Shown: piece after piece, positions 1 to 64,000 of the stretch
Layout of the letters: each line of letters opens with the position of its first letter
How positions within the stretch are numbered: position 1 is the stretch's first letter
DNA from: Armatimonadota bacterium
Lineage (GTDB): Bacteria > Armatimonadota > SYMT01
Reading direction: 5' to 3'
Length of the DNA stretch: 64,000 nt
Assembly: GCA_046292385.1 (NCBI GenBank)
Contig: JBKBRF010000004.1
Coordinates: forward strand, 128,001-192,000
Notes under the pieces: model-generated
The model's database searches: none
The model's input: only the letters and a program-made list of their open reading frames with translations
Told to the model about the DNA's origin: nothing
Position numbers and translations under genes: made by a program

Positions 1-2
1 GC

Positions 3-416
3 GTGCGGCTGCCGGGGAGAGGGGAGCCGCGGAGCCTGCTGCACGCAGAGCTCGTGCTCGGGAGCGCCCGGTTCGCGCTGCTCTGCACCCACCTGAGCCT
101 CCGCCCCGGCGAGCGGGAACGCCAGGCGGCCTCGATTCGAGAGTACCGCCGGCGGCTGGAGCGGCCGTCGGTGTTGCTGGCGGACCTGAATGCGCGCTCC
201 GATTCCGAATTGGTCGCCAACCTGCACCCGGCGCCGCTTCCGCGGCCCGAGAGAGGCTATCCGCCGACCTACCCCGCGGAGAATCCGGAGTTCTGCCTCG
301 ACTACATCCTCCCTTCGGAAGAGTGGGAGATCGAACGGTACGAGGCGGTGTCGACCGGCGTCAGCGACCATCTACCGGTAGTCGCGGAACTGGTGTGGAG
401 GCGCCCGAACGGCTGA
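3..416 (+). CDS. Endonuclease/exonuclease/phosphatase (EEP) family protein, 5' partial
   Basis: THL, 'LLADLN', 'LDYI' and C-terminal 'SDHLPV' motifs of the EEP fold. Confidence 0.85.
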   Translation: MRLPGRGEPRSLLHAELVLGSARFALLCTHLSLRPGERERQAASIREYRRRLERPSVLLADLNARSDSELVANLHPAPLPRPERGYPPTYPAENPEFCLDYILPSEEWEIERYEAVSTGVSDHLPVVAELVWRRPNG

Positions 417-640
417 GACGGCGCGCCGGGAGAGGGCAGTATCCGGGCCTGCTGTCAACCGATTCGGCGTGGCAGATTGGGGCGCTGCGAGAGGCACCCA
501 TTGCCACGAAATCGGGGTCGCGACCGAGGAGGCGTTTCGGTTACCTTAACGGAAGCTGAAGCTGTCCCGGGACCGGAGCGGCGGATGATTGCCCGCCGCC
601 GAGAGGGTCTTCTGGACCACCGGGCGAACAGGCTTTCGCG

Positions 641-669
641 TTGTGGGCGGGTCGGGCGGATGATATACT
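641..669 (+). promoter_or_regulatory. Putative sigma70 promoter for dnaA
   Basis: TTGTGG (641-646), 17-bp spacer, TATACT (664-669) with extended -10 TG at 661-662. Confidence 0.6.
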
Positions 670-885
670 CTCCGCACCGGTTCTTCTGCTCTTCGACCGG
701 GGTGAGGCCGGTGCTCTCCGCCTTGAGCGCCGCACCCCTGGCCCCTCGGAGCGACCTCGCCGCAACCCGCGACGCGTCACTGACCGGTTCGCCCGACCCA
801 CACTTCTGCGCGGCGCAGCCCGCGGCGGTTTTTGCGTCTGGCTCACCAGAACCGAAACCTTTCTAACGGTCTAAAAGCGTCGACG

Positions 886-2301
886 ATGCGCCACCAGCTC
901 CGCCTGGAAATCGAGGAAACCGGACCGCTCCACGAGCTGTGGTCGGAGGTGCTGCAGGCTGCGGAGACGCGGCTGGGCCGGGAGTCGGTGGAGAGCTGGC
1001 TTAAGGACACGGGGCCCGTCTCCCTGGAAGAAGGGGTGCTGACGATCGGCGCTCCGAACAGCACCGCGCGCACCTGGATCGAGAAGAAGTACGCCGGGGT
1101 CCTCGCCGAGGTGCTGGAGCAGGTCCACGGCGAGTCCGCCCGGATCGCGGTGGTAGTCCGCTCCCGCAAGAAGGGGGCCGAGCCGTCGCAGGCCGCCGCC
1201 GCTCCCAAGGCCGCTCCCGCGCCGCCGGCGCAGCCCGCGCGCCCCGTGCCGTCGCCGCTCTTCGCGCCGCTGCCGCTGAACGAGAAATACACCTTCGAGA
1301 ACTACGTGGTGGGGCAGTCGAACCGCTTCGCCCACGCGGCGGCCGCGGCGGTGGCGGACCGGCCCGGGCGCGAGTTCAACCCCCTCTTCATCTACGGCGG
1401 GGTCGGCCTCGGCAAGACCCACCTGCTCCAGGCGATCGGCCACGGCCTGCGCGCGAAGAACCCGCGCGCCCGGGTCGCCTACGTCTCCGGCGAGACGTTT
1501 ACCAGCCACTTCATCACCAGCCTGCGTGAGCACCGGGAAGAGGAGTTCCGACGGGCCTACCGGGGGGTCGACATCTGGTTGGTGGACGATATCCAGTTCA
1601 TCGCGGACAAGACCAGCACCAAGGAAGAGTTCTTCCACACCTTCAACGAGCTCTACCTGACGAACCGGCAGATCGTGCTCGCGTCCGACCGCCCCCCGCG
1701 CGAGCTGCGGCTGATGGAAGACCGCCTCCGGACCCGCCTGGAATCGGGTCTGCTGGTGGAGATCGCGGCGCCCGAGCTGGAGACCCGCATGGCGATCCTG
1801 CAGAAACGGGCGGAGCTGGAAGGGGCGGACGTGCCGCCGGAGCTGGTCTACCAGATCGCGCGGACCGTCACCACGAACGTCCGCGTGCTGGAGGCGGCGC
1901 TCATCCGCATGCTCGCGCTCGCCTCCCTCAACAACTGCGGCCTCACCCCGGAGCTCGCCGGCCGGGCCCTGGCGGCCTTCGTGCAGGAGAGCCAGATCGC
2001 CGCCGTCAGCCTCCTCGCCATCCAGCGAGCCGTCTCCGAGCAGTTCAAGGTGCCGGAGCAGGAGCTGACCGGACCCCGGCGCGACCGCCACACCAGCCTG
2101 GCGCGGCAGGTGGCGATGTACCTGATGCGCGAGCTGACCCGCAAGTCGCTCTCCGAGATCGGAGAAGCGTTCGGCGGGAAGTCGCATTCTACCGTGCTCT
2201 ACTCCTGCTCCAAGCTGGAGAAGGAGATGCAGCAGGACCCCTCGCTGCAGACCCTGGTCCGCGCCCTCCGCACCCGCATCGCCGGCCACGCCGGGGAGTG
2301 A
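886..2301 (+). CDS. dnaA: Chromosomal replication initiator DnaA (possibly a paralog)
   Basis: YTFENYVVGQSN, NPLFIYGGVGLGKTHL (Walker A), LVDDIQF (Walker B), EEFFHTFN, domain IV 'ARQVAMYL...EIGEAFGG.SHSTV'; start taken at ATG 886. Confidence 0.95.
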   Translation: MRHQLRLEIEETGPLHELWSEVLQAAETRLGRESVESWLKDTGPVSLEEGVLTIGAPNSTARTWIEKKYAGVLAEVLEQVHGESARIAVVVRSRKKGAEPSQAAAAPKAAPAPPAQPARPVPSPLFAPLPLNEKYTFENYVVGQSNRFAHAAAAAVADRPGREFNPLFIYGGVGLGKTHLLQAIGHGLRAKNPRARVAYVSGETFTSHFITSLREHREEEFRRAYRGVDIWLVDDIQFIADKTSTKEEFFHTFNELYLTNRQIVLASDRPPRELRLMEDRLRTRLESGLLVEIAAPELETRMAILQKRAELEGADVPPELVYQIARTVTTNVRVLEAALIRMLALASLNNCGLTPELAGRALAAFVQESQIAAVSLLAIQRAVSEQFKVPEQELTGPRRDRHTSLARQVAMYLMRELTRKSLSEIGEAFGGKSHSTVLYSCSKLEKEMQQDPSLQTLVRALRTRIAGHAGE

Positions 2302-2538
2302 CGAGCCCTTTCGCAGGGCGGAGTGCAGAGCACGGAGTGCGGAATTCCGAACCTCCGGCACGGGGGAGCCACTTGCTCGCGTGGAACTACGCCGGTTCGG
2401 ACCGCCTTCTTGAGTAAGAGTGGGAGAACGAGTAGCGGCAAAGCCCGCCTGGCAGTTCATCTCCGTATCTCCAACTCATCCCCCTATCTCCTCTTCTTAC
2501 ACAGGTTCGGCTCTGTCCCTTATCCGTCCGAAGTCCCG

Positions 2539-2547
2539 TGATACGAT
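2539..2547 (+). promoter_or_regulatory. Putative extended -10 promoter for sucCD-mdh
   Basis: TGaTACGAT about 65 bp upstream of the sucC GTG. Confidence 0.4.
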
Positions 2548-2610
2548 TGGAAGGACTACGGTGGGGGAGTGCTCCGGCACGAGAGTCTCCCCACTGCAAG
2601 GAGACTTTCC

Positions 2611-3780
<1,170 letters not shown>

Positions 3781-3788
3781 GAGCGAAC

Positions 3789-4664
3789 ATGTCCGTTTGG
3801 GTTAACCGCGATACTCGCGTTGTGGTCCAGGGAATCACCGGCAGCGCCGGCTCCTTCCACGCGCGCCAGATGCTGGAGTACGGGACCGCCGTGGTCGCCG
3901 GCGTCACGCCGGGCAAGGGCGGCACGCAATTCGAGGACCGGGTGCCAATCTTCAACACCGTCCGCGAGGCGGTGCAGGAGACCGGCGCCAACGCCAGCGT
4001 GGTCTTTGTCCCGCCGCCGTTCGCCGCCGACGCCATCCTCGAGGCGGCCGATGCCGGCGTCGGCCTCTGCGTGGTGATCACCGAAGGCATTCCGGTGCTC
4101 GACATGGTCCGCGTGAAGCGGGCTCTCTCCGACTCGCCGATGCGCTACATCGGCCCGAACTGCCCCGGCATCATCACCCCCGGCGAGTGCAAGATCGGCA
4201 TCATGCCGGGCCACATCCACAAGCCGGGCGACATCGGCGTGGTCAGCCGCTCCGGCACGCTCACCTACGAGGCGGTCGACCAGCTCACCCGCCTCGGCCT
4301 GGGGCAGAGCACCGCCATCGGCATCGGCGGCGACCCGGTGAACGGTACCAACTTCATCGACGCCCTCGCCGCCTTCGAGAACGATCCCGGCACCCGCGCG
4401 ATCATCATGATCGGCGAGATCGGGGGCACGGCGGAAGAGGAAGCGGCCGCCTGGGCGCAGGAGAACGTGACGAAGCCGATCGTCGCCTTCATCGCCGGCC
4501 AGACCGCCCCGCCCGGACGGCGGATGGGCCACGCGGGCGCCATCATCGCCGGCGGCAAGGGCACGGCGGCGGAGAAGATGCGGGCGCTGCGAGAGGCCGG
4601 CATCACGGTAGTCGAGAGCCCGGCCGACATGGGCTCCACGCTCGCCGCGCGGCTGCAGTCCTGA
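3789..4664 (+). CDS. sucD: Succinyl-CoA synthetase alpha subunit
   Basis: [28 protein letters not shown] (phospho-His); directly after sucC. Confidence 0.98.
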
Positions 4665-4680
4665 TCCGAGGAGAGATTGA

Positions 4681-5697
4681 ATGGCTTACCTGACCGATAA
4701 GAAGGTCGCGATCATGGGAGCGGCGGGCGCCATCGGCTCCACGCTGGTGCAGGACCTGCTCTCGACCGGCACTGCGAACCACATCGCGATGTACGACCCG
4801 TTCGCGCAGGGCCTGGAAGGCGCGGCGGAAGAGATCTACCACTGCGGCTACCCCGGCCAGCGCGTCACCTGGACCACCGATCCGGCCGAGGCGCTGCGGG
4901 ACGCGGCCTACATCATCTCCTCCGGCGGCGCGCCGCGGAAGGAAGGGATGACGCGCGAGGACCTCTTGAAGGGCAACTGCGAGATCGCCAAGGGACTCGG
5001 CGAGAGCATCAAGCAGTACGCGCCGAACGCGGAGTACGTGGTGATCATCTTCAACCCGGCCGACATTACCGGCCTCACCACCCTCGTCTACTCCGGCCTC
5101 AAGCCGGGCTGCGTCAGCACGCTCGCCGCGCTCGACAGCACCCGCCTGCAGACGAAGCTGATGCAGCACTTCGGCGTGGCGCAGGACGAGGTGACCGGCT
5201 GCAAGACCTACGGCGGTCACGGCGAGAAGATGGCGGTCTTCAAGGGCGACCTGGCGATCCAGGGCGTGAAGCTGACCGACATCCTGAACGGCGGCGCGAC
5301 GGTGAACGGCCGCGGCATGTCGCAAGACGAGTGGACCGCGGTGCAGGACCACGTCCGCAGCGGCGGCGCCCGCATCATCAAGCTGCGCGGCCGCTCATCC
5401 TGGCAGAGCCCCGCCCACCAGAGCATCGAGATGCTCCGCGGCCGCATCCGGAACGGCGGCTACCCCTGGCCGTGCGGCGTCTATTTCGGCGAGGGCGAGT
5501 TCAAGAACGTGATGATGGCGGCCGACGTGGAGTTCACGCCGGACGGCATGGTCCCGCAGCCCCCGCAGGGCGATGAGGAAGACATGGCCGCGCTCCGCGA
5601 CAGCTACCATCACCTCTGCCAGCTCCGCGACCAGGTGATCGGCTTCGGGACGCTTCCGCCGGTCGACCGATGGAAAGAGCTCAACCCGCACCTCTAA
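4681..5697 (+). CDS. mdh: Malate dehydrogenase (LDH/MDH family)
   Basis: GAAGAIG Rossmann motif, GAPRKEGMTREDLL (malate-specific Arg), NPAD, LDSTR, GGHG; in operon with sucCD. Confidence 0.9.
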   Translation: MAYLTDKKVAIMGAAGAIGSTLVQDLLSTGTANHIAMYDPFAQGLEGAAEEIYHCGYPGQRVTWTTDPAEALRDAAYIISSGGAPRKEGMTREDLLKGNCEIAKGLGESIKQYAPNAEYVVIIFNPADITGLTTLVYSGLKPGCVSTLAALDSTRLQTKLMQHFGVAQDEVTGCKTYGGHGEKMAVFKGDLAIQGVKLTDILNGGATVNGRGMSQDEWTAVQDHVRSGGARIIKLRGRSSWQSPAHQSIEMLRGRIRNGGYPWPCGVYFGEGEFKNVMMAADVEFTPDGMVPQPPQGDEEDMAALRDSYHHLCQLRDQVIGFGTLPPVDRWKELNPHL

Positions 5698-5720
5698 ACG
5701 GTGAGGTAGTGAGGAACGGG

Positions 5721-5748
5721 GAGGGCGCCGGAAGCGGCGCCCTCTTCT
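5721..5748 (+). terminator. Hairpin after mdh, probable terminator
   Basis: GAGGGCGCCG-gaag-CGGCGCCCTC followed by TTCT (short U tract). Confidence 0.55.
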
Positions 5749-5803
5749 ACGTACCGGCAACTTCTGCACGGGCAGCGAGTCTCTCCTGAGTGGAGGACTC
5801 CCC

Positions 5804-6448
5804 GTGAAGCCCCGGCACGCCGCCCTGCTGGTCCTGACGCTCTGCCTGGTGTGGAAGGCCTACGCCGCGCTCGCGCCTGACTTCGAACGCGACGGTCGCA
5901 CGGAGCGCGTCCTTGCCAGCCATGGCCTGCACCGGGAGCGCCTCCGCGGGGCGTCACTTCGGGGGCTGAACCTGCGGGGCCTCGACTTCTCTGGCCTCGA
6001 TCTCGATTCTGCGGATCTCCGCCGGGCCGACCTCCGCGGCGCTTCCTTCGAGGAAGCCAATCTCTCCGGAGCGCGCCTGGACGGCGCCGACCTTCGCGGA
6101 GCGAGCTTCCGCAGCACCGACTTGATCTTCACCAGCCTGGACGGGGCGGACGCTCGCGGCGCGGACCTGCGCGGCTCCTTCCTGGTGGTGACCTTCAAGG
6201 GTACCGACCTCCGCGGCGCCGACCTTCGCGTCCGAAAGATCACGAGGAACGCGGCGGATTGCGGCGCCCCATTTCAGTGCTGCAGCGGAGCCACCGACCT
6301 CCGCGGCGCCCGCTACGACGCCCGCACTCTCTTTGCACCGGAGATCAACCCGGTGCAGCGGGGGATGGTGTTCGTCTCCACCCCCCCATTAACCCTGAAG
6401 ATCGGTTCACCGCGGAGGCGTGATGAGGTTACACCGAGATGGCTGTAG
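5804..6448 (+). CDS. Secreted pentapeptide-repeat protein
   Basis: Signal-like N-terminus; tandem A(D/N/S)LxG repeats; 'GARYDART' end. Confidence 0.85.
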   Translation: MKPRHAALLVLTLCLVWKAYAALAPDFERDGRTERVLASHGLHRERLRGASLRGLNLRGLDFSGLDLDSADLRRADLRGASFEEANLSGARLDGADLRGASFRSTDLIFTSLDGADARGADLRGSFLVVTFKGTDLRGADLRVRKITRNAADCGAPFQCCSGATDLRGARYDARTLFAPEINPVQRGMVFVSTPPLTLKIGSPRRRDEVTPRWL

Positions 6449-6466
6449 TAAGAACGTTGTTCTTAC
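6448..6466. promoter_or_regulatory. Palindromic operator of the toxin-antitoxin operon
   Basis: Perfect inverted repeat GTAAGAAC-gtt-GTTCTTAC just upstream of a -10-like TAAGCT (6469-6474). Confidence 0.6.
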
Positions 6467-6523
6467 GGTAAGCTCTGAGTGCTACGTGAAACTCCCACCT
6501 GGGGAGACCACTCGAGAGGGGCT

Positions 6524-6823
6524 ATGATGTCGATCACACGCCGAATCCAGAAGGTGGGAAACAGTAAGGGCCTCATTCTCACGAGTGACATGCTCGCTCA
6601 CCTCGGCGTGGACGACCAGGTCACCATCACATACGAGACGGGCCGGATCGTCTTGAGCGCGCCAGCGGCTGCAGCGAGGCTGGCCCCGGGGCGTAATCGC
6701 CAGAGCAAGACAGAGGCGATGCGGGCGACATTCGACCAGTACGAAGATGCGCTTCAGCGGATGGCAGAGGTGCCGAGAGGGGGGCTTTCGATGGATGCCG
6801 CTCGGGATCAGAAGAGCGAGTGA
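6524..6823 (+). CDS. AbrB/MazE/SpoVT-type antitoxin
   Basis: 'RRIQKVGNSKGLIL...LGVDDQV' AbrB-fold signature; 4-bp overlap with the toxin gene. Confidence 0.85.
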   Translation: MMSITRRIQKVGNSKGLILTSDMLAHLGVDDQVTITYETGRIVLSAPAAAARLAPGRNRQSKTEAMRATFDQYEDALQRMAEVPRGGLSMDAARDQKSE

Positions 6824-7251
6824 CTCCGGCATCCGGGGATGAGGGAGGCGAGCACCTCGGTGTCGCCTTCCTCACCGTAGCGGACGTTGTGGATCTGCAC
6901 CGCGAGGCGGTCCGCCGCTTCTCGCCGGGAGAGTCGCTGGTTCTGCGGGATCCCGGATTGCTCGAGTCGGCGGTGATGAACCCGCAGCAGACCTTTGACG
7001 GTGAGTTCCTCTACTCCTCGCTCGCAGAGATGGCCGCGGCCTATTTGATCGGGCTCGCGCTCAACCATCCCTTCGAGAACGGTAACAAGAGAGTCGCCTT
7101 CGCTGCGTGCTCCATCTTCCTTCGCATCAATGGATACCGCCTGGTGCTAAGCCAGGATGCGGCGGTGGAGCTCACTTTCAACGTGATCAATCGCGTCCTC
7201 GATCGCCCACAGATCATCCGGGTGATCGAAGACGCGATGGAAGAGCTTTGA
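6820..7251 (+). CDS. doc: Doc (death-on-curing)/Fic family toxin
   Basis: 'LRDPGLLESA..P', 'NHPFENGNKR' (Lys variant typical of Doc). Confidence 0.9.
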   Translation: MTPASGDEGGEHLGVAFLTVADVVDLHREAVRRFSPGESLVLRDPGLLESAVMNPQQTFDGEFLYSSLAEMAAAYLIGLALNHPFENGNKRVAFAACSIFLRINGYRLVLSQDAAVELTFNVINRVLDRPQIIRVIEDAMEEL

Positions 7252-7280
7252 GTTGGATCCGCGTGTGGCGAAGCCTCGCG

Positions 7281-8264
7281 TCACTCGGCGCGCAGCACCT
7301 CCGGGTTGACGCAGTTCGGCGGTCGCTCGCCCTTGAGCACCGCCAGGATGTTGCGGACCGCCATCCGCGTCATGGCGGCGCGGGTGGGGCCGCTGGCGCT
7401 GCCGAGGTGGGGGAGCACGAAGATCCCGGGCGTGTGCAGGATCGGGTCGTCCGGTCGAGAGGGAGGCTCCGGATCGGTCACGTCGAGGCCGGCGCCCGCG
7501 ATCGTGCCGCTCGTGATCGCTTCCAGCAGCGCCGCCTGGTCCACCAGTCCGCCGCGTCCGGTGTTGACCAGGATGGCGGTCCGCTTCATCTGCCGCAGGC
7601 GCTCCGCGTTGATCAGGTGGCGCGTCTCCGGCGTCATCGCGCAGTGGAGGCTGACGAAGTCGCTCTCCGCCAGGAGCCGGTCCAGGGAGCTGTACTCGCA
7701 GCCGAGGGAGAACTCCAGCTCCGGCTTGCGAGTGCGGGAATGGTAGAGCACCCGCATCCCGAATCCCTGTGCCCGCCGCGCGACCGCCGCGCCGATCCGG
7801 CCCATGCCGACGATCCCGAGGGTCGCCCCGCTCACTTCCTGGCCCCACAGGAGCCCCTGCGCCCACTGCCAGCGATCTTCCCGCGCGGCGACAAGCCCCT
7901 CGCCGAAGCGGCGGGCGGCGGCGATGATCAGCCCGAAGGCGAGGTCCGCGGTGGCGTTCACCACCACGTCCGGCGTGTTCGTCACGATGACGCCGCGCGC
8001 GGTCGCGGCGGGAACCTCGATGTTGTCGTAGCCGACTCCGAAGTTCGCTACCACCTTCAGTGAGGCGCCGGCGGCGTCGAGCACCGCGGCGGAGACGCCC
8101 GCGCCGCTGACGGGAAGCAGGGCGGCGACTCCTTCGGCGTGGGTAAGCATCTCTCCCAGGGAAGGCTTCTCGGGAGCCGGGCGGACCGTCACCTCCGCCA
8201 GCTCACGGAGTGGAGCGAGCTCCGCGTCGGCCACGGGGCCGGTTACGAAGACGCGCGGCTTCAT
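7281..8264 (-). CDS. D-isomer-specific 2-hydroxyacid dehydrogenase (glyoxylate/D-glycerate reductase-like)
   Basis: VGYDNI, NTPDV, GMGRIG, NTGRG, LDVTDPEP, PHLGSA. Confidence 0.92.
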   Translation of the reverse strand: MKPRVFVTGPVADAELAPLRELAEVTVRPAPEKPSLGEMLTHAEGVAALLPVSGAGVSAAVLDAAGASLKVVANFGVGYDNIEVPAATARGVIVTNTPDVVVNATADLAFGLIIAAARRFGEGLVAAREDRWQWAQGLLWGQEVSGATLGIVGMGRIGAAVARRAQGFGMRVLYHSRTRKPELEFSLGCEYSSLDRLLAESDFVSLHCAMTPETRHLINAERLRQMKRTAILVNTGRGGLVDQAALLEAITSGTIAGAGLDVTDPEPPSRPDDPILHTPGIFVLPHLGSASGPTRAAMTRMAVRNILAVLKGERPPNCVNPEVLRAE

Positions 8265-8307
8265 TCCTGCCCTCCGGCGAGCGGGGGCACTCGATCGTTC
8301 ATCGGCA

Positions 8308-8805
8308 TCAGTAGGTCCAGTCCTTGTGCTGGGCGTAGGCGAGGATTCCGAGCAGGCACTCCGCGCTCGGACGCCCGCGCGGGCCGCTCAGGATCCAGTA
8401 GCAGGAGAGGTTTCCCTGGCTGTCGATCAGGAAGACGGCGGGCGCCATGTAGTAGTGGTACGAGTCCGGGAGCTGGTGGTGCGGCTCGTAGATGCCGAGC
8501 ATCTCCCCGACCGCGCCGTCGTCGTCGATCAGAATCCGGGGCCGGATCTTGAATTGCTCCCGGAAGATCCGGTGCTCCTCTCGGCCGCCGCGCAGCAGAA
8601 AGACCAGCTCCGTGTTGTTCCACTTGAAGATGTGCTGGAACGTGTCCCAGAGGGCGAACTCGCCCCGGGTGGTCGGTCAGAACTCGCCGCGGCAGGCGTG
8701 GATGATCACCATCTTGCCGCGGTAGTCGCTCAGGCGCCACTCTTCGCCGTCGGTATCCTTCAGGACGATATCGGGGACCGGCTCCCCATTCTTAAGCGAG
8801 GACAT
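8308..8805 (-). CDS. AhpC/TSA (peroxiredoxin-like) selenoprotein, 165 aa, Sec at codon 43
   Basis: Hand translation from ATG 8805 (GGAG 6 nt upstream): MSSLKNGEPVPDIVLKDTDGEEWRLSDYRGKMVIIHACRGEF-TGA-PTTRGEF...ILIDDDGAVGEMLGIY...PAVFLIDSQG...; continuous thioredoxin-like fold across the TGA at 8677-8679. Confidence 0.85.
8647..8672 (-). promoter_or_regulatory. Putative bacterial SECIS element
   Basis: Upper stem GGGGCG/CGCCCU starts at +11 after UGA, apical loop AGUU, lower CCA/UGG pairing. Confidence 0.7.
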
Positions 8806-8838
8806 AGGACTCTCCGCGCGCGGCCGACCCGCGCGCCG

Positions 8839-9027
8839 TCAGGCAGATTCGGAGGGCTGCTCCGGGAGCGGGCGCAGGGCCAGGTAGCAGCTGGTGCACT
8901 TGAGGTGCTGGCGCGCGCCGCTGCCGGCAATCTCCAGCGTGCCGCAGCATTCGGGGCAGAAGTCCCGCTCCGTCAGCTCGAGCCGCACCAGCTCTCCGCG
9001 GACGATCGTCTCGGTAACGATTCTCAT
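8839..9027 (-). CDS. Small zinc-ribbon protein
   Basis: 62 aa, CPEC...CTSC; starts 7 bp after the moaB stop. Confidence 0.65.
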   Translation of the reverse strand: MRIVTETIVRGELVRLELTERDFCPECCGTLEIAGSGARQHLKCTSCYLALRPLPEQPSESA

Positions 9028-9034
9028 GGTCCGG

Positions 9035-9553
9035 CTACCGGTGCAGCTCCCAGACCAGGTGCTCCAGCTCCGGGATGATCAGGCGGTCCATCGCCAGCTT
9101 CACCGCGTTGGAGCTTCCCGGCATGCTGAAGAAGACGCGCCTGCGGTAGACGCCGGCGGTGGCGCGGCTGAGCATGGCGGCGGCGCCGATCTCCTGGTAC
9201 GAGAGCATCCGGAACAGCTCCCCGAAACCGGACAGCTCCTTCTCCAGGCGCTTGGCCAGGGCGTCGTAGGTGGTGTCGCGGGTAGCGATGCCGGTGCCGC
9301 CGTTCAGCAGCACCGCCTGCGCCTCGCCCGCGTCCAGCTCGTGGTCGATCAGCGCCAGGATCCGCTCCGGCTCGTCTTTCACGATCTGGTAGAAGACGAC
9401 GCGGTGCCCCGCGGCCTCCAGGCGCTCGCGGATCAGTTGGCCGCTGGTGTCGGTCTCCGGCGTGCGGGTGTCGCTGACGGTGAGCACGGCGCAAGCCACC
9501 GGGCCTCGCTCCGCGGCGGCGGCCCGGTGCTGTTGGGTCGATTCACTCGGCAT
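9035..9553 (-). CDS. moaB: Molybdenum cofactor biosynthesis protein MoaB/Mog
   Basis: LTVSDTR...DTSG, NGGTGI..RD.T, GFGELFR, AMLSRA.AG, MPGS. Confidence 0.92.
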
Positions 9554-9614
9554 GGAGCTCCGCGGCGGCAGCTGGGCGTCTGCCTGCCGCTTCCTTTCTC
9601 GTGAACATGATGCT

Positions 9615-10658
9615 CTACAAGCCTACCCGCCGGCCGGTCGCGGCGCTTTCGTACGCGCCGAGGCACATGTGCGTGGAGACCCGCCCGCCGCGTGCGTCGC
9701 AGTCCGGCGCCGCTTCCGCCTTGAGCTGGTCGATCCACGGCCTCGGCACGGCGGCGATCCGCTCGCCGTGCGTCTTCGGAATCGGCATGCGGATCTCTTC
9801 CCACCGCTGCGGCTCGCCCCGCCGGTAGAGCTTCAGCGGGACCGCTCCCTCGGGTGCGAACGGGGTGGAGACCCCGTCTCCGTAGTAATGCTGCACCGTC
9901 CCGCGGTCGCCGTAAACCTCCGTGGTGATCTCCGCGCCGAGGGTGACCGAGCAGTTGTAGAGCAGCCCGAGCGCGCCCTGACGGAACCGGTAGATCGCCA
10001 TCCCGGTATCGTCCGGCGCGCAGTCGGTCAGGACGTTCCCGATCTCCGCCATTACGCTGACCGGCTCTCCCAGGAACCAGTAGAGGAGGTCCGCGGCGTG
10101 GACCGCGTCGTCCATGAACATGCCCTTGTTGGCGACCGGATCGATGTGCCAGCGGCTCGGGCCGGAGAGGAACGCCTCGTTGAAGAGGAGGTTGAGGCAG
10201 TGCCGGCGGCGCAGGGTGCCGATCTTCCCCAGCGTGCCGTCGTCGATCATCTGCTTCATCCGCTGGTTCACCGGATCGCAGCGCATCTGGAACGCCATGC
10301 GCAGCGTCACTCCGGCGCGGTCGACCGCCGCGATGATCCGGTCGCACTCCTCCAGGGTGAGCGCCATCGGCTTCTGCAGCAGGATCTGCTTGCCCGCCTC
10401 CGCCGCGGCGACGCAGTGGTCGCCATGCTTGTTCGTCTCGCTGGTGACGATCACGGCGTCGAGGTCCCGCCGGCCGAGCAGGTCCTCCAGGTGCGGGGTG
10501 AACTCCATCCCGAACTTCTCGGCGCCCGCCCGGCCGCGGTCCAGGTCATCGTCCCAGGCGGCGACCAGGCGCACGTCGTCCCAGTCCTTCATCTGGTTGC
10601 AGTAGGCGTTGATGTGCCCGTGTGCGAAGCTGATCACGCCGACGTTGATGCGACTCAT
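9615..10658 (-). CDS. Gfo/Idh/MocA family oxidoreductase
   Basis: Rossmann N-terminus, 'H...[15 protein letters not shown]', 'GMFMDDAVH'; start MSRINVG. Confidence 0.9.
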
Positions 10659-12082
10659 CGCTCTCCTTCCATCTTCCGCAGCAATCCAGCCGCGGCGGTC
10701 GCCCACGACTCTCCGGTCCCCGGGACGTACCGGGCGCTACGGTAGCCCGCCTCATACCCGCCCTCGGCGTAGCCCTGGCGGTGGGGGATGTAGCCCATCG
10801 CCCCGTTGGTGAGGCCGATCGTGCGGGTCACGGCGAGGGGGGAGTCGGCCTCCACCTGCCGCGCCAGCTCTACGAAGACCTCTCCCGGCAGCGCCGCCAG
10901 GCCGAACTGGCCCAGGCGAAGCGCCGTCACGCGCGCGGTGTGCTCACGGTCGCGTGTCTCCGCCAGCACCACCGCCGCCGGCGCGAAGAGGCCGTTGAAC
11001 TCGAAGGCGTCCTTTCCGGTGCGAAGGCGCTCCCGGGCCTCCGTCAGCTCTTCCGGGGTGGGGCGGCGGAGACGCGACTTCACCCCGGTGCTCCGCGCCT
11101 GGAGCGGGCCGCTCAGCGCCTCGCCTCCCTTCGCCAGCGCCGCCAGGGCGGACGCCGCAAGCTGCCGGCCGATCCGGCGCGACTCCTCCGGGCCGGACTT
11201 CTGCGCGGCATTCTTCACGTCGATGTGGTTGATGTTGCCGCAGCAGGTGTTGAGGAACACGACACGCCAGTCCGCTCCCAGTCGCTCGCGCAGCGCCTCG
11301 GAGAGGTGCGCGGGGTAGTCGGCGGAGTACTGCGTGCCGCTCACGCAGTCCGGATGCAGGCCATACAGGACGGTGACGACCTTCCGGTCCGGGAAGCGGA
11401 GCAGGTGTACGCGCGGATCGATGGTGCCGGCCGGCTCCACCACCTCCGGGTTGCTGCGGCCGGGGTTGGTGCGCACGGAGCCGTCCCGCATCCGGAAGCG
11501 TCGATAGAACGCGACCGTCTCCTCGCGCCCCTCGTGCAGGGTCGGCGCGCTCTCCGGCGCAGCCTCCGCTGCCGCGCGCCCGACCGCCTCCGCCGTCTTG
11601 CGGACGAGGGTGTCGACCCACGTGGTATCCACCTGGCCCGGGTAGAACTCCGGGTAGATCTTCTCCGTGTCGGAGGTGAAGGTTCCCTCGCGTGGGATCA
11701 TCCCACCGGTGTGCGTGTGGGTGGCGTGGACCCAGACGTGGCGCGGCGCGGGCCGGACCGAGTCGGCCATCGCTTTCCGGATCCGCTGCGCCAGCGGCTC
11801 GCCGACCGCAATCAGGTCGCAGGCCACGATCGCCACGCTTTCTCCGCCTTTCCGAAGGTAGAGCACCTTGCTCTTGAGCGGGTCGAGCGTGCCGGTCGCG
11901 CGACGGTCGCCGAAGTAGCCCGGCATGGAGCCGCCGAGCGGCGGAGTGACGTCGGCCTCCGCATAGCCGACGTGGAGCACTGCGGGAGCGGCGGCGGGAG
12001 CGGTGCGCTGCCACGCGAGGGCGGCAGTCACGAGCCCCGATGCGACGGCGGCACGGGCGATCAGGGGAAGCGGTTGGGCCAT
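10655..12082 (-). CDS. Neutral/alkaline ceramidase-like secreted hydrolase
   Basis: 'VGYAEADVTPP', 'HATHTHTG', 'YSADYP', 'LPGEVF', 'GYIP....AEGGYE'; 4-bp overlap with the next gene. Confidence 0.75.
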   Translation of the reverse strand: MAQPLPLIARAAVASGLVTAALAWQRTAPAAAPAVLHVGYAEADVTPPLGGSMPGYFGDRRATGTLDPLKSKVLYLRKGGESVAIVACDLIAVGEPLAQRIRKAMADSVRPAPRHVWVHATHTHTGGMIPREGTFTSDTEKIYPEFYPGQVDTTWVDTLVRKTAEAVGRAAAEAAPESAPTLHEGREETVAFYRRFRMRDGSVRTNPGRSNPEVVEPAGTIDPRVHLLRFPDRKVVTVLYGLHPDCVSGTQYSADYPAHLSEALRERLGADWRVVFLNTCCGNINHIDVKNAAQKSGPEESRRIGRQLAASALAALAKGGEALSGPLQARSTGVKSRLRRPTPEELTEARERLRTGKDAFEFNGLFAPAAVVLAETRDREHTARVTALRLGQFGLAALPGEVFVELARQVEADSPLAVTRTIGLTNGAMGYIPHRQGYAEGGYEAGYRSARYVPGTGESWATAAAGLLRKMEGER

Positions 12083-12244
12083 GGAGAGCCTCCGAGGGCC
12101 AGGCGCGAGCGACGGTGCTTCGCGCGTCGGTCCGTCTCTCCTTAGCACGAGGGCGCGCCTGTATTCCTTCTCGTCTAAGCGGCAGCGCCCCTTTCTGCCG
12201 GGGCAGGAAGGGGCGCAGAGCGCAATCGGGGCACCATGCCGGCG

Positions 12245-13678
12245 TCAGATCGGCGGAACGCCGGAGGGGGAGCCGCCCGGGATAATTGGCGTCAGCTTCG
12301 GGGCGTTCTTCGGGACAGGCGGCATCAGGTCTTGCTTCGCGGCCGGCGACTCTGTTTGGAGCCACTGCAGCACCGCGCGCTGAAGCTGTTTCTTCGTCTC
12401 CGGCTCGAGCTCTCGCAGGTCGATTCGCTCACCCGGGTCTTTCACCACGTTGTAGAGCGAGGCGGGCGCGCCTCGGGCGGGGAAGATCAGCTTCATGTCG
12501 CCGCGCATCGCCGCCAGCTGGTAGCTGCCTTCCGCCCGCCACTCCCAGTACAGCGTGCGCTCCGGCGCCTTCGCCCTGCCGGTCCACACCGGCAGCACGT
12601 TGAGGCCGTCCAGCGCCCACTCCGGCTGCGGCGCAACGCCGGCGGCCGCCAGTAAGCTCGGCATCACATCCACCATGTGGAGCGGCTCCTCGACCACGCT
12701 CCTGGCCGGCACCTGCCCGGGCCACCGCAGCGCCGCGGGGACGCGGATGCCGCCCTCCAGCAGCGTGCGCTTCTGGCCGCGGAAGGGCCGGTTGCTGTCG
12801 TGGAACGCCGGGGCACCCTTGGCGCCCTGCTCGAAGGTAGCGCCGTGGTCGCTCGTGAAGAGCACCAGCGTGTTCTCCGCCAGTCCCAGCTCCTCCAGGT
12901 GGTCGAGCACGCGGCCGACCTCTTTGTCGAGGCGGGTGATCATCGCTGCGTAGGTGGCGTTGACCGGCTCGGAAGGATTCGCTTCCGGGAACTTGCCGCG
13001 GTGCTCCGCCACGTCCTCGGCGGGCGCCTCGATTCCGAAATGGGGGGCGGTGTAGGAGAGCGTCAGGAAGAACGGCTCCGTCTGGTGCTGATCCAGGAAT
13101 TCCAGCGCCCGGTTAGTAAAGAGCGTGTCCGCGTAGCCGGAGACCGGCACCTGCTGGCGTCCGTCCCAGAGCCGGGATGGGAAATGGTGGTGCGCCTCGT
13201 TGGCGTTGGTGAAGCCGAAGAAGCTCTCGAACCCCTGGTCCATCGGGTGGGTGTAGCTCGACTTCCCGGGCCGGGTGCGACCGTGGTGCCACTTGCCGTA
13301 CAGCCCGGTGGCGTACCCACGGGTCTGGAGCGCCTCGGCGAGCGTCACCTCCTCCTCCGGCAGGTCGCCGCCGTTGCCGATCACCCCATTGTGGATGCCG
13401 TAGCGGCCGGTCAGCAGCGCGGCGCGGCTGGGGCCGCAGACGGCCGAGGCGCTGTACCAGCGGGTGAAGCGCGCCCCCTGCGACGCGAGCCGGTCCAGCC
13501 GCGGAGTCTTCCACTCCGTCCGGCCGTTGAAGCCGACGTCACCCCAGCCGAGATCATCCGCCAGGATGAAGACGAGATTCGGGCGGCGAGGCGTGGAGCC
13601 GGGACGCTGCGACGCAGCCGCCCAGGTGACGAGGCTGGCGAGGACCGCCAGGGTGACGAGCAGCGATCTGCACTTCAT
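12245..13678 (-). CDS. Arylsulfatase-like sulfatase (Cys type)
   Basis: Signal peptide, PNLVFILADDLG, CGPSRAALLTG (CxPxR), GKWH, SDHG, EGGIRVP. Confidence 0.95.
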   Translation of the reverse strand: MKCRSLLVTLAVLASLVTWAAASQRPGSTPRRPNLVFILADDLGWGDVGFNGRTEWKTPRLDRLASQGARFTRWYSASAVCGPSRAALLTGRYGIHNGVIGNGGDLPEEEVTLAEALQTRGYATGLYGKWHHGRTRPGKSSYTHPMDQGFESFFGFTNANEAHHHFPSRLWDGRQQVPVSGYADTLFTNRALEFLDQHQTEPFFLTLSYTAPHFGIEAPAEDVAEHRGKFPEANPSEPVNATYAAMITRLDKEVGRVLDHLEELGLAENTLVLFTSDHGATFEQGAKGAPAFHDSNRPFRGQKRTLLEGGIRVPAALRWPGQVPARSVVEEPLHMVDVMPSLLAAAGVAPQPEWALDGLNVLPVWTGRAKAPERTLYWEWRAEGSYQLAAMRGDMKLIFPARGAPASLYNVVKDPGERIDLRELEPETKKQLQRAVLQWLQTESPAAKQDLMPPVPKNAPKLTPIIPGGSPSGVPPI

Positions 13679-13734
13679 CTTTGGATTTATTCAGCATTGA
13701 TTAAGATTTGGTTCCGAGACACGGCAATATTCGG

Positions 13735-13750
13735 AGTGACCACAGTCACT
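13735..13750. promoter_or_regulatory. CRP/FNR-like palindromic site upstream of the sulfatase
   Basis: AGTGA-ccacag-TCACT (GTGA-N6-TCAC) within an AT-rich stretch. Confidence 0.45.
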
Positions 13751-14021
13751 TACCTCCCTGAAAAGCGCCTGTACGGTCGAATCTAGATAATCTTTAGACG
13801 GAGCACACATGGGTGGGACGTCAAGATGGGCCGGCGACCACGAAATCGCCGGTTGGGGACGCAGAGGGGAGGCGTGACGCGGCATGGCTGAGATCTCAAC
13901 TCACTGCCATCGTGGGGCCCGTCACCAGGCGCTTCGGCTGCAGCGCGCGGCCGGGGAGTTGCTAATGCCGCTCCGGGCACCCGGGCAGGATGAAGCCACG
14001 GTGAGCGCTGCGTCTCACGCG

Positions 14022-14059
14022 GCCTCACCCCCGGCCTCTCTCCTGCGAGGAGGGGGGAG
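14022..14059. repeat. REP-like palindrome
   Basis: CCTCACCCCCGGCCTCTCTCCTGCGAGGAGGGGGGAG resembles the widespread CCCTCACCCC..CCCTCTCCC..GGGAGAGGG intergenic palindrome. Confidence 0.45.
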
Positions 14060-14160
14060 CCATGGGTGGCAGGCAGGCTGCCTCCCCCTTCCACTCGCCC
14101 TGCGCCTTCGAGAGCCGTTCAAAGTAGGCTCACTTCCTCGTCCGGTATGATCAGGCCGGA

Positions 14161-16254
14161 TCAGCGGGCCTGGAGCGCGACGAGGCGATCGGTGAAGGCG
14201 AGGAGGGCCGTACGGCCGACGAGGGTGACGGTCGGGGTGCCGCTGGCGCCCTTCGTCGCTTCCTCGATGTCGATTTCTTCCAGGACGCGACCGTCCGCGG
14301 CGGAGAGCACGATCAGCTTCTCGCCGGTGGGAACGTAGATCCGGTCGCCCGCGAGCGCAGGATAGCCGAGGCGGGAGCGCGTGGTGTCCGGCTCCCAGAC
14401 CCACTCGCGGGCGCCGTCGGAGACGTTGATCGCCTGGACGTGGTCGCCCCCGATGTAGGCGTGCTTCTTATCGACCGCGAAGAGCGAGCCGGGGGCGTCC
14501 GGCAGGGGGCCCTTCGGCGAAACCCACAGGAGCTTGAGCGTGGCCGGATCGATCCCGACGGCGTCCTGGCCCCAGCGCGGCGAGAAGACGATCGGCCCGG
14601 GCCCGGAGGCGAGGAGGCTGATCGGCTCATTCGGCACCTGGGGAGCGCCGCCCAGCCCGCCGCCTCGATAGCTGGCGGCACCGCGGCGCGTCGGCGTGTA
14701 GCGGTAGATCAGCCGGATGTCGCCGGTGATCAGGTCGAGCGCGTTCAGCGTGTAGAGCGAGCTCTCGATCCAGACGATGCCGTCCCGCACGGCGGCGGGG
14801 GAGCCGTCGGCGGTGGTGAGCAGGTCGCTACCGGCGCCGAGGTAGGTGCTCCAGAGCGGCTCGCCCGTGCCGGGGTCGAGCGCCACCGCCGAGTACTCGG
14901 TGATGCCGCCTTTGTAGGCGGTGTAGCCGGTCAGCACGGCGTCGGCGGTGAGGCTCGGCAGGTTGAAGAAATAGCCGCGCGGATCGCCGCCGGCCACCCG
15001 CTGCCAGAGTGGGGTGCCGTCGCGGGCGTCGAGCATCGTCACGGCGTAGTCGATCGGGGTCCGCCCGCGGGAGCTTCCGCCGACGGAGAGGGAGCTGAGC
15101 GTCACCAGCCGGTCGGCGATGATGCTCGGCGCCGTCTGGAGCGATCGCCGGGTGCCGCGAGTGCTGACGCCGCGCGCGTCGGTGGCGAAGTTGATGATCT
15201 CATCCGCGCGCAGGCTGTCGCCCTCGCGGGACCAGGCCGGCTTTCCGTCGGCCAGTGAGAGCGCCGTCACCCCGGCCGGTCCCTGCACCCAGACGCGGTC
15301 TCCCGCGACCGCCGGCCAGACCATTCCGCCGAAGGACGAGCCGCCGCCGACGACGACCGAGCGAGTGCCGGTGTAGTTGACGTCGGTGTCGTCCGGGAAG
15401 ATGAAGCCCCATTGACGCTGCAGCGCGCCCGCGACGGACCCGCTCATGACGCGGCTCCCGTCGTCGCCGGCAAAATCGGTCCACCGCGGACCTTCCCCTG
15501 GCGGCGGCGCGGCCTGCAGGGTCTTGCTGAGCGCGTCCGCCGCGGCGGCGCCGGTCTGCTTCGCCCCGGCCACCGTCACCGGCGCGGCGCCGTGCTCTTT
15601 CCGGATCCGATCGAGAACCTGCCGCGCCTCGGCCGGCTTGCCGGCCAGGTGCGCGGAGAGGGCGTAGCGGAGCAGGGTCGGCACCGGGGTGGCGGGCGAT
15701 CGCGCGAGGCGCGTGTAGGCCACGCGGGCCAGCTCCGGACGGCCGCCGTCCAGGGCGCGGTTGGCGATCCAGAGCAGCGCGCGGTCGCCGTAAGAGCTGA
15801 AGCGGTACTGGGAGTAGACCTCCCGCATCTGCTCCTCGCTCTGCTCCGCGACCGCCTGGTCGTAGAGCCGGCGCGCGTCCGCGTCGTACTTCGCCCGGTA
15901 CTTGTCCCGCACCACGGCCGGCAGCCCGGCCATCTGCTGGTGGCAGAAGTGGCGCACGCCGACCAGGAACTCCGAGTCCTGCTCCATCACCGGGTCGCTC
16001 GGGTCGCTCACCAGCGCCTGGTAGGTCTGGATCCACTCGTCCCAGAGCTTCTGCCCCGCCAGGCGGCCGAGGCGGTCGACCTGCTGCTTGAGACGGGGGT
16101 TGGTGGAGAAGGTCGGCACGAATTCGGTGCCGCCGCGCTGGGCGGAAGCCGGGAGCGTCACGATGAGGGCGGCGAGCGCGGCGCCGGCCAGGAGCAGGCC
16201 CGGCACCCCCGGGCGCATTGCGTGCTTGTGCCTGGCGGGACCTCGTCTCATCAC
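14161..16254 (-). CDS. Secreted helical/TPR-like plus PQQ-like (BamB-type) beta-propeller protein
   Basis: Signal peptide; repeated 'ALD..TG..LW' blades; last gene of the MoxR cluster. Confidence 0.85.
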   Translation of the reverse strand: MMRRGPARHKHAMRPGVPGLLLAGAALAALIVTLPASAQRGGTEFVPTFSTNPRLKQQVDRLGRLAGQKLWDEWIQTYQALVSDPSDPVMEQDSEFLVGVRHFCHQQMAGLPAVVRDKYRAKYDADARRLYDQAVAEQSEEQMREVYSQYRFSSYGDRALLWIANRALDGGRPELARVAYTRLARSPATPVPTLLRYALSAHLAGKPAEARQVLDRIRKEHGAAPVTVAGAKQTGAAAADALSKTLQAAPPPGEGPRWTDFAGDDGSRVMSGSVAGALQRQWGFIFPDDTDVNYTGTRSVVVGGGSSFGGMVWPAVAGDRVWVQGPAGVTALSLADGKPAWSREGDSLRADEIINFATDARGVSTRGTRRSLQTAPSIIADRLVTLSSLSVGGSSRGRTPIDYAVTMLDARDGTPLWQRVAGGDPRGYFFNLPSLTADAVLTGYTAYKGGITEYSAVALDPGTGEPLWSTYLGAGSDLLTTADGSPAAVRDGIVWIESSLYTLNALDLITGDIRLIYRYTPTRRGAASYRGGGLGGAPQVPNEPISLLASGPGPIVFSPRWGQDAVGIDPATLKLLWVSPKGPLPDAPGSLFAVDKKHAYIGGDHVQAINVSDGAREWVWEPDTTRSRLGYPALAGDRIYVPTGEKLIVLSAADGRVLEEIDIEEATKGASGTPTVTLVGRTALLAFTDRLVALQAR

Positions 16255-16421
16255 GGCTCTCCGTATCCTTTCCAGCGGTTCGCTCCGCGCCGCCCGAGTT
16301 CCGGGCGTCGTTCAGGTCGCCATTACCGGCGAGTCAGTGGGAAGCCAGGCGGGGAAGAGTAGTACCGGCCTGATTCTCCCCACTCGCTCCCGGTTCGGAA
16401 CTGCCAATTCTTACACCGGCC

Positions 16422-18806
16422 TTATAGAAGACCCTTCCGCTTGCGCAGGATCCATTCGCCGACCAGCAGCGTCACGAACAGGATCAGCGGCAGCGGCGCG
16501 TCCCACAGCTCATGCTCCACCCGGCTCCGCACCTCCTGGCTGCGGTCCGGCAGTAGCTCCGGCAAGCTCTTCGCCTCGCTCCAGAGGAGGTACTTGCCGC
16601 CGGAGACGGAGGCGAGCCGCTTCAGCAGCTCCACGTTCTGCTGCGGCTCCTCCAGCTCGAGGCTCGCCGACTCCACCACCACGTTCGTGAGCGACTCGGC
16701 CTTCCGGACTCCCGGCGCCTTCAGCGACGCCTTGTACGAGCCCGGACGCGAGGCGATCCACTCGCCGGAATAGACGCCCGCCGCGCCGGGGACCGGCTCC
16801 AGCTTCACGGGGAAGCGCTGGCCATCTTCGCGGGTGAGGTCGGCGTCGACCGAGTTCACCCGCACCGGGTGGAAGTTCGGCGTCAGCAGCCGCGCGCGGA
16901 GCACCACCCGCTCTCCCAGCGTGTAGGTGGTGCGGTCCGCGGTGAGCCGGACGTACCGGTTGTCCCCCGGCAGCTCGTGCGGCGTGAGCGAGCGGATCAC
17001 CTGCCCCCAGAACCGGTAGAAGTACTTGTCCCCGGTCCGGTGGCGCCACTGCCAGGTGCTGTCGACCATCGTCATGAACGAGGTGCCTTCGCCCACCTGC
17101 TGGAGCGCCATCAGCGGGATCTTGCCGTCGGTCCCGGTGATGCCGGGATGCCGTGCCAGCACCGTGGCGCCCGGCTTGGCCCGGTCGGTGATCCCGCACC
17201 AGTACATTCCCGGCAGGTCGTTCCAGACCGTGCGGTTCTGCTCCCGGTCCGGCACCAGCAGCATCATCGGGTGTCCGGCGCCCGCGTCGCTCAGCTCGAG
17301 CTGGAACGGCTCGCGGAAGATCTGCTCCCGATGCGCGAGCGGCACAACGATCGGCCACACCGCTTCCAGGTCGGTCTGGCGGTACTGCCACGGCAGGAAG
17401 TTCTCGCCCGCCATCGTGATCAGGCTGCCGCCGCGCTCTTCCACGAACGCGCGCACGTTCTTCAGGTCCGCCGCCGTGAAATAGTCGCGCGGCACGTCGC
17501 CGAGCACCAGGATATCGAACTCGAAGAGCGCCTTCTTCGTCCGCGGGAATCCGAAGATCGGGACGTTCCCCTCGCCACCGCGGGACGGGTCCGGATCGTC
17601 GGCTAGCATGCAGGAGAACTGGGTGGTGGTGTCCCGCATGATCGCGTTCTTGAGGAAGCGATACTCCCAACGGGGATAGCCCTCCACGTAGAGGATCTTC
17701 AGCTTCTTGTCGACGATTCGGATCGGCCACGACTTCCGGTTATTGGAGAGCGTCACCTCGCCCGTCTGTCCCGGCACCGAGACGCTAAGCGTGCGAGCGC
17801 CGACCATATCCGGGGTGAACGAGAGGGTCAGCTCCTGCTTGCCGCCCGCGCCCCGGAGCGGCACGTTGATCCGCTGCAGCACCCGGTTTCCGATTGCGAG
17901 GGTGAGTGGGACCGTCCGGCCGGCGAAGCCGCGCTGGCGGAGGCTGACGGAGACCACCACCTCGTCGCCCTTCCGCACCACCTCGTCCGCCAGCAGGCTG
18001 GTGACGGCGACGTCGCGCGGCGGGGTGGGGTCGCCGAAGCCGACCGTGTAGATCGGGGCGCGCAGCTCCGCGGAGCGCCGTGCGGCGAGGGCAGGGTCCT
18101 CGCCCATGTTCTGCCCGCCGTCGCTGAGCAGCACCACTCCCGCCAGCGGCTGGCCGGCGGTGTCCTGCAGCACGAAGTCGATCGCGTCCCCAATGCGGGT
18201 TTGCTCGTCCTCCGGCTTACCCACCGCCAGCGGGATCCGCTCTCCGGCCGCCCCGGGCTCCTTCGGGTCGCCCTTGGCGTCCTTCAGCTCGGTGCCGGTC
18301 GCCTCCGTGCCGAAGCGGTAGAGCCGGACGGAGTGCTTCGCGACCAGCTCCTTCAGCAGCGTGGCGTCCCCCTGGTTCAGGAGCCGCCCCAGCGTCTCCA
18401 TCCGGGTCGCCTCCGCCATCTTCGGATCGCCGAGCGCCTGGATCAGGTCGGCCTTGCGCTTTGCGTCCTGCCACCGGTCCTTCAGCCCCATGCTGCTCGA
18501 CTCGTCGACCAGCACGGCGACCACCGACCGGTTCACCTGCGTCCGGTGACTCCGCAGCATCGGCTGCCAGATCAGCAGCGCCAGGATCACCATGGCGGCG
18601 ATCCGCATCACCGAGAGCGGCCCCTTCCAGAGCCACGACGGCCGCCGCCCGTCTCGCGCGTAAAAGACGACCACCCACGCGAGCAGCCCCAGCCCCGCCG
18701 CCACGGCGACCCAGACCGGCCAGGGCTGGACGAAGAACAGGCGGTCCCACCGCAGCATGTCCTGCCCGGGCTCAATCCCCAGTAATCGGTAGATCCAGTC
18801 GCTCAT
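16422..18806 (-). CDS. Membrane vWA plus glutamine-amidotransferase-like domain protein
   Basis: N-terminal TMs, MIDAS 'VDESSSM', 'LLSDG', 'LYVEGYPRWEYRFL', 'TWQWR...FYRFWGQ', 'EWILRKRKGL' end. Confidence 0.85.
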   Translation of the reverse strand: MSDWIYRLLGIEPGQDMLRWDRLFFVQPWPVWVAVAAGLGLLAWVVVFYARDGRRPSWLWKGPLSVMRIAAMVILALLIWQPMLRSHRTQVNRSVVAVLVDESSSMGLKDRWQDAKRKADLIQALGDPKMAEATRMETLGRLLNQGDATLLKELVAKHSVRLYRFGTEATGTELKDAKGDPKEPGAAGERIPLAVGKPEDEQTRIGDAIDFVLQDTAGQPLAGVVLLSDGGQNMGEDPALAARRSAELRAPIYTVGFGDPTPPRDVAVTSLLADEVVRKGDEVVVSVSLRQRGFAGRTVPLTLAIGNRVLQRINVPLRGAGGKQELTLSFTPDMVGARTLSVSVPGQTGEVTLSNNRKSWPIRIVDKKLKILYVEGYPRWEYRFLKNAIMRDTTTQFSCMLADDPDPSRGGEGNVPIFGFPRTKKALFEFDILVLGDVPRDYFTAADLKNVRAFVEERGGSLITMAGENFLPWQYRQTDLEAVWPIVVPLAHREQIFREPFQLELSDAGAGHPMMLLVPDREQNRTVWNDLPGMYWCGITDRAKPGATVLARHPGITGTDGKIPLMALQQVGEGTSFMTMVDSTWQWRHRTGDKYFYRFWGQVIRSLTPHELPGDNRYVRLTADRTTYTLGERVVLRARLLTPNFHPVRVNSVDADLTREDGQRFPVKLEPVPGAAGVYSGEWIASRPGSYKASLKAPGVRKAESLTNVVVESASLELEEPQQNVELLKRLASVSGGKYLLWSEAKSLPELLPDRSQEVRSRVEHELWDAPLPLILFVTLLVGEWILRKRKGLL

Positions 18807-18819
18807 TTAAAAGGCAAAA

Positions 18820-18880
18820 GGCTAAAGGTTCACCCCCGAATGGGGGGCTAAAGGTTCACCCCCCGAACGGGGGCTAAAGG
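18820..18880. repeat. Tandem 26-bp hairpin repeat (2.3 copies)
   Basis: GGCTAAAGGTTCACCCCCGAATGGGG / GGCTAAAGGTTCACCCCCCGAACGGG / GGCTAAAGG. Confidence 0.8.
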
Positions 18881-18933
18881 GCTGCACGGGAGCGCGTTCC
18901 TACTGTCGTATGGCGCACCTCGACCGCGCCAGC

Positions 18934-18973
18934 CCTACACGCTACACCCTAAACGCTACCCCCTAGCCACTAC
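18934..18973. repeat. Degenerate heptamer array (CCTACAC-like)
   Basis: cctacac gctacac cctaaac gctaccc cctagcc. Confidence 0.65.
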
Positions 18974-21123
18974 GATCTTCTCCCGAACGCCTGGGCCAGC
19001 ATCGTCTCGATCGCCATCAGGGCGAGCGCGGCGATCAGCAGGTGACGCCACAGCTCGATCCCCTGGCGGCTCCGCGTCAGCTCCGTGAGAAGGTTGTCGT
19101 TCAGGCTGATCCAGGTCAGCTCTCGCACCGGCAGCAGCTTCCGGACCGCGGCTTCATCGAGGCCGCGGAGGTCGGCTTCCGCCGGATCCCGGTTTACCGC
19201 AAAGAGGTCTTCGCTGCCGCCGGCGGAGGCCAGCCGGTAGAATCCCGCCGCCTTCGTGGAGGGCACCGTCACCACGGCGCCGCGCTCGTCGACCACCGGC
19301 TTCAGCGTCGTCTTCTGTCCTTTCGGACTGATCGCGGTGACGCGCTCTCCTGCTTCGGAGAGCGGCAGCGGCTTCACCAGCGGCTCCCCCAGCCGTCCGT
19401 TGCGGGTGCCGTCCGCGCTGCTCGCCAGGTAGGCGATGAGCTGATGCACCATCGGCAGGAACGCGGGCCGCAGCGGGAGCGTGTTCCACTCCGTGTTCGC
19501 CGTGCTCGCCACCAGGATCACGCGCCCCAGCCCGAACTCCTTCTCCACGATTGCCGGCGCGCCGTTGCTGAAGCGGGCCATCACCTGGACCGACTTGTCG
19601 CCTTCCTTCGGAGTGAGCCGGAAATAGCGGGAGAAGTCGGCGGTATTCAGGTCGACGTCCTGCGCGCCGCGGAACCGCTGCAGGGCGGGGTGCTCCACGC
19701 TGGCGGGGTCGAGGAACGCCTTCTCGGTCCCAACGCCGGAGAGGCGGGCCGGCAGCAGGCTCGGCTGCGCCTCGTAGAGGTCCCGATTGTAAAGGCTGGC
19801 GTTCACCCGGCTGCCGAGGAAGATCACCGCGCCGCCGCCGTTCTGTACGAACTCCGCCAGCAGGCGGCGGTCGCCCTCGCCGAGGGTCGCCACGTCGGAG
19901 AGCGCCACCACGTCGTAGCCGCGCACGTTCTCGCCGCCGAAGGTGCTGCCGGTGATCACCCGCGGCTCCAGCGGCGTCGCCTCCTGGCCGGGGGAGGTGA
20001 GCGGCGGTGCGAGCGCGAGCTGCAGGAAGAAAGCGCCGTCCTTCTGGGGCGTCTGCGGGTTGGGCCGACCGTTCAGCACCAGCACCTTCACGTTCTGCCG
20101 CACCGGGAGCGCCAGGTAGCCGCGGTCGTCCGCCGGGAGGCGGTCTTCCGAGATCCGGACCGTACAGGCCCGCACGCCCGGACGGTCGAAGATCTGGTTG
20201 AAGGTGACGAGGGTGCCCTGGCCCGGCTCCACGTCGATCCGCTGCGTCGATCCCTGCGCCTGGCCGTCGACCTCCAGCGTCACCAGCAGCCCGCGGGCCG
20301 CCTGGGTGCCGCGGTTGATGACGCGGGCCTGGATCCGCGCGGAGGAGCGGGCGGTCGCCAGCCCCCGCGCCGCCTGGACCCACTCCACGGCCAGGTTCGA
20401 GGCGCGCGGCTCGCGCGCCGGCAGCATCACGAGGCGCGCGGCCTTCGCCAGCGACTCCCACGCGGCGGGGTCGCGTCCCTTGCCGTCGAAGCCGAGCGCC
20501 TGGTTATCGCTGATCAGGAAGACCTCGCGATTGACGAAGCGCGACTCGTTCAGCACCTCGACCGCCAGGCGCGCCGCGCCGCCGAAGTTGGTGCCGGCGT
20601 CGGAAAGCGCCACGCCCTTCCGCAGCACCTCCGTGACCGTGTTCAGGTCGAGGCTGGGCTGGCGGATCAGCGCCCGGGGCGGCTCTGAGGCGAGGATGAC
20701 GCTGACGCCGTCGCCCTGCCGGAGCCCCCGCTGCACCAGGTCGAGCGCCCGGTCGCGGGCGCGGTCGAAGACCGTCTCGGCGCGCCCTACCGACGGGCGG
20801 TAGCCCATGCTGTAGGAGTTGTCCAGGATGATGACCGCGTGGACCTGCCCCCGCTGGCTCGCTACCGGGACCCCGCCCATCCGCACGATGGGGCGGCAGA
20901 GAGCGAGCACGACCAGCGCGATGATGAGGCAGCGGATCAGGAGGAGCAGGAGTTGCTCGATCATCAGGCGCCGGCTGCGGTTCCGCTGGCTCTGGCGCAG
21001 GAACTCCATCGCCCCCCACCGCACCACGCGGAAGCGCTTCCGCTGGAGCAGGTGGATGATGATCGGAATGCTGACCAGCGCGAGCGCGCCGAGCAGACCG
21101 CTGTTGATGAAAGAGAGTCCCAT
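18970..21123 (-). CDS. BatA-domain / vWA / CARDB-like membrane protein
   Basis: BatA N-terminus 'PIIIHLL.R.R...V.W.AM.FL', MIDAS 'LDNSYSM', 'LISD', C-terminal TM 'ELWRHLL'. Confidence 0.88.
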   Translation of the reverse strand: MGLSFINSGLLGALALVSIPIIIHLLQRKRFRVVRWGAMEFLRQSQRNRSRRLMIEQLLLLLIRCLIIALVVLALCRPIVRMGGVPVASQRGQVHAVIILDNSYSMGYRPSVGRAETVFDRARDRALDLVQRGLRQGDGVSVILASEPPRALIRQPSLDLNTVTEVLRKGVALSDAGTNFGGAARLAVEVLNESRFVNREVFLISDNQALGFDGKGRDPAAWESLAKAARLVMLPAREPRASNLAVEWVQAARGLATARSSARIQARVINRGTQAARGLLVTLEVDGQAQGSTQRIDVEPGQGTLVTFNQIFDRPGVRACTVRISEDRLPADDRGYLALPVRQNVKVLVLNGRPNPQTPQKDGAFFLQLALAPPLTSPGQEATPLEPRVITGSTFGGENVRGYDVVALSDVATLGEGDRRLLAEFVQNGGGAVIFLGSRVNASLYNRDLYEAQPSLLPARLSGVGTEKAFLDPASVEHPALQRFRGAQDVDLNTADFSRYFRLTPKEGDKSVQVMARFSNGAPAIVEKEFGLGRVILVASTANTEWNTLPLRPAFLPMVHQLIAYLASSADGTRNGRLGEPLVKPLPLSEAGERVTAISPKGQKTTLKPVVDERGAVVTVPSTKAAGFYRLASAGGSEDLFAVNRDPAEADLRGLDEAAVRKLLPVRELTWISLNDNLLTELTRSRQGIELWRHLLIAALALMAIETMLAQAFGRRS

Positions 21124-21137
21124 GCCCGAAAAACTGC

Positions 21138-22040
21138 TCAGGTGCGGCGCATGCGCCCGGCGAGATAGCGCGAGAGCCCGTCCGCCGGGTTTTCAGAGGT
21201 CAAAAGCCGCACCACGTCTACCTGGATCTCCCGGCAGCCGCGCTCCAGCTCGGTACAGAACTCCTGGAACTGGCGGAGGTACTCCTCGCGGATGCCGCGC
21301 GGGTCTACCAGCAGCTCCGGCTCCAGCTCCAACCCCTCGAACTTGGTCAGCTCGTCGAACGGGAACTCCACCTCGTCATCGTCCAGCACGTGAAAGACGA
21401 TCACTTCGTGCTTGCGGTAGCGGAAGTGCCGGAGTCCCTCCAGCACGTCGCGCACGTCGCCGAACAGATCTGAGAAGACGACGACCAGTCCTCGCCGCTT
21501 CAACTGCTCCGCGATCTGGTGGAAGGTGGGGGCGAGCTCCGTCTTGGGACGCGACTCGGCAGTCGCCAGCGCCTCCAGCATCTGGGTAAAGTGGCTGCCG
21601 GTCGCCTTGGGTGGGATCGTGGTCCGCACCCCTTCGTCGAAGAGCACCAGGCCCGCGGCATCCCGCTGCTGCATCAGCAGCGACGAGAACGCGGCGGCGG
21701 CGACGGAGGCGTACTCCAGCTTGTCGAGCTTGCGGTTCTTCCCGCGGTAGCGCATCGACTCGCTGGTGTCGACCATCAGCACCGCCTTCAGGTTCGTCTC
21801 TTCCTCGTACTCCTTCACGTAGTAGCGGTCGGAGCGCGCCAGGACCCGCCAGTCGATGTACCGGATCTCGTCTCCGGGCGTGTACTCGCGGTGCTGGGCA
21901 AACTCCACGCTGAAGCCGTGGTAGGGGCTCTTGTGGAGACCCGAGATGACGCCCTCCACCACCTCGCGCGCGTGGAACTCGAGGCGCGAGACGGCGCCCA
22001 GGACTTTCGGATCACCGAGTTGCTGCTGGGTGAGGGGCAT
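21138..22040 (-). CDS. DUF58 domain protein
   Basis: 'G.H.S..HGFSVEFAQHREY.PGD..R.IDWR..AR', 'VDTSESM'. Confidence 0.92.
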   Translation of the reverse strand: MPLTQQQLGDPKVLGAVSRLEFHAREVVEGVISGLHKSPYHGFSVEFAQHREYTPGDEIRYIDWRVLARSDRYYVKEYEEETNLKAVLMVDTSESMRYRGKNRKLDKLEYASVAAAAFSSLLMQQRDAAGLVLFDEGVRTTIPPKATGSHFTQMLEALATAESRPKTELAPTFHQIAEQLKRRGLVVVFSDLFGDVRDVLEGLRHFRYRKHEVIVFHVLDDDEVEFPFDELTKFEGLELEPELLVDPRGIREEYLRQFQEFCTELERGCREIQVDVVRLLTSENPADGLSRYLAGRMRRT

Positions 22041-22044
22041 CGGT

Positions 22045-23097
<1,053 letters not shown>

Positions 23098-23116
23098 ATT
23101 CAGCTCCGAGAGTGAT

Positions 23117-23233
23117 CTAGGGTCTAGCGTCCAGGGTCGAGTGGCTACGGTGGGGGGTTAGAGGTAGGTGTGTGTGCACGGCGAACCCGCCCCCACAGAC
23201 CTAAACCCTACACCCTAGACCCTAGACCCTAAC
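23117..23233. repeat. Inverted pair of heptamer arrays
   Basis: ctagggt/ctagcgt/ccagggt facing ccctaca/ccctaga/ccctaga/ccctaac. Confidence 0.65.
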
Positions 23234-23236
23234 TAA

Positions 23237-24355
23237 CTACAGTGATTGCTTGCAGTTCGCGAGGGAGATGAGCGAGTAGCCGGTCGACAGCTCGGCGCGG
23301 TTCTCCCACCAGCGCGGGTTCTGGTTGACCCAGGAGCCGTCCGGCCGCTGCCGGCGCACGATGGCGGCCGACACCTCCTGCGCCCACGGATGCTTCTTCC
23401 CACGCGAGTCGGTAACTACCTTCTGACCCCAGACATTCAACGTCTTCGTCATCGTGTGGTAGTAGTAGTAAAGCCCGTCGTCCTTCATGCGCGGGTTCTG
23501 CTCCACGTCCCAGTTCGCTCGCAGCCAGCTCCACGCCGCCTGCACGCGGGGATCGGTCTTGGAGACGTTGGCGTAGAGGTAGCTCTTCAGCCCGGCGTAG
23601 GTCATGCTGCCGTAAGAGCTGTGCGGCTGCTTGGTGTACTCGTCCGCCTTGCTCTCCCCACTGGAGGCGTAGACGAAGCCGCCGTCGTTCCCCGCCCACT
23701 GCTGATCGTTGCTCTCGGAGCGGTTCTGGCACCGCTGCAGGAACAGGATCGCCTTCTGGAAGACCTCGGAGTTCCGCGGGTAACCGGACTCCTTCAGCGC
23801 CTCCAGCGCGTTCTGCAGGTTGGAGACGTCCGGGTTGTCCGCGCGGGAGCCGTACCCGATGCCGCCGTACTGCGAGTCCTTCCGCGTGTAGCCCTCGCCT
23901 TCGTCGAACTGCGACTTCGCCAGGAACGCCTGCGCCTTGCGGATCGTCTCGCGGTGGGCCGGGTTCCGGGTGAGGTGCAGCGCGGTCAAGGCGAGCGCCG
24001 TGTTGTAGTTCGGAAGCCGCTGCGCCGGTCCGAACTGGTCGGTATAGATGGCGCCGTCCGGCTTGGCCAGGCCGGCCAGGTACTTCACCGCCTTCGCCAC
24101 CGCGGGGTCCTTTTCGGTGACGCCGTTCCGCAGGAAGCCGATCAGGCAGACCGCCGTGATGCCGGGGTACTGGCCCCAGGAGCCGTCCTGTCCCTGTTTC
24201 TGACGCAGGAACGCCAGTCCTTTACGGACCGCCTGCGCGTTCCGCTGGGAGACCGCCGCGCCGGCCGGAGCCGACTGCGCGGAGGCCGCGGAGAGCGGCA
24301 TGGAGATCGCCACGGCGCTGCAGCCGAGCGCTATCAGGGAGAAGAGACGAAGCAT
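23237..24355 (-). CDS. Secreted prenyltransferase/squalene-oxidase repeat protein
   Basis: Signal peptide; QW-type repeats (QGQDGSW, NDGGFVY, QRPDGSW); start MLRLFSL. Confidence 0.85.
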   Translation of the reverse strand: MLRLFSLIALGCSAVAISMPLSAASAQSAPAGAAVSQRNAQAVRKGLAFLRQKQGQDGSWGQYPGITAVCLIGFLRNGVTEKDPAVAKAVKYLAGLAKPDGAIYTDQFGPAQRLPNYNTALALTALHLTRNPAHRETIRKAQAFLAKSQFDEGEGYTRKDSQYGGIGYGSRADNPDVSNLQNALEALKESGYPRNSEVFQKAILFLQRCQNRSESNDQQWAGNDGGFVYASSGESKADEYTKQPHSSYGSMTYAGLKSYLYANVSKTDPRVQAAWSWLRANWDVEQNPRMKDDGLYYYYHTMTKTLNVWGQKVVTDSRGKKHPWAQEVSAAIVRRQRPDGSWVNQNPRWWENRAELSTGYSLISLANCKQSL

Positions 24356-24359
24356 GGGA

Positions 24360-25190
24360 TCAGTCCTTCGATAGTTGACGGGTGACCCGCCAGAGGCAGA
24401 GCGCCGCGAGGGCTCCGTACACCCCTGCGGTCTGCCAGACGGGTGGATAGACGTAGAAATACTCATTCGCGCTCAGATGGCGGTAGAGCCAGCCGAAGCG
24501 GAGCACGTCGGTCTCGAGCGCGCTGCCGACCGCCGTGACCGGGTTCGGGAGCAGGGCCCAGTTGATCCAGCGCTCCGGAGTTTCCATTTGACGGTAGAAC
24601 GGCTCCAGACCTGCGAGCGCCAGGATCGCCGCCGCCAGTATTAGGAGTGCCAGCGGCACCGCCAGCGCCGGATACCGCACGCGGCTGGTGAGCCAGAGCC
24701 CCAGCGCCGCGAAGGCGGCACTCTGGACCAGCAGCAGCAGGTGCGCCTGGATCGTGCCGAAGACCGGAAGCTCGTAACCGCCCAGGGCCACCGCCAGCGC
24801 CACTCCCAGTGAGAGGGCCAGCAGCGCGGTCACCGGATAGAGCACCGCGGCGAGCGCGCCGGCGGTGATCGTGAGCGGGGAGAGCCGCGTCCGGCGGTAC
24901 TCCTCCAGGTGGCCGTCCCGCTCCAGCCGGCGCCAGAGCAGCGCCCCGCGCACCGCCGCCCAGGGGAGCGCGATCACGGTTTCCGCCACCAGCGACATGC
25001 CGATCCAGCGGTCGAGCATCCGGGGCCGCAGGAAGGCGTACTCCGCCATCTCAAGCCAGTAACGCTGCAGCGCCGCGCCCGCGGCGCCCGCCACGAAGAG
25101 CAGCAGCAGGACCGCCCACGCACGGCCGCTGCTTCGCCCCAGCCGGGACGCGTGCCGTGCTACCGGGTTGTCCCAGATGCGTGCCGCCAT
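24360..25190 (-). CDS. Multi-pass membrane protein, ABC-2 permease-like
   Basis: 'WDNPV' start, 'ERDGHLE...T.LSP..I' motif, about 6 hydrophobic segments. Confidence 0.65.
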   Translation of the reverse strand: MAARIWDNPVARHASRLGRSSGRAWAVLLLLFVAGAAGAALQRYWLEMAEYAFLRPRMLDRWIGMSLVAETVIALPWAAVRGALLWRRLERDGHLEEYRRTRLSPLTITAGALAAVLYPVTALLALSLGVALAVALGGYELPVFGTIQAHLLLLVQSAAFAALGLWLTSRVRYPALAVPLALLILAAAILALAGLEPFYRQMETPERWINWALLPNPVTAVGSALETDVLRFGWLYRHLSANEYFYVYPPVWQTAGVYGALAALCLWRVTRQLSKD

Positions 25191-25292
25191 GACGTGCAGT
25201 CGAGTTACTCTCCGGTTCGGATAGGAAAAGCCGTGCCAGTTACCGCGTTAGACGAGCCCGGGCACAGGTGAGAAGCAGAGAAAACAAGGAGA

Positions 25293-26114
25293 TTACCGGC
25301 TCCCGCTCGCCGTCTTCGCGGCGCCCGCGGGCCGGGGCGCAAACGTCACGGTCACCGGAGTCTCGAATTTGGGGCAGATCCGCTCGTTCACCTTGTAGAG
25401 CGAGTCGTCCGTCCCTCCCGGCAGCCCGTTGTTCACGATCGCCGCCGGGTCCCGGTAGGTCGCGATCAGCGAGAGCTCCTCATCCGCCACGAACTGCCCG
25501 TCCCGCACGATGGAGCCGCTGAAGATCCACGGCCCGCGCTGCAGCGGCCGCTTTCGCTCCAGGTCCCAGACCAGGTCTTCCGCGTGCACCTTCACGCTGC
25601 GCCCGTCTCGCTTCCAGGAGACGAAGACGTCGACCGGCGAGCCCTGCGGCGGCTTCTCGTCGCCCTGCACGTCGATCCCGCCCTTCGGCTCCAGCCCGAG
25701 CAGGATCAGGCCGATCTGCAGGTGGAGCGGCCGCACGTCGAGCGAGAGCACGCTTTCGTGGAGCTTGCCGCCGGGCGCCACCGCCAGGTACTCGATGGTG
25801 CTCCGGTCCATGTTCACCTTGCCGCTGCAGGTAGCGGTGCGGCTCTTCAGGTCGACCTTCAGCTTGCCCACCTGGTAGAGGTCGTCCCCGATCTTCCGCG
25901 CGGGCGACTCTTCGGCTCCGGGAGCGCTCGTCACGGCGGCGGCCATTCCGGACCCAAAGCACGGCGGCCGGTTGAACGCCGAGACCCCGAGGAGCCCCAC
26001 CACCGCCGCGGTCGCAAGCCACCACCGGGGCGCGGGTAGATAAGGGGCGACTGGAGCGAGTGGGCGGCGAAGCATCGTCATGCGAGCGGAGGAGCCTTTC
26101 GGGTGCTGAGCCAC
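25293..26114 (-). CDS. YdjY-like domain protein
   Basis: 'IEYLAV..GGK.HESVL', 'L..GLILLGL..', 'WIFSGS' pattern; N-terminal TM. Confidence 0.6.
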   Translation of the reverse strand: MAQHPKGSSARMTMLRRPLAPVAPYLPAPRWWLATAAVVGLLGVSAFNRPPCFGSGMAAAVTSAPGAEESPARKIGDDLYQVGKLKVDLKSRTATCSGKVNMDRSTIEYLAVAPGGKLHESVLSLDVRPLHLQIGLILLGLEPKGGIDVQGDEKPPQGSPVDVFVSWKRDGRSVKVHAEDLVWDLERKRPLQRGPWIFSGSIVRDGQFVADEELSLIATYRDPAAIVNNGLPGGTDDSLYKVNERICPKFETPVTVTFAPRPAGAAKTASGSR

Positions 26115-26117
26115 TTT

Positions 26118-27305
26118 TTATTCCCGCATCAGGCGCGTGTCAACCCAATCGGCGTGATCGGCCGCGTCGCCGTTGTCGGCGTAGTCCACCTCCAGGCGCA
26201 GCAGCAGCACTCCCTTGAGCGGCACCTCTACCGGCAGCGGCGCATCGCCGCCGCGCACGATCGGGCTCTCCCAGAGCAGCTTGTCGTCGCCGAACACCCG
26301 GTAGACGACGCTGCCGCCGCGGCCGACCTCATCGTCGATCCCGACGAGCGAGACGAGCTTCGCGAAGCTGCCGTCGAGCGTGTACGTCACCTGGCTGCGG
26401 CTCCGCATCCCGAGCCCGCGGGTGTAGGTGCGCCCCCGGAGACGCAGCGGCCGGCCGGAGGCAGACTGGTTCTGCCGGATGGTGAAGGCACCGTCGAGAT
26501 AGGGGATGGTCCGCGACTCGCTCGGCTCCAGGTCGGAGACGTAGACGAGCTTTCCGTTCCGGACCTCCAGCGCCGTGAGGGAGGCGAGCGGCAGCTCCAG
26601 CTCCGCGCCCCAGTCCAGCTTCACGGTGAGCGACTGCTCCCCGAGCTTGACGAACGTGCCCGTGAGACGGTCTCCGCCCCCAAGGTCGAGCGACAGCACC
26701 ACCCCGGTCCGCGGAGGGGCCGCCGCTTCCGCGCGCGGCGCCAGCGCGATCGCCTGCACGCGCTCGATCGGCACGGGAATCGGGCCGCCGCCCGGGTCGA
26801 TGCTCACCTTATCCGCGGCGATCCCCTGCAGCTCGCCCTGTACGCGGTCGTTCGCGAGGATCACGGTGTCCTTACCCACCGGTCCGGGCAGCGCCGCCTT
26901 CTCCTGCAGCCGAAGCGCGGAGACGCGGGGGAGGGGGATCGTGATCTCGCCCCAGCCGGCCGAAACCTTCACCTGGCGCGCCGCCGGGAACGAGAGCTTT
27001 CCGAAGACCCGGTCGCCGTTCGCCAGGCGGACCGTCGGCGTGATGGTGCGGCCCGCGACCTTCCCGAAGCTGACCTGCACCAGGTCCTTTACGGAGACGG
27101 TCAGCGGCTCTCCCTCGGAGGGGGTGAGCACGATCTGCTCCGCCGTGGCGCCCGGTTTCAGGTCGACGCCCGTGACCGTCTTCCCGTCGGCGAGCAGCAC
27201 CGAGGCGTCTCCCGCCCACGCGGGGCCGGCGAGAAGCGAGCTGAGAAGCAGGATGCCGCCGACGAGAGCGCCGGGCATGCGGGGGGATGTGGGAAGCCTG
27301 AACAA
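26118..27305 (-). CDS. Secreted NPCBM/NEW2 domain protein
   Basis: C-terminal 'YVSDL...G.PLRL.G..Y.RGLG...VGIDD...GSV.YRV.GD...DHADW'. Confidence 0.85.
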   Translation of the reverse strand: MFRLPTSPRMPGALVGGILLLSSLLAGPAWAGDASVLLADGKTVTGVDLKPGATAEQIVLTPSEGEPLTVSVKDLVQVSFGKVAGRTITPTVRLANGDRVFGKLSFPAARQVKVSAGWGEITIPLPRVSALRLQEKAALPGPVGKDTVILANDRVQGELQGIAADKVSIDPGGGPIPVPIERVQAIALAPRAEAAAPPRTGVVLSLDLGGGDRLTGTFVKLGEQSLTVKLDWGAELELPLASLTALEVRNGKLVYVSDLEPSESRTIPYLDGAFTIRQNQSASGRPLRLRGRTYTRGLGMRSRSQVTYTLDGSFAKLVSLVGIDDEVGRGGSVVYRVFGDDKLLWESPIVRGGDAPLPVEVPLKGVLLLRLEVDYADNGDAADHADWVDTRLMRE

Positions 27306-27337
27306 CTGAACCGCCTTTATTGCTTCCGGTCTGTTTT

Positions 27338-27423
27338 CAAGTTCCAGGTCGACAGGTTTCAGGTTCCGAGCCCCGCCTCCGGCGGCCCCAACCTGCAGCC
27401 TGCTAACGTGCTCACCTGCAACA
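27338..27423. repeat. Inverted 7/8-mer arrays (CAGGTT../..AACCTG)
   Basis: ccaggtc, acaggttt, caggttcc facing caacctg, cagcctg, ctaacgtg, ctcacctg; same family as 46214-46297. Confidence 0.55.
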
Positions 27424-27430
27424 CGACCGG

Positions 27431-28573
27431 CTATTTCTGGTAGATCGGGAGGAGCGCGGCCGGAACCTGGAGCGCCAGGACCCCCATCGCGGTGGCGTAG
27501 GCATAGCCCGGGCCGTCATACCAGCTTCCGTCCGGCCGCTGGGTGGAGACGAGGTGGTCCGCCAGCTTGGGGAACCAGTAGCGCCAGTACTTATCGCCCG
27601 CCTGGTACATCGCCTGGGTGCAGTAATAGTGGGCGTAAAAGGTGTGCCCGTCCCGGGTGGTGGGGCTGCGAGCCATCAGGTAGGAGAGGCCGCGCTTGCA
27701 CTCCGGCGCGTTCCGCTCGCCCATCACGATCAGCGAGAGCACGCCGGCGCCGGTTCGCGCCAGGCCGGAGCCCTTCTGGTTGGTCATGTAGCTGAAGCCG
27801 CCGTCGTCGTTGTTCTGGCAGCGCTTCACGTATTCGATCGCGCGGGCGGTGGTGTCCTTGGGCACCCGCACGCCGGCGTTGGCGGCCGCCCGCAGCGCCA
27901 TGATCTGGCAGATCACCACGCTGATGTCGGCATCCGCCACGCGCGGCTGGTAGCGCCAGCCGCCTTCCGCGTTCTGCGTGCGGAGGATCAGCGCCACCGC
28001 GTTCTCCAGCTTGTCCCGCAGGTCGCCGCGGCGGGTCATGCCGTACAGCTCCGCCAGGGCGAGCGTGGCGAAGCCGTGCCCGTACATCGGGGGACCCGCC
28101 TGGGCCTGCGCATTGAAGATCAGCCCGGTCCGCTGCGCGTTATTGGCGAGGTAGTCGGCCGCCTTCCGGAGCACCTGCCCGTAGGGCCCGCGGTCCGGCT
28201 GGTGCCCCGCAGCCATGAAGGCGAGGGAGCAGAGCCCGACGATCCCGACGTCCGAGCTGTAGCGGGAGTCGCCCCAGGAGCCGTCGGCGTTCTGCTGCTC
28301 CGCCAGGTACTTGAGCGCCTTCTTTGCCGCCGCCTCGGTCTTCGGCGTGCCGAGATACTCCCGCGCTTCGGCGTCGAGCCCGCCCCGTTCCTGCAGCGTA
28401 AAGCCGCTCCCGGAGATGTTCTTCCCGGAGCCGGCCTTCGGCTTGGGCGCCGGCTTCTGGGCCGGCTTGCGCTGCGCGAACGAGCTCGCCCCCGCCAGCA
28501 GCGAAGCCGCCGCAAAGCCCGCGATGAGGAGTGTGCCGATCCCTCGCTGTGCCATCTTCCCGTTTCGTCTCAT
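27431..28573 (-). CDS. Secreted prenyltransferase/squalene-oxidase repeat protein
   Basis: QQNADGSW, MYGHGFATLALAE, QNAEGGWRY, DDGGFSY, QRPDGSW, 'LPIYQK' end; start uncertain. Confidence 0.88.
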   Translation of the reverse strand: MRRNGKMAQRGIGTLLIAGFAAASLLAGASSFAQRKPAQKPAPKPKAGSGKNISGSGFTLQERGGLDAEAREYLGTPKTEAAAKKALKYLAEQQNADGSWGDSRYSSDVGIVGLCSLAFMAAGHQPDRGPYGQVLRKAADYLANNAQRTGLIFNAQAQAGPPMYGHGFATLALAELYGMTRRGDLRDKLENAVALILRTQNAEGGWRYQPRVADADISVVICQIMALRAAANAGVRVPKDTTARAIEYVKRCQNNDDGGFSYMTNQKGSGLARTGAGVLSLIVMGERNAPECKRGLSYLMARSPTTRDGHTFYAHYYCTQAMYQAGDKYWRYWFPKLADHLVSTQRPDGSWYDGPGYAYATAMGVLALQVPAALLPIYQK

Positions 28574-28654
28574 CCGCACGCCTGCGCGCCAAATCCCATG
28601 TCTGCCCAGGATCAGGAGTAGCTGCAGCCGGGGCGCGCCCCGCCTTCGGACCAG

Positions 28655-28682
28655 CTACACCCTACACCCTACACCCTACACC
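28655..28682. repeat. Perfect heptamer tandem (CTACACC)x4
   Basis: Directly visible in the intergenic sequence. Confidence 0.85.
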
Positions 28683-28696
28683 CCGGGGCGAAGCCC

Positions 28697-31600
28697 CTAC
28701 TTCCGTCCATCCTTCGAGAGCCCGCTGTAGTAGCGCTGGATCAGGTCCTGGTATTCCGCCGGGATCTTCTCCTTGTACCCCTGCCGGAGCGCGTCCTGGC
28801 TGCGCGGGTCGAGGCCGGCGAAGCCGCGGTTGGTCGGGTCGTAGCCGGCCTGGGGACCGCCCTGGAGGCCGGTGCGGCGCTGGAGCGACCGCAGCGCGGG
28901 GGAGTTGCCCTGCTGGGCCTGGCCGGGTGAGGGTTGGCCCTGTCCCGCCTGCTGCTCTTGCTGCCCCTGCTGGCGGCCGGCCTGCTGCTGACGCTGCTGC
29001 TGCTGGCGCTGCTGCTGCTGTTGGCGGGCCATCTGCTGGGTCAGCTTCAGCGCCTCGCTCAGCTTGATGATCGCCTGCGACTCCTGCTCCTGCACCGGCT
29101 CGCCGGACTGCGACCGGTCGAGGCCGCGCTTCGCCTCCGACATGTGACCGCTCGCGGCCTTGATCCGGGAGGAGATCTGTCCGTTCCGCTTCAGGGCTTC
29201 CGCCACCTCGTCGGCGAACTTCCGCGCTTCCTCCTGCTGCCGCGCCGCTTCCGCGATCTGGTCCTTCTGGGCCGGCGTCAGCTCGTCGCCGCTGCGGTTG
29301 TCGTCGACGTCCTGGGTCTGCGCGCGGATGCCCTGCTCCATGAACCGGAGCAGGCGGATCTCCGCCAGGCGGCGCTGGATCTCCTTGTCGTCCTGCTGCT
29401 GCTGCTGGCCGCCCTGCTGCTGGCCGCCCTGCTGCTGGCCGCCGCCATCCTGCTCGTCGTTATCGTCCGGGTTGGGATCGAGCGCGTTCTTGAGCTGCTC
29501 CAGCAGGGAGGCCGCGCGGCCCTGCGCCTGCTGGGTCGGGTTCGCGCCCGCGTTGCCCTGCTCCAGGCCCTGCTTGGCGCGCTCCATCTGCCGGCGGGCC
29601 TGCCGGGAGAAGCTCTTGAAGACGTCGCTGGGCAGCTCCGCCTCCAGCTTCTGGGTGTCTGCCTCCAGGTCGCGCTGCTGCGCGGGGAGCTCGCCGAGCT
29701 GGCGGGTCGCTTCCGCCTGGCGGGTGCCCTGCTGGATCGCCTTCTGCCGCGCCACGAGCTGTTCCAGCGACTTCCGCAGCTCCGCGAACGGGTCCTGCCG
29801 CTCCTGTCCCTGGGCTTCCGCCTGCGCCTGCTGCAGGCTCTCCATGGCGCGCCGCATCGCCTGCATCGCCCGCTGCTGCTGCTGCTGGGCCTGCTGCTGG
29901 CCGTTCTGGCCCTGGCTCAGCGACTGGCTCGCCTGCTGGCTCTGCTCCCCCGCCTGCTCCAGCTGCTGCGCCGCGCGGCCGGCGGAGGGAGTCTGCCGCT
30001 GCAGCCGCTGGAGCTGCCGCGCCAGGCTGCGCGCCTCCCGCTCGATCTCCCGCTGGCGCTGCGCCAGCTCGGCGCGCTGCTGCGGCGACATGAGCTGCCG
30101 CGCCTGCTGCTGCGCCTCCTGCTGCTGGGTCATCAGCCGCTGCAGCCGGCGCGACGCCTGGCGGAGCTGCCGCTGCACGTTGCGCGGGTCGTTCGGATCG
30201 GCGGCGCTGCGGAGCTGCTCCGCCGCCTGCTCCAGCGCCTCCGCCGCCTGCTGCTGCTGGGAGTTCGCCTGGCCCAGCGAGTTCCGGCTGGCGTTCTGCG
30301 CCGCCTGGCTCTGCTGCTCCGTCACGCCGCTGCGCTGGAGGTCCTGCGCCGTCTCCCGCGCCGCTTCCGCCTGCGCCCCGTTCGCGCTGCGCATCGCCTC
30401 GGCGGCGCGCTGCAGGTCCTGGAGCGCCTCGGCCGTGGCGCGCTGGAGGTTCGCCTGCTGCTGCGCGTTCTCCTGAAGCTGCGCGCGCTGCTCGGCCGAA
30501 AGCTCGCTCATCTCCCGGCCGAGGGTCTGCGGCAGCATCTTGCGCGTCTCCGCCTGGAGCTGGCGCTGCTGCTGCGCGAGCCGCTCGAACCGCTGAGCCA
30601 TCCGCTGCAGCTCGCTGCCGGGGCGGAGGAGCTGCTCGATCTTCTGCAGCTCCTGCTGGATCTGCTGCTGCTCGCCGGACGCCTGCGAGAGCTCGGAGCG
30701 AGCCTGCTGCGCGTTCGACTGCGCCTGGGCCTGCGCGCTGCCGATCCGGTTGGCGGCTTGCGGCACCTGGTTCTTCGAGAGCTGGTCGAGCCGCTGCTGC
30801 GCGTTCTGCTGCGACTGCACGTCTGCCTGCGGCGCCAGGTTGTTCGTCTCCGCCATGCGGCGCAGGTCCTGGACCCGCCGCGCGAGATCGGCTGCCGTGA
30901 AGCCGACGGAGCGCTGCCGCTCTTCCGCGGAGGCGAGCGCGTCGGCGTTCGGCGCGCCGCGGCGCCGCTCGGCTTCCACCTCGGCGCGGCTGCCCTTCTG
31001 CTCCTTCTGCAGCTCGCGCAGCGCCGCCAGGATCTCAGCCCGCTGCTCCTCGTACCGGCGGTTCGCCTCCGCCTCGTCGATGATCCGGAGCTGGAACTCG
31101 CCGGTCTTCCCGACGTGCGGCCCGTTCAAGTTGTCGTAGTCGAGCGCCTCCGCGCGGTAGCGCACCAGGTCGCCCGGCTTGAGATTCAGCGCCCCGAGCT
31201 CCCAGAGGCTGGTCAGCTCGAGCTGCTTCTCGCGCCGCCCGCCTTGACCCGCCGGCATCGACCGGGAGGCGCCCTCGCCGACCCGGTAGGGGACTCGCAC
31301 TGTCGCGATGCCGTAGTCGTCTTTCGCCGTGATCACCAGCTTGATGCGGGCGTTGGGGACGACGTCGAGGTCCCCGGCGGGGTCGAGAAGCTGGACTTCC
31401 GGCGTCTGGTCGCGGATCGCCTTGATCGGAAACGTCTGCGGCTCGGGAGCGAAGAAACCGTCGGTGTCTTTCAGCCGCAGCGCGTAGTGGCCGTTGTCCT
31501 TGACGGTGAGCGCGCCGGCGACGGTGTCGCCCTTCACGCTCCAGGGGGCCGGCTTCGCCTTCGGCAGCGTCGCCTCCGCAATCTCCAGCGGCTTGTTCGC

Positions 31601-32563
31601 CTTCAGCTCCAGCTCCACGAGCGTCCCGACCGGCGCGGCCACCCCGCCGGAGTCGGAGCTTACCGTCTCCGCCGGGCGCGCCATGTACTCCGGGAAGGTG
31701 AGCTTCAGCTTCGCGCCGATCACCGCCGCCGGGTCGACCACCACCACCTCACCCTGGTCGGTAATCCCGTCGCCGGCGGTTGCGTAGTACTCCATCCGCT
31801 CCGTGAGCGAGGCGAAGCGGTGCTCGAACGGCTGTCCCATCCCGCTCTTCAGCGCTACCGACTGCCACGCGCCGCCGTTGAAGCGGAAGTGGAGCCGGCC
31901 GCGGTCGACCGACTTTCCTTCCTGGCTCACGTTCAGCTCGAAGTCAGTGCCGCGGAGGAGCTTGGCGCTGAGCGGGGAGACCTGGATCCGGGTGTCCCGC
32001 CAGACCGGCGTGTTCATGAGCGCCATGCGCTGCAGGAAGGCGGAGAAGGCCGGCCCCGCCGCCACCACGTGGAGCAGGAGCGCCAGGAGCACGACTCCGA
32101 GGCCGGTGGCCGACCGCATCAGCCCGGTCCGCGCGAACGCCGCCTGGAAGTTGAGCCCCCCGGCCTCCTGCTCCGCCTCTCGCTCCAGGTCGTGCAGCAG
32201 CGCCGCGGACATTCCCTGGCGCTGCTCCGGGGTGAGGCCGCGGAACTCCACCGCGGAGAGGAGCCGCTCGCGGAGCTGCGGGTACTTCCGTTCGACGAGG
32301 ACCGCGATCTCCTCCGGGCTGCGCCGCTGCAGCAGCGGCCGCAGGATCAGGAAGAGGAAGAGGCCGGAGAAGAGGACGCCCAGCACGGCCCACACCGCCA
32401 GCCGGACCCGCATGGGGAAGACGAGCCAGCGGTCCAGATGGAAGCAGACGAGGAACGCGGCGAGCAGGACCGCGGTGGTCCACAGGGTTCCTTCGGCGGC
32501 CAGGAGCGCGCGCCAGTAACTGCGGGCACGGTCCAGCCTGGCGTTCAGCGCCATCTGGGTCAT
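28697..32563 (-). CDS. Large membrane-anchored Gln-rich coiled-coil protein (DUF4175-like)
   Basis: 3 N-terminal TMs, 'ERLLSAVEF', Ig-like region 'D.TPEV...AKDDYG', long Q-rich helices, 'P.EY..LI..YY..L' end. Confidence 0.85.
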   Translation of the reverse strand: MTQMALNARLDRARSYWRALLAAEGTLWTTAVLLAAFLVCFHLDRWLVFPMRVRLAVWAVLGVLFSGLFLFLILRPLLQRRSPEEIAVLVERKYPQLRERLLSAVEFRGLTPEQRQGMSAALLHDLEREAEQEAGGLNFQAAFARTGLMRSATGLGVVLLALLLHVVAAGPAFSAFLQRMALMNTPVWRDTRIQVSPLSAKLLRGTDFELNVSQEGKSVDRGRLHFRFNGGAWQSVALKSGMGQPFEHRFASLTERMEYYATAGDGITDQGEVVVVDPAAVIGAKLKLTFPEYMARPAETVSSDSGGVAAPVGTLVELELKANKPLEIAEATLPKAKPAPWSVKGDTVAGALTVKDNGHYALRLKDTDGFFAPEPQTFPIKAIRDQTPEVQLLDPAGDLDVVPNARIKLVITAKDDYGIATVRVPYRVGEGASRSMPAGQGGRREKQLELTSLWELGALNLKPGDLVRYRAEALDYDNLNGPHVGKTGEFQLRIIDEAEANRRYEEQRAEILAALRELQKEQKGSRAEVEAERRRGAPNADALASAEERQRSVGFTAADLARRVQDLRRMAETNNLAPQADVQSQQNAQQRLDQLSKNQVPQAANRIGSAQAQAQSNAQQARSELSQASGEQQQIQQELQKIEQLLRPGSELQRMAQRFERLAQQQRQLQAETRKMLPQTLGREMSELSAEQRAQLQENAQQQANLQRATAEALQDLQRAAEAMRSANGAQAEAARETAQDLQRSGVTEQQSQAAQNASRNSLGQANSQQQQAAEALEQAAEQLRSAADPNDPRNVQRQLRQASRRLQRLMTQQQEAQQQARQLMSPQQRAELAQRQREIEREARSLARQLQRLQRQTPSAGRAAQQLEQAGEQSQQASQSLSQGQNGQQQAQQQQQRAMQAMRRAMESLQQAQAEAQGQERQDPFAELRKSLEQLVARQKAIQQGTRQAEATRQLGELPAQQRDLEADTQKLEAELPSDVFKSFSRQARRQMERAKQGLEQGNAGANPTQQAQGRAASLLEQLKNALDPNPDDNDEQDGGGQQQGGQQQGGQQQQQDDKEIQRRLAEIRLLRFMEQGIRAQTQDVDDNRSGDELTPAQKDQIAEAARQQEEARKFADEVAEALKRNGQISSRIKAASGHMSEAKRGLDRSQSGEPVQEQESQAIIKLSEALKLTQQMARQQQQQRQQQQRQQQAGRQQGQQEQQAGQGQPSPGQAQQGNSPALRSLQRRTGLQGGPQAGYDPTNRGFAGLDPRSQDALRQGYKEKIPAEYQDLIQRYYSGLSKDGRK

Positions 32564-32799
32564 CGGGGAATACTCCTCCCTCCGCGGCTGGGATGCGGGT
32601 TACCCGGTTAGACGCGGCCTTCTCCTGAAGGTTTCGGCGGCAGCCGCAAACGCGGCCGCCGGATAGCGGGAGTATAGCGCGGGATGCGCGCGCTGGCAGG
32701 GGTGCTGCGCCTTGAACAGGTAGCTCGGCACCTCGACGCGGCCTCACTCCGATCCGAGGGGGTGGGGGAGGCCGCGTGAGAAGCAGTCGTCCGCGCCCG

Positions 32800-35211
32800 T
32801 CAACCACCCCGCCCGACCACCCCATCCCGCTGCGACTTCAGCCAGCCGTCCAGCAGGGCCTGGCAGTTCACCACTTTCTCCACCAGGTCGGCCGGCACGT
32901 AGTAGTAGTGGTTTGTCGCCTCGAAGCCGATGCGGGAGTCGCGCTGCTGGATCTGGTAGAGCCGCTTCGCCAGGGCGATCTCGCTCCGCAGCGTCGTCTC
33001 GAGCTGGTCACAGAGCGCGGCGACGCGGGCGGGCTCGCGCTCCGCGGCGAGCGCGTCCCGGTCGCGGACGAAGCGCGCCTGGTTCGCGACGCTGCGGAAA
33101 TGGATCGCGGCCGCCTCGGCGACATCCTGCTCGCGCGCCAGCTCCCGCCGCTGCTCCCGCGACGCCTTGCCGCCGAGCGCCTCGGTTTGCGCGCGGAGAT
33201 CGCGCAGGCCGGCGTCGAAACCGTCCGCCACCCGCTCGAGCTGGCCGATGAAGACGTCGGGCGGGAAGACGCTCCGCCAGCTCGCCAGATCGTCGTACGG
33301 GAAGCCGACCATCGTGGCGCCGTAGCCGGTCCGCTCCGCCCAGAGCGGGTTGGCGGGGCCGGTCTGCAGCGGCGCGTTGTAGACGACCCCGATGTGGTAG
33401 GGAAACTCCCGGAAGGCGGCGCTCCAGGCCCGCCAGGCCCGGACCACGTGCGGCGCGGCCGCCGGGCCGAAGCGCCGCTCCGCCACGCGCGCTATCGCGC
33501 CCTCCGGCGTCAGCTCCTGATGGCGGCCCAGCTCCGAGACGACCTCCAGGTTGGGAGAGGGGTAGCCGCCGAGGGTCCAGCCGAGCATCAGCCCGCGGAC
33601 CCCGCTCCCGCGCAGGTTGGCGGCGTGCTGGGCGACGTTTTCCACGGCGGGAATGTACGGCACGGCGGAGAGCTCCCACGTGTTGCCCGCCTGGATCTTC
33701 GCCATCGTCCCCAGCCCCGCCGCCCGGGCCGCCTGCCAGTGCCGCGTGGCGCGGGGGCCGGGGCCGACCGTGGAGATCGAGTACTCGCCGACCACGCTCT
33801 CCACCCCGCCGCGGCGGATCGGGATGCTCCACTCGCTCACGCTCATCAGCATCGACTGCTTCGGCAGGCGCCGGATCGCCTCTTCCGCCCAGTCGTCCGC
33901 CCAGCCCCAGTCCCACACCAGGAGCCGGGTCTTACTGCGGGCGCGGTCGATCCCCTCCTGGATCAGCGCGTTCGCCTCCGCGGTCACCACCGCCGCGCCG
34001 CGAGGGCCGCACCGGGGGCACTCGGTGCCGCGCCCGTGCGACCAGCAGTGCGTCAGGTTCTCGGAGCCGCTGATGGTGAACAATCCAGCCAGCTCCGGCA
34101 CCGTGCGGCAGATCCGCTCCACGGCGCCGGTCAGGTACGCCCGCACCTCCGGGACGCTGGTGCAGAGGGTGGCGTAGTCGCCCTCCACCACCCCCTTCAG
34201 GTGCGGGCGCGTCTCGAACCAGGAGAGGGGGAGGGCGCGCGGCTCGTTCAGGTAGAGATAGAGGCCGAGGTCGTGCCGCTTCGCCCGCGCGGCGAGGCGC
34301 TTCAGCCCCTGCAGCCGCTCCTCCCAGCGCGCGCTGCGGGTGGGCTCCCACGGGAACGGCGCCAGCTTTTGCAGGAGGCCCTGCAGCCAGACCCCGCCGA
34401 CGCCGGCATCCGCCAGCCGCGCCAGGTAGCCGTCCGGGAATGGATCGGCCTCGCGCTCCAGGAGGGGGTCGCCGTAGAGCGCGAAGTAGGAGTAGCAGTA
34501 GCGCGGCGAGAAGCCCGACGCGCCCGCCTCCACGCGCTCCCGCTTCTCCGGCGGGCGGGAGAGCTCCGTCACGAACTGGAAGAGCGGCTCGCGGATCGTC
34601 CCCGCCCCTTCACCGAACTGCTCCCGGACCACCCGCGCCACCTCCGCCGCGCGGCGGCGCGTCTCCGGGTCCGGCGCGGCGTACCGGAGCGTCTCGCACC
34701 TAGGCTTGCGGCTGCCGAGCTTGACGTAGAGGAAGTCGTCTTCCCGCAGCGTGAACGCCAGCTCCTCCGCGTCCCAGTCGAGGAGCTGCAGGAGCTGCTC
34801 GTACGGCAGCAGGTGCCAGTTCCGCTTGATGACGCTGATGTAGGAGCGCCGCTGCTGGTCCGCCGTGATCCGCGGCGGGCCGGAGAGCCCCAGCTCCCGA
34901 CCCAGCTCCCGGATCTGTGCGGCGGTGGCGCCGACCACCCGCCCCATCCGCTCCGCCGGTACGAGCTGCCAGTTGCGCCAGACGAAGGCGTGCAGGCGGC
35001 TGGGAAAGTGCGGGAACGGCACCGGGGCGGGCGCGTCGCCCACCGGCAGCTCCACGGGGGCGGAAGCCCCCTGCGGCGGCGCCGGCGGCTGCTTGCGCGC
35101 GGCGTCCGCGGGGACGGCGGAGGCGAGCAGGCCGCCCCCCAGGGCGAGGGTGGTCTGCTTCAGGAAGCGGCGGCGCGGGGACTCGGAGCGGGGATCATCT
35201 TCATAGCGCAT
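32800..35211 (-). CDS. Tat-exported hypothetical protein (possible glycoside-hydrolase-like barrel)
   Basis: 'RRRFLK' twin-arginine signal; 803 aa of protein-like composition. Confidence 0.75.
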   Translation of the reverse strand: MRYEDDPRSESPRRRFLKQTTLALGGGLLASAVPADAARKQPPAPPQGASAPVELPVGDAPAPVPFPHFPSRLHAFVWRNWQLVPAERMGRVVGATAAQIRELGRELGLSGPPRITADQQRRSYISVIKRNWHLLPYEQLLQLLDWDAEELAFTLREDDFLYVKLGSRKPRCETLRYAAPDPETRRRAAEVARVVREQFGEGAGTIREPLFQFVTELSRPPEKRERVEAGASGFSPRYCYSYFALYGDPLLEREADPFPDGYLARLADAGVGGVWLQGLLQKLAPFPWEPTRSARWEERLQGLKRLAARAKRHDLGLYLYLNEPRALPLSWFETRPHLKGVVEGDYATLCTSVPEVRAYLTGAVERICRTVPELAGLFTISGSENLTHCWSHGRGTECPRCGPRGAAVVTAEANALIQEGIDRARSKTRLLVWDWGWADDWAEEAIRRLPKQSMLMSVSEWSIPIRRGGVESVVGEYSISTVGPGPRATRHWQAARAAGLGTMAKIQAGNTWELSAVPYIPAVENVAQHAANLRGSGVRGLMLGWTLGGYPSPNLEVVSELGRHQELTPEGAIARVAERRFGPAAAPHVVRAWRAWSAAFREFPYHIGVVYNAPLQTGPANPLWAERTGYGATMVGFPYDDLASWRSVFPPDVFIGQLERVADGFDAGLRDLRAQTEALGGKASREQRRELAREQDVAEAAAIHFRSVANQARFVRDRDALAAEREPARVAALCDQLETTLRSEIALAKRLYQIQQRDSRIGFEATNHYYYVPADLVEKVVNCQALLDGWLKSQRDGVVGRGG

Positions 35212-35264
35212 ACCCCGCAGTTACCACCGCCCGCCGGCACCTCCTCCCCGGCGCAGACCGGCGG

Positions 35265-37235
35265 TTAGCGGACCTCGCCGGAGGAGCGGATCCGCTCGAT
35301 CACCTCGTCCTCGAACTCCTTGCCGGAGTCGACCGCGGCGTTCGGATCGTCACCCAGCGGCAGAAAGAGCTCCTTCGCGGCGGCGGCGAGCGCTTCCGGA
35401 TCGGCGAACACGAGCTCGGCCACCTGCCCGTCGCCCACCAGGGCGACAAAGCGCCGCCGCTCGCCCGCGTCGGCCAGCGCCCGGTTCGCGGCGTCGACCA
35501 CCGCCGTCACGTCGTACCAGTCGCCGAGGTTCTCCGCCTTGAACTTGTAGAGCTTGCCGCCGTGGATGAACTGCACCACGTACGGCGCCTCCTCGTCGTC
35601 ATCGGAGCCGAGCCAGCGCTCGTACGGCGCCTCCGGCTTGAACGCGCCGCCGCTGTGCCTGGCGAAGTCGCGCAGCAGGCGGTCGTGCCGCACCGGGATC
35701 ACGCCCGTCTCCGCGTCGAACGAGGTGAGAAGGCCCGCCGCTTCGAAGGTCGCGCCGAGAAACCGCTTCGCGCCGGTCGGATCGTCCGCTTCCCGCCCCG
35801 CCTGGGAGTACTCGTAGATACCGTCGTCGGTCAGGCGGTCGGCAGGCTCCTGCTTCAGAGCTGCCGCCAGCTTCGCCCGCGCGCGGGCCAGCGCCTTCTC
35901 ATCCAGCACCTTCAGCTCCCCCAGCCGCTGGAGCGCCTTCTCCGCCGTGATCCCGTGCTCCGCCCAGCGCACCGCCGCCCGGTCAGCCGGGTCGAGGCGG
36001 TCCGCCAGCGCGGCGGCGGCGCGGATGGCCGCGTCCCCACCGATCAGCAGCAGCGCCGAAGCGGCGGCGGGAGCGACTCCGTCGCCGTCCTGCGACCGGG
36101 CAGCGGTCTCGCGGAGGACGCGGACCAGCTCCGCGTCGCCGCTCCCGCGGCCCGCAGTGCCGAGCGTCGAGATGGCGGCACTCCGCAGCTCCGGGATCGA
36201 GAGGAGGGAGAGCGCCAGCGCGCGCCCGCGGGGCGGGTCTCGCCGCGCCAGCGCCTCCAGGGCCCGGGCGCGAAGGGGGTCCGGCGTCGTGGACGCGCGC
36301 GCCAGGCGCTCCAGCAGCTCCGCGGCCTTCGCGCCGCCGTGCTCCGCCACCGCCTCGAGGGCGGACGCCTCCCCGCCGCTCGTCCCGCCTCCCAGCCCGT
36401 CGTCCCGGCGGCGAGTCAGCGCCTGCGCACACGCCTCTACGGCTGCGGCGGAGACCGCGGGGGACTTCGCCGCGGCCGCCTCCGCCAGGCCGGTCAGATA
36501 CCAGTAGCTCTCCTGCTGGTCGGTGGACCGGAGCCGCGCCGCGCTGAGCCGAATCAGCTCTTCGGACGGCGCCGCCTGCGACAGCCAGAAGGCGGCGCGC
36601 CCACCGGTCTCATCCCCTTTGCGGATCAGCTCCAGCAGCCTCCGATTCATCGCCGGACTCGCCAGCCGCCCCGCCGCCTCCACCGCCACCCGGCGGAGCT
36701 CCCGGTCCCGCGAATCGAGGGAGCGGAGCACCACCCCCTCCAATCCCGGCAGCTTCGCGCGGTCCGCCGGGCCGAGCTCCGCCGCGGCGCCCAGCACTGC
36801 GAACGACTCACCAGGGACGGTGAGTGCCTTCCGCGCGGCGTCGATGCCCGCCGGGTCGCCCAGCCGCAGCAGCATGAACGCCGCCGCCGTCCGCTGGGAG
36901 TTACGGCTCCCCGCCGGCCCTTCGAGCTGTTTCCGCAGCACCGGGACCACCCCCGCCCGCCGCTTTCGGAGCGCCGCGAACGACTCCGCGTCGACGTCCG
37001 CCATCATGATCAGCGTGTCGAGCTCCTCTGCGCGGTCCTCCCGCTGCCGCCGCGCCCCCAGCTCCCGCGCCCGCCGGAGCGCCGCCGGATCGGCCGACAC
37101 CTCGATGCGGGTGGCAGCCGCTGCGGCGCGCACCACGTCCCCCGCCGCAGCCGGAGGCCCGCTCACCGCCCCGCAGCCCAGGAGCGAAAACCCCAACGGC
37201 ACAGCCCAAACCCAGCGGTAGCTCATCTCACGCAC
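35265..37235 (-). CDS. HEAT-repeat putative lipoprotein
   Basis: Lipobox-like LLGC; Ala/Leu-rich HEAT-like repeats; acidic C-terminal domain with GDWYD. Confidence 0.7.
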   Translation of the reverse strand: MREMSYRWVWAVPLGFSLLGCGAVSGPPAAAGDVVRAAAAATRIEVSADPAALRRARELGARRQREDRAEELDTLIMMADVDAESFAALRKRRAGVVPVLRKQLEGPAGSRNSQRTAAAFMLLRLGDPAGIDAARKALTVPGESFAVLGAAAELGPADRAKLPGLEGVVLRSLDSRDRELRRVAVEAAGRLASPAMNRRLLELIRKGDETGGRAAFWLSQAAPSEELIRLSAARLRSTDQQESYWYLTGLAEAAAAKSPAVSAAAVEACAQALTRRRDDGLGGGTSGGEASALEAVAEHGGAKAAELLERLARASTTPDPLRARALEALARRDPPRGRALALSLLSIPELRSAAISTLGTAGRGSGDAELVRVLRETAARSQDGDGVAPAAASALLLIGGDAAIRAAAALADRLDPADRAAVRWAEHGITAEKALQRLGELKVLDEKALARARAKLAAALKQEPADRLTDDGIYEYSQAGREADDPTGAKRFLGATFEAAGLLTSFDAETGVIPVRHDRLLRDFARHSGGAFKPEAPYERWLGSDDDEEAPYVVQFIHGGKLYKFKAENLGDWYDVTAVVDAANRALADAGERRRFVALVGDGQVAELVFADPEALAAAAKELFLPLGDDPNAAVDSGKEFEDEVIERIRSSGEVR

Positions 37236-37358
37236 CCTCGAGCACGAAGCTCACCAAGAAACGCCAGGGAGTGATGCCTTACTTTCCAGGTCCGCCAGCA
37301 GACGCCCAAAAACCCTCAACCGCCTGCCAACCCGGCAACCGATCCACAGCCAAACCGC

Positions 37359-37637
37359 GGCGTCTGCAGGCCCAGCCGCAGGCTGGGCTGGAGGAGGCCA
37401 CCTGTGACCGCCCCTGGGCGCAGGGGCGGTAGCTCGACGGCGGTCGATTCAGCCCGTGATCCGCACTCCTGATGAAATCCGTCGCGGTGGCGCGGGAAGA
37501 GCCTTTCGGAGCGCACTCCCGGAGCAGCCCGCTAACGGAGCGAAGCGGAGTGTGAAAGGGCCGCGGAGGGCTTTCGCCGCGGGAGGGCTGAAGCGGCCGA
37601 CTAGGGCTCGGGGTCGGGCTTTCGGTACGGACGCTGC
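37359..37637 (+). repeat. Structured ~280-nt non-coding element, copy A
   Basis: Colinear with copies B and C; conserved gattcagcccgtga, tggcgcgggaagag, tcccggagc, aaagggcc, cgcgggagggctgaa; covarying stems. Confidence 0.9.
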
Positions 37638-37712
37638 CTCTCGACCGCAGCCTGAGATCAACCCCACGTAGCCGACGCTGCCATCCGCCACGAGAGGTGA
37701 AACACTCGGTCC

Positions 37713-38963
37713 TCAGTCCCCCCGCATCACCCAATCCACTCCAAACCGCGCATGCCGGATCGCCTCCCGCAAGGGCCTCCCTTCCACGTCTTTCTGCGCC
37801 GCACGCTCCGGCAGGCTGTAAGTGTAGGTGGCATGGAGCGCGCCGTCCTTCGCCTCGATGATGGAGGGGTAGTGGAACCCGGTGCCGTCCGGCACGTCCC
37901 GCTCCAGGTGCCGGTTCCAGCGCCACGTCTTGCCGTCGTCGTCGGAGATCGAGACGAGCAGCGAGTGCCGCCCGCGCTCGGTGTCGTTGTTGATCAGGAC
38001 CCAGCGGCCGTCGCGCAGGGTGACGACGTCGACTCCGGAGCCGGGGTTCAGGATCTCGGAGTCGCGGACGGTCGACCAGGTCAGGCCGCCGTCCCGCGAC
38101 TCGCTGTAGAGGAGGCGCTGCGGCGGGCCGCCGTTATCCCGCATGAAGGCGGCGAGGGTGCCGTCCCGCTTCCGAGCGAGGGCGGGCTGCACCGGGCCGT
38201 CGCCGACCAGCGGCGTGCTGGTGGTCCAGGTCTCGCCCCAGTCATCGGTGATCGCCATCAGGGAGAAGTCGAAGCCGTCCGAGTAGAGCGGCAGGATCAT
38301 CCGGCGGCCGTCCAGGATATACGGGTGGACGCGGGGCATCCAGCCGAGGCGGTTGAAGTACCTGTCCGCGGCGTTGGCCCGGCGGCGCTCCAGATACTCC
38401 CGCACCGCCGGCCGCTGCGCCTCCGGGAAGGTGTCGACCCGGCGGAGGTCGCGCTCCACCGCTTCCTGTACGATTTGCGTGAACTCCGGCCCCGGCTTCA
38501 GGTGGACCACCCGCTCCTCCGCCCAGACCGGCGCGGCGCCGCGCCGCTGGTAATTGCGGGAGATGCGGCACTTGAGCAGCGCGGTGTGCCACTCGTTCGC
38601 CTGGATCACCGGCCAGAAAAGCCAGAGCCGCTCCTGCGGGTCGATGATCATGCAGGGGTTGCAGTCCGGAAAGCCGGGAACGTCCGCCATCAGGAACGGC
38701 TCGCTCCAGGCGGTGTCCCGCGGCCGCTTGCGGGCGCCCATGATGCGCACGTCATCCGCCCGCCGCTCGCCGGAGCCGAGGTACCAGCACGCCAGGAGGT
38801 CGCCGTTCGGGCACTGCACCACGCAGCTCCCGTGGCTGTGGAGGTGTCCGAGCGGAAAGATCAGCTCCGACCGCACCGGCGGCGGACTCCCCGCACACGC
38901 CGCCGAAGCCGCCCCCGCGGCGATCCCGCCACCCACCCCCATTAGGAACTCGCGCCGGTCCAT
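37713..38963 (-). CDS. Tat-exported BNR/Asp-box sialidase-like protein
   Basis: MDRREFL signal; Asp boxes TDDWGETW, SRDGGLTW, SDDDGKTW; 'YPSII...DG.LH.TYT'. Confidence 0.88.
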   Translation of the reverse strand: MDRREFLMGVGGGIAAGAASAACAGSPPPVRSELIFPLGHLHSHGSCVVQCPNGDLLACWYLGSGERRADDVRIMGARKRPRDTAWSEPFLMADVPGFPDCNPCMIIDPQERLWLFWPVIQANEWHTALLKCRISRNYQRRGAAPVWAEERVVHLKPGPEFTQIVQEAVERDLRRVDTFPEAQRPAVREYLERRRANAADRYFNRLGWMPRVHPYILDGRRMILPLYSDGFDFSLMAITDDWGETWTTSTPLVGDGPVQPALARKRDGTLAAFMRDNGGPPQRLLYSESRDGGLTWSTVRDSEILNPGSGVDVVTLRDGRWVLINNDTERGRHSLLVSISDDDGKTWRWNRHLERDVPDGTGFHYPSIIEAKDGALHATYTYSLPERAAQKDVEGRPLREAIRHARFGVDWVMRGD

Positions 38964-39130
38964 GCTCGCTCTCCCGTTTCGCTCTTTGCCTGACAGGGAG
39001 GCGGTTCGCCGCAGGGACCACGCTTCCATCCACGGAACTGGGCTCCATCGGACGCCCCGCCGGCGGAAGCGCTGAATGCCGCTTCAAACTCAGCCGCGTG
39101 CGCCATGTCCCTGATGGATAGAGGCTGCGG

Positions 39131-39649
39131 ATGATGGACTGGACCTCACTCTCCCTCGAATCAGCGAAGCCGGCACTCGCGTGGATGCAGGAGCCGGAAT
39201 CGCTCTTCCGGAAACCGGAGTACCGGAAGCGTCCGGGCGACGCCTGGATCGGACCGTTCTTCCGAGCGCTGGACGAGGGCCTAACCGAGCTGTGCGCGCA
39301 GGGACAGCAAGCCTTTGACCGCAGCGCCGTGACGATCGTCCAGCAGCTTCAGGTCGAGCTTGCCGAGCACGCGCGCCAGTACAACGTCACTGGGTTCTCC
39401 GCCTCGATCGAGGCAGGGCTCAGCGGCGACCACTGGTTCCTTCTGAATCACCGCTCATGGATCGAAGCCTACCTCCGCGCGCCGCGGCTCATCGAGCGAG
39501 TGATTGAGTATCCTCCGGAGGTGCTGGCGCGGATCGAAGCTGAGGACACGCTCCTGAGGTCGGTTGGCTCCCGCCTCCAGGAACTGCAACCGGAGTCACC
39601 AAGCGGGCGTGAGCCGCCGCATCACTGGTGGTGGCACGGAGAGGGGTAG
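39131..39649 (+). CDS. Hypothetical protein
   Basis: GAGG RBS; fills the gap between genes; C-terminal PPHHWWWH. Confidence 0.6.
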   Translation: MMDWTSLSLESAKPALAWMQEPESLFRKPEYRKRPGDAWIGPFFRALDEGLTELCAQGQQAFDRSAVTIVQQLQVELAEHARQYNVTGFSASIEAGLSGDHWFLLNHRSWIEAYLRAPRLIERVIEYPPEVLARIEAEDTLLRSVGSRLQELQPESPSGREPPHHWWWHGEG

Positions 39650-39688
39650 GGTGCGGTTTTTCTGGAACCGGCAATGAGAGGGAAGAGG

Positions 39689-40810
39689 ATGCGACGACGC
39701 GAGTTTCTTTCGTGGAGCGGCGGACTGGCGGCGGGACTGCTGGCGGTCCGCTCCGAGGCGGCGCAGGCGCGGCCGGAGGTGGATGGCGGGCTGGCGTGGT
39801 ACGACGTGCAGCAGTGGGGGGTAGAGGGCAAGGGCTGGCGGGAGACGGCGCGGTACTTCGACCGCCTCCCGTCACGCGCCGAGGGCGTGGTACGGGATCC
39901 GGTCTGGAGCCTGAGCCGCCACTCCGCGGGCATGCTGGTTCGGTTCGAGACCGACGCGCCCGCGATCCACGCGCGCTACTCCCTCCTCTCCGCCAACCTG
40001 GCGATGCCGCACATGCCGGCGACCGGCGTGAGCGGGCTCGACCTCTACGCGCGGGCCGAGGAGGGCCGCGACCGCTGGCTCGCCGTGGCACAGCCGCGGG
40101 ACCGGGAGGTGGAGGTGCGGCTGGCGCAGGGGATCGACCCCACTCCGGAGGGCCGGCCCCGGCTCTACACCATCTACCTGCCGCTCTACAACGGCACGGA
40201 GACGCTCAAGATCGGGGTCGATCCGCAGGCCCGCTTCCGACCGGTGCCGCCGCGGGAGGAGCGGCCGATCGTCTTCTACGGCACGTCGATCATGCACGGC
40301 GCCTGCGCGTCGCGGCCCGGGATGTCGATCTCCGCCATTCTCGGGCGGCGGCTGGAGCGCCCGACGATCAACCTTGGCTTCTCCGGAAATGGGAAGATGG
40401 AGGCGGAGGTCGGCGCGCTGCTGGCGGAGCTCGACCCGGCCGTCTACGCGATCGACTGCCTCCCGAACATGTCGCCGGAGGAGGTCGCCGCCCGCACGGA
40501 GCCGCTGGTGCGGCAGCTCCGGAAGGCACGGCCACAGACGCCGATCCTGCTGGTGGAAGACCGGACGTTCACCCAGGCGCGGTTCCACCGGAACGTCCGG
40601 GAGCAGCACGCGCAGCGGCGCGCCGCCCTGCGGGAGAGCTACGAGCGGTTGGTGAAAGACGGCGTGCGCCGGCTCGGCTATCTCCGCGGAGAGGAGCTGC
40701 TGGGCGATGACGGCGAAGCGGCGACCGACGGCTCCCATCCGAACGACCTGGGGATGGTGCGCTACGCGGACGCCTACGAGCGGCCGCTGCGGCGACTGCT
40801 CCGGAGCTGA
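39689..40810 (+). CDS. Tat-exported SGNH/GDSL hydrolase with GxDLY N-terminal domain
   Basis: MRRREFL, GLDLY, FYGTSI, NLGFSGNG, DGSHP. Confidence 0.9.
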   Translation: MRRREFLSWSGGLAAGLLAVRSEAAQARPEVDGGLAWYDVQQWGVEGKGWRETARYFDRLPSRAEGVVRDPVWSLSRHSAGMLVRFETDAPAIHARYSLLSANLAMPHMPATGVSGLDLYARAEEGRDRWLAVAQPRDREVEVRLAQGIDPTPEGRPRLYTIYLPLYNGTETLKIGVDPQARFRPVPPREERPIVFYGTSIMHGACASRPGMSISAILGRRLERPTINLGFSGNGKMEAEVGALLAELDPAVYAIDCLPNMSPEEVAARTEPLVRQLRKARPQTPILLVEDRTFTQARFHRNVREQHAQRRAALRESYERLVKDGVRRLGYLRGEELLGDDGEAATDGSHPNDLGMVRYADAYERPLRRLLRS

Positions 40811-40823
40811 GCGCGGACGCGGC

Positions 40824-42242
40824 TCACACCCGCTCCAACTCGGTCCAGTGGCTCAGGGCGCTGTCCAGCTTCACGCCGGGCGGCGACTTCACCACCAGCG
40901 CGCCGTTCAGCACGTCGCCGCGGTGGTGCAGGTCGAGGTGGAGGTGGTACGGCCGCCGGTTGGCATCCTCGGTGCCGATGTCGCCCGCGAAGCAGCCGGT
41001 GAGCCAGCCGTCTCGCAGCACCGGCTCGCTCACCAGGGTCGTAAGCTGGCTGCCCAGGCGCACGTGCACGTCGCTGTCCGGGTGGAACGCCAGCGCGAGT
41101 GGCAGCTCGGCCTCGCCGGTGGCGACCGTCCCCCGCCACTCGCCGCGGAGTGTGGGGTAGGGACGCGGCTCGCCGTCGGCCTCCGCAGGCGACGGCTTGC
41201 GGCGCGCCTGCTCCGCGATCCGGGGGACCAGCAGCGCCACCACTTCCCGCGCGACGTCGAACGGAAGGCTGGAGGCGGCGTTGCAGAGGGCGACCACCGC
41301 CAGCCGCTCGGCCGGAACCAGCAGCAGGATCGTGTTCACGCCGTCCATCCCACCGGTATGACTCACGCTCCGCGCGCCTTCCCATTCGTCGCTGATCCGC
41401 CAGCCGACGCCGTAGCCGACCGTCTCGGTGCAGGTGGCGGTCGGCTTCTGCATCTCCTCGATCCCGGCGTGGGTCAGGATCGGCTTCTGGTCCGGCAGCC
41501 CCGCCTGGAGATGGAACATGCCGAAGCGGAGGAGGTCGCGCGCGCTGCAGAAGACGGCGGAGGCCCCGGGGTGATCGAAGTCGTAGAACGGCAGCCGCAG
41601 CCCATCCGGCGCGTAGCGGGCCGCGGCGTACGGCTCCAGCCCGGGGCCGACGCCGACCGAGGCGCGGGTCATTCCGAGCAGTAGGAAGACCTCGCGGCGC
41701 ATGAACTCCGCGAAGCTCTGTCCGGAGACGTGGGAAATCACCTCGTCCAGCACGCCGTAGCCGAGGTTGGAGTACTGATAGCGCTCGCCCGGCGCGGTGA
41801 CCAGGTTCCCGTAGCGGCGCAGCGTCTCGCGGAAGGGTGGACGCCGGCGCGGCTCGTCCTCCGGAAAGAAGTGCCAGTGGAGCGGCAGGCCGGAGGTGTG
41901 GTTCGCCACCCGGCGCAGCGTCGCGTCGTCCGCGTCTCCCACCCGCGCGGTGAGGCGGGCGTCCCCCAGGTAGTCGTGCGCCGGCCGGTCCAGGTCCAGC
42001 TCGCCTCGCTCGTGCAGCACCATCAGCCCGGTCGCCGTGATCGGCTTGGAGATGGAGGCGAGGGAATAGAGCGTGTCCGGCGTGGCGGGAATCCGCGCCT
42101 CGCGGTCCGCCCAGCCGAACGCCTCCTCCCAGAGCGGCTCCCCGTGCTGGGCCACCGCTACGGCGAGCGACGGCAGCGATTCCTCACTCAGGCGGGCGCG
42201 GATCTCTCCGCGAAGGGCGTGGAACAGGTCGGCGCGGCTCAT
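40824..42242 (-). CDS. Serine hydrolase, beta-lactamase/AmpC-like family
   Basis: SISK (SxxK), HTSGL, YSN, HTGG. Confidence 0.9.
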   Translation of the reverse strand: MSRADLFHALRGEIRARLSEESLPSLAVAVAQHGEPLWEEAFGWADREARIPATPDTLYSLASISKPITATGLMVLHERGELDLDRPAHDYLGDARLTARVGDADDATLRRVANHTSGLPLHWHFFPEDEPRRRPPFRETLRRYGNLVTAPGERYQYSNLGYGVLDEVISHVSGQSFAEFMRREVFLLLGMTRASVGVGPGLEPYAAARYAPDGLRLPFYDFDHPGASAVFCSARDLLRFGMFHLQAGLPDQKPILTHAGIEEMQKPTATCTETVGYGVGWRISDEWEGARSVSHTGGMDGVNTILLLVPAERLAVVALCNAASSLPFDVAREVVALLVPRIAEQARRKPSPAEADGEPRPYPTLRGEWRGTVATGEAELPLALAFHPDSDVHVRLGSQLTTLVSEPVLRDGWLTGCFAGDIGTEDANRRPYHLHLDLHHRGDVLNGALVVKSPPGVKLDSALSHWTELERV

Positions 42243-42586
42243 GCGGCTCCTTCCGGGCAACAGCCAGCCGCCGCCCGGCAATCCGGCGGCGGCCACAATC
42301 CGGGTTCCACGTTGGCGGGAGGGGGGAGAACTTCCTGTCTTGCTTGTTCGGCGCGAGGGTCTTCCTCGCCCCGGAGCGAGGTGTCCCCCAATCGTACGCT
42401 GGATTCATCTCCCCGAGGAAGCCACCCCGTGCCCTTGCCGGATACTGTTGGCGAGATCTGGAAGCCGCTCCGAACGCACCGCTGGCGCGGGACGCGAAAG
42501 CAAGCATTCGCACTCCACATGCCGGACCGGAAGGGATTCCCTCGCGCCCGAAGGGAGACTGCCTCGGTGCAGTCGGCGGAGTCCGG

Positions 42587-42860
42587 GGCGTCCGGAGGAG
42601 CAGCCGGAGGCTGCGCCGGAGGATGGCATTTGTGACCACCCCTTGGCCAAGGGGTGGTTGCTCGAAGGGTCGGGATTCAGCCCGTGAACCAGGCTGCTGT
42701 AACGGTAGTGCGCACTGGCGCGGGAAGAGTGAATGGGAGCGCACTCCCGGAGCGGCCTGCTAGCGCCGGAGGCGCGTTAAAGGGCCGCGGAGGGCAATGT
42801 CGCGGGAGGGCTGAATCCCGACACAAGGGCACGGGGTTGACCTCGCGAAATCGACGCTGC
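42587..42860 (+). repeat. Structured ~280-nt non-coding element, copy B
   Basis: Same ordered motifs as copy A; outer stem cgggattcagccc/gggctgaatcccg. Confidence 0.88.
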
Positions 42861-42936
42861 CACACGGCAAAAAGCGCGACGACTGGCGGCGGGTCGGCCC
42901 CGCGGCATTACACCGCGAGGCCGAACCCAGAACCCT

Positions 42937-44349
42937 CTAGCGCGACACGCTCTTGAACGAAGGCAGCCGCGCCGGCGCCGCCGCCGGGCTCGGGCTTGCT
43001 TCCGGACGTCGGCCCCGGCGGCTGCGGCTGCCGCTGCGGGCGGTGTCCTGCGTGCTTCCGCGCGACTCCCGCACCGGCGCGGAGCTCGTCGGCTGGGACC
43101 GCGTGCCGCTGCTCCGCTTCGGCGGCTGCGGGGCGGGCGCTGCCGGCCGCTCCTGGGCGCGCGGGCGCGCCTGGCCGCGCGGCTGCCGCGGCGGAGGCGG
43201 CACGGAGGGCGCGATGCCGCTCGACTGGTAGTCGAACCCGTCGGCTTTCGCCCGCGGCAGCGACTTCCCGAGCGCCTTCTCGATGTCTCGCAGGCACGCT
43301 TCTTCGTCCGGAGAGACGAACGTCACCGCGTCGCCGCTCGCCTCCGCGCGGGCCGTCCGCCCCACGCGGTGGATGTAGTCTTCCGTCACGTTCGGCACGT
43401 CGAAGTTGACCACGTGGCTCAGCCCGTGGACGTCGATCCCGCGGGCGGCGATGTCGGTCGCCACCAGCACGCGCGCCTCGCCGCTGCGGAAGCTCGCCAG
43501 CGCGTTGGTGCGCTGCGACTGGCTCCGGTTGCCGTGGATCCGCTCGCACGCGACGCCGTGCTTGGAGAGGAAGTCGGCCAGGCGGTTGGCACGGTGCTTG
43601 GTGCGGGTGAAGACGACGACCGACTGCATCTCTTCGCTCTGCAGCAGGTGGAGCAGCAGCGGCGACTTCAGCGTCTGCGCCACGGGGTAGAGCTTGTGCG
43701 CGATCTTCTTGGCGGGAGTCGCCCGGCGCTCGATGTTGAACGTCACCGGATTCACCAGCATGTCGCGCGCCAGCTCCGCGATCGGGCCGGGGAGCGTGGC
43801 GGAGAAGAGCAGCGTCTGCCGCTGCTTCGGCACGTGGCTCAGTACCCGTCGGATGTCCGGCAGGAAGCCCATGTCGAGCATGCGGTCGGCTTCGTCCAGC
43901 ACCAGGTGCTCGATGCCGTCCAGCCGGGCGTAGGGGCGGCTCAGGTGATCGAGCAGGCGGCCCGGCGTGGCGACGAGCACGTCGGCGCCGCGGCGGAACG
44001 CCTCTTCCTGGGGACCCATGCCGACCCCGCCGAAGATGGCGGCGCCGGTCAGGCGCGTGTAGCGGCCCAGGAGCTGCAGGTGCTCGTGGATCTGCGCCGC
44101 CAGCTCGCGGGTGGGGGCCAGGATCAGCGCCCGGGTGCGGCCACGGGGCTGCTTCAGGAGCTGGTTCAGGATCGGCAGGCCGAACGCGGCGGTCTTGCCG
44201 CTGCCGGTGGAAGCGCACCCCAGCACGTCGCGCCCCTCCAGGCCGGGAGGAATGGCGTCGCGCTGGATGGCGGTCGGCTCGGTGAAGCCGAGCTCCTGGA
44301 CCGCCCGCCGCAGGTCGGCGTGCAGCTCGAAAGAATCAAAGTGGGACAT
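42937..44349 (-). CDS. DEAD-box RNA helicase (RhlE-like)
   Basis: Q motif, TGSGKT, PTRELA, TPGRL, DEAD, SAT, ARGID, HRVGRTAR; basic tail. Confidence 0.95.
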   Translation of the reverse strand: MSHFDSFELHADLRRAVQELGFTEPTAIQRDAIPPGLEGRDVLGCASTGSGKTAAFGLPILNQLLKQPRGRTRALILAPTRELAAQIHEHLQLLGRYTRLTGAAIFGGVGMGPQEEAFRRGADVLVATPGRLLDHLSRPYARLDGIEHLVLDEADRMLDMGFLPDIRRVLSHVPKQRQTLLFSATLPGPIAELARDMLVNPVTFNIERRATPAKKIAHKLYPVAQTLKSPLLLHLLQSEEMQSVVVFTRTKHRANRLADFLSKHGVACERIHGNRSQSQRTNALASFRSGEARVLVATDIAARGIDVHGLSHVVNFDVPNVTEDYIHRVGRTARAEASGDAVTFVSPDEEACLRDIEKALGKSLPRAKADGFDYQSSGIAPSVPPPPRQPRGQARPRAQERPAAPAPQPPKRSSGTRSQPTSSAPVRESRGSTQDTARSGSRSRRGRRPEASPSPAAAPARLPSFKSVSR

Positions 44350-44902
44350 ATCGATCTCGGCGCGGACTCGCGCTGAAGGGCAGCAAGTCGTCGCGCGAAA
44401 AAAGGCGCCGCATACCGCGGCAAACGGTGTGGAGGCCGTGGAGAAGGGGCAGCCGGGGACCCGCCCTGCGGCTCCGCGGAAGTCAATCCGGGTGCGGCGT
44501 CCCTCCGGGCGGAGGCTGACCGATCACACGGGCCCGGCGGGCGCTGCACGAGGGGGATCCCGATCGGGACCGCCTCCGGAGTGCGCCGCGCACTGCCCAG
44601 AGTGAGGGGGAACAGTGGACCTGGCCGAAGCCAGCACCGTCACGTTATCACGTCCGGAAGATTAAAGCAAGCAGTTCACTTTGTAGCGTTGAGAGCGAAT
44701 GGCGCTCCTGTCCGTAATCTGGTAGAGTTGAATCGCAAGTTCACATCGGGTTCGTAACGCATTATGGATCACGGAAGCTGTAGCCCGCTCCGCTAGTGCC
44801 TTACCCTCATCGGTGTAGCGCGCTGATAAAACCTGGCAGCGGTGCGGTAGGCCTGCCGCATCCAGCGACCGTCCCCGCTTGGGGAATCTTCCGAGGAACG
44901 TG

Positions 44903-45346
44903 ATGAGCAAGAGACTCTACGTCGGCAACCTGTCTTACGACATGTCGGAGCAGGAGCTGCAGTCCCTTTTCGAGCCGTACGGCGCACGCAGCGTCAACCT
45001 GATCACGGAGCACGATGGACGCTCGAAAGGCTTTGCCTTCGTGGAAGTTGACGACGAGCAGATGGACGCGGCGATCTCCGCGCTGAATGGCAAAGAGGTG
45101 CGGGGACGCAGCCTGAACGTCAATGAAGCGCGGCCGCGCGAGGACCGCGGTGGTGGCGGTGGTGGTTACGGCGGCGGCGGTGGCGGCGGCCGGCGCGGCG
45201 GCGGTGGCGGCGGCTACGGCGGCGGCGGTGGTTACGGCGGCGGCGGCGGTGGCTACGGTGGTGGTGGCGGCGGCTACGGCGGCGGCGGCGGCGGTGGTGG
45301 CCGGCGCGGTGGCGGCGGCGGCGGCCGGGACCGCGGCGGCTGGTAG
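44903..45346 (+). CDS. RRM (RNP) RNA-binding protein with glycine-rich tail
   Basis: LYVGNL (RNP2), KGFAFVEV (RNP1), VNEARPRE, G/Y/R-rich tail. Confidence 0.95.
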   Translation: MSKRLYVGNLSYDMSEQELQSLFEPYGARSVNLITEHDGRSKGFAFVEVDDEQMDAAISALNGKEVRGRSLNVNEARPREDRGGGGGGYGGGGGGGRRGGGGGGYGGGGGYGGGGGGYGGGGGGYGGGGGGGGRRGGGGGGRDRGGW

Positions 45347-45599
45347 TTCCTCCTTCGGCCCGAGTTACACTCGGCGGAGGCTGAAAGTCGACTCACGCGG
45401 GCCGGACTTGCTCCGTAACCCGCGTGAGCGCTCTCGAGCGGGAGGGCCTCGCTCTCCTCTCCCCCGATCGAACCAAACCTGCTGTGCGTCTAGGCCCCGG
45501 GGCTTCTCCGGGGCCGTCCGCTGCGCGCGGGTGGAATACAACGTCCTGCAGCCGGCGCTGTGCGGACGGTCTAGGGATGTTTAGGAAAGGTGGAAGATC

Positions 45600-46202
45600 G
45601 TGAAGACCTGTGTCCTGTGTGACCTGGAAAAGCCGGAAGTGTCCCTGGTGCAAGTAGTACCCGCAACCTGGACTGGCTTTGGCCGGTTCGTCGCGATCTG
45701 CCCCGAGTGCCAGTCTTCGGACCGGTTCACCCGCCTGGTAAAGCAGAAGAAGATCGTCTCCGCCAAGCCGGCGAAAGCCGCCAAGGAGAGCACCGAAGCC
45801 GCCACCGCGGTCGCCGAGCCGGAGGCCCCGCGCGTCGTGAGTCCGGGTGTCAAGATCCGGCACCGGAAGTCGGGCGAAGTACTGCTGGAGCTGGAGACCA
45901 AGACGCTGACCGAGGCGTCGCTGGTCGGCGCGGCGCTCTCCAACGCGGACCTGCACGGCACCGGCCTGACGGGCGCGGACCTGCACAACGCCGACCTCCG
46001 CCTGGCCGACCTCGCCGGCGCCGATCTCCGGAACGTCGACCTGCGCAACGCCAACCTGCGCGGTGCCGATCTCCGCTCCACCGATCTCCGCGGCGCGCGC
46101 CTGCAGCGGGCCGATCTGCGGTTCGCGCTCTACGACGAGCAGACCCGCTGGCCGGAAGGCTTCGACACCGTCGCCTCCGGCGCCCAGCGCCAGGGCCGCT
46201 AG
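45600..46202 (+). CDS. Pentapeptide-repeat protein with N-terminal CxxC...CxxC
   Basis: CVLC/CPEC; ADL repeats; 'YDEQTRWPEGF' end. Confidence 0.85.
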   Translation: MKTCVLCDLEKPEVSLVQVVPATWTGFGRFVAICPECQSSDRFTRLVKQKKIVSAKPAKAAKESTEAATAVAEPEAPRVVSPGVKIRHRKSGEVLLELETKTLTEASLVGAALSNADLHGTGLTGADLHNADLRLADLAGADLRNVDLRNANLRGADLRSTDLRGARLQRADLRFALYDEQTRWPEGFDTVASGAQRQGR

Positions 46203-46213
46203 CCCTTCGATTT

Positions 46214-46297
46214 GGTTGGCAGGTTAGCAGGTTCCAGGTTAGCGTCCCGTCTGCGAGAAGCTAAACTTGCAAACCTGCAACCTGCTAACCTGCAACT
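46214..46297. repeat. Inverted 7/8-mer arrays between convergent genes
   Basis: ggttggca ggttagca ggttcca ggttagc facing ctgcaac ctgctaac ctgcaac. Confidence 0.7.
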
Positions 46298-46311
46298 TCC
46301 TCCGCCCGCTC

Positions 46312-46635
46312 TCAGACCGTGACCAGGAGCTGTCCGTCCTCTTCCCGCACCGGGTAGGTACGGATGGCGCACGCCGCATCGTTCGCGCAGGCGCCGCCGG
46401 CCAGGTCGAACCGGTAGGCGTGGTAAGGACAGATCACCTCTCCGCCCCCGAGGATCCCTTCGGAGAGCGGCGCGCCGCGGTGGGGGCAGCGGTCCTGGGT
46501 GGCGTAGAGGCTCCCGTCGCGACCGCGGAAGACCGCGATCTCCTGCCCCAGCACCAGGAAGCGCCGCCCTTCCCCCGCCGGAACGCGCTCCACCGCGCCC
46601 AGCAACACTTCGGTCCGTTCCTCTGCCGCGTTCAT
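46312..46635 (-). CDS. nirD: Nitrite reductase small subunit (Rieske 2Fe-2S)
   Basis: CPHRGAPL...CPYH; overlaps the nirB stop; start MNAAEE. Confidence 0.9.
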   Translation of the reverse strand: MNAAEERTEVLLGAVERVPAGEGRRFLVLGQEIAVFRGRDGSLYATQDRCPHRGAPLSEGILGGGEVICPYHAYRFDLAGGACANDAACAIRTYPVREEDGQLLVTV

Positions 46636-49091
46636 CGTCCACTCCTCGCCGCAGCCGGCGCGCCCAGGCTCTCCAGCGGGATCAGGCTGCCGGAGAACTG
46701 CTCCGGATGGTACGGGCGCTTCGCCTCTTCCCACGGGTCGACGTAGGCGTCGACCGCCCGCTGCATCTCCGCGTCCAGCTGCTCCGCGATCCCGTCCACG
46801 TCGTCGACCAGGAGCGCGCGCAGGCGGTCGATCCCGATCCGCTCCACGAAGGCGTGCGTCCGCTCCATCCACTTTCCGTGCTCCCGGTAGTACTGCATGA
46901 AGCGGCCGGCCAGCAGGAGCGCCTCCTCCTGGGTGCGCACCTCGCAGAGCAGGTCGGCGGCGCGGACCTTGCTCCCCGCCGCGCCGCCGATGAAGATCTC
47001 CCAGCCGTCGTCGACCGCCACGAAGCCGACGTCCTTCACCGTCGACTCGGCGCAGTTGCGGGGGCAGCCGCTCGCCGCGAGCTTGACCTTATGCGGGAAC
47101 TCGATGCCCTGGAACCGCCGCTCCGCCGCCACGCCGAGTGCCGTGGAATCGCCGACCCCGTAGCGGCAGAACTCGGTGCCGACACAGGTCTTGCAGGTCC
47201 GGAACGCCTTGGTGTAGGCATGTCCGCTCGGCATCCCCAGCTCGCGCCAGATCGCCGGCAGATCTTCCTTCTTCACTCCCAGAATGTCGATGCGCTGTCC
47301 GCCGGTGATCTTCACCATCCGCGCCTCGTACCGCTCCGCCACGTCGGCGATCCGCCGCAGCTCGTCCGGCGAGGTGATGCCGCCGTAGATCCGCGGAATC
47401 ACGGAGAAGGTGGCGTCCTTCTGGATGTTCGCGTGGACCCGATCGTTGATAAACCGGGCGTCCCGCTCGTCCTCGTACTCCTCGTTCCAGAGGGAGCGGA
47501 GAAGGGAGGCGAGTCCCATCTTGCTGGCGGCATCTTCCTGCCCGCCGGCAAGCTCGCGGAACACGGCGCTCACGCTGCGGAGGCCGCGCGCCCGGATCTC
47601 CCGCACTAGCTCCGGCTTGGAGTACGGCACGCCCGGCACGTACCAGTCGTCGCGCGGGTCCGGCGGCACGTTCCCCGCGTAGGCGTCGAGCAGCTCCACC
47701 AGCACCGGCTTGCAGCCGCCGCAGCCGGTCCCCGCCTTGGTACAGGCGGCGAGGGTGCTCATGGAGCAGCGTCCGCTGCCGATCGCCTCCAGCAGCTTCC
47801 CCTTGCTCACCTGGTGGCAGGAGCAGACCAGCACGTCGTTCGGCAGATCCTTCACCCCGCCGCCCGCGGCGCCGTCCGATGGAAAGAGTAGGGCGGCTCG
47901 GCGGGCCGGCACGTCGGCGTCGCGATTGAAGAGGTCGAGCAGCGTCGCGGCATTGTCGGCGTTCCCCAGCAGGTAGCCCGCCACCAGCTTGCCGTCCCGC
48001 ACGATGAGCCGCTTGTAGATCCCCGCCTCCGGCTCCGCGTAGCTCACCACCTCGTCGCCCGGGTGCACGTCGGAGACGCGGCCGAGAGAGACCAGGTCGA
48101 CCCCCATGATCTTCAGCTTCGTCGCCAGCTTGGAGCCGAGGTAGAGCGAGTGGGGCGAGGCGCCGGTCAGCACGTCGGCCAGCACCTGCGCCTGCTCGTA
48201 GAGGGGGGCGACGAGGCCGTAGACCATCCCCCGGTGCTGCGCGCACTCGCCGACCGCGAAGATCGACGGGTCGGAGGTGCGGAGCTGGTCGTCCACCACG
48301 ATTCCCCGCTCCACCGGCAGGCCGCAGTCCCGCGCCAGCTCGGAGTTGGCGCGGATCCCGCAGCTGATCACCACCATGTCGGCCTCGAGGGTGGTGCCGT
48401 CCGCCAGCTCCAGGCCGGTAGCGCGCCCGTTCCCGGCGATGCGGCTGGAGCGGCACTCGGTGCGGGCGGCGATCCCCATCCCCTCCAGCGTCTTCCGCAG
48501 CACGGCGCCGCCGTCCGCGTCGATCTGCTGCACCATCAGGTGGGGCGCCACCTCCACCACCGTCACCCGCACGTCGTGGGTCTGCAGCCCGCGCGCCGCC
48601 TCCAACCCCAGCAGCCCGCCCCCGAGCACGATCGCCGTCTCGCAGTCGCGGGCGTACTCCGCGATCTGCCGGCAGTCGTCGAGAGTGCGGAATAGGAAGA
48701 CACCCTCTTTGTCGGTCCCCTCCATCGGCGGGACGAACGGCCGCGATCCGGTGGCGAAGATCAGCCAGTCGTACGGCTCCTCCACGCCGTTCGCGCCGAC
48801 GACGACCTTCCGCTCCCGATCGACCGAGACCACGCGCACCCCGGCATGCAGGGAGATCCCGTTCCGCTCGTACCACTCCAGCGGGTTCATAAAGATCTCC
48901 CGCTCCGACTGCGCGCCGTTCAGCACGTTCGAGAGCAGGATCCGGTTGTAGTTGCCGTACGGCTCGTCTCCGAACATCGTGATCTGGAACCTCGGAGTGC
49001 CGTCGACCTGCTGCCGGGCGAGGATCTCCTCCACCACGCGCGCGCCGACCATTCCGTTACCGATCACGACCACTCGGGGTGCTCTATCCAT
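46632..49091 (-). CDS. nirB: NAD(P)H-dependent assimilatory nitrite reductase large subunit
   Basis: GNGMVG, YNRILLS, GGGLLGLE, BFD-like cysteines, CKTCVG...C and SGCPRNC siroheme/4Fe-4S ligands. Confidence 0.95.
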   Translation of the reverse strand: MDRAPRVVVIGNGMVGARVVEEILARQQVDGTPRFQITMFGDEPYGNYNRILLSNVLNGAQSEREIFMNPLEWYERNGISLHAGVRVVSVDRERKVVVGANGVEEPYDWLIFATGSRPFVPPMEGTDKEGVFLFRTLDDCRQIAEYARDCETAIVLGGGLLGLEAARGLQTHDVRVTVVEVAPHLMVQQIDADGGAVLRKTLEGMGIAARTECRSSRIAGNGRATGLELADGTTLEADMVVISCGIRANSELARDCGLPVERGIVVDDQLRTSDPSIFAVGECAQHRGMVYGLVAPLYEQAQVLADVLTGASPHSLYLGSKLATKLKIMGVDLVSLGRVSDVHPGDEVVSYAEPEAGIYKRLIVRDGKLVAGYLLGNADNAATLLDLFNRDADVPARRAALLFPSDGAAGGGVKDLPNDVLVCSCHQVSKGKLLEAIGSGRCSMSTLAACTKAGTGCGGCKPVLVELLDAYAGNVPPDPRDDWYVPGVPYSKPELVREIRARGLRSVSAVFRELAGGQEDAASKMGLASLLRSLWNEEYEDERDARFINDRVHANIQKDATFSVIPRIYGGITSPDELRRIADVAERYEARMVKITGGQRIDILGVKKEDLPAIWRELGMPSGHAYTKAFRTCKTCVGTEFCRYGVGDSTALGVAAERRFQGIEFPHKVKLAASGCPRNCAESTVKDVGFVAVDDGWEIFIGGAAGSKVRAADLLCEVRTQEEALLLAGRFMQYYREHGKWMERTHAFVERIGIDRLRALLVDDVDGIAEQLDAEMQRAVDAYVDPWEEAKRPYHPEQFSGSLIPLESLGAPAAARSGR

Positions 49092-51213
49092 GGTGAACCT
49101 CCAACTGCGGGAGAGCGATGGCCTCGGGAGCTGCGGAGCCCGGCTCCAGGACCAGCGGCTCGATGCGGGCCGCGCAGACCTTGAACTCGGGCATGCGGGA
49201 GATCGGGTCGAGGGCCGGGTTCGTGAGACGGTTCACGCATTCGGCCCCGCCCCAGTGGAACGGCATGAAGAGGGTGTCCGGCCGGATCGCGCGGGTGAGC
49301 CGCGCCCGCGCCCTCGCCTCGCCCCGGCGGGTGCGGAGCCGCACCGGCGCGCCGTCCGCGATGCCGAAGCGGGACGCCAGCGCCGGGTGCATCTCCAGCA
49401 GCGGCTCCGGCGCCGCCTCGCGCAGCGCGGGGATGCGGCGGGTCTGCGTGCCGGACTGGTAGTGGCGCATCACCCGGCCGGTGGTGAGGAAGAATGGGTA
49501 CTCCTCGCACGGCTCTTCCGCGGCGGGGCGGTGCTCCACCGCGTGGAAGCGGGCGCGACCGTCCGGCGTGGAGAACCGCTCCAGGAACATCCGCGGCGTG
49601 CCCGCGTGTGTCTCGTCCGGACAGGGCCAGAAGACGCCGTTCTCCGCCTCCACCCGAGCGTAGGTGATGCCGGCGTAGTCCGCGGGGCCGCCGGACGTCG
49701 CCCGCCGCAACTCGTTAAAGACCGTCTCCGGGTGCGTGGGGAACCGGTCGACGCAGCCGAGACGCGCCGCGAGCCCCGCCAGGATCTGCAGGTCGGTGCG
49801 CACCCCGTCCGGCGGCGCGGCGGCGGCGCGGCGCAGCAGCACGCGGCCTTCCAGGTTGGTGAGCGTTCCGGTCTCTTCCGCCCACTGGGCGCTCGGGAGC
49901 ACCACGTCGGCCTCCTCCGCCGTCTCCGAGAGGAAGAAGTCGCAGACCGCCAGGAAGTCGAGCGCCCGGAGCCGCTCCCGCACGTGACCCGCGTTCGGGG
50001 CGGAGACGACCGGGTTCGAGCCCATCACGAGCAGCGCGCGGACCCCGCCTTCGGTGCCGAGGCGGTCGAGCATCTCGTAAGCGGAGAGGCCGGGGCCGGG
50101 GAGGCTCTCCGGCTCCACTCCCCACACCGCCGCCACGTGCGCTCGCGCCGCCGGATCGTCCAGACGGCGGTAGCCGGGAAGCTGGTCCGCCTTCTGCCCG
50201 TGTTCCCGTCCGCCCTGGCCGTTCCCCTGGCCGGTGAGGCAGCCGTAGCCGCAGAGCGGGCGACCCGCCTTCCCAAGCGCCAGCGCCAGGTTGATGAACG
50301 CCAGCGCGGTGTCGGTGCCCTTGCTGTGCTGCTCCGCGCCGCGCGCGGTGAGCACCATGCCGGTCGGCGCCTCTCCCAGCAGGTGCGCCGCTTCGACGAT
50401 CTTTCCGGTGGGGACGCCGGTGAGCTGCTCCACCCGCTCCGGCCAGTAGGCAAGCACCGCCCGCCGCACCCCATCGAAACCGGTGGTGCGCTCGGCGATG
50501 AACGCCTCGTCGAGCAGCCCGTCGCGGACCGCCACGTGGAGCAGCCCGTTCGCCAGGGCGAGATCGGAGCCGGGCACCGGCTGCAGGTGCAGCGTGGCTC
50601 CCGCCGCGATCGGCGTAACGCGCGGATCGACCACCACCAGCCGTCCGCCGCGCCGCTGCTGCTCGTCGAAGTACTGCATCACCGGCGGCATGCACTCCAC
50701 CGGGTTGCTGCCGACCAGCAGGATCGCGTCGGTCCGGGCGAGGTCGACCAGCGGGAACGGGAGCCCGCGATCGATCCCGAAGGCGCGGAGGCCGGCCGCC
50801 GCGGCGGAAGACATGCAGAAGCGGCCGTTGTAGTCGATGCTCGGGGTCCGCAGCGCCACCCGCGCAAACTTGCCCAGGAGGTAGGCCTTTTCGTTCGTCA
50901 GCCCGCCCCCGCCGAAGAGTCCCGCCGCGGAGGCGCCATACCGCTCCTGCGCGAGCTTCAGCTCGCCGGCGATCCGGCTCAGCGCCGCTTCCCAGGAGAC
51001 CGCCCGCAGCGGCTCGCCCCGGCGCGCGCGCATCAGCGGCCGCCTCAGCCGCTCCGGGTGCCGGAGCAGCTCTACGGAGGTCCAGCCCTTCTGGCAGAGT
51101 CCGCCCCGGTTGGTGGGAAACTCCGGCCGCGGCGCCACCGCCAGGCCTTCCTCCGCGGGGACCAGGTTCATCCCACACTGGAGCGCGCAGTAGGGGCAGT
51201 GGGTCGCCGTCAT
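49084..51213 (-). CDS. nasA: Assimilatory nitrate reductase catalytic molybdopterin subunit
   Basis: HCPYCALQCG, LCQKG, RFCMSSA, TGQGNGQGGRE, LTTGR, PEFK. Confidence 0.92.
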   Translation of the reverse strand: MTATHCPYCALQCGMNLVPAEEGLAVAPRPEFPTNRGGLCQKGWTSVELLRHPERLRRPLMRARRGEPLRAVSWEAALSRIAGELKLAQERYGASAAGLFGGGGLTNEKAYLLGKFARVALRTPSIDYNGRFCMSSAAAAGLRAFGIDRGLPFPLVDLARTDAILLVGSNPVECMPPVMQYFDEQQRRGGRLVVVDPRVTPIAAGATLHLQPVPGSDLALANGLLHVAVRDGLLDEAFIAERTTGFDGVRRAVLAYWPERVEQLTGVPTGKIVEAAHLLGEAPTGMVLTARGAEQHSKGTDTALAFINLALALGKAGRPLCGYGCLTGQGNGQGGREHGQKADQLPGYRRLDDPAARAHVAAVWGVEPESLPGPGLSAYEMLDRLGTEGGVRALLVMGSNPVVSAPNAGHVRERLRALDFLAVCDFFLSETAEEADVVLPSAQWAEETGTLTNLEGRVLLRRAAAAPPDGVRTDLQILAGLAARLGCVDRFPTHPETVFNELRRATSGGPADYAGITYARVEAENGVFWPCPDETHAGTPRMFLERFSTPDGRARFHAVEHRPAAEEPCEEYPFFLTTGRVMRHYQSGTQTRRIPALREAAPEPLLEMHPALASRFGIADGAPVRLRTRRGEARARARLTRAIRPDTLFMPFHWGGAECVNRLTNPALDPISRMPEFKVCAARIEPLVLEPGSAAPEAIALPQLEVHHG

Positions 51214-52661
51214 GACGCCGCTCCCAGCGTGACCGGCAGCTCGCGCGTCTCCCGCAGGCCGCGGTCGACGAGCGCCTTTACCAGCGTCTTGCAGGAGCCG
51301 CAGCCGGTGCCGGCACGCGTCGCCTGCATCACCGCGTGGAGCCCGCAGGCGCCGCCCGCCAGGCACTCCAGCAGGTCCCCCTTGCTGACCCCGTTGCAGT
51401 GGCAGACGGTGGCGTCGTCCTCCATTTCCGCCAGCGAGAGCGCTCCGGCCCCGCCGCCGAGGTCGAAGAGCAGCGCAGCGCGCTCGTCCGGCAGCGGCGC
51501 GGCGCGCTCGAACGCCTGGATCAGGTGCGGTGCCCGCGCGGCGTCCCCCAGCAGGATGGCGCCGGCGAGGCGGCCGTCGCGGATCACCAGCTTCTTGTAG
51601 ATCCCGCGGCGCGGCTCCAGGAACTGCACCACCTCGTCCCGCTCCAGGTCCGGCAGCACGGCGCCCATGGCGGTCACGTCGAGCCCGGCGACCTTGAGCC
51701 GCGTGGAGACCCGGGAGCCGGCGTAAGCGGCGCGCTCGTTTCCGACCAGCGCCTCGGCCAGCACCCGCGCCTGCTCCCACGCGGGCGCGACCAGCCCGTG
51801 CACGATACCTCCGTGCTCCGCGCACTCTCCGACGGCGAAGATGCGCGGGTCGGTCACGGAGCGGAGCTGGTCGTCGACCAGAATGCCGCGGCCCACCGCC
51901 AGCCCCGCCGCCGCCGCGGCTTCCACGTTCGGGCGGATCCCGCAGGCGAAGACGACCAGGTCGGCCGGGAGCACGTCGCCTTCCTCGAGCTGCAGGCTGG
52001 TCACGCGCTCCTCGCCGAGCACCGCTTCCGTCTCCCGGCCGAGGTGCAGCCGGATGCCGAGCCCCCGGATCGCGGCAGCGAGGACTGCCGACGCCTCCGG
52101 ATCGAGCTGCCGCTCCATCAGGTGGGGGTGACGGTGGACCAGGTGGACCTCCAGCCCGAGCCCGAGCAGCCCGTACGCTGCTTCGAGGCCCAGGAGCCCC
52201 CCGCCAACCACCACCGCCGTCCGCGAGCTCTCCACCTGCTCCGCGAGACGACGGCAGTCGTCCAGCGTCCGAAACACGAAGACGCCCGGGGTCTCCGTCC
52301 CCGGGACCTCCGGCACGAGCGGGCGGCTGCCGATGGCGAGGATCAGGCGGTCGTACGGCGTCTCCCCGCCATCCGCGTCCCGCACGAGGCGGCGCTCCCG
52401 ATCGATCTCCACGGCGCGGCAGGGCGCGCGCAGGGTCACCCCGTTCTCCGCGTACCAGGAGCGCGGGTGGAGGAAGATCTCCCGCGCCTCCCGCACGCCG
52501 CGGAGGACGTCCGACAGCAGGATGCGGTTGTAGCTGCCGTGCGGCTCTTCGCCGAGCACGGTGATCTCGTACCGCGCGGACCCACCCCGGGCGAGCAACT
52601 CCTGCACCACCCGCGCGCCGGCCATGCCGTTGCCGACCACCACCAGTCGCTCCCGGGTCAT
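51210..52661 (-). CDS. FAD/NAD(P)H electron-transfer subunit of nitrate reductase (NasB/NasC-like)
   Basis: GNGMAG, YNRILLS, GGGLLGLE, C-terminal CHCN...GCGSC; start MTRERL. Confidence 0.88.
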   Translation of the reverse strand: MTRERLVVVGNGMAGARVVQELLARGGSARYEITVLGEEPHGSYNRILLSDVLRGVREAREIFLHPRSWYAENGVTLRAPCRAVEIDRERRLVRDADGGETPYDRLILAIGSRPLVPEVPGTETPGVFVFRTLDDCRRLAEQVESSRTAVVVGGGLLGLEAAYGLLGLGLEVHLVHRHPHLMERQLDPEASAVLAAAIRGLGIRLHLGRETEAVLGEERVTSLQLEEGDVLPADLVVFACGIRPNVEAAAAAGLAVGRGILVDDQLRSVTDPRIFAVGECAEHGGIVHGLVAPAWEQARVLAEALVGNERAAYAGSRVSTRLKVAGLDVTAMGAVLPDLERDEVVQFLEPRRGIYKKLVIRDGRLAGAILLGDAARAPHLIQAFERAAPLPDERAALLFDLGGGAGALSLAEMEDDATVCHCNGVSKGDLLECLAGGACGLHAVMQATRAGTGCGSCKTLVKALVDRGLRETRELPVTLGAAS

Positions 52662-53878
52662 TCCGCGCCTCCGGTGGCGAGTGCCGCAGCCGGAGCGGCC
52701 TCCGGGTGCCAGGCGCGGGACTTGACCGTCACGAGAGCCAGGCAGAAGAGCGCGTAGCCGGCGGCGAGCAAAAAGCCGAGCGTGAAGCTGCCGCTGGCGC
52801 CCTTCACCGCGCCCAGGAGCGACGGCAGGAAGAAGCCGCCGGCGCCTCCCGCCGCGCCGACCAGCCCCGTCAGCACCCCGACCTCCCGGGGAAAGCGCTG
52901 CGGCACGAGCTGGAAGACCGCGCCGTTGCCCATCCCGAGCAGCGCCATCAGCAGGAAGAAGAGCACCGTTACCAGCGCGACCGGCGGCAGGGTGGCGATC
53001 CCGAGCGCCAGCAGCACCACGCCACCCAGCAGGAGCTGCAGCATCCGCGAGCCGCCCAGGCGGTCCGACAGGTAGCCGCCCACCGGCCGCAGGAAGCTCC
53101 CCGAGAGCACGCAGAGGGTGGTCAGGTCGCCGCTGGTGATGCGGGAGACGGCGTACTGGTCGCGGAAGAAGGTGGAGAGGAAACTCGCCAGCCCGACGAA
53201 GCCGCCGAACGTAAGGCTGTAGAGCAGGCAGAACCAGACTGCGTCCGCCTGCTTCAACACGCCGAGGTAGTCGGCCGCGCTCTTGGGGACCGCGGTTCCG
53301 GGCCGGTCCTTCGCCAGCAGCACGAACAGAACCAGCACCGCGAGCAGCGGGAGCGTTACGAGCGCGAAGACCGGCTTCCACCCGCCCAGCCACTCCGCCA
53401 GCCGCGGCGCGAAGAGCGTCGCCAGCAGCGTGCCGCTGTTCCCCGCGCCGGCGATCCCCATCGCCAGCCCCTGGTGCTCCGGCGGATACCAGCGGCTCGC
53501 CAGCGGCAGCGCCACCGCGAAGCTGGCGCCTGCCACGCCGAGCAGCAGCCCCACCAGGTACAGCTGCGGCAGCGACTCGGCCCAGAGCCAGCCGAGCAGG
53601 AGCGGGAGCAGCGTGAGCAGCATTCCGGCGATGCCGACCCGCCGCCCGCCGAGCCGGTCGGCCAGCGGCCCCAGGAACAGGCGGAAGAGCGAGCCGCCCA
53701 GGAGCGGGATCGCCGTGAGCAGACCCTTCTCCGCCGGGCTCAGCTTTAGGTCGTCCGCGATGAAGACGGCGAGCGGCCCCAGCAGGACCCAGATCATGAA
53801 GCTGACGTCGAAGTAGAGAAAGGCGCTGAGCAGCGTGGGGGGATGTCCGCTGCGCGCGAATTCGCGAAGGTGACCCAT
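52658..53878 (-). CDS. narK: NarK/NasA-family MFS nitrate/nitrite transporter
   Basis: FLYFDVSF, GVAGASF, GAGNSG, TFGGFVG, RPVGG, GMGNGAVF. Confidence 0.92.
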   Translation of the reverse strand: MGHLREFARSGHPPTLLSAFLYFDVSFMIWVLLGPLAVFIADDLKLSPAEKGLLTAIPLLGGSLFRLFLGPLADRLGGRRVGIAGMLLTLLPLLLGWLWAESLPQLYLVGLLLGVAGASFAVALPLASRWYPPEHQGLAMGIAGAGNSGTLLATLFAPRLAEWLGGWKPVFALVTLPLLAVLVLFVLLAKDRPGTAVPKSAADYLGVLKQADAVWFCLLYSLTFGGFVGLASFLSTFFRDQYAVSRITSGDLTTLCVLSGSFLRPVGGYLSDRLGGSRMLQLLLGGVVLLALGIATLPPVALVTVLFFLLMALLGMGNGAVFQLVPQRFPREVGVLTGLVGAAGGAGGFFLPSLLGAVKGASGSFTLGFLLAAGYALFCLALVTVKSRAWHPEAAPAAALATGGAE

Positions 53879-54048
53879 CGGGCTTCTCCCGCCGGAACCG
53901 GGGTAGAGCGGTCCGTCAGAAAGCAAAGGAGGGGCCGTCCAGGGCGTGCTCGTCCACGCGCCGGTCCGGCCCCTCCCGACATTGGAAGGAACGCCTGTCA
54001 CCTCCCGCGCGGCAGCGTCGCCGGATCGCAGGAGCTCGTTACGATTGA

Positions 54049-54102
54049 AGATTACCCGGGGTCTGTTTCGCGGCTGTTAAGCGAGAGTGAAGTCTCGGTT
54101 AC
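54049..54102 (-). promoter_or_regulatory. Nitrate-operon promoter with GlnR-like direct repeats
   Basis: Minus strand GTAAC-n6-TTCAC-n6-TTAAC-n6-GAAAC (54102-54065), then 10 bp, then -10-like TAATCT (54054-54049). Confidence 0.7.
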
Positions 54103-54346
54103 CTCCCATCTCACACGAAGTGCGGGGTGACAGAACAACGCAGCACCTCCGCAGCCGCTCTCCGTTGGAGCATGTACCGGGGTGACATGGTAACGAGAGC
54201 GGGTAGACCTGAAGGCCGTTACCTCGTTACCCAGACGTGCCCCGCTGGATGGCGGCTGGCGAGATCCTTCAGCGCCCTCGGAGTGAGTGCTGCTGGTGAG
54301 TGACCGCTCAAGCGGGGTGCCGAGGGTCGTCGGCGGGAGGGGGAGC

Positions 54347-56086
54347 TTAACCCAGCTTCACGATGCCGGCCCGCGCGAGCGACGAGAGCGTGAGCCACGC
54401 GCCGAGGAAGAAGAGCACCGCGCCGCTGACCGCCGGGAGCACGCGGATCCAGCGGCTCTCGCCGGTGAAGCGCGCCATGAAGTCCTTGGCGGTCACCATC
54501 AGCACCCCGAGCGCCACCAGCACCGCCGCCATGCCGACGCTGAACGCGGCAATGATGGCGAGGCCGATCCCGATGCTGCCGAGGTTCACCGCCGCCAGGA
54601 GAATGGCGAGGGCGTCGGTGCAGGGGACGATGCCGCTGGCCACCCCGAGACCGACCACTCCCCAGCGCCCGAACGCGCCCGCCGGCTTGGGCGGGGCGCC
54701 GCGGTAGTCCTCCAGGGGCGCGTCGCGCGGGGGCTGCCGCTCGGCGGAGACGGTCTCTCCCCCCGCCGGCGTCTCCGCCTGCGCGTGGGTGTGACCGGGG
54801 CCGTGTGCGTCTCCGTGCTCGTGAGCATGCCCGTGCGAATGCTCGTGGGCGTGCCCGTGCTCGTGCGAATGGCCGTGCGTGTGCCCGAAGGGGCCGCCGT
54901 GGCTGTGACCGGGCATCGGCTTGAGGCCGTGATAGGCGAGGAGCCCGCGCTGGAAGAGCCAGAAGCCGATGCCGAGCACCAACGCCCCGGAGACGGCGCC
55001 GAGCCAGTGCGCCACCACCTCCGCCTGGATGCGGGTGGTGAGCCAGAGGCAGAGCGCGCCGAGGACGTAGACCATCAGCGTGTGCGTGATCGTGACGGTG
55101 ATGCCGAGCACCACGGCGTCGGTCACGGTCCCGCGGGAGCCGACGAGGTAGGCGGCGACCATCGACTTCCCATGTCCCGGCGTCAACGCGTGGGCGGCGC
55201 CGGCCATGAGCGCCGCGAGCAGGCCGAGCACGATCATCCACGGCGAGAGCGGCTTGCCGAGCAGCCCCTTCACGCCCGACATCTCGCCGCCGTGCTCGTC
55301 CGGCTCCCGCGCCACCAGGATCTTCGTCTCGTCCGGGAAGATCGGGGCGTTGCCGAGGTCGATCCCTTCCAGCGAGCGCGGCCCGGCCGGGGCGTTTCCG
55401 GGTGCGTTGGCGGTGAGCGCCAGGTTGGGGAGGCGGTCGCCCGGCGGCAGCGGCACCGCCATCGAGGGGTTCTGCTCCAGCTTCGTCCCCTCGATCGCGA
55501 AGGTGACTTCCGTGGTGCGGCCGTCCTCCGACATCCGCGGCTCGCTCGCCGCGACACCGGTCGGGTAGACCTGGGCCATCGGGAAGGAGGCGGTGAACTG
55601 CGGGAAGGTGAGGTCCTGCAGCGTCACCTTCGTGCCGGCCCGGGTGAGCTTCGGGAGCGGCGCGCGGAGCCGCAGCTTGATCGGCGCGAAGTCGCCGCCG
55701 AAGAACTGCTGCTTGCTCGGGTACTCGTACGCCTCCAGCTCCGGCCGCGCGAGCTTCTCGCCCACCTTCAGCACCAGCCCGGAGGCGAGGCCGCGGGCGT
55801 GCGCTTCCTGCTCCGCTTCGGAGAGGTCGCCGCTGCCGTCCGCGTCGATCTCGGACCAGACCGCCTGCGCCAGCAGACCGCCGACCTGCGTGGCATGCTG
55901 CAGCGAGACGGCGCCGGGCTCCGCCTCCAGCCAGACGTAGTGGTAGACGATCGCCTCGTCGCCGGGATGCGCCGCTGCCGGGAGCGCCAGGCCAGCCACC
56001 CCGGCTGCCGCCAGCGCCGCGCCGAGCAATGCCACACGCCCCCGCGTTACCACTTCCGTCCACCGCATCCGGCTGCACTCCCTCAC
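54347..56086 (-). CDS. RcnA/NiCoT-type Ni/Co transporter with exported N-terminal domain
   Basis: HALTPGHGKS, THT, His-rich loop, GIVPC; signal peptide then 'AHP'; start may be 56068. Confidence 0.85.
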   Translation of the reverse strand: MRECSRMRWTEVVTRGRVALLGAALAAAGVAGLALPAAAHPGDEAIVYHYVWLEAEPGAVSLQHATQVGGLLAQAVWSEIDADGSGDLSEAEQEAHARGLASGLVLKVGEKLARPELEAYEYPSKQQFFGGDFAPIKLRLRAPLPKLTRAGTKVTLQDLTFPQFTASFPMAQVYPTGVAASEPRMSEDGRTTEVTFAIEGTKLEQNPSMAVPLPPGDRLPNLALTANAPGNAPAGPRSLEGIDLGNAPIFPDETKILVAREPDEHGGEMSGVKGLLGKPLSPWMIVLGLLAALMAGAAHALTPGHGKSMVAAYLVGSRGTVTDAVVLGITVTITHTLMVYVLGALCLWLTTRIQAEVVAHWLGAVSGALVLGIGFWLFQRGLLAYHGLKPMPGHSHGGPFGHTHGHSHEHGHAHEHSHGHAHEHGDAHGPGHTHAQAETPAGGETVSAERQPPRDAPLEDYRGAPPKPAGAFGRWGVVGLGVASGIVPCTDALAILLAAVNLGSIGIGLAIIAAFSVGMAAVLVALGVLMVTAKDFMARFTGESRWIRVLPAVSGAVLFFLGAWLTLSSLARAGIVKLG

Positions 56087-56151
56087 GCTGCGTCCCTGTC
56101 CCGCTACTTATACGTGACGCAGCGGCGTCCCGGCGTCAGAGCTGCAGACTC

Positions 56152-57279
56152 TCATAGATGCTTTCCCAGCCACTCCCAGGCGGTGGGGTCGTGAAACTCG
56201 TGCCCGCCGGGGAAGACGACGAAGCGGAAGTCGTCTCCCCGCCCCAGCTTGCGGTAGTGCTCCGCCACCTGCGGCGCCAGTGTCTTGCCCATCTCCCGGT
56301 GCGTGGCGTTGTCCGTCGCGCCCGCCTGGATCTCCAGCGGGCGCGGGCAGATGAGCGCGCCGAGCTCCGAATCGCGCAGGAGGGTGAAGCGGTCCGGGAA
56401 GCGGAAGTCGCTCGGCACCGAGAGCTCGTCCCGCTCGTACCGGTACTCCTGCACGCCGAAGTAGCAGCTCGAGACCCCGGTCTTGATCCGCGGCTCCAGC
56501 GCCATCGTGACCAGCGTGTAGTAGCCGCCGTACGAGAGGCCGACCATCCCCACGCGCTTCGGGTCGACCTCCGGCCGCTTCAGCAGCACGTCGAGCCCGC
56601 GCGTGATCTTCGCGATCTCCACCGCGGTGAGGCTGGTGCCGACCAGCCGCAGCCGCTCGTCCATCCGGTTGCGGACGTCGGCGGGGTACCCCTCCGCGCG
56701 GAAGAGATGGGTCGGCGCCCAGACCACGTAGCCGCGCTTCACCCCGCCGCGGACCATGTCGTGGTAGTTCGCCCCGCCGTGGAAGAGCGCCACCTCCGGC
56801 GAGCCGCCGCCCCCGTGCATGGAGATCACCAGCGGCGCCCTGCCCTTCAGCCCCTTCGGCACGATGTAGATGCCGGCGGCGTGCACCCCCGGCAGCACCG
56901 GGATCGAGGTCCGGTAGTAGGTCCCGAGAGAGTCCTCACCCAGCCGCGTGAAGGTGGCGGGCTCCGCCTCCGGCTCGCCAGGCGGCGGGTAGCCGATGCT
57001 CTTCGCGAACGCCTCCCGCAGACCCCGGGTCGAGCGCTGGTAGGCGCGGACGGAGGAGTAGTCCGGCTTGAAGACCGCGGCCAGCCGGGAGCGGTCGTTC
57101 TTCAGCCCCGCGATGTAGGCGTCGAGCTCGCGCGCCTGCTCCGTGCGGATCGGGTTCGAGGCGGAGACTTCTTCTTCGTAGTAGGGCGACTTCGGGCGTT
57201 CCTGCGCGGCGCCGGGCTGCAGCGCGGCGGCCGTGCACGCGAGGGCGGCGAGGGTGAGGAGGAGGGTGGGGGTGCGCAT
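56152..57279 (-). CDS. Secreted alpha/beta hydrolase (dienelactone hydrolase/esterase-like)
   Basis: HGGGG, VDPKRVGMVGLSYGG, PRPL, GGHEF. Confidence 0.85.
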   Translation of the reverse strand: MRTPTLLLTLAALACTAAALQPGAAQERPKSPYYEEEVSASNPIRTEQARELDAYIAGLKNDRSRLAAVFKPDYSSVRAYQRSTRGLREAFAKSIGYPPPGEPEAEPATFTRLGEDSLGTYYRTSIPVLPGVHAAGIYIVPKGLKGRAPLVISMHGGGGSPEVALFHGGANYHDMVRGGVKRGYVVWAPTHLFRAEGYPADVRNRMDERLRLVGTSLTAVEIAKITRGLDVLLKRPEVDPKRVGMVGLSYGGYYTLVTMALEPRIKTGVSSCYFGVQEYRYERDELSVPSDFRFPDRFTLLRDSELGALICPRPLEIQAGATDNATHREMGKTLAPQVAEHYRKLGRGDDFRFVVFPGGHEFHDPTAWEWLGKHL

Positions 57280-57385
57280 GACGGGGGGTAGTTCTCTCGT
57301 TCCCTGGTGGTTCCCCTCCGGTGCGTTGGTCTTCTTGTTGGTGGGCAGAGGGTCGACTCCGGTGTGGGGTGTTGCTTGTCGATGA

Positions 57386-57666
57386 GCAGCGATGATTCCG
57401 TGGGTCCGACCCGGCGCCCTAGTTCCGGGATTCAGCCCTCCCGCGACGAAGGCCCTCCGCTGGCCCTTTCACACTGCGCTTCGCTCCGTTAGCGGGCCGC
57501 TCCGGGAATTGGTAACGGGGGCGCTCTTCCCGCGCCACTTTCGTGATCTCCCCACCGGCTCTGTTCACGGGCTGAATCCCGGCCCGTCGAGCGACGGCCC
57601 CTGACGCCCAGGGGCCGTCACAGGTGGCGCCCTTCGGAGCTGCCTGCGGCTGCTCCTCCGGACGCC
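57386..57666 (-). repeat. Structured ~280-nt non-coding element, copy C (inverted)
   Basis: Reverse complement aligns with copies A and B along the whole length. Confidence 0.9.
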
Positions 57667-57879
57667 TGGAGTTCTAGGCTGGGTTTGCGGCGAGAGGGAC
57701 GACTTGCGTACTCCGTCGCCGACATCTACGGGGAGGTCCCCGAAGGGGGCCCCCCATACGGGGGATGAAACTTGGTGCGGTTGTTGCCGCGGTTTCAACC
57801 GCCCGGAAAGCGGGCAGGCTTCCGGCCGTCGTGTCGTCGAACCCCTTTGCGTTGGTTGTCTGCACGAGGGGAGGGCGGC

Positions 57880-58860
57880 GTGGCGGATCGGACGATTGTC
57901 TATGTCGGCACGGTGGGGCAGAGCCTCTGGCGGAGCCTGGACGGGGGGCTTACCTTCGCCCGGGCGAGCGTCGGGGCGCCTTCGAAGTGCGACGTGCGCG
58001 CGCTTCTGGTCCACCGGGACGACTCGCGCTGCCTCCACCTCGGCACGGAAACCGGGCTTTTCGTCTCGCGGGACGGAGCTGACTCGTGGGAGCGGGTGCC
58101 GTCTCCGATGGACGGGATGCGGATCTGGAGCCTGGCGCAGCACCCGCACGATCGGTCGGTCCTACTCGCGGGGACCAGCCCCGCCGGGCTCTACCTGAGC
58201 CGGGACGGCGGCGAGACGTGGCAGGCGCTCGACGCGGGGATGCCGGACCGGTGCGTGAACGGCGCGCCGCTGACGCCGCGGGTCACCTGCATCCTGATCG
58301 ATCCGGAGGACGGCACGTTCTACGCCGGCGTGGAGATCGGCGGACTCCGTCGGAGCCGGGACGGCGGCGAGACCTGGGAGGCGCTGGGGGAGGGGCTCTC
58401 CAGCCAGGATGTCCACGGGCTGGCGGCGGTCGGCACCGGGAAGCGAGTCCTGCTGGCGACTACCAACAACGACGTCAACCGCAGCGACGACCTCGGCGAG
58501 ACCTGGACGCCGCTCCGGGTGGGAGAGCAGCTCCCCTGGCCCTACACCCGCGCCTGCGCCGTGCCGCCGGGAGAGACGGAGACGGTGTGGGTCGGCGCCG
58601 GCAACGGCCCTCCCGGCAGCCAGGGCGGCCTCTACCGCACGCCCGACTTCGGCGCCACGTGGGAGCGGCTCCCGCTGCCGGGCGTCGCCAACAGCACCCT
58701 CTGGAACCTCGGCTTCCGCCCCTCCGACCCGCGCCGCGTCTACGCCACCAGCATCCTCGGTCAGTTCTACCGCACCCTCGACGGCGGCGAGAGCTGGACG
58801 AAGCTCCCCTGGGAGTTCGGAGAGGTGCGGGCAGTCGCGTGGGTGCCGGGCTCGGAGTAA
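57880..58860 (+). CDS. BNR/Asp-box repeat beta-propeller protein
   Basis: Repeated S.DGG.TW boxes; GTG start after GGAGG. Confidence 0.85.
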   Translation: MADRTIVYVGTVGQSLWRSLDGGLTFARASVGAPSKCDVRALLVHRDDSRCLHLGTETGLFVSRDGADSWERVPSPMDGMRIWSLAQHPHDRSVLLAGTSPAGLYLSRDGGETWQALDAGMPDRCVNGAPLTPRVTCILIDPEDGTFYAGVEIGGLRRSRDGGETWEALGEGLSSQDVHGLAAVGTGKRVLLATTNNDVNRSDDLGETWTPLRVGEQLPWPYTRACAVPPGETETVWVGAGNGPPGSQGGLYRTPDFGATWERLPLPGVANSTLWNLGFRPSDPRRVYATSILGQFYRTLDGGESWTKLPWEFGEVRAVAWVPGSE

Positions 58861-58932
58861 CCGCGTCGCCTTGCGTCGATCCTGGCTACTCGCCGACGAC
58901 GGACCACAGTCGCCTACTCCGGCGGCGACGCG

Positions 58933-59694
58933 TTACGACTTCCTCGCTATCACAAAGACGCGATCCTCGCTCTCCGGTGTACTGATCGGCGTGGCGAGCT
59001 CTGGCTCGCGAGCGAAGTAGATCGAATACCACCCGCTTTCCTGCAGCAGCACCTCCACGCTTTGCAGATCGAAAGCGGTGTTGAAGAACGTCTCGCTGAA
59101 CCGGTCATAGCGGTGGTCCGAGCCTCGGACAAACCCGCTGATCCGGGCGTAGGCTTTCGACTGCTCCGGGATGTACATCGACCGGCTCACGAGCATCAGC
59201 TCGGCTTCGTCAGTTACGGTGACGCCGGTCCACTTCTCCAGGCGGGCGCGGGTATTCAGATCGAAGATGAAATAGCCGCTCGGCACGAGAGCCTCGGCGA
59301 CGCGCCGCAGGCACGCGCGCAGCTCGTTCTCACCGTCCAGGTGGTTCAGGGAGTCGTACAACGCCACCGCCGCGCCGAACTGTTCGTCCAGGGTGAAATC
59401 GCGGGCGTCCGCGCAAACGAAACGGGCCTGGCTTGCCTCAACGAAGGGGGCCGTGTTCCGCGCCGCATGGCGCAGCATCGCTTCCGATGCGTCGACGCCG
59501 ACCAACCGGTAGCCGCGCTTCAGGGCTTCAATGGAGAACTGGCCGGTCCCACAGCAGAGATCCAGGATCGAGCGGTTCTTCGCGTCAACCGATCTGGCCG
59601 CGAGGAAGTCCAGGACGGCGGGCGCCACGCGCCTGGCGAATCCCGCCCACCGGTTGTCGTAGACTCGCGCGAACACCTCGCCGTACTCTTGCAT
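58933..59694 (-). CDS. Class I SAM-dependent methyltransferase
   Basis: FARVYD, ILDLCCGTG, GVDAS..ML, ADARDF, DSLNHL, G.FIFD. Confidence 0.9.
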   Translation of the reverse strand: MQEYGEVFARVYDNRWAGFARRVAPAVLDFLAARSVDAKNRSILDLCCGTGQFSIEALKRGYRLVGVDASEAMLRHAARNTAPFVEASQARFVCADARDFTLDEQFGAAVALYDSLNHLDGENELRACLRRVAEALVPSGYFIFDLNTRARLEKWTGVTVTDEAELMLVSRSMYIPEQSKAYARISGFVRGSDHRYDRFSETFFNTAFDLQSVEVLLQESGWYSIYFAREPELATPISTPESEDRVFVIARKS

Positions 59695-59821
59695 AGGGTG
59701 GTCCTTCCGCTAGGCGGGAGAGGAGCTTTCCGGCTTCCAGTTGTTCTGCCAGGCGCCCGAAGCTACTCTTGACCTTCCGTCAGACTGCTCCCTGCGGCTC
59801 CCTATGCCTCTGCGCCCCTGG

Positions 59822-61111
59822 TCAGCGCCGCCGGCCGGTGCGGCTCTCGTTCAGGATGCTGGCCACCCATCCGCGCCAGCTCTTCGGGAGCGGCTTGCGG
59901 AGCGCCTTTGCGGCTTCTCGCGCGGCGGCGGCGCGCTGGCCTTGGCGCTGGAACACCCACGCGAGCTGGGCCTGCGCGCGCCCACCGGGGTGGCGCAGCT
60001 CGATCGCGCGGTTCAGCGCCTCTTCGGCGCGGGGTAAGTCGCCGGTTCGCGCTAGCGCGAGGCCGAGCGTGTACCAGGGTTCGGGTGATTCAGGTGCGAG
60101 GCGCGCCGCCTCTTCGAGGTGAGGGAGGGCCGCTTCGAAGTCGTTTACCTGGGCGTAGGTTGCGCCGAGGCCTTGCTGCGCGTGGCGGTCGGAGGGATCA
60201 AGCTCGACTGCTGCCCGGTAACATTCAAGGCTCCTGGTGTGCTCGCCGGTCTTTGCGGTCGCGAGGCCGAGGTTCTGAAGGATCCACAGGCGGGTGGAGG
60301 TGTCGATCTTGTCCTCGAGGGCCGCCGCCAGATGAGCAATCGCCGTCCGGTAGTCACCCAGCTCGACGAGTGCGGCTCCAAGCTCTCTCCGGCAGTCCCG
60401 TTCGCTATAGCCGAGCTCTCGCGCGGTTTCGAGCGCGACCTTCGCCCGCGGGTAATCGCCGGCACGGTTAGCCACCGCTCCCAGGGTGTACCACGCCTCG
60501 CCGTCGTCAGGCTGTACCGAGACGGCACTCTCGGCGGCAGGGAGAACGCTGACGGGCAGCCCCCGGCGGAATTGAAGATGCGCGATTTCGGCGAGCACCC
60601 ACGACTTTTCCGGCGTGAGCACGACCGCCTGCTCCAGGTGACGCAAGCGCGCTTCATCGTCCTTCAGGGCTTCGTACGACGCTGCCGCCATGCGGTGGAC
60701 CCAGCTGCGCGTATCGTCATCCGTAGGTAGCGTCAGGGCACGCTCCGCAAACTCGGCTCCTGCCGCCGGATCGCCTGCTTGTCGCGCGAGATTGGCTCTC
60801 CGGCCGAGGCATAGGGCAGTTTCCGGCGCCAGCTCCTCGTAGCGCTCGCGGGCTCGTCGGACGGTTTCCTCGGCCCCGGTCCGGGCAGCGGCCATTCCGA
60901 GGAAGTACCAGACCTGCGCGTTCTCCGGGTCGGCCTCCGCGGCGCGGGAGAGGTGCTCGACCGCCTCGTCGAAACGACCCAGGTGCCCCAGCAGCCACCC
61001 GGCGCGCGCGTTGGCTGCAGGGTCCTCCGGGTGCGCCGCCAGGTGCTTCCGGACGGCCGCCAGCTCTTCTTCCAACGCTTCGGGGTTGGCGGCTCGCTCG
61101 GCAGAGGTCAT
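59822..61111 (-). CDS. Tetratricopeptide repeat protein
   Basis: Multiple TPR units (P....WY.LG...); start chosen at the ATG after GAGG; upstream starts possible. Confidence 0.85.
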   Translation of the reverse strand: MTSAERAANPEALEEELAAVRKHLAAHPEDPAANARAGWLLGHLGRFDEAVEHLSRAAEADPENAQVWYFLGMAAARTGAEETVRRARERYEELAPETALCLGRRANLARQAGDPAAGAEFAERALTLPTDDDTRSWVHRMAAASYEALKDDEARLRHLEQAVVLTPEKSWVLAEIAHLQFRRGLPVSVLPAAESAVSVQPDDGEAWYTLGAVANRAGDYPRAKVALETARELGYSERDCRRELGAALVELGDYRTAIAHLAAALEDKIDTSTRLWILQNLGLATAKTGEHTRSLECYRAAVELDPSDRHAQQGLGATYAQVNDFEAALPHLEEAARLAPESPEPWYTLGLALARTGDLPRAEEALNRAIELRHPGGRAQAQLAWVFQRQGQRAAAAREAAKALRKPLPKSWRGWVASILNESRTGRRR

Positions 61112-61210
61112 AGCTTCCTCAACGGAGAGCATGGCGTGTCGGATACGTACGAGTGCGGCGACCAACCCCAGATTAGGGAGGGAGTGATCAGACTTCGAGC
61201 GCAGCGCATC

Positions 61211-61693
61211 TCAGCCGAGGGGCTTCGTCATGAAAACGAACGCAAGCACGAGGCGCGCCCCGAGTGGGTGGAGGACCTCGTGCTCGATGCGGTACCCCGA
61301 CTGCTCGTAGAACGGCACCGCATTCAGCGAAGCATCCAGGTGCAGCCGCTCAAGTCCGGCGGTTCGAGCCCGCTCTTCCAGGGTCCGCAGCAATCGCGTG
61401 CCGATTCCACGCCGCGTCCACGCCGGCTGGACGTAGACGGCTTCTACCTCCCGCGTCTCCGGCTCGAGCTGCCCGAACCCGACCACGGTTCCATTCGCGT
61501 CTTCGGCCGCCACAATCCGTCCTTTTCGGATGGACGCGTGGTAGCTCTCGGGGGTGCGGCGCCCGACCCAGACTTCGATCTGCTCCGGGGAATAGTGCTC
61601 CCGAGCCCCGTGGCGAATCGCCGCGGCACGCAGCTGCCAGAGCCCGAGAGCATCGTCTTCTATCGCGGGGCGGATGCGCGCGGAGTCGTCCAT
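61211..61693 (-). CDS. GNAT acetyltransferase
   Basis: IRPA, VYVQP...RRGIGTRLL, ASLNAVPFYE..GY. Confidence 0.9.
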   Translation of the reverse strand: MDDSARIRPAIEDDALGLWQLRAAAIRHGAREHYSPEQIEVWVGRRTPESYHASIRKGRIVAAEDANGTVVGFGQLEPETREVEAVYVQPAWTRRGIGTRLLRTLEERARTAGLERLHLDASLNAVPFYEQSGYRIEHEVLHPLGARLVLAFVFMTKPLG

Positions 61694-61767
61694 TCGATTG
61701 AGTTCCGTCGCTCTACGGAATCAGCGTGGTACTCTCGCACCGGCTTAAGCGAAGGCACGGGCCCGGC

Positions 61768-62157
61768 TCATCCGGGGCGGCAGTTCCCTTCTTCGTCCCG
61801 GTACCGCCAGCTGAGCCAGTCCGCACGGAAGATCGGGGCGATGCAGATCTGGCGCCGAGAGCCGTCGGGCGCTTCCGTCCGCCAGAGGCCCGAATGGGTC
61901 ACGTCGTGGAACTCATCGAACTCGGACGCGTCGGCGCTCATATCATCCGCCTCCGAGCGGGCGGTCCAGTCGCGGCAGAAGGTGACGTAGGCTCGAACCC
62001 GTCGCTCCAGCTCGCTGCTCGGCTGGGTCGCGCGTTGCCGGTAGTCACCGTACCAGGTGTCGTCGCTCGCCTAGACGCCGGAGACTTCCGCCACCAGGAG
62101 GTCTCCGTACCGGATCGAGAGCGAGTCAAAGTGGGTTTGCGTCAGATCCGGTTGCAT
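61768..62157 (-). pseudogene. Hypothetical protein gene interrupted by an in-frame TAG
   Basis: AGGGAGG RBS, ATG 62157; MQPDLTQTHFDSLSIRYGDLLVAEVSGV-TAG(62071-62073)-ASDDTWYGDY... open for 100 more codons to TGA 61768. Confidence 0.65.
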
Positions 62158-62214
62158 GCTCGGCGCCTCCCTATCGTGCCGGATTCGGACCCGGACCGCC
62201 CGCGTCCACGCAGT

Positions 62215-62820
62215 CTACTTCTCTGGCGCCACGGCTTTCGGTTTCGTGCCTCTCTGCGGCGAATCGGCGTCACCGATCTGCGTCTCGAAGGGGACGGTCG
62301 TGGTGGCGATGCCGGTCTGCAGCTGCAACTCGCCCTTCTGCTTTCCGGTGACGGTGGGCGTAACCGGGATCTTCAGGGTCCAGGCCGCGCCGGGCGCCAT
62401 CTGCTGGTTGTACGCCCAGGTCTTGCCGCCGAAACCGAGCTGCGGAGTCGTGGGGGCGGGCTTCGGGTCGCCGAAGCTGAAGCGCTCCGCGGTGCTGGGG
62501 GAGACGCGGACGGCGTCGATGGTGAACGGCTCCCTCCCGGCGTTCCGCACCGTCAGGGTGAGGGTAAACGGCTTGCTCGGCGGGGTGCGGCTGGGGACCA
62601 CCGCCTCCGCGCGTAGGCCGGCGGGCGGCTGAGTGCGGGCGAGAAGCAGCATGCCGCCGTAGGCCGCCAGGGAGCCGAAGAGCACCAGGCCCGCGCAGCC
62701 GGAGCCGATGCCGACCGCCCACCGCGCCGGCTGGGGCCAGGTGCCGAACGGCCGGGGGGCGTCCTCCGGCCGTTCGGCAGGCGTCAGGCCGAGGTCGAAG
62801 CCGTCCGGGGTCGCGCTCAT
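62215..62820 (-). CDS. Hypothetical single-TM protein with Ig-like domain
   Basis: Start MSATPDG; TM 'WAVGIGSGCAGLVLF'; beta-rich 'FTLTLTVRNAG'. Confidence 0.7.
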   Translation of the reverse strand: MSATPDGFDLGLTPAERPEDAPRPFGTWPQPARWAVGIGSGCAGLVLFGSLAAYGGMLLLARTQPPAGLRAEAVVPSRTPPSKPFTLTLTVRNAGREPFTIDAVRVSPSTAERFSFGDPKPAPTTPQLGFGGKTWAYNQQMAPGAAWTLKIPVTPTVTGKQKGELQLQTGIATTTVPFETQIGDADSPQRGTKPKAVAPEK

Positions 62821-62938
62821 CGCCGCACCGCTCCCAGATCGGGAATCGCGCTGCGGAGGGACCGCCGGATTTGGGGCAGAATGCTGGTGTGTCTCATCGC
62901 TCACCCCTATCCTACGCCAGAAGCGCGGGAGGCGGCCG

Positions 62939-64000
62939 ATGCTCCAGGTGGATGGACCCAACTTGCGCCTTTGCAACCGGGTGAGCCGGCGCTCCATGCT
63001 GCAGGTCGGCTCGATCGGCGCGCTCGGGCTCTCGCTGCCCGCCTTCTTCCAGGCCCGCGCGGAGGCCGCGGCGCCGCGCGACCTCAACTGCATCATGCTC
63101 TGGCTCTGGGGGGCGCCGTCACACGTCGACACGTGGGACATGAAGCCGGACCAGCCCGCCGAGGTCCGGGGGCTCTGGCGCCCGATCCGGAGCAGCGTGC
63201 CGGGCATGGAGGCGGTGGAGCACCTGCCGCGGTTTGCGAAGCAGATGCGGCGCATCACGCAGGTGCGGACGATGCACAACGACGCGCCGGACCACCCTGA
63301 GGGCGCCGCCATCGCGCTCTCCGGCTTCAAGTTCGTGCCTGGCAAGCCGGACAAGGAAGGCCCGCACCTCGGCTCGGTGGTGGCGCGGTTCGCACGACCC
63401 GCCTCCACGCTGCCGCAGTACGTGGTGCTCGGGCGAGAGCTGTGGGACAACGGCGCGCGGGTTCCGGGGCAGTACGGCGGCTTCCTCGGCGGCGCGTATG
63501 GCCCGTTCCGGGTGGAGGATCCGCGCGTGGGGGTGGACCGCTTCCCCTCCCTCACGCTGCCGGCCGGGGTTACGCCGGAGCGGTTCGGCCGGAGAGACAC
63601 GCTGCGCCGCCAGCTCGATCACTTCCACGAGCAGGTCGAGAACCGCGATACGCGTTCGTTCGATGGCAGCACGCAGCAGGCGCTGAGCCTGCTCACCTCC
63701 AGCGAGGTGAAGAGCGCGTTCGATCTCTCCCAGGAGACTCCCGCCACGCGCGACCGGTACGGCCACTCCTTCTTCGGCCAGAGCTGCCTCGCGGCGCGGA
63801 GGCTGGTGGAGTCGGGCGTCCGCTACGTCCAGGTGAACTGGAGCCGGCACCCCGGCGCGGATGGCCTGGAAGGGTGGGACGTGCACGGCAACTTCGGCGG
63901 GGTGCTCACCGATTATCCCAAGAAGCAGTTCCCCACCTTCGACCAGGCCGCGCCGGCGCTGCTGGACGACCTGGCGGACCGCGGGCTGCTGGAGAACACG
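62939..64000 (+). CDS. DUF1501 family protein, 3' partial (absent from the ORF track)
   Basis: MLQVDGPNLRLCNRVSRRSMLQVG...LWLWGAPSHVDTWDMKP...RYG..FGQSCLAARRLVESGVR...WDVH...DLADRGLLE. Confidence 0.92.
   Translation, partial: MLQVDGPNLRLCNRVSRRSMLQVGSIGALGLSLPAFFQARAEAAAPRDLNCIMLWLWGAPSHVDTWDMKPDQPAEVRGLWRPIRSSVPGMEAVEHLPRFAKQMRRITQVRTMHNDAPDHPEGAAIALSGFKFVPGKPDKEGPHLGSVVARFARPASTLPQYVVLGRELWDNGARVPGQYGGFLGGAYGPFRVEDPRVGVDRFPSLTLPAGVTPERFGRRDTLRRQLDHFHEQVENRDTRSFDGSTQQALSLLTSSEVKSAFDLSQETPATRDRYGHSFFGQSCLAARRLVESGVRYVQVNWSRHPGADGLEGWDVHGNFGGVLTDYPKKQFPTFDQAAPALLDDLADRGLLENT

Follow-up and report, generated by a model that had tools for sequence, protein, structure and literature searches.

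A peroxiredoxin-fold gene interrupted by one TGA

A gene on the minus strand of the window (the whole 64,000-nucleotide stretch of DNA analyzed here) very probably encodes a peroxiredoxin-fold redox enzyme with selenocysteine (Sec) in its active site, which is the best overall explanation of our observations. From sequence comparison, UGA43 of this gene is almost certainly decoded as Sec and would yield a full-length protein of 165 aa. The gene and its landmarks are:

8308..8805, minus strand: AhpC/TSA (peroxiredoxin-fold) selenoprotein gene, UxxT form, 165 aa (translation, Pfam, fold model)
8677..8679, minus strand: in-frame TGA, codon 43, putative selenocysteine (TGA/Cys-only column, sel genes)
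8810..8815, minus strand: likely ribosome-binding site GGAGAG, purine-rich, ahead of ATG 8805 (read from sequence, function presumed)

The frame starts at ATG 8805, meets a single internal TGA at codon 43 (8679-8677) and terminates at a second TGA (8310-8308); around codon 43 the read-through translation is IIHACRGEF*PTTRGEFALW. A preliminary description of this DNA had proposed that the list of open reading frames showed just a tail of a longer AhpC/TSA frame, broken once at this codon. This proved correct: the ORF track holds a 64-aa tail (8502-8308), and Pfam AhpC-TSA (PF00578) matches residues 7-133 of the read-through protein, spanning the TGA (E 1e-16; 61.4 bits against a gathering cut-off of 26), with Redoxin as the second Pfam match. 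The codons for RGEF (GGCGAGTTC) are present twice, 12 nt apart, flanking Sec (window 8665-8691, minus strand), and the repeat is kept at the protein level as RGE[FY]-x4-RGE[FI].

Alternatively, the gene could be split or a pseudogene, with a real stop here, or the TGA could be a sequencing error or encode Trp under an alternative code; we regard all of these as extremely improbable. In run X4, from another soil study, a 505-nt contig spans 8428-8932 and carries the same TGA, with one difference, at 8703; given this independent contig and the recurrence of TGA in 35 distinct loci (own gene included, see below), TGA43 is not a sequencing error. Wholesale reassignment is contradicted by the gene's own terminator, which is TGA. 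Two RNA-library contigs also cover the TGA region with one difference each (X17, 8597-8700; X20, 8580-8739), but because they are short, of low depth and possibly DNA we excluded them as evidence of expression.

The Sec column among homologues

Of 74 DNA loci examined, three fell short of column 43 and eight were duplicates. In the remaining 63 distinct loci the column 43 codon was TGA in 35 (own gene included) and TGC or TGT in 28, with no other codon and hence never Trp. The TGA-type loci range from 57% to 99% identity and keep an intact downstream frame. This pattern is hard to reconcile with a real stop, a reading that can draw on the way databases call these genes, as fragments only: among the best 120 of 122 matches in a protein search, 91 were pieces of 96-124 aa lacking the N-terminus (not every one necessarily from a Sec gene), and separate N-terminal pieces stop exactly at RGE[FY]. 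The 29 full-length matches in the same set all have Cys at column 43. For the Sec forms, public gene calls are thus fragments on both sides of Sec, as the preliminary description had anticipated in suggesting that annotation would split the Sec forms. Sec and Cys orthologues are close, at about 60% identity.

Names of homologue sources pointed to Armatimonadota, Abditibacteriaceae among them, and we take the phylum to be Armatimonadota on that basis. Profile matches at E 1e-15 or better, weaker sister-family matches included, were found in 45 of 401 genomes of the phylum, mostly in two families (5/6 genomes of f1 and 26/27 of f5), with members of the core enzyme family present in several families. 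A search of 1.8 billion representatives returned only two matches at E 1e-30 or better, indicating that the family is narrow. By these searches and the tree described below, it occurs in a few lineages of this phylum, with repeated Sec/Cys switches.

Selenium machinery

The genome (98% complete) holds selA, selB, selC and selD, all above cut-offs; selA, selD and tRNA-Sec lie together on contig C11 and selB on C16. Its SelD carries an in-frame TGA of its own, in GG*ASK. ARAGORN called a second tRNA-SeC (TCA) at C77:16947-17029, absent from the Rfam tRNA-Sec matches and probably a false call.

Of the 14 other genomes that carry TGA at column 43, selA exceeds its cut-off in 12. One exception, G272, has selA in two frame-shifted pieces (G272:C8:669523-670408), and the other, G258 (72% complete), has no match. 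The G258 copy (L108, G258:C112:416-916) contains a second TGA, at a Trp codon in the lower SECIS stem; this second TGA and the missing selA match would suit a real stop at that locus. Decay of Sec use or assembly errors are possible explanations for both genomes. By comparison, selA occurs in 2 of 22 genomes with a verified Cys form (G053 and G065). Because many of these genomes are closely related (12 of the 22 Cys genomes share a genus), the counts lack independence, and we claim no statistic from them.

A SECIS signature specific to TGA genes

The preliminary description had pointed to a bacterial SECIS hairpin just 3' of the TGA:

8651..8666, minus strand: SECIS upper stem-loop GGGGCG-AGUU-CGCCCU, +11 to +26 after UGA, loop +17 to +20 (core conservation, loop position, bSECIS constraints)

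With its 4-nt AGUU loop at +17, 6-bp stem and -14.8 kcal/mol, the hairpin fits the bSECIS constraints given in the available text of PMC13188914 (loop of 3-9 nt, stem of 4-16 bp, G in the first two loop bases, 16-37 nt from the UGA, MFE <= -7.5). On its own sequence, however, it does not exceed chance: in a single-sequence fold of 80 nt (z -1.27), 23 of 200 shuffles were equally stable, and among 2000 synonymous recodings 26.6% folded as well and 8.6% recreated the core. Since the hairpin alone is unexceptional, we took support from the comparison among loci and not from single-sequence folding.

That comparison upheld the hairpin as a feature conserved in TGA genes. The SECIS core GGGCGAGTTCGCCC is present in 32 of 35 TGA loci and in none of 28 Cys loci, and its exact 15-nt form in 32/35 TGA genes against 0/11 Cys genes coding for the same RGEFA peptide. 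The downstream, in-stem Arg codon is CGG in 34/35 TGA genes and 0/28 Cys genes; as an internal control, the Arg codon of the upstream RGE (four codons upstream) is CGG in just 17/35 TGA genes. Likewise, the Glu codon is GAG in all 35 TGA genes and in 10/28 Cys genes. Synonymous constraint on the hairpin codons is therefore specific to TGA genes. Compensatory changes are almost absent within the family, the hairpin being nearly invariant. Together with the sel machinery and the TGA/Cys-only column, this TGA-specific signature supports the earlier proposal of a Sec enzyme, in which SelB would bind the in-frame hairpin, with its AGUU loop 17 nt downstream, and deliver Sec-tRNA at UGA43.

Active-site register and conserved residues

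The model of the protein (pLDDT 90.8) places U43 at the start of helix 44-54 and belongs to the Prx/AhpE/Bcp fold class. In structural comparison it lies closest to AhpE, Bcp and Prx6 (AhpE 5id2: Z 19.7, rmsd 2.4, 151 aligned; BcpB 5epf: Z 19.6, rmsd 2.9, 152 aligned). Aligned to Bcp4, U43 takes the place of the Thr of the peroxiredoxin TxxC motif, T46 that of the peroxidatic Cys, and P122 that of the catalytic Prx Arg. This register rules out a Bcp/PrxQ protein with UGA at its peroxidatic Cys.

We counted residue conservation in 83 distinct core rows (32 Sec, 51 Cys) and 18 rows of the sister family. R39, G40, U/C43, Y119, A121, W137 and P142 are invariant in the core; T45, R143 and Y165 nearly so. 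Position 42 is aromatic in 83/83 core rows, and P44 is variable (His in 17/32 Sec rows). T46 is Thr in all 32 Sec rows and Thr or Pro in all 51 Cys rows (Pro in 12). The cis-Pro position, P122, is Pro or Ser throughout the core, the Prx Arg being absent, and is Pro in 23/32 Sec, 49/51 Cys and 18/18 sister rows. In the portions of PMC2757866 available, peroxiredoxins are described as using the second motif position, with Arg at the cis-Pro site.

No second Cys column is invariant in the 83 core rows, yet every core protein has at least one other Cys. Cys38, the extra upstream Cys to which attention had been drawn, is not conserved (26/32 Sec, 20/51 Cys and 2/18 sister rows) and, being variable, is unlikely to be essential. 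C135 is found in 30/32 Sec, 29/51 Cys and 0/18 sister rows, and C150, also variable, in 22/32 Sec rows. From these columns we infer a monoselenol or monothiol enzyme, in which Sec would hold the first position of the CxxC site and Thr the second, without a conserved partner Cys.

Relation to known selenoprotein families

Taken together, the sequence features place the protein with the known Prx-like (RGxWUPxC) selenoproteins, as a UxxT variant. It belongs with neither the glutathione peroxidases nor the true peroxiredoxins. With the Prx-like thiol:disulfide oxidoreductase selenoproteins (PF00578; UxxC/UxxU; WP_010940744.1) it shares the Pfam family, the Sec position, the RG-x-aromatic-U/C-P register (the representative in the deep-Sep supplement reads YRGAWUPYC) and a Pro before the FxID strand. 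It differs from them in having Thr in place of the second Cys/Sec and in a distinct invariant C-terminal motif, SGPRG plus Tyr. The canonical Prx-like member of the same genome (C18:101120-101497) has the same AGUU loop at +17 and scores only about 19 bits against the profile of the new family.

Three other families come close in one respect or another. Peroxiredoxins (Bcp/PrxQ, AhpE, Prx6; Sec form TxxU, NCBIfam PrxU) are the closest solved folds, and their Glu three residues past the second position is retained as E49; however, UxxT turns their PxxxTxxC/U motif around, and Pro/Ser occupies the place of the catalytic Arg. The UxxS selenoproteins (cd02970, PF13911) likewise have a Prx-like fold, with Sec first and a hydroxyl residue second, as far as the available text of PMC13188914 and PMC9312934 goes, but they carry another domain and their deep-Sep representative reads RHFGULIC. 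PF13911 did not match our protein at E 0.01; three of seven homologues gave 17-20 bits (cut-off 27) and the others nothing. Glutathione peroxidase-like selenoproteins (PF00255, UxxT) share register and first-position Sec. They carry a WNF segment, which corresponds to Y-x-A-P here.

The preliminary description had called UxxT a glutathione-peroxidase-style motif, and according to the sections of PMC2757866 available a Cxxc site with Thr is typical of those enzymes. The likeness holds for register only: neither our protein nor seven homologues matched PF00255 (GSHPx) at E 0.01, the fourth position is Pro in 12/51 Cys rows, and the invariant Thr is the third residue, T45. Among the matches listed in the top rows of the structural searches there was no glutathione peroxidase, though one may lie further down. 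Against NCBIfam, the protein and nine homologues lay far below every curated cut-off, SelL_rel_redox, WAxxUGC_long and PrxU included, and for a Cys homologue the ESM Atlas gave nothing more specific than generic AhpC/TSA clusters.

The suggestion of a poorly described subfamily also held up, there being no entry in the 2026 catalogue table and no NCBIfam model at cut-off. In its Table 1 and the text available, PMC13188914 gives TxxU and UxxC/UxxU as the forms of PF00578 selenoproteins and UxxS as that of the cd02970 family; UxxT is restricted there to the GPx-like, OsmC-like, UXX-star and similar families outside AhpC, with no UxxT AhpC/TSA family and no Armatimonad- names. The accessible part of PMC9312934 agrees with this listing and assigns the UxxS family to PF13911; that of PMC1976440 contains no such family, and the deep-Sep supplements (PMC12013277) contain no UPTT, UHTT or SGPRG. 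A literature search gave no description of this family. BSepDB covers genomes of Armatimonadota and gathers its entries by tblastn at E 0.01, as stated in the available text of PMC13326102, so some members may already be listed in it under 'Prx-like'. By the rule of reviews that the same domain with a different Sec motif makes a distinct subfamily (PMC9312934, in the part available), our finding contributes one more subfamily to a catalogue of roughly 119 families of prokaryotic selenoproteins. It involves neither a new recoding mechanism nor a new fold.

Likely chemistry and genomic context

The product would be a soluble redox enzyme of the thioredoxin/peroxiredoxin fold whose single catalytic selenol sits where helix 1 begins. 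As substrate class a hydroperoxide, and hence peroxidase activity, is our best guess, at slightly short of probable. The selenolate would attack the hydroperoxide, and oxidized Sec would be recycled by an outside thiol, low-molecular-weight or thioredoxin-type, as in one-Cys peroxidases. The part that the Prx Arg or the GPx tetrad plays in shaping the site probably falls here to R39, T45, R47/E49, Y119, W137 and the SGPRG loop (R143), and Cys orthologues would do the same job in genomes without Sec machinery. What speaks against the peroxidase step is the missing Prx Arg together with Pro or Ser at the cis-Pro position, which points to thioredoxin-like chemistry.

These same residues, with Pro at that position in most rows of every group, argue for a monothiol-type reductase, a reading we hold to be appreciably short of probable. 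Such an enzyme would attack a mixed disulfide or a specific protein thiol, in the manner of CxxS/T glutaredoxin- or ArsC-like proteins, without reducing peroxide; the zinc-ribbon protein encoded upstream would perhaps be its substrate or its helper. The long invariant surface motif (SGPRG and C-terminal Tyr) also suggests a specific partner. The closest folds are nevertheless peroxidases, though fold alone shows no function. Chemistry other than peroxidase or mixed-disulfide reduction takes the remainder of the probability. As to how oxidized Sec is resolved, a two-center enzyme, in which C135, C38 or C150 would resolve Sec43 after local unfolding as in atypical 2-Cys peroxiredoxins, appears quite unlikely: each of these Cys is frequent among Sec rows and no core protein lacks another Cys, but none of them is invariant, and C135 is missing from many Cys rows and from the whole sister group.

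The gene lies in a same-strand run whose order is Gfo/Idh oxidoreductase, MoaB/Mog, a small Cys-rich protein, our gene and a 2-hydroxyacid dehydrogenase:

8839..9027, minus strand: 62-aa CPECC...CxxC zinc-ribbon-like ORF, directly upstream (adjacency in loci)
9035..9553, minus strand: MoaB/Mog-type molybdopterin biosynthesis gene, upstream (PF00994, E 1e-32; neighbor by position only)

The 62-aa ORF is probably co-transcribed with the Sec gene. In 14 of 63 loci, every one of them TGA-type, it immediately precedes the enzyme gene, which favors the monothiol reductase. Against that reading, it occurs in only 4 of 401 phylum genomes, all in this genome's own family and each time beside the Sec gene, whereas the enzyme core is found in several families. 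It had no Pfam or NCBIfam match, and the ESM Atlas gave hypothetical proteins or zinc-finger look-alikes. MoaB/Mog is upstream in 12/63 loci and a Cys-rich ferredoxin-like gene in 7; as these neighbors occur in close relatives only, synteny alone may explain them. Clustering of neighbors over the 63 loci, dominated by shadow ORFs, found none kept across the whole family, so genomic context gives no substrate. No sigma-70-like promoter was found in 7000-11000. Elsewhere in the window, a tRNA-Glu (6361-6434, minus strand) adjoins two plus-strand ORFs that we take, from their motifs, to be AbrB/MazE-like (6479-6823) and Doc/Fic-like (6820-7251) and to resemble a toxin-antitoxin pair.

Further probable thioredoxin-fold selenoprotein genes in the genome

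Among 32 AhpC/TSA matches in the genome, 12 (our gene included) contain one in-frame TGA. The further AhpC/TSA-fold genes with an active-site TGA (n=11) lie, by contig and position, at:

C41:2746, C18:101120, C17:7123, C18:43626, C22:72648, C6:130728, C14:76331, C14:77522, C4:280346, C13:85065, C1:280379

They comprise one BCP-type TxxU gene, eight TlpA/ResA-like UxxC genes (several of them fusions with a long N-terminal region in front), a canonical RGAWUPFC gene and a deiodinase-like gene. Ten of the eleven share a hairpin with its loop at +17/+18; with our gene this makes 11 of 12, all with G in the first two loop bases and with differing stem sequences, while 1.5% of 5000 random TGA triplets pass a similar hairpin test. 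The BCP-type paralogue and SelD do not fit this +17/+18 geometry. The gene at C1:280379-280726 (plus strand) encodes a second UxxT thioredoxin-fold selenoprotein (FGSFT-U-PAT), which we assume to be deiodinase-like from its motif; deiodinase-like selenoproteins are catalogued as UxxC in the available part of PMC13188914. Genomes of relatives have many TGA-bearing PF00578 matches too. The full selenoproteome of this genome may be large, and these genes suggest that the lineage has many thioredoxin-fold selenoproteins that have apparently been little described.

Evolution of the family and Sec/Cys switching

In a tree of 105 rows, from which the G258 gene and short rows were left out, the core family and the sister group separated with 100/100 support. 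Sec and Cys rows are interleaved, requiring seven changes for Sec (gain and loss not distinguished), at least three of them forced by well-supported branches, and none of the 200 bootstrap trees showed a single Sec origin. The sister of G077 (Sec) is G053, which has the Cys form, selA and a degraded hairpin, and the Cys form of G065, which also has selA, is one base off the SECIS core.

The sister group (18 rows) has C-P/A-T-[SAT] with only Cys at the active site, and a GP-K-G loop and terminal Tyr as in the core; 11 of 18 rows have no other Cys. Members such as L127-L140 and P0128, P0132, P0134 and P0157 read RG-x-F-C-P-T-S/A/T, HGEPA, GPKG and terminal GxY. No curated family matched this clade above cut-off, and several f5 genomes contain it alongside the core family.

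A broader reading, on the whole unlikely, would join the core (RGE[FY]-U/C-[PH]-T-[TP]-RGE) and the Cys-only sister group (RG-x-F-C-P-T-[SAT]), both with the S/T-GP-R/K-G loop, in one unnamed monothiol Prx-fold clade that reduces peroxides or a dedicated substrate by catalysis unlike that of Prx or GPx, with a latent hairpin easing the switch between Sec and Cys. The peptide downstream of the active site would carry this latent hairpin, such that a few synonymous changes plus TGC/TGA would convert Cys to Sec or the reverse.

The close Sec and Cys orthologues and the clean synonymous SECIS signature make the family useful for comparing selenium with sulfur catalysis and for following SECIS gain and loss. 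If the broader reading is true, the latent hairpin would explain the repeated switches in the tree, and the family would be a natural test case for the origin of bacterial SECIS elements.

Follow-up and report, generated by a model that had tools for sequence, protein, structure and literature searches.

What kind of sequence is the folded intergenic element at positions 37359-37637 of this stretch, and what keeps it in the genome? The stretch, called the window here, comprises 64,000 nt of one contig of an Armatimonadota bacterium. Most interspersed repeats of bacteria are short palindromes whose use is uncertain. The element described here is comparable in size and complexity to a ribozyme or a guide-RNA scaffold, and it is present in more than 130 copies. 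An earlier note, made from the sequence of the window alone, had reported three colinear copies of about 280 nt. These were located at 37359-37637 (+, copy A), 42587-42860 (+, copy B) and 57386-57666 (-, copy C), and a MAFFT alignment of them had 358 columns with a mean column identity of 79%.

Each of the stems quoted in that note, hairpin 1, hairpin 2 and the long-range stem, was found in the sequence. The long-range stem is formed by cggtcgattcagccc and gggctgaagcggccg in copy A and by cgggattcagccc and gggctgaatcccg in copies B and C. The limits given by a family profile were slightly wider at both ends, at 37352-37644 (+, 254 bits), 42582-42873 (+, 238 bits) and 57374-57673 (-, 241 bits), and the conserved 5' motif (CAGCCAAACC, 37347-37356 in copy A) and the 3' tail add a few more bases beyond them. 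The whole elements thus measured are 37347..37650 (+) for copy A, 42582..42878 (+) for copy B and 57371..57681 (-) for copy C, and all three belong to subtype 1. The core of copy A (window 37399-37615, +; positions 165399-165615 of contig C4 in the host genome, G000) matched a covariance model with 219.7 bits. Copy B carries a short variant of the P7 hairpin, GCGCC-GGA-GGCGC.

The intergenic placement of the copies was borne out by the flanking genes, which were checked against Pfam. Copy A is flanked on the left by a 656-aa orphan gene (35265..37235, -) and on the right by a BNR_2 gene (37713..39029, -). The neighbours of copy B encode a beta-lactamase-family protein (40824..42296, -) and a DEAD-box helicase (42937..44349, -), and those of copy C a dienelactone-hydrolase-like protein (56152..57279, -) and a BNR/sortilin protein (57772..58860, +). 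For copies A and B, both flanking genes are encoded on the other strand. As the note had said, no conserved ORF was found in the copies and no transposase was found beside them, and the sole terminal inverted repeat was the 5-nt GCGTC...GACGC of subtype 1.

The architecture consists of hairpin 1, a TGTGA linker, hairpin 2 and a long-range stem of about 20 bp, within which four or five helices meet in a closed junction. This junction carries invariant purine-rich strands, and the element has at least 8 helices. A 5' single-stranded motif, CAGCCAAACC in copy A (37347..37356, +) and CAGCCAGAAACC in the family consensus, lies 2-4 nt before hairpin 1. It recurs directly upstream of hairpin 1 in many subtype-1 copies, and related AACC-type motifs are present in copies of two other genera. 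This AAACC-type motif may be either a target sequence or a part of the element. Hairpin 1 (P1; 37359..37399, +) has the lower stem GGCG.CC/GG.CGCC, the apical stem CCCAGCC/GGCTGGG and the loop GCA. It is the most variable helix, and other modules take its place in some copies; only 78-82% of cells pair because these copies have another 5' module. Both sides were changed in 8 of its 14 pairs. Its loop reads G-N-A in 60 of 101 copies, and C-G closes it in 81 of 101. As a free-standing REP, hairpin 1 was rejected: its pattern matched 38 times inside elements and 15 times outside, and the 10-mers frequent outside elements in that test occurred at roughly chance level.

Hairpin 1 is followed by the conserved linker ACCTGTGA (37400..37407, +), in which TGTGA was invariant in 35/35 subtype-1 copies, and by hairpin 2 (P2; ACCGCCCCTG / CAGGGGCGGT; 37407..37430, +). 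In hairpin 2, 98.9% of cells pair and 5 of 10 pairs are doubly changed, one of them being AU in 15 copies, GC in 12, CG in 6 and UA in 2. The combined pattern of TGTGA and hairpin 2 occurred 84 times inside elements and 0 times outside. The long-range stem begins with P3a, whose 5' strand AGCTC (37431..37435, +) pairs with GGGCT (37604-37608) in 100% of cells. One of its five pairs is doubly changed, the closing pair being CG 19 times, AU 10 times and UA 5 times, and P3a contains a near-invariant U-G pair that is kept in 131 of 133 copies. P3b, with the 5' strand CGGTCGATTCAGCCC (37441..37455, +) pairing with 37585-37599, is paired in 97.1% of cells and doubly changed at 8 of 14 pairs, and it contains the top covarying column pairs among the 133 copies. 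The 3' strands of P3b (GGGCTGAAGCGGCCG) and P3a occupy 37585..37608 (+), with the same pair counts as the 5' strands.

The inner multi-helix junction enclosed by P3 (37456..37584, +) contains a GTGATC linker, a variable hairpin, P5, P6 and P7, together with the conserved strands GGAGGGC and GCGGGAGGGC. P4 (GTGGCG/CGYCGC, + strand of the inner junction) was paired in 91.4% of cells with 0 of 6 pairs doubly changed, so this helix is unproven. P5 (37493-37521, +) was paired in 87.6% with 2 of 9 pairs doubly changed, and P6 (37524-37530 with 37558-37564, +) in 98.4% with 3 of 7. The P7 hairpin (37531-37557, +), which has a C(GAA)G loop, was paired in 100% of cells, and one of two pairs was doubly changed (AU 18, GC 15). 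P7 loops are G-N-A in 112 of 122 copies and mostly closed by C-G. The 3' region (37609..37650, +) comprises CGGGGTCGG, a small hairpin, GACGCTGCC and a purine-rich tail with the consensus CGACAAGAGAAGC. Conservation in copy A reaches about 37650, and pairing of the 3' region is weakly supported.

The alignments behind the main pairing counts were made with MAFFT and fitted to no model. In 50 core sequences of both subtypes, 97.9% of cells paired against 85.3% after shuffling (0/500 shuffles reached the observed value), figures that are not probabilities because the shuffle controls disregard the relatedness of the copies. When the partners were slid on the same 50 sequences, 35.2-45.8% of cells paired. 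Changes on both sides were found at 17 of the 43 pairs. RNAalifold predicted 53 pairs from a MAFFT alignment of 35 subtype-1 copies, 16 of them doubly changed, and a hand-curated structure of 67 pairs was 92.5% paired against 83.2% shuffled, with 28 pairs doubly changed. A mutual-information scan of 133 copies returned as its top column pairs almost only Watson-Crick helices. In 23 copies of two other genera, in an alignment that was model-fitted, 93.2% of cells paired against 79.4% shuffled and 25 of 43 pairs were doubly changed. The earlier note had inferred that selection acts on the fold, and this is supported by frequent compensatory change both in the model-free MAFFT alignments and in the two other genera.

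The fold is formed by one strand. Among the predicted pairs, G-U exceeded A-C by 490:129 in subtype 1 and by 370:84 in subtype 2, about 4:1, which indicates that one strand folds. The alignment fold energy was -189 on the strand as first given and -162 on the reverse strand. Copy A alone gave -161.5 kcal/mol (z -2.36) on the + strand and -144.7 (z -1.48) on the - strand. Each copy folds into one conserved architecture, on one strand only.

The Rfam scan that the note had called for gave no family, in keeping with its view that the element matches no known riboswitch or ribozyme. Rfam 15 had 0 matches at the gathering threshold in the 64-kb window and 0 matches at a sister-genus locus. In E-value mode, copy A matched only mir-9193 (17.2 bits against a threshold of 55), and five subtype-2 copies matched only ES205 (27.4 bits against a threshold of 86). 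Literature searches gave no description of the family. The lack of an Rfam match agrees with the proposal of the note that this is a new structured non-coding RNA family or a non-autonomous mobile element, either of which may hold.

The note had expected many more copies genome-wide, and they were found in the host genome (7.04 Mb in 91 contigs, 68.9% G+C). BLAST of copy A against its own genome gave at least 45 matches (40 of 178 candidates scored), and an nhmmer profile of the three copies gave 139. The nhmmer matches fell into two score classes, and one profile was then built per class, defining the two subtypes. Together the two profiles identified 163 non-overlapping loci, 133 near-full (69 of subtype 1 and 64 of subtype 2) and 30 fragments, with copies of about 300 nt that total 40.5 kb or about 0.6% of the genome. 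We therefore confirmed a family of lineage-restricted interspersed intergenic repeats of about 300 nt with more than 130 copies. Its two subtypes, their head-to-head heterotypic pairs and its presence in sister genera are features beyond the earlier note.

Could the element be a riboswitch-like, cis-regulatory leader of downstream genes? Copy C lies about 100 nt upstream of the hydrolase gene and is co-directional with it, as a leader would be; copies A and B are antisense to both neighbours. Gene calling relied on a rough picker based on third-position G+C, which gave 4314 genes covering 74% of the genome, and 137 of the 139 nhmmer matches were outside these genes. Across the whole genome, the downstream genes were co-directional in 65 cases and convergent in 68, and the upstream genes were co-directional in 65 and divergent in 62. 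Singletons were spread evenly over the four arrangements of upstream and downstream gene (co/co 21, co/conv 18, div/co 17, div/conv 19), where co denotes a gene running with the element, div a divergent and conv a convergent one. No gene family recurs beside the copies: the largest similarity cluster among 207 flanking proteins had 5 members, which by reading of their sequences are probably common oxidoreductase paralogues. The family is independent of its neighbouring genes. Random orientation and the lack of a recurrent neighbour family rule out the leader or riboswitch reading, to which we give a negligible probability.

Many copies are arranged in head-to-head dimers. We found 32 pairs of loci less than 300 nt apart with their 5' ends facing, and 31 of them joined subtype 1 to subtype 2; where both arms were near-full, 26/26 were heterotypic. 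The six other close neighbours were pieces of split copies. Each dimer arm is in sense when read from the centre outward, and in some dimers no more than 12-18 nt separate the 5' ends of the arms. Within each dimer class the spacer is conserved, which indicates that dimers were copied as units. A sister genus (G005) also has heterotypic head-to-head dimers, in which the left arms are 89% alike, the right arms 88% and left and right arms 62-68%; judged from these arms, they too were copied as units.

A covariance model of the core (217 positions, with at most 15 candidates scored per genome) was run on 151 genomes sampled from the phylum and detected the repeat in three, which make up 3 of the 7 genomes of a single taxonomic family. 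Outside the genus of the host, at least 13 copies (G005) and at least 8 (G006) matched among the at most 15 candidates scored per genome. By the same limited scoring, copy number differs about tenfold between genera, the 133 near-full copies here comparing with 13 and 8 model matches. The fold is retained between genera whose copies share 56-66% of their sequence; BLAST in 40 relatives gave one weak match only. Neighbours of the copies in the two other genera are equally unrelated to one another. Copies in G006 form tandem arrays with periods of 428-629 nt, and those of the sister genus end in CGGTAG. No copy was found at the helicase loci orthologous to the copy B site in 4 related genomes (57-65% protein identity). 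Copies in the host genome are crowded in places, with 19 on the 159-kb contig C8 and 12-13 per 100 kb on C8 and C40 against a genome mean of 1.9, and 16 of the 163 loci are less than 600 nt from a contig end against 2.5 expected. The genus differences in copy number, the copy-free loci orthologous to B, the excess at contig ends and the hot spots were counted in favour of multiplication. Identity between copies never exceeds 94%, which gives no hint of recent movement, with the reservation that near-identical copies may drop out at contig breaks. Contigs of four sequencing runs over window positions 35000-45000, two of them labelled metatranscriptomic and probably DNA, gave short pieces only, none bridging an empty site. 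Among sequencing runs recorded as RNA, none was found to contain the stretch.

The note had suggested a search for a copy beside a transposase or reverse transcriptase. None was linked. In five genomes 0/11 loci of Y1 (HUH) transposases had a copy within about 1.5 kb, and Y1 genes were also present in relatives where no copy was found. Y1 transposases of the host genome lie at C51:25920-26261 and C22:55627-55965. The host genome had 0 matches to the TnpB domain (PF07282), no reverse transcriptase and no DDE_3 among the domains sought; it has two IS110 loci, neither of which carries a copy, and its Cas1 locus is unlinked to the copies. No protein neighbour of the copies recurs in the three genera. 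Transposase genes neither interrupt nor adjoin any copy. Target-site duplications were sought in the flanks, and the longest shared flank words were no better than in a shuffled control. A MITE was rejected as a class, as the only inverted termini are the 5-nt GCGTC/GACGC, with no target duplication and no related transposase joined. A protein-less derivative of the IS200/IS605 type with an omega RNA is also improbable, with 0 matches to PF07282 and the Y1 genes unlinked.

HEARO and omega RNAs (IscB, TnpB; IS200/IS605) and PATEs are structured, dispersed elements of about 300 nt that act on one strand and have no terminal inverted repeats or target duplication. By analogy, our element resembles the HEARO and omega RNAs in its length of about 300 nt, its structure, its many dispersed copies, its one folded strand and its lack of target duplication. 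It differs in that there was no Rfam HEARO or IS605-type match, that no TnpB domain was found in the genome and that no copy adjoins a candidate nuclease or transposase. These likenesses in size, multi-helix scaffold and multi-copy dispersal raise the reading that the element is the RNA half of a protein-RNA machine, as are the omega RNAs of IscB and TnpB and the bridge RNAs of IS110, with a protein that is unlinked, lost or of another family. Specificity could then sit in hairpin 1, the most variable helix, or in the flanks. Four copies in the sister genus may bear on this, as they form giant spacers between type I-E CRISPR repeats, oriented with array transcription, and would be transcribed and cut out. 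These four form one clade, 83-89% alike, and so trace to one capture event, which weakens the argument; no copy lies beside the two CRISPR arrays of the host genome (contigs C28 and C58). With the lack of a TnpB domain, the copy-free IS110 loci and no recurrent protein neighbour also against it, we consider the machine reading improbable.

Another reading is that each copy is a structured small RNA gene with its own transcription and a function for the host, the dimers being divergent gene pairs. The fold is strand-specific with conserved G-U pairs, the unpaired sequences of the junction do not vary among 133 copies and three genera, and the nearest copies differ mostly by changes that preserve pairing. 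Copies A and B, antisense to both neighbours, would need their own promoter if expressed, and dimer arms run in sense outward from the centre, as divergent genes would. No promoter-like site was found at A, B or C. Terminator-like sites numbered 0, 2 and 1 at A, B and C, within the range of shuffles, and none was at the 3' end of an element; across copies, no shared promoter-like or terminator-like signal was found. Where the 5' ends of a dimer are 12-18 nt apart, no room is left for promoters between them. GNRA or UNCG tetraloops are usual in RNAs, and here the loops are G-N-A triloops. We know of no precedent for more than 130 paralogues of one RNA taking up 0.6% of a genome, and the roughly tenfold difference in copy number between genera (at most 15 candidates scored in the other two) also argues against RNA genes. 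This reading is rather unlikely, in our view.

Resident copies were compared in 66 independent nearest-neighbour pairs. Paired sites differed by 11.0% and unpaired sites by 17.6%. In the same 66 pairs, 162 double changes kept the pairing and 19 did not, and of the single changes 95 broke a pair and 75 kept it. Site independence predicts 29 double changes in these 66 pairs; six times more were seen. As a rough estimate, neutral decay since the last visible duplication would break several pairs per copy and under one was seen, so that the fold appears to have mattered after the copies settled, a signal that gene conversion could blur.

The same data bear on the possibility that these are old, functionless repeats, whose covariation reflects subfamily history together with correction of palindromes at the DNA level, one arm being copied onto the other. 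No pair of copies exceeds 94% identity, many pair types track the subtype split (AT 70 against GC 58 at one pair, for example), and the shuffle controls disregard relatedness, all as this possibility would predict. The arms of the long-range stem, however, are about 130 nt apart, and a G-U excess of 4:1 with U-G kept in 131 of 133 copies is unlike the outcome of arm copying. The lower divergence of paired sites, the sixfold excess of double changes and the survival of the fold at 56-66% identity between genera are also against it. Functionless decay has, we think, only a small probability.

The explanation that we favour, tentatively and with a little less than even confidence, is that the family is a giant, structure-dependent relative of REP and REPIN elements, probably spread as folded single strands by a candidate enzyme, with copies that are selected for their fold. 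It would be a non-coding, non-autonomous element that multiplied in the lineage as single units, as head-to-head dimers and as local tandem copies. Dimers of the two diverged subtypes would have been copied as a unit. The folded single strand would be what an enzyme encoded elsewhere recognises, and the resident copies may be kept by selection for the fold. If so, they probably also act at their site, and we propose a role as a transcript-end, insulator or protein-binding module.

The likeness to REP, BIME and REPIN elements is close in several respects. Both are intergenic, high-copy, non-coding, hairpin-forming, old residents of the chromosome, and in both inverted neighbours spread as a unit, as the 32 head-to-head pairs do here. 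According to PMC3733652, REP units measure 20-40 bp and CGTC-tagged REPs occur without a dedicated transposase. No dedicated transposase is linked here either, and subtype 1 begins with GGCGTC and ends with GACGC, the GGCGTC lying inside the predicted lower stem of hairpin 1; subtype 2 has neither a GTAG nor a CGTC tag. The differences are of scale and design. A REP is a single palindrome of 20-40 bp, whereas our element is about 300 nt long with at least eight helices and invariant junction strands; its roughly tenfold length, and dimer arms too diverged to pair with each other, were counted against the REP reading. The arms of the dimers are 62-68% alike and each folds on itself. Unlike RAYT-REPIN systems, no Y1 gene is flanked by copies here (0/11). 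A separate, ordinary REP-like family flanks one Y1 gene of the host genome.

Other repeats were compared as well. ERIC/IRU, Correia, BOX and bcr1 elements are 100-160 nt in length and are mostly one imperfect palindrome with terminal inverted repeats. They are like the element in being dispersed between genes, in folding as a single strand and in a proposed action on transcripts. To our knowledge no repeat of that type has a multi-branch junction, two obligate subtypes and such compensatory change. The single-strand origins and priming signals of rolling-circle plasmids and small phages are stretches of 150-300 nt in which one particular DNA strand folds and unpaired boxes are conserved, and C(GNA)G is a very stable DNA mini-hairpin and a motif of such origins. 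By analogy, the G-N-A loops that dominate two hairpins of our element may resemble them; origins occur once per replicon, in contrast to 130 copies per chromosome here. The C(GNA)G triloops, the absence of any promoter or terminator common to the copies and an orientation that is random with respect to genes make us lean weakly to single-stranded DNA over RNA as the folded strand, and dimer arms that start only 12-18 nt apart were also counted for DNA. The invariant junction strands and the conserved wobble pair were counted for RNA. Invariant unpaired strands and a conserved U-G pair would be expected to fit a functional RNA better than a transposon end.

It is possible, if doubtful, that each copy is instead an individually maintained, strand-specific folded RNA or single-stranded DNA site that serves a candidate protein, with the dimer as the working unit, and that capture of the four copies in the CRISPR arrays of the sister genus is a means of getting them transcribed and excised by Cas6e. 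The family would then found a new class of functional RNAs or single-stranded DNA sites, multi-copy and large (at least 8 helices in about 300 nt), whose unit would be a head-to-head dimer of co-evolving subtypes serving an RNA-guided or single-strand-processing enzyme.

Compensatory change has preserved the fold in three genera, and the dimers follow one fixed design of two subtypes. If the element moves, none of the usual partner enzymes is linked to it. If it does not move, a bacterium is maintaining the same folded non-coding molecule in more than 100 copies, and such a genome feature would be of a new kind. In either case the family is well aligned and rich in covariation for structure work, and it may serve as a marker for an uncultured Armatimonadota lineage. 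A pattern with 24 specific bases found 8 stretches in species genomes, the 2 outside the lineage failing the covariance model, and no match in viral contigs; in metagenome contigs it found 3 stretches, one of them with nothing, one with a partial copy and one with a full copy. By GC skew, copies of the host genome had the G-rich strand in 32 cases and the other strand in 55 when the skew was taken over 15 kb, and in 26 and 45 over 30 kb, counts to be read with the small skew of the genome and the cancelling out of dimers. One copy (C8:18251-18540) has its middle part inverted.

In the sister-genus genome G005, four copies of the element were located among the repeats of a type I-E CRISPR system (locus L040, G005:C3:824000-843900; locus positions 6550-7700 and 12230-12950). 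Each copy occupied the place of a 'spacer', 310-400 nt in length, between CRISPR repeats, and the copies were found at the trailer ends of two arrays. The locus was arranged in the order cse1-cse2-cas7-cas5-cas6e, array, copies, cas1-cas2, array, copies, and all four copies had the same orientation as array transcription. That the four copies were 83-89% alike and formed a single clade indicates that they probably arose by one capture followed by local duplication.

In the genome from which the window was taken (G000), a Cas1 gene was followed by a CRISPR array of 13.6 units with a 37-nt repeat and a period of 72 (C28:79474-81915); another contig carried a further array, with 14.5 units (C58:23082-24129). 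Cas6e was not found in this genome, and no element copies adjoined either array. Another repeated module, beginning GGTTGAAACCGCGGCAAC..., was observed at window positions 57700-57800 (minus strand) upstream of copy C, and also upstream of at least three other element copies. The beginning of this module was similar to the 3' end (...GGATTGAAAC) of the 37-nt CRISPR repeat of G000 itself; after it came small G/C hairpins, for example GTCCCCCTTCGGGGAC.

Rearranged and nested forms were found among the subtype-2 copies. In the copy at G000:C8:18251-18540, the two arms of the long-range stem enclosed a centre (profile positions 87-251) in reversed orientation, an arrangement that recombination between these arms would yield. 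Small extra G/C hairpins of ~16-20 nt, each present in single copies of alignment A3 (L053, L063 and L055), were inserted either in the hairpin 2 loop or downstream of helix P7, which shows that a second, shorter repeat is nested within the element.

Near-full copies were concentrated on contigs C8 (19 copies in 159 kb) and C40 (8 in 63 kb) of G000, at 12-13 per 100 kb versus a genome mean of 1.9. Copy A adjoins the gene of a 656-aa protein (window 35265-37235, minus strand), which had no match (E ≤ 1e-30) in any of the family's six other genomes and only a sub-threshold match in Pfam; this is an orphan gene.

On either side of a Y1 (IS200/RAYT-like) transposase gene in G000 (C22:55627-55965, flanks in locus L042) lay inverted copies of another repeat, ~100 nt long and unrelated in sequence to the ~300-nt element. 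This repeat was present at dozens of further loci, and with the Y1 gene it constitutes an ordinary REP/RAYT-like system.
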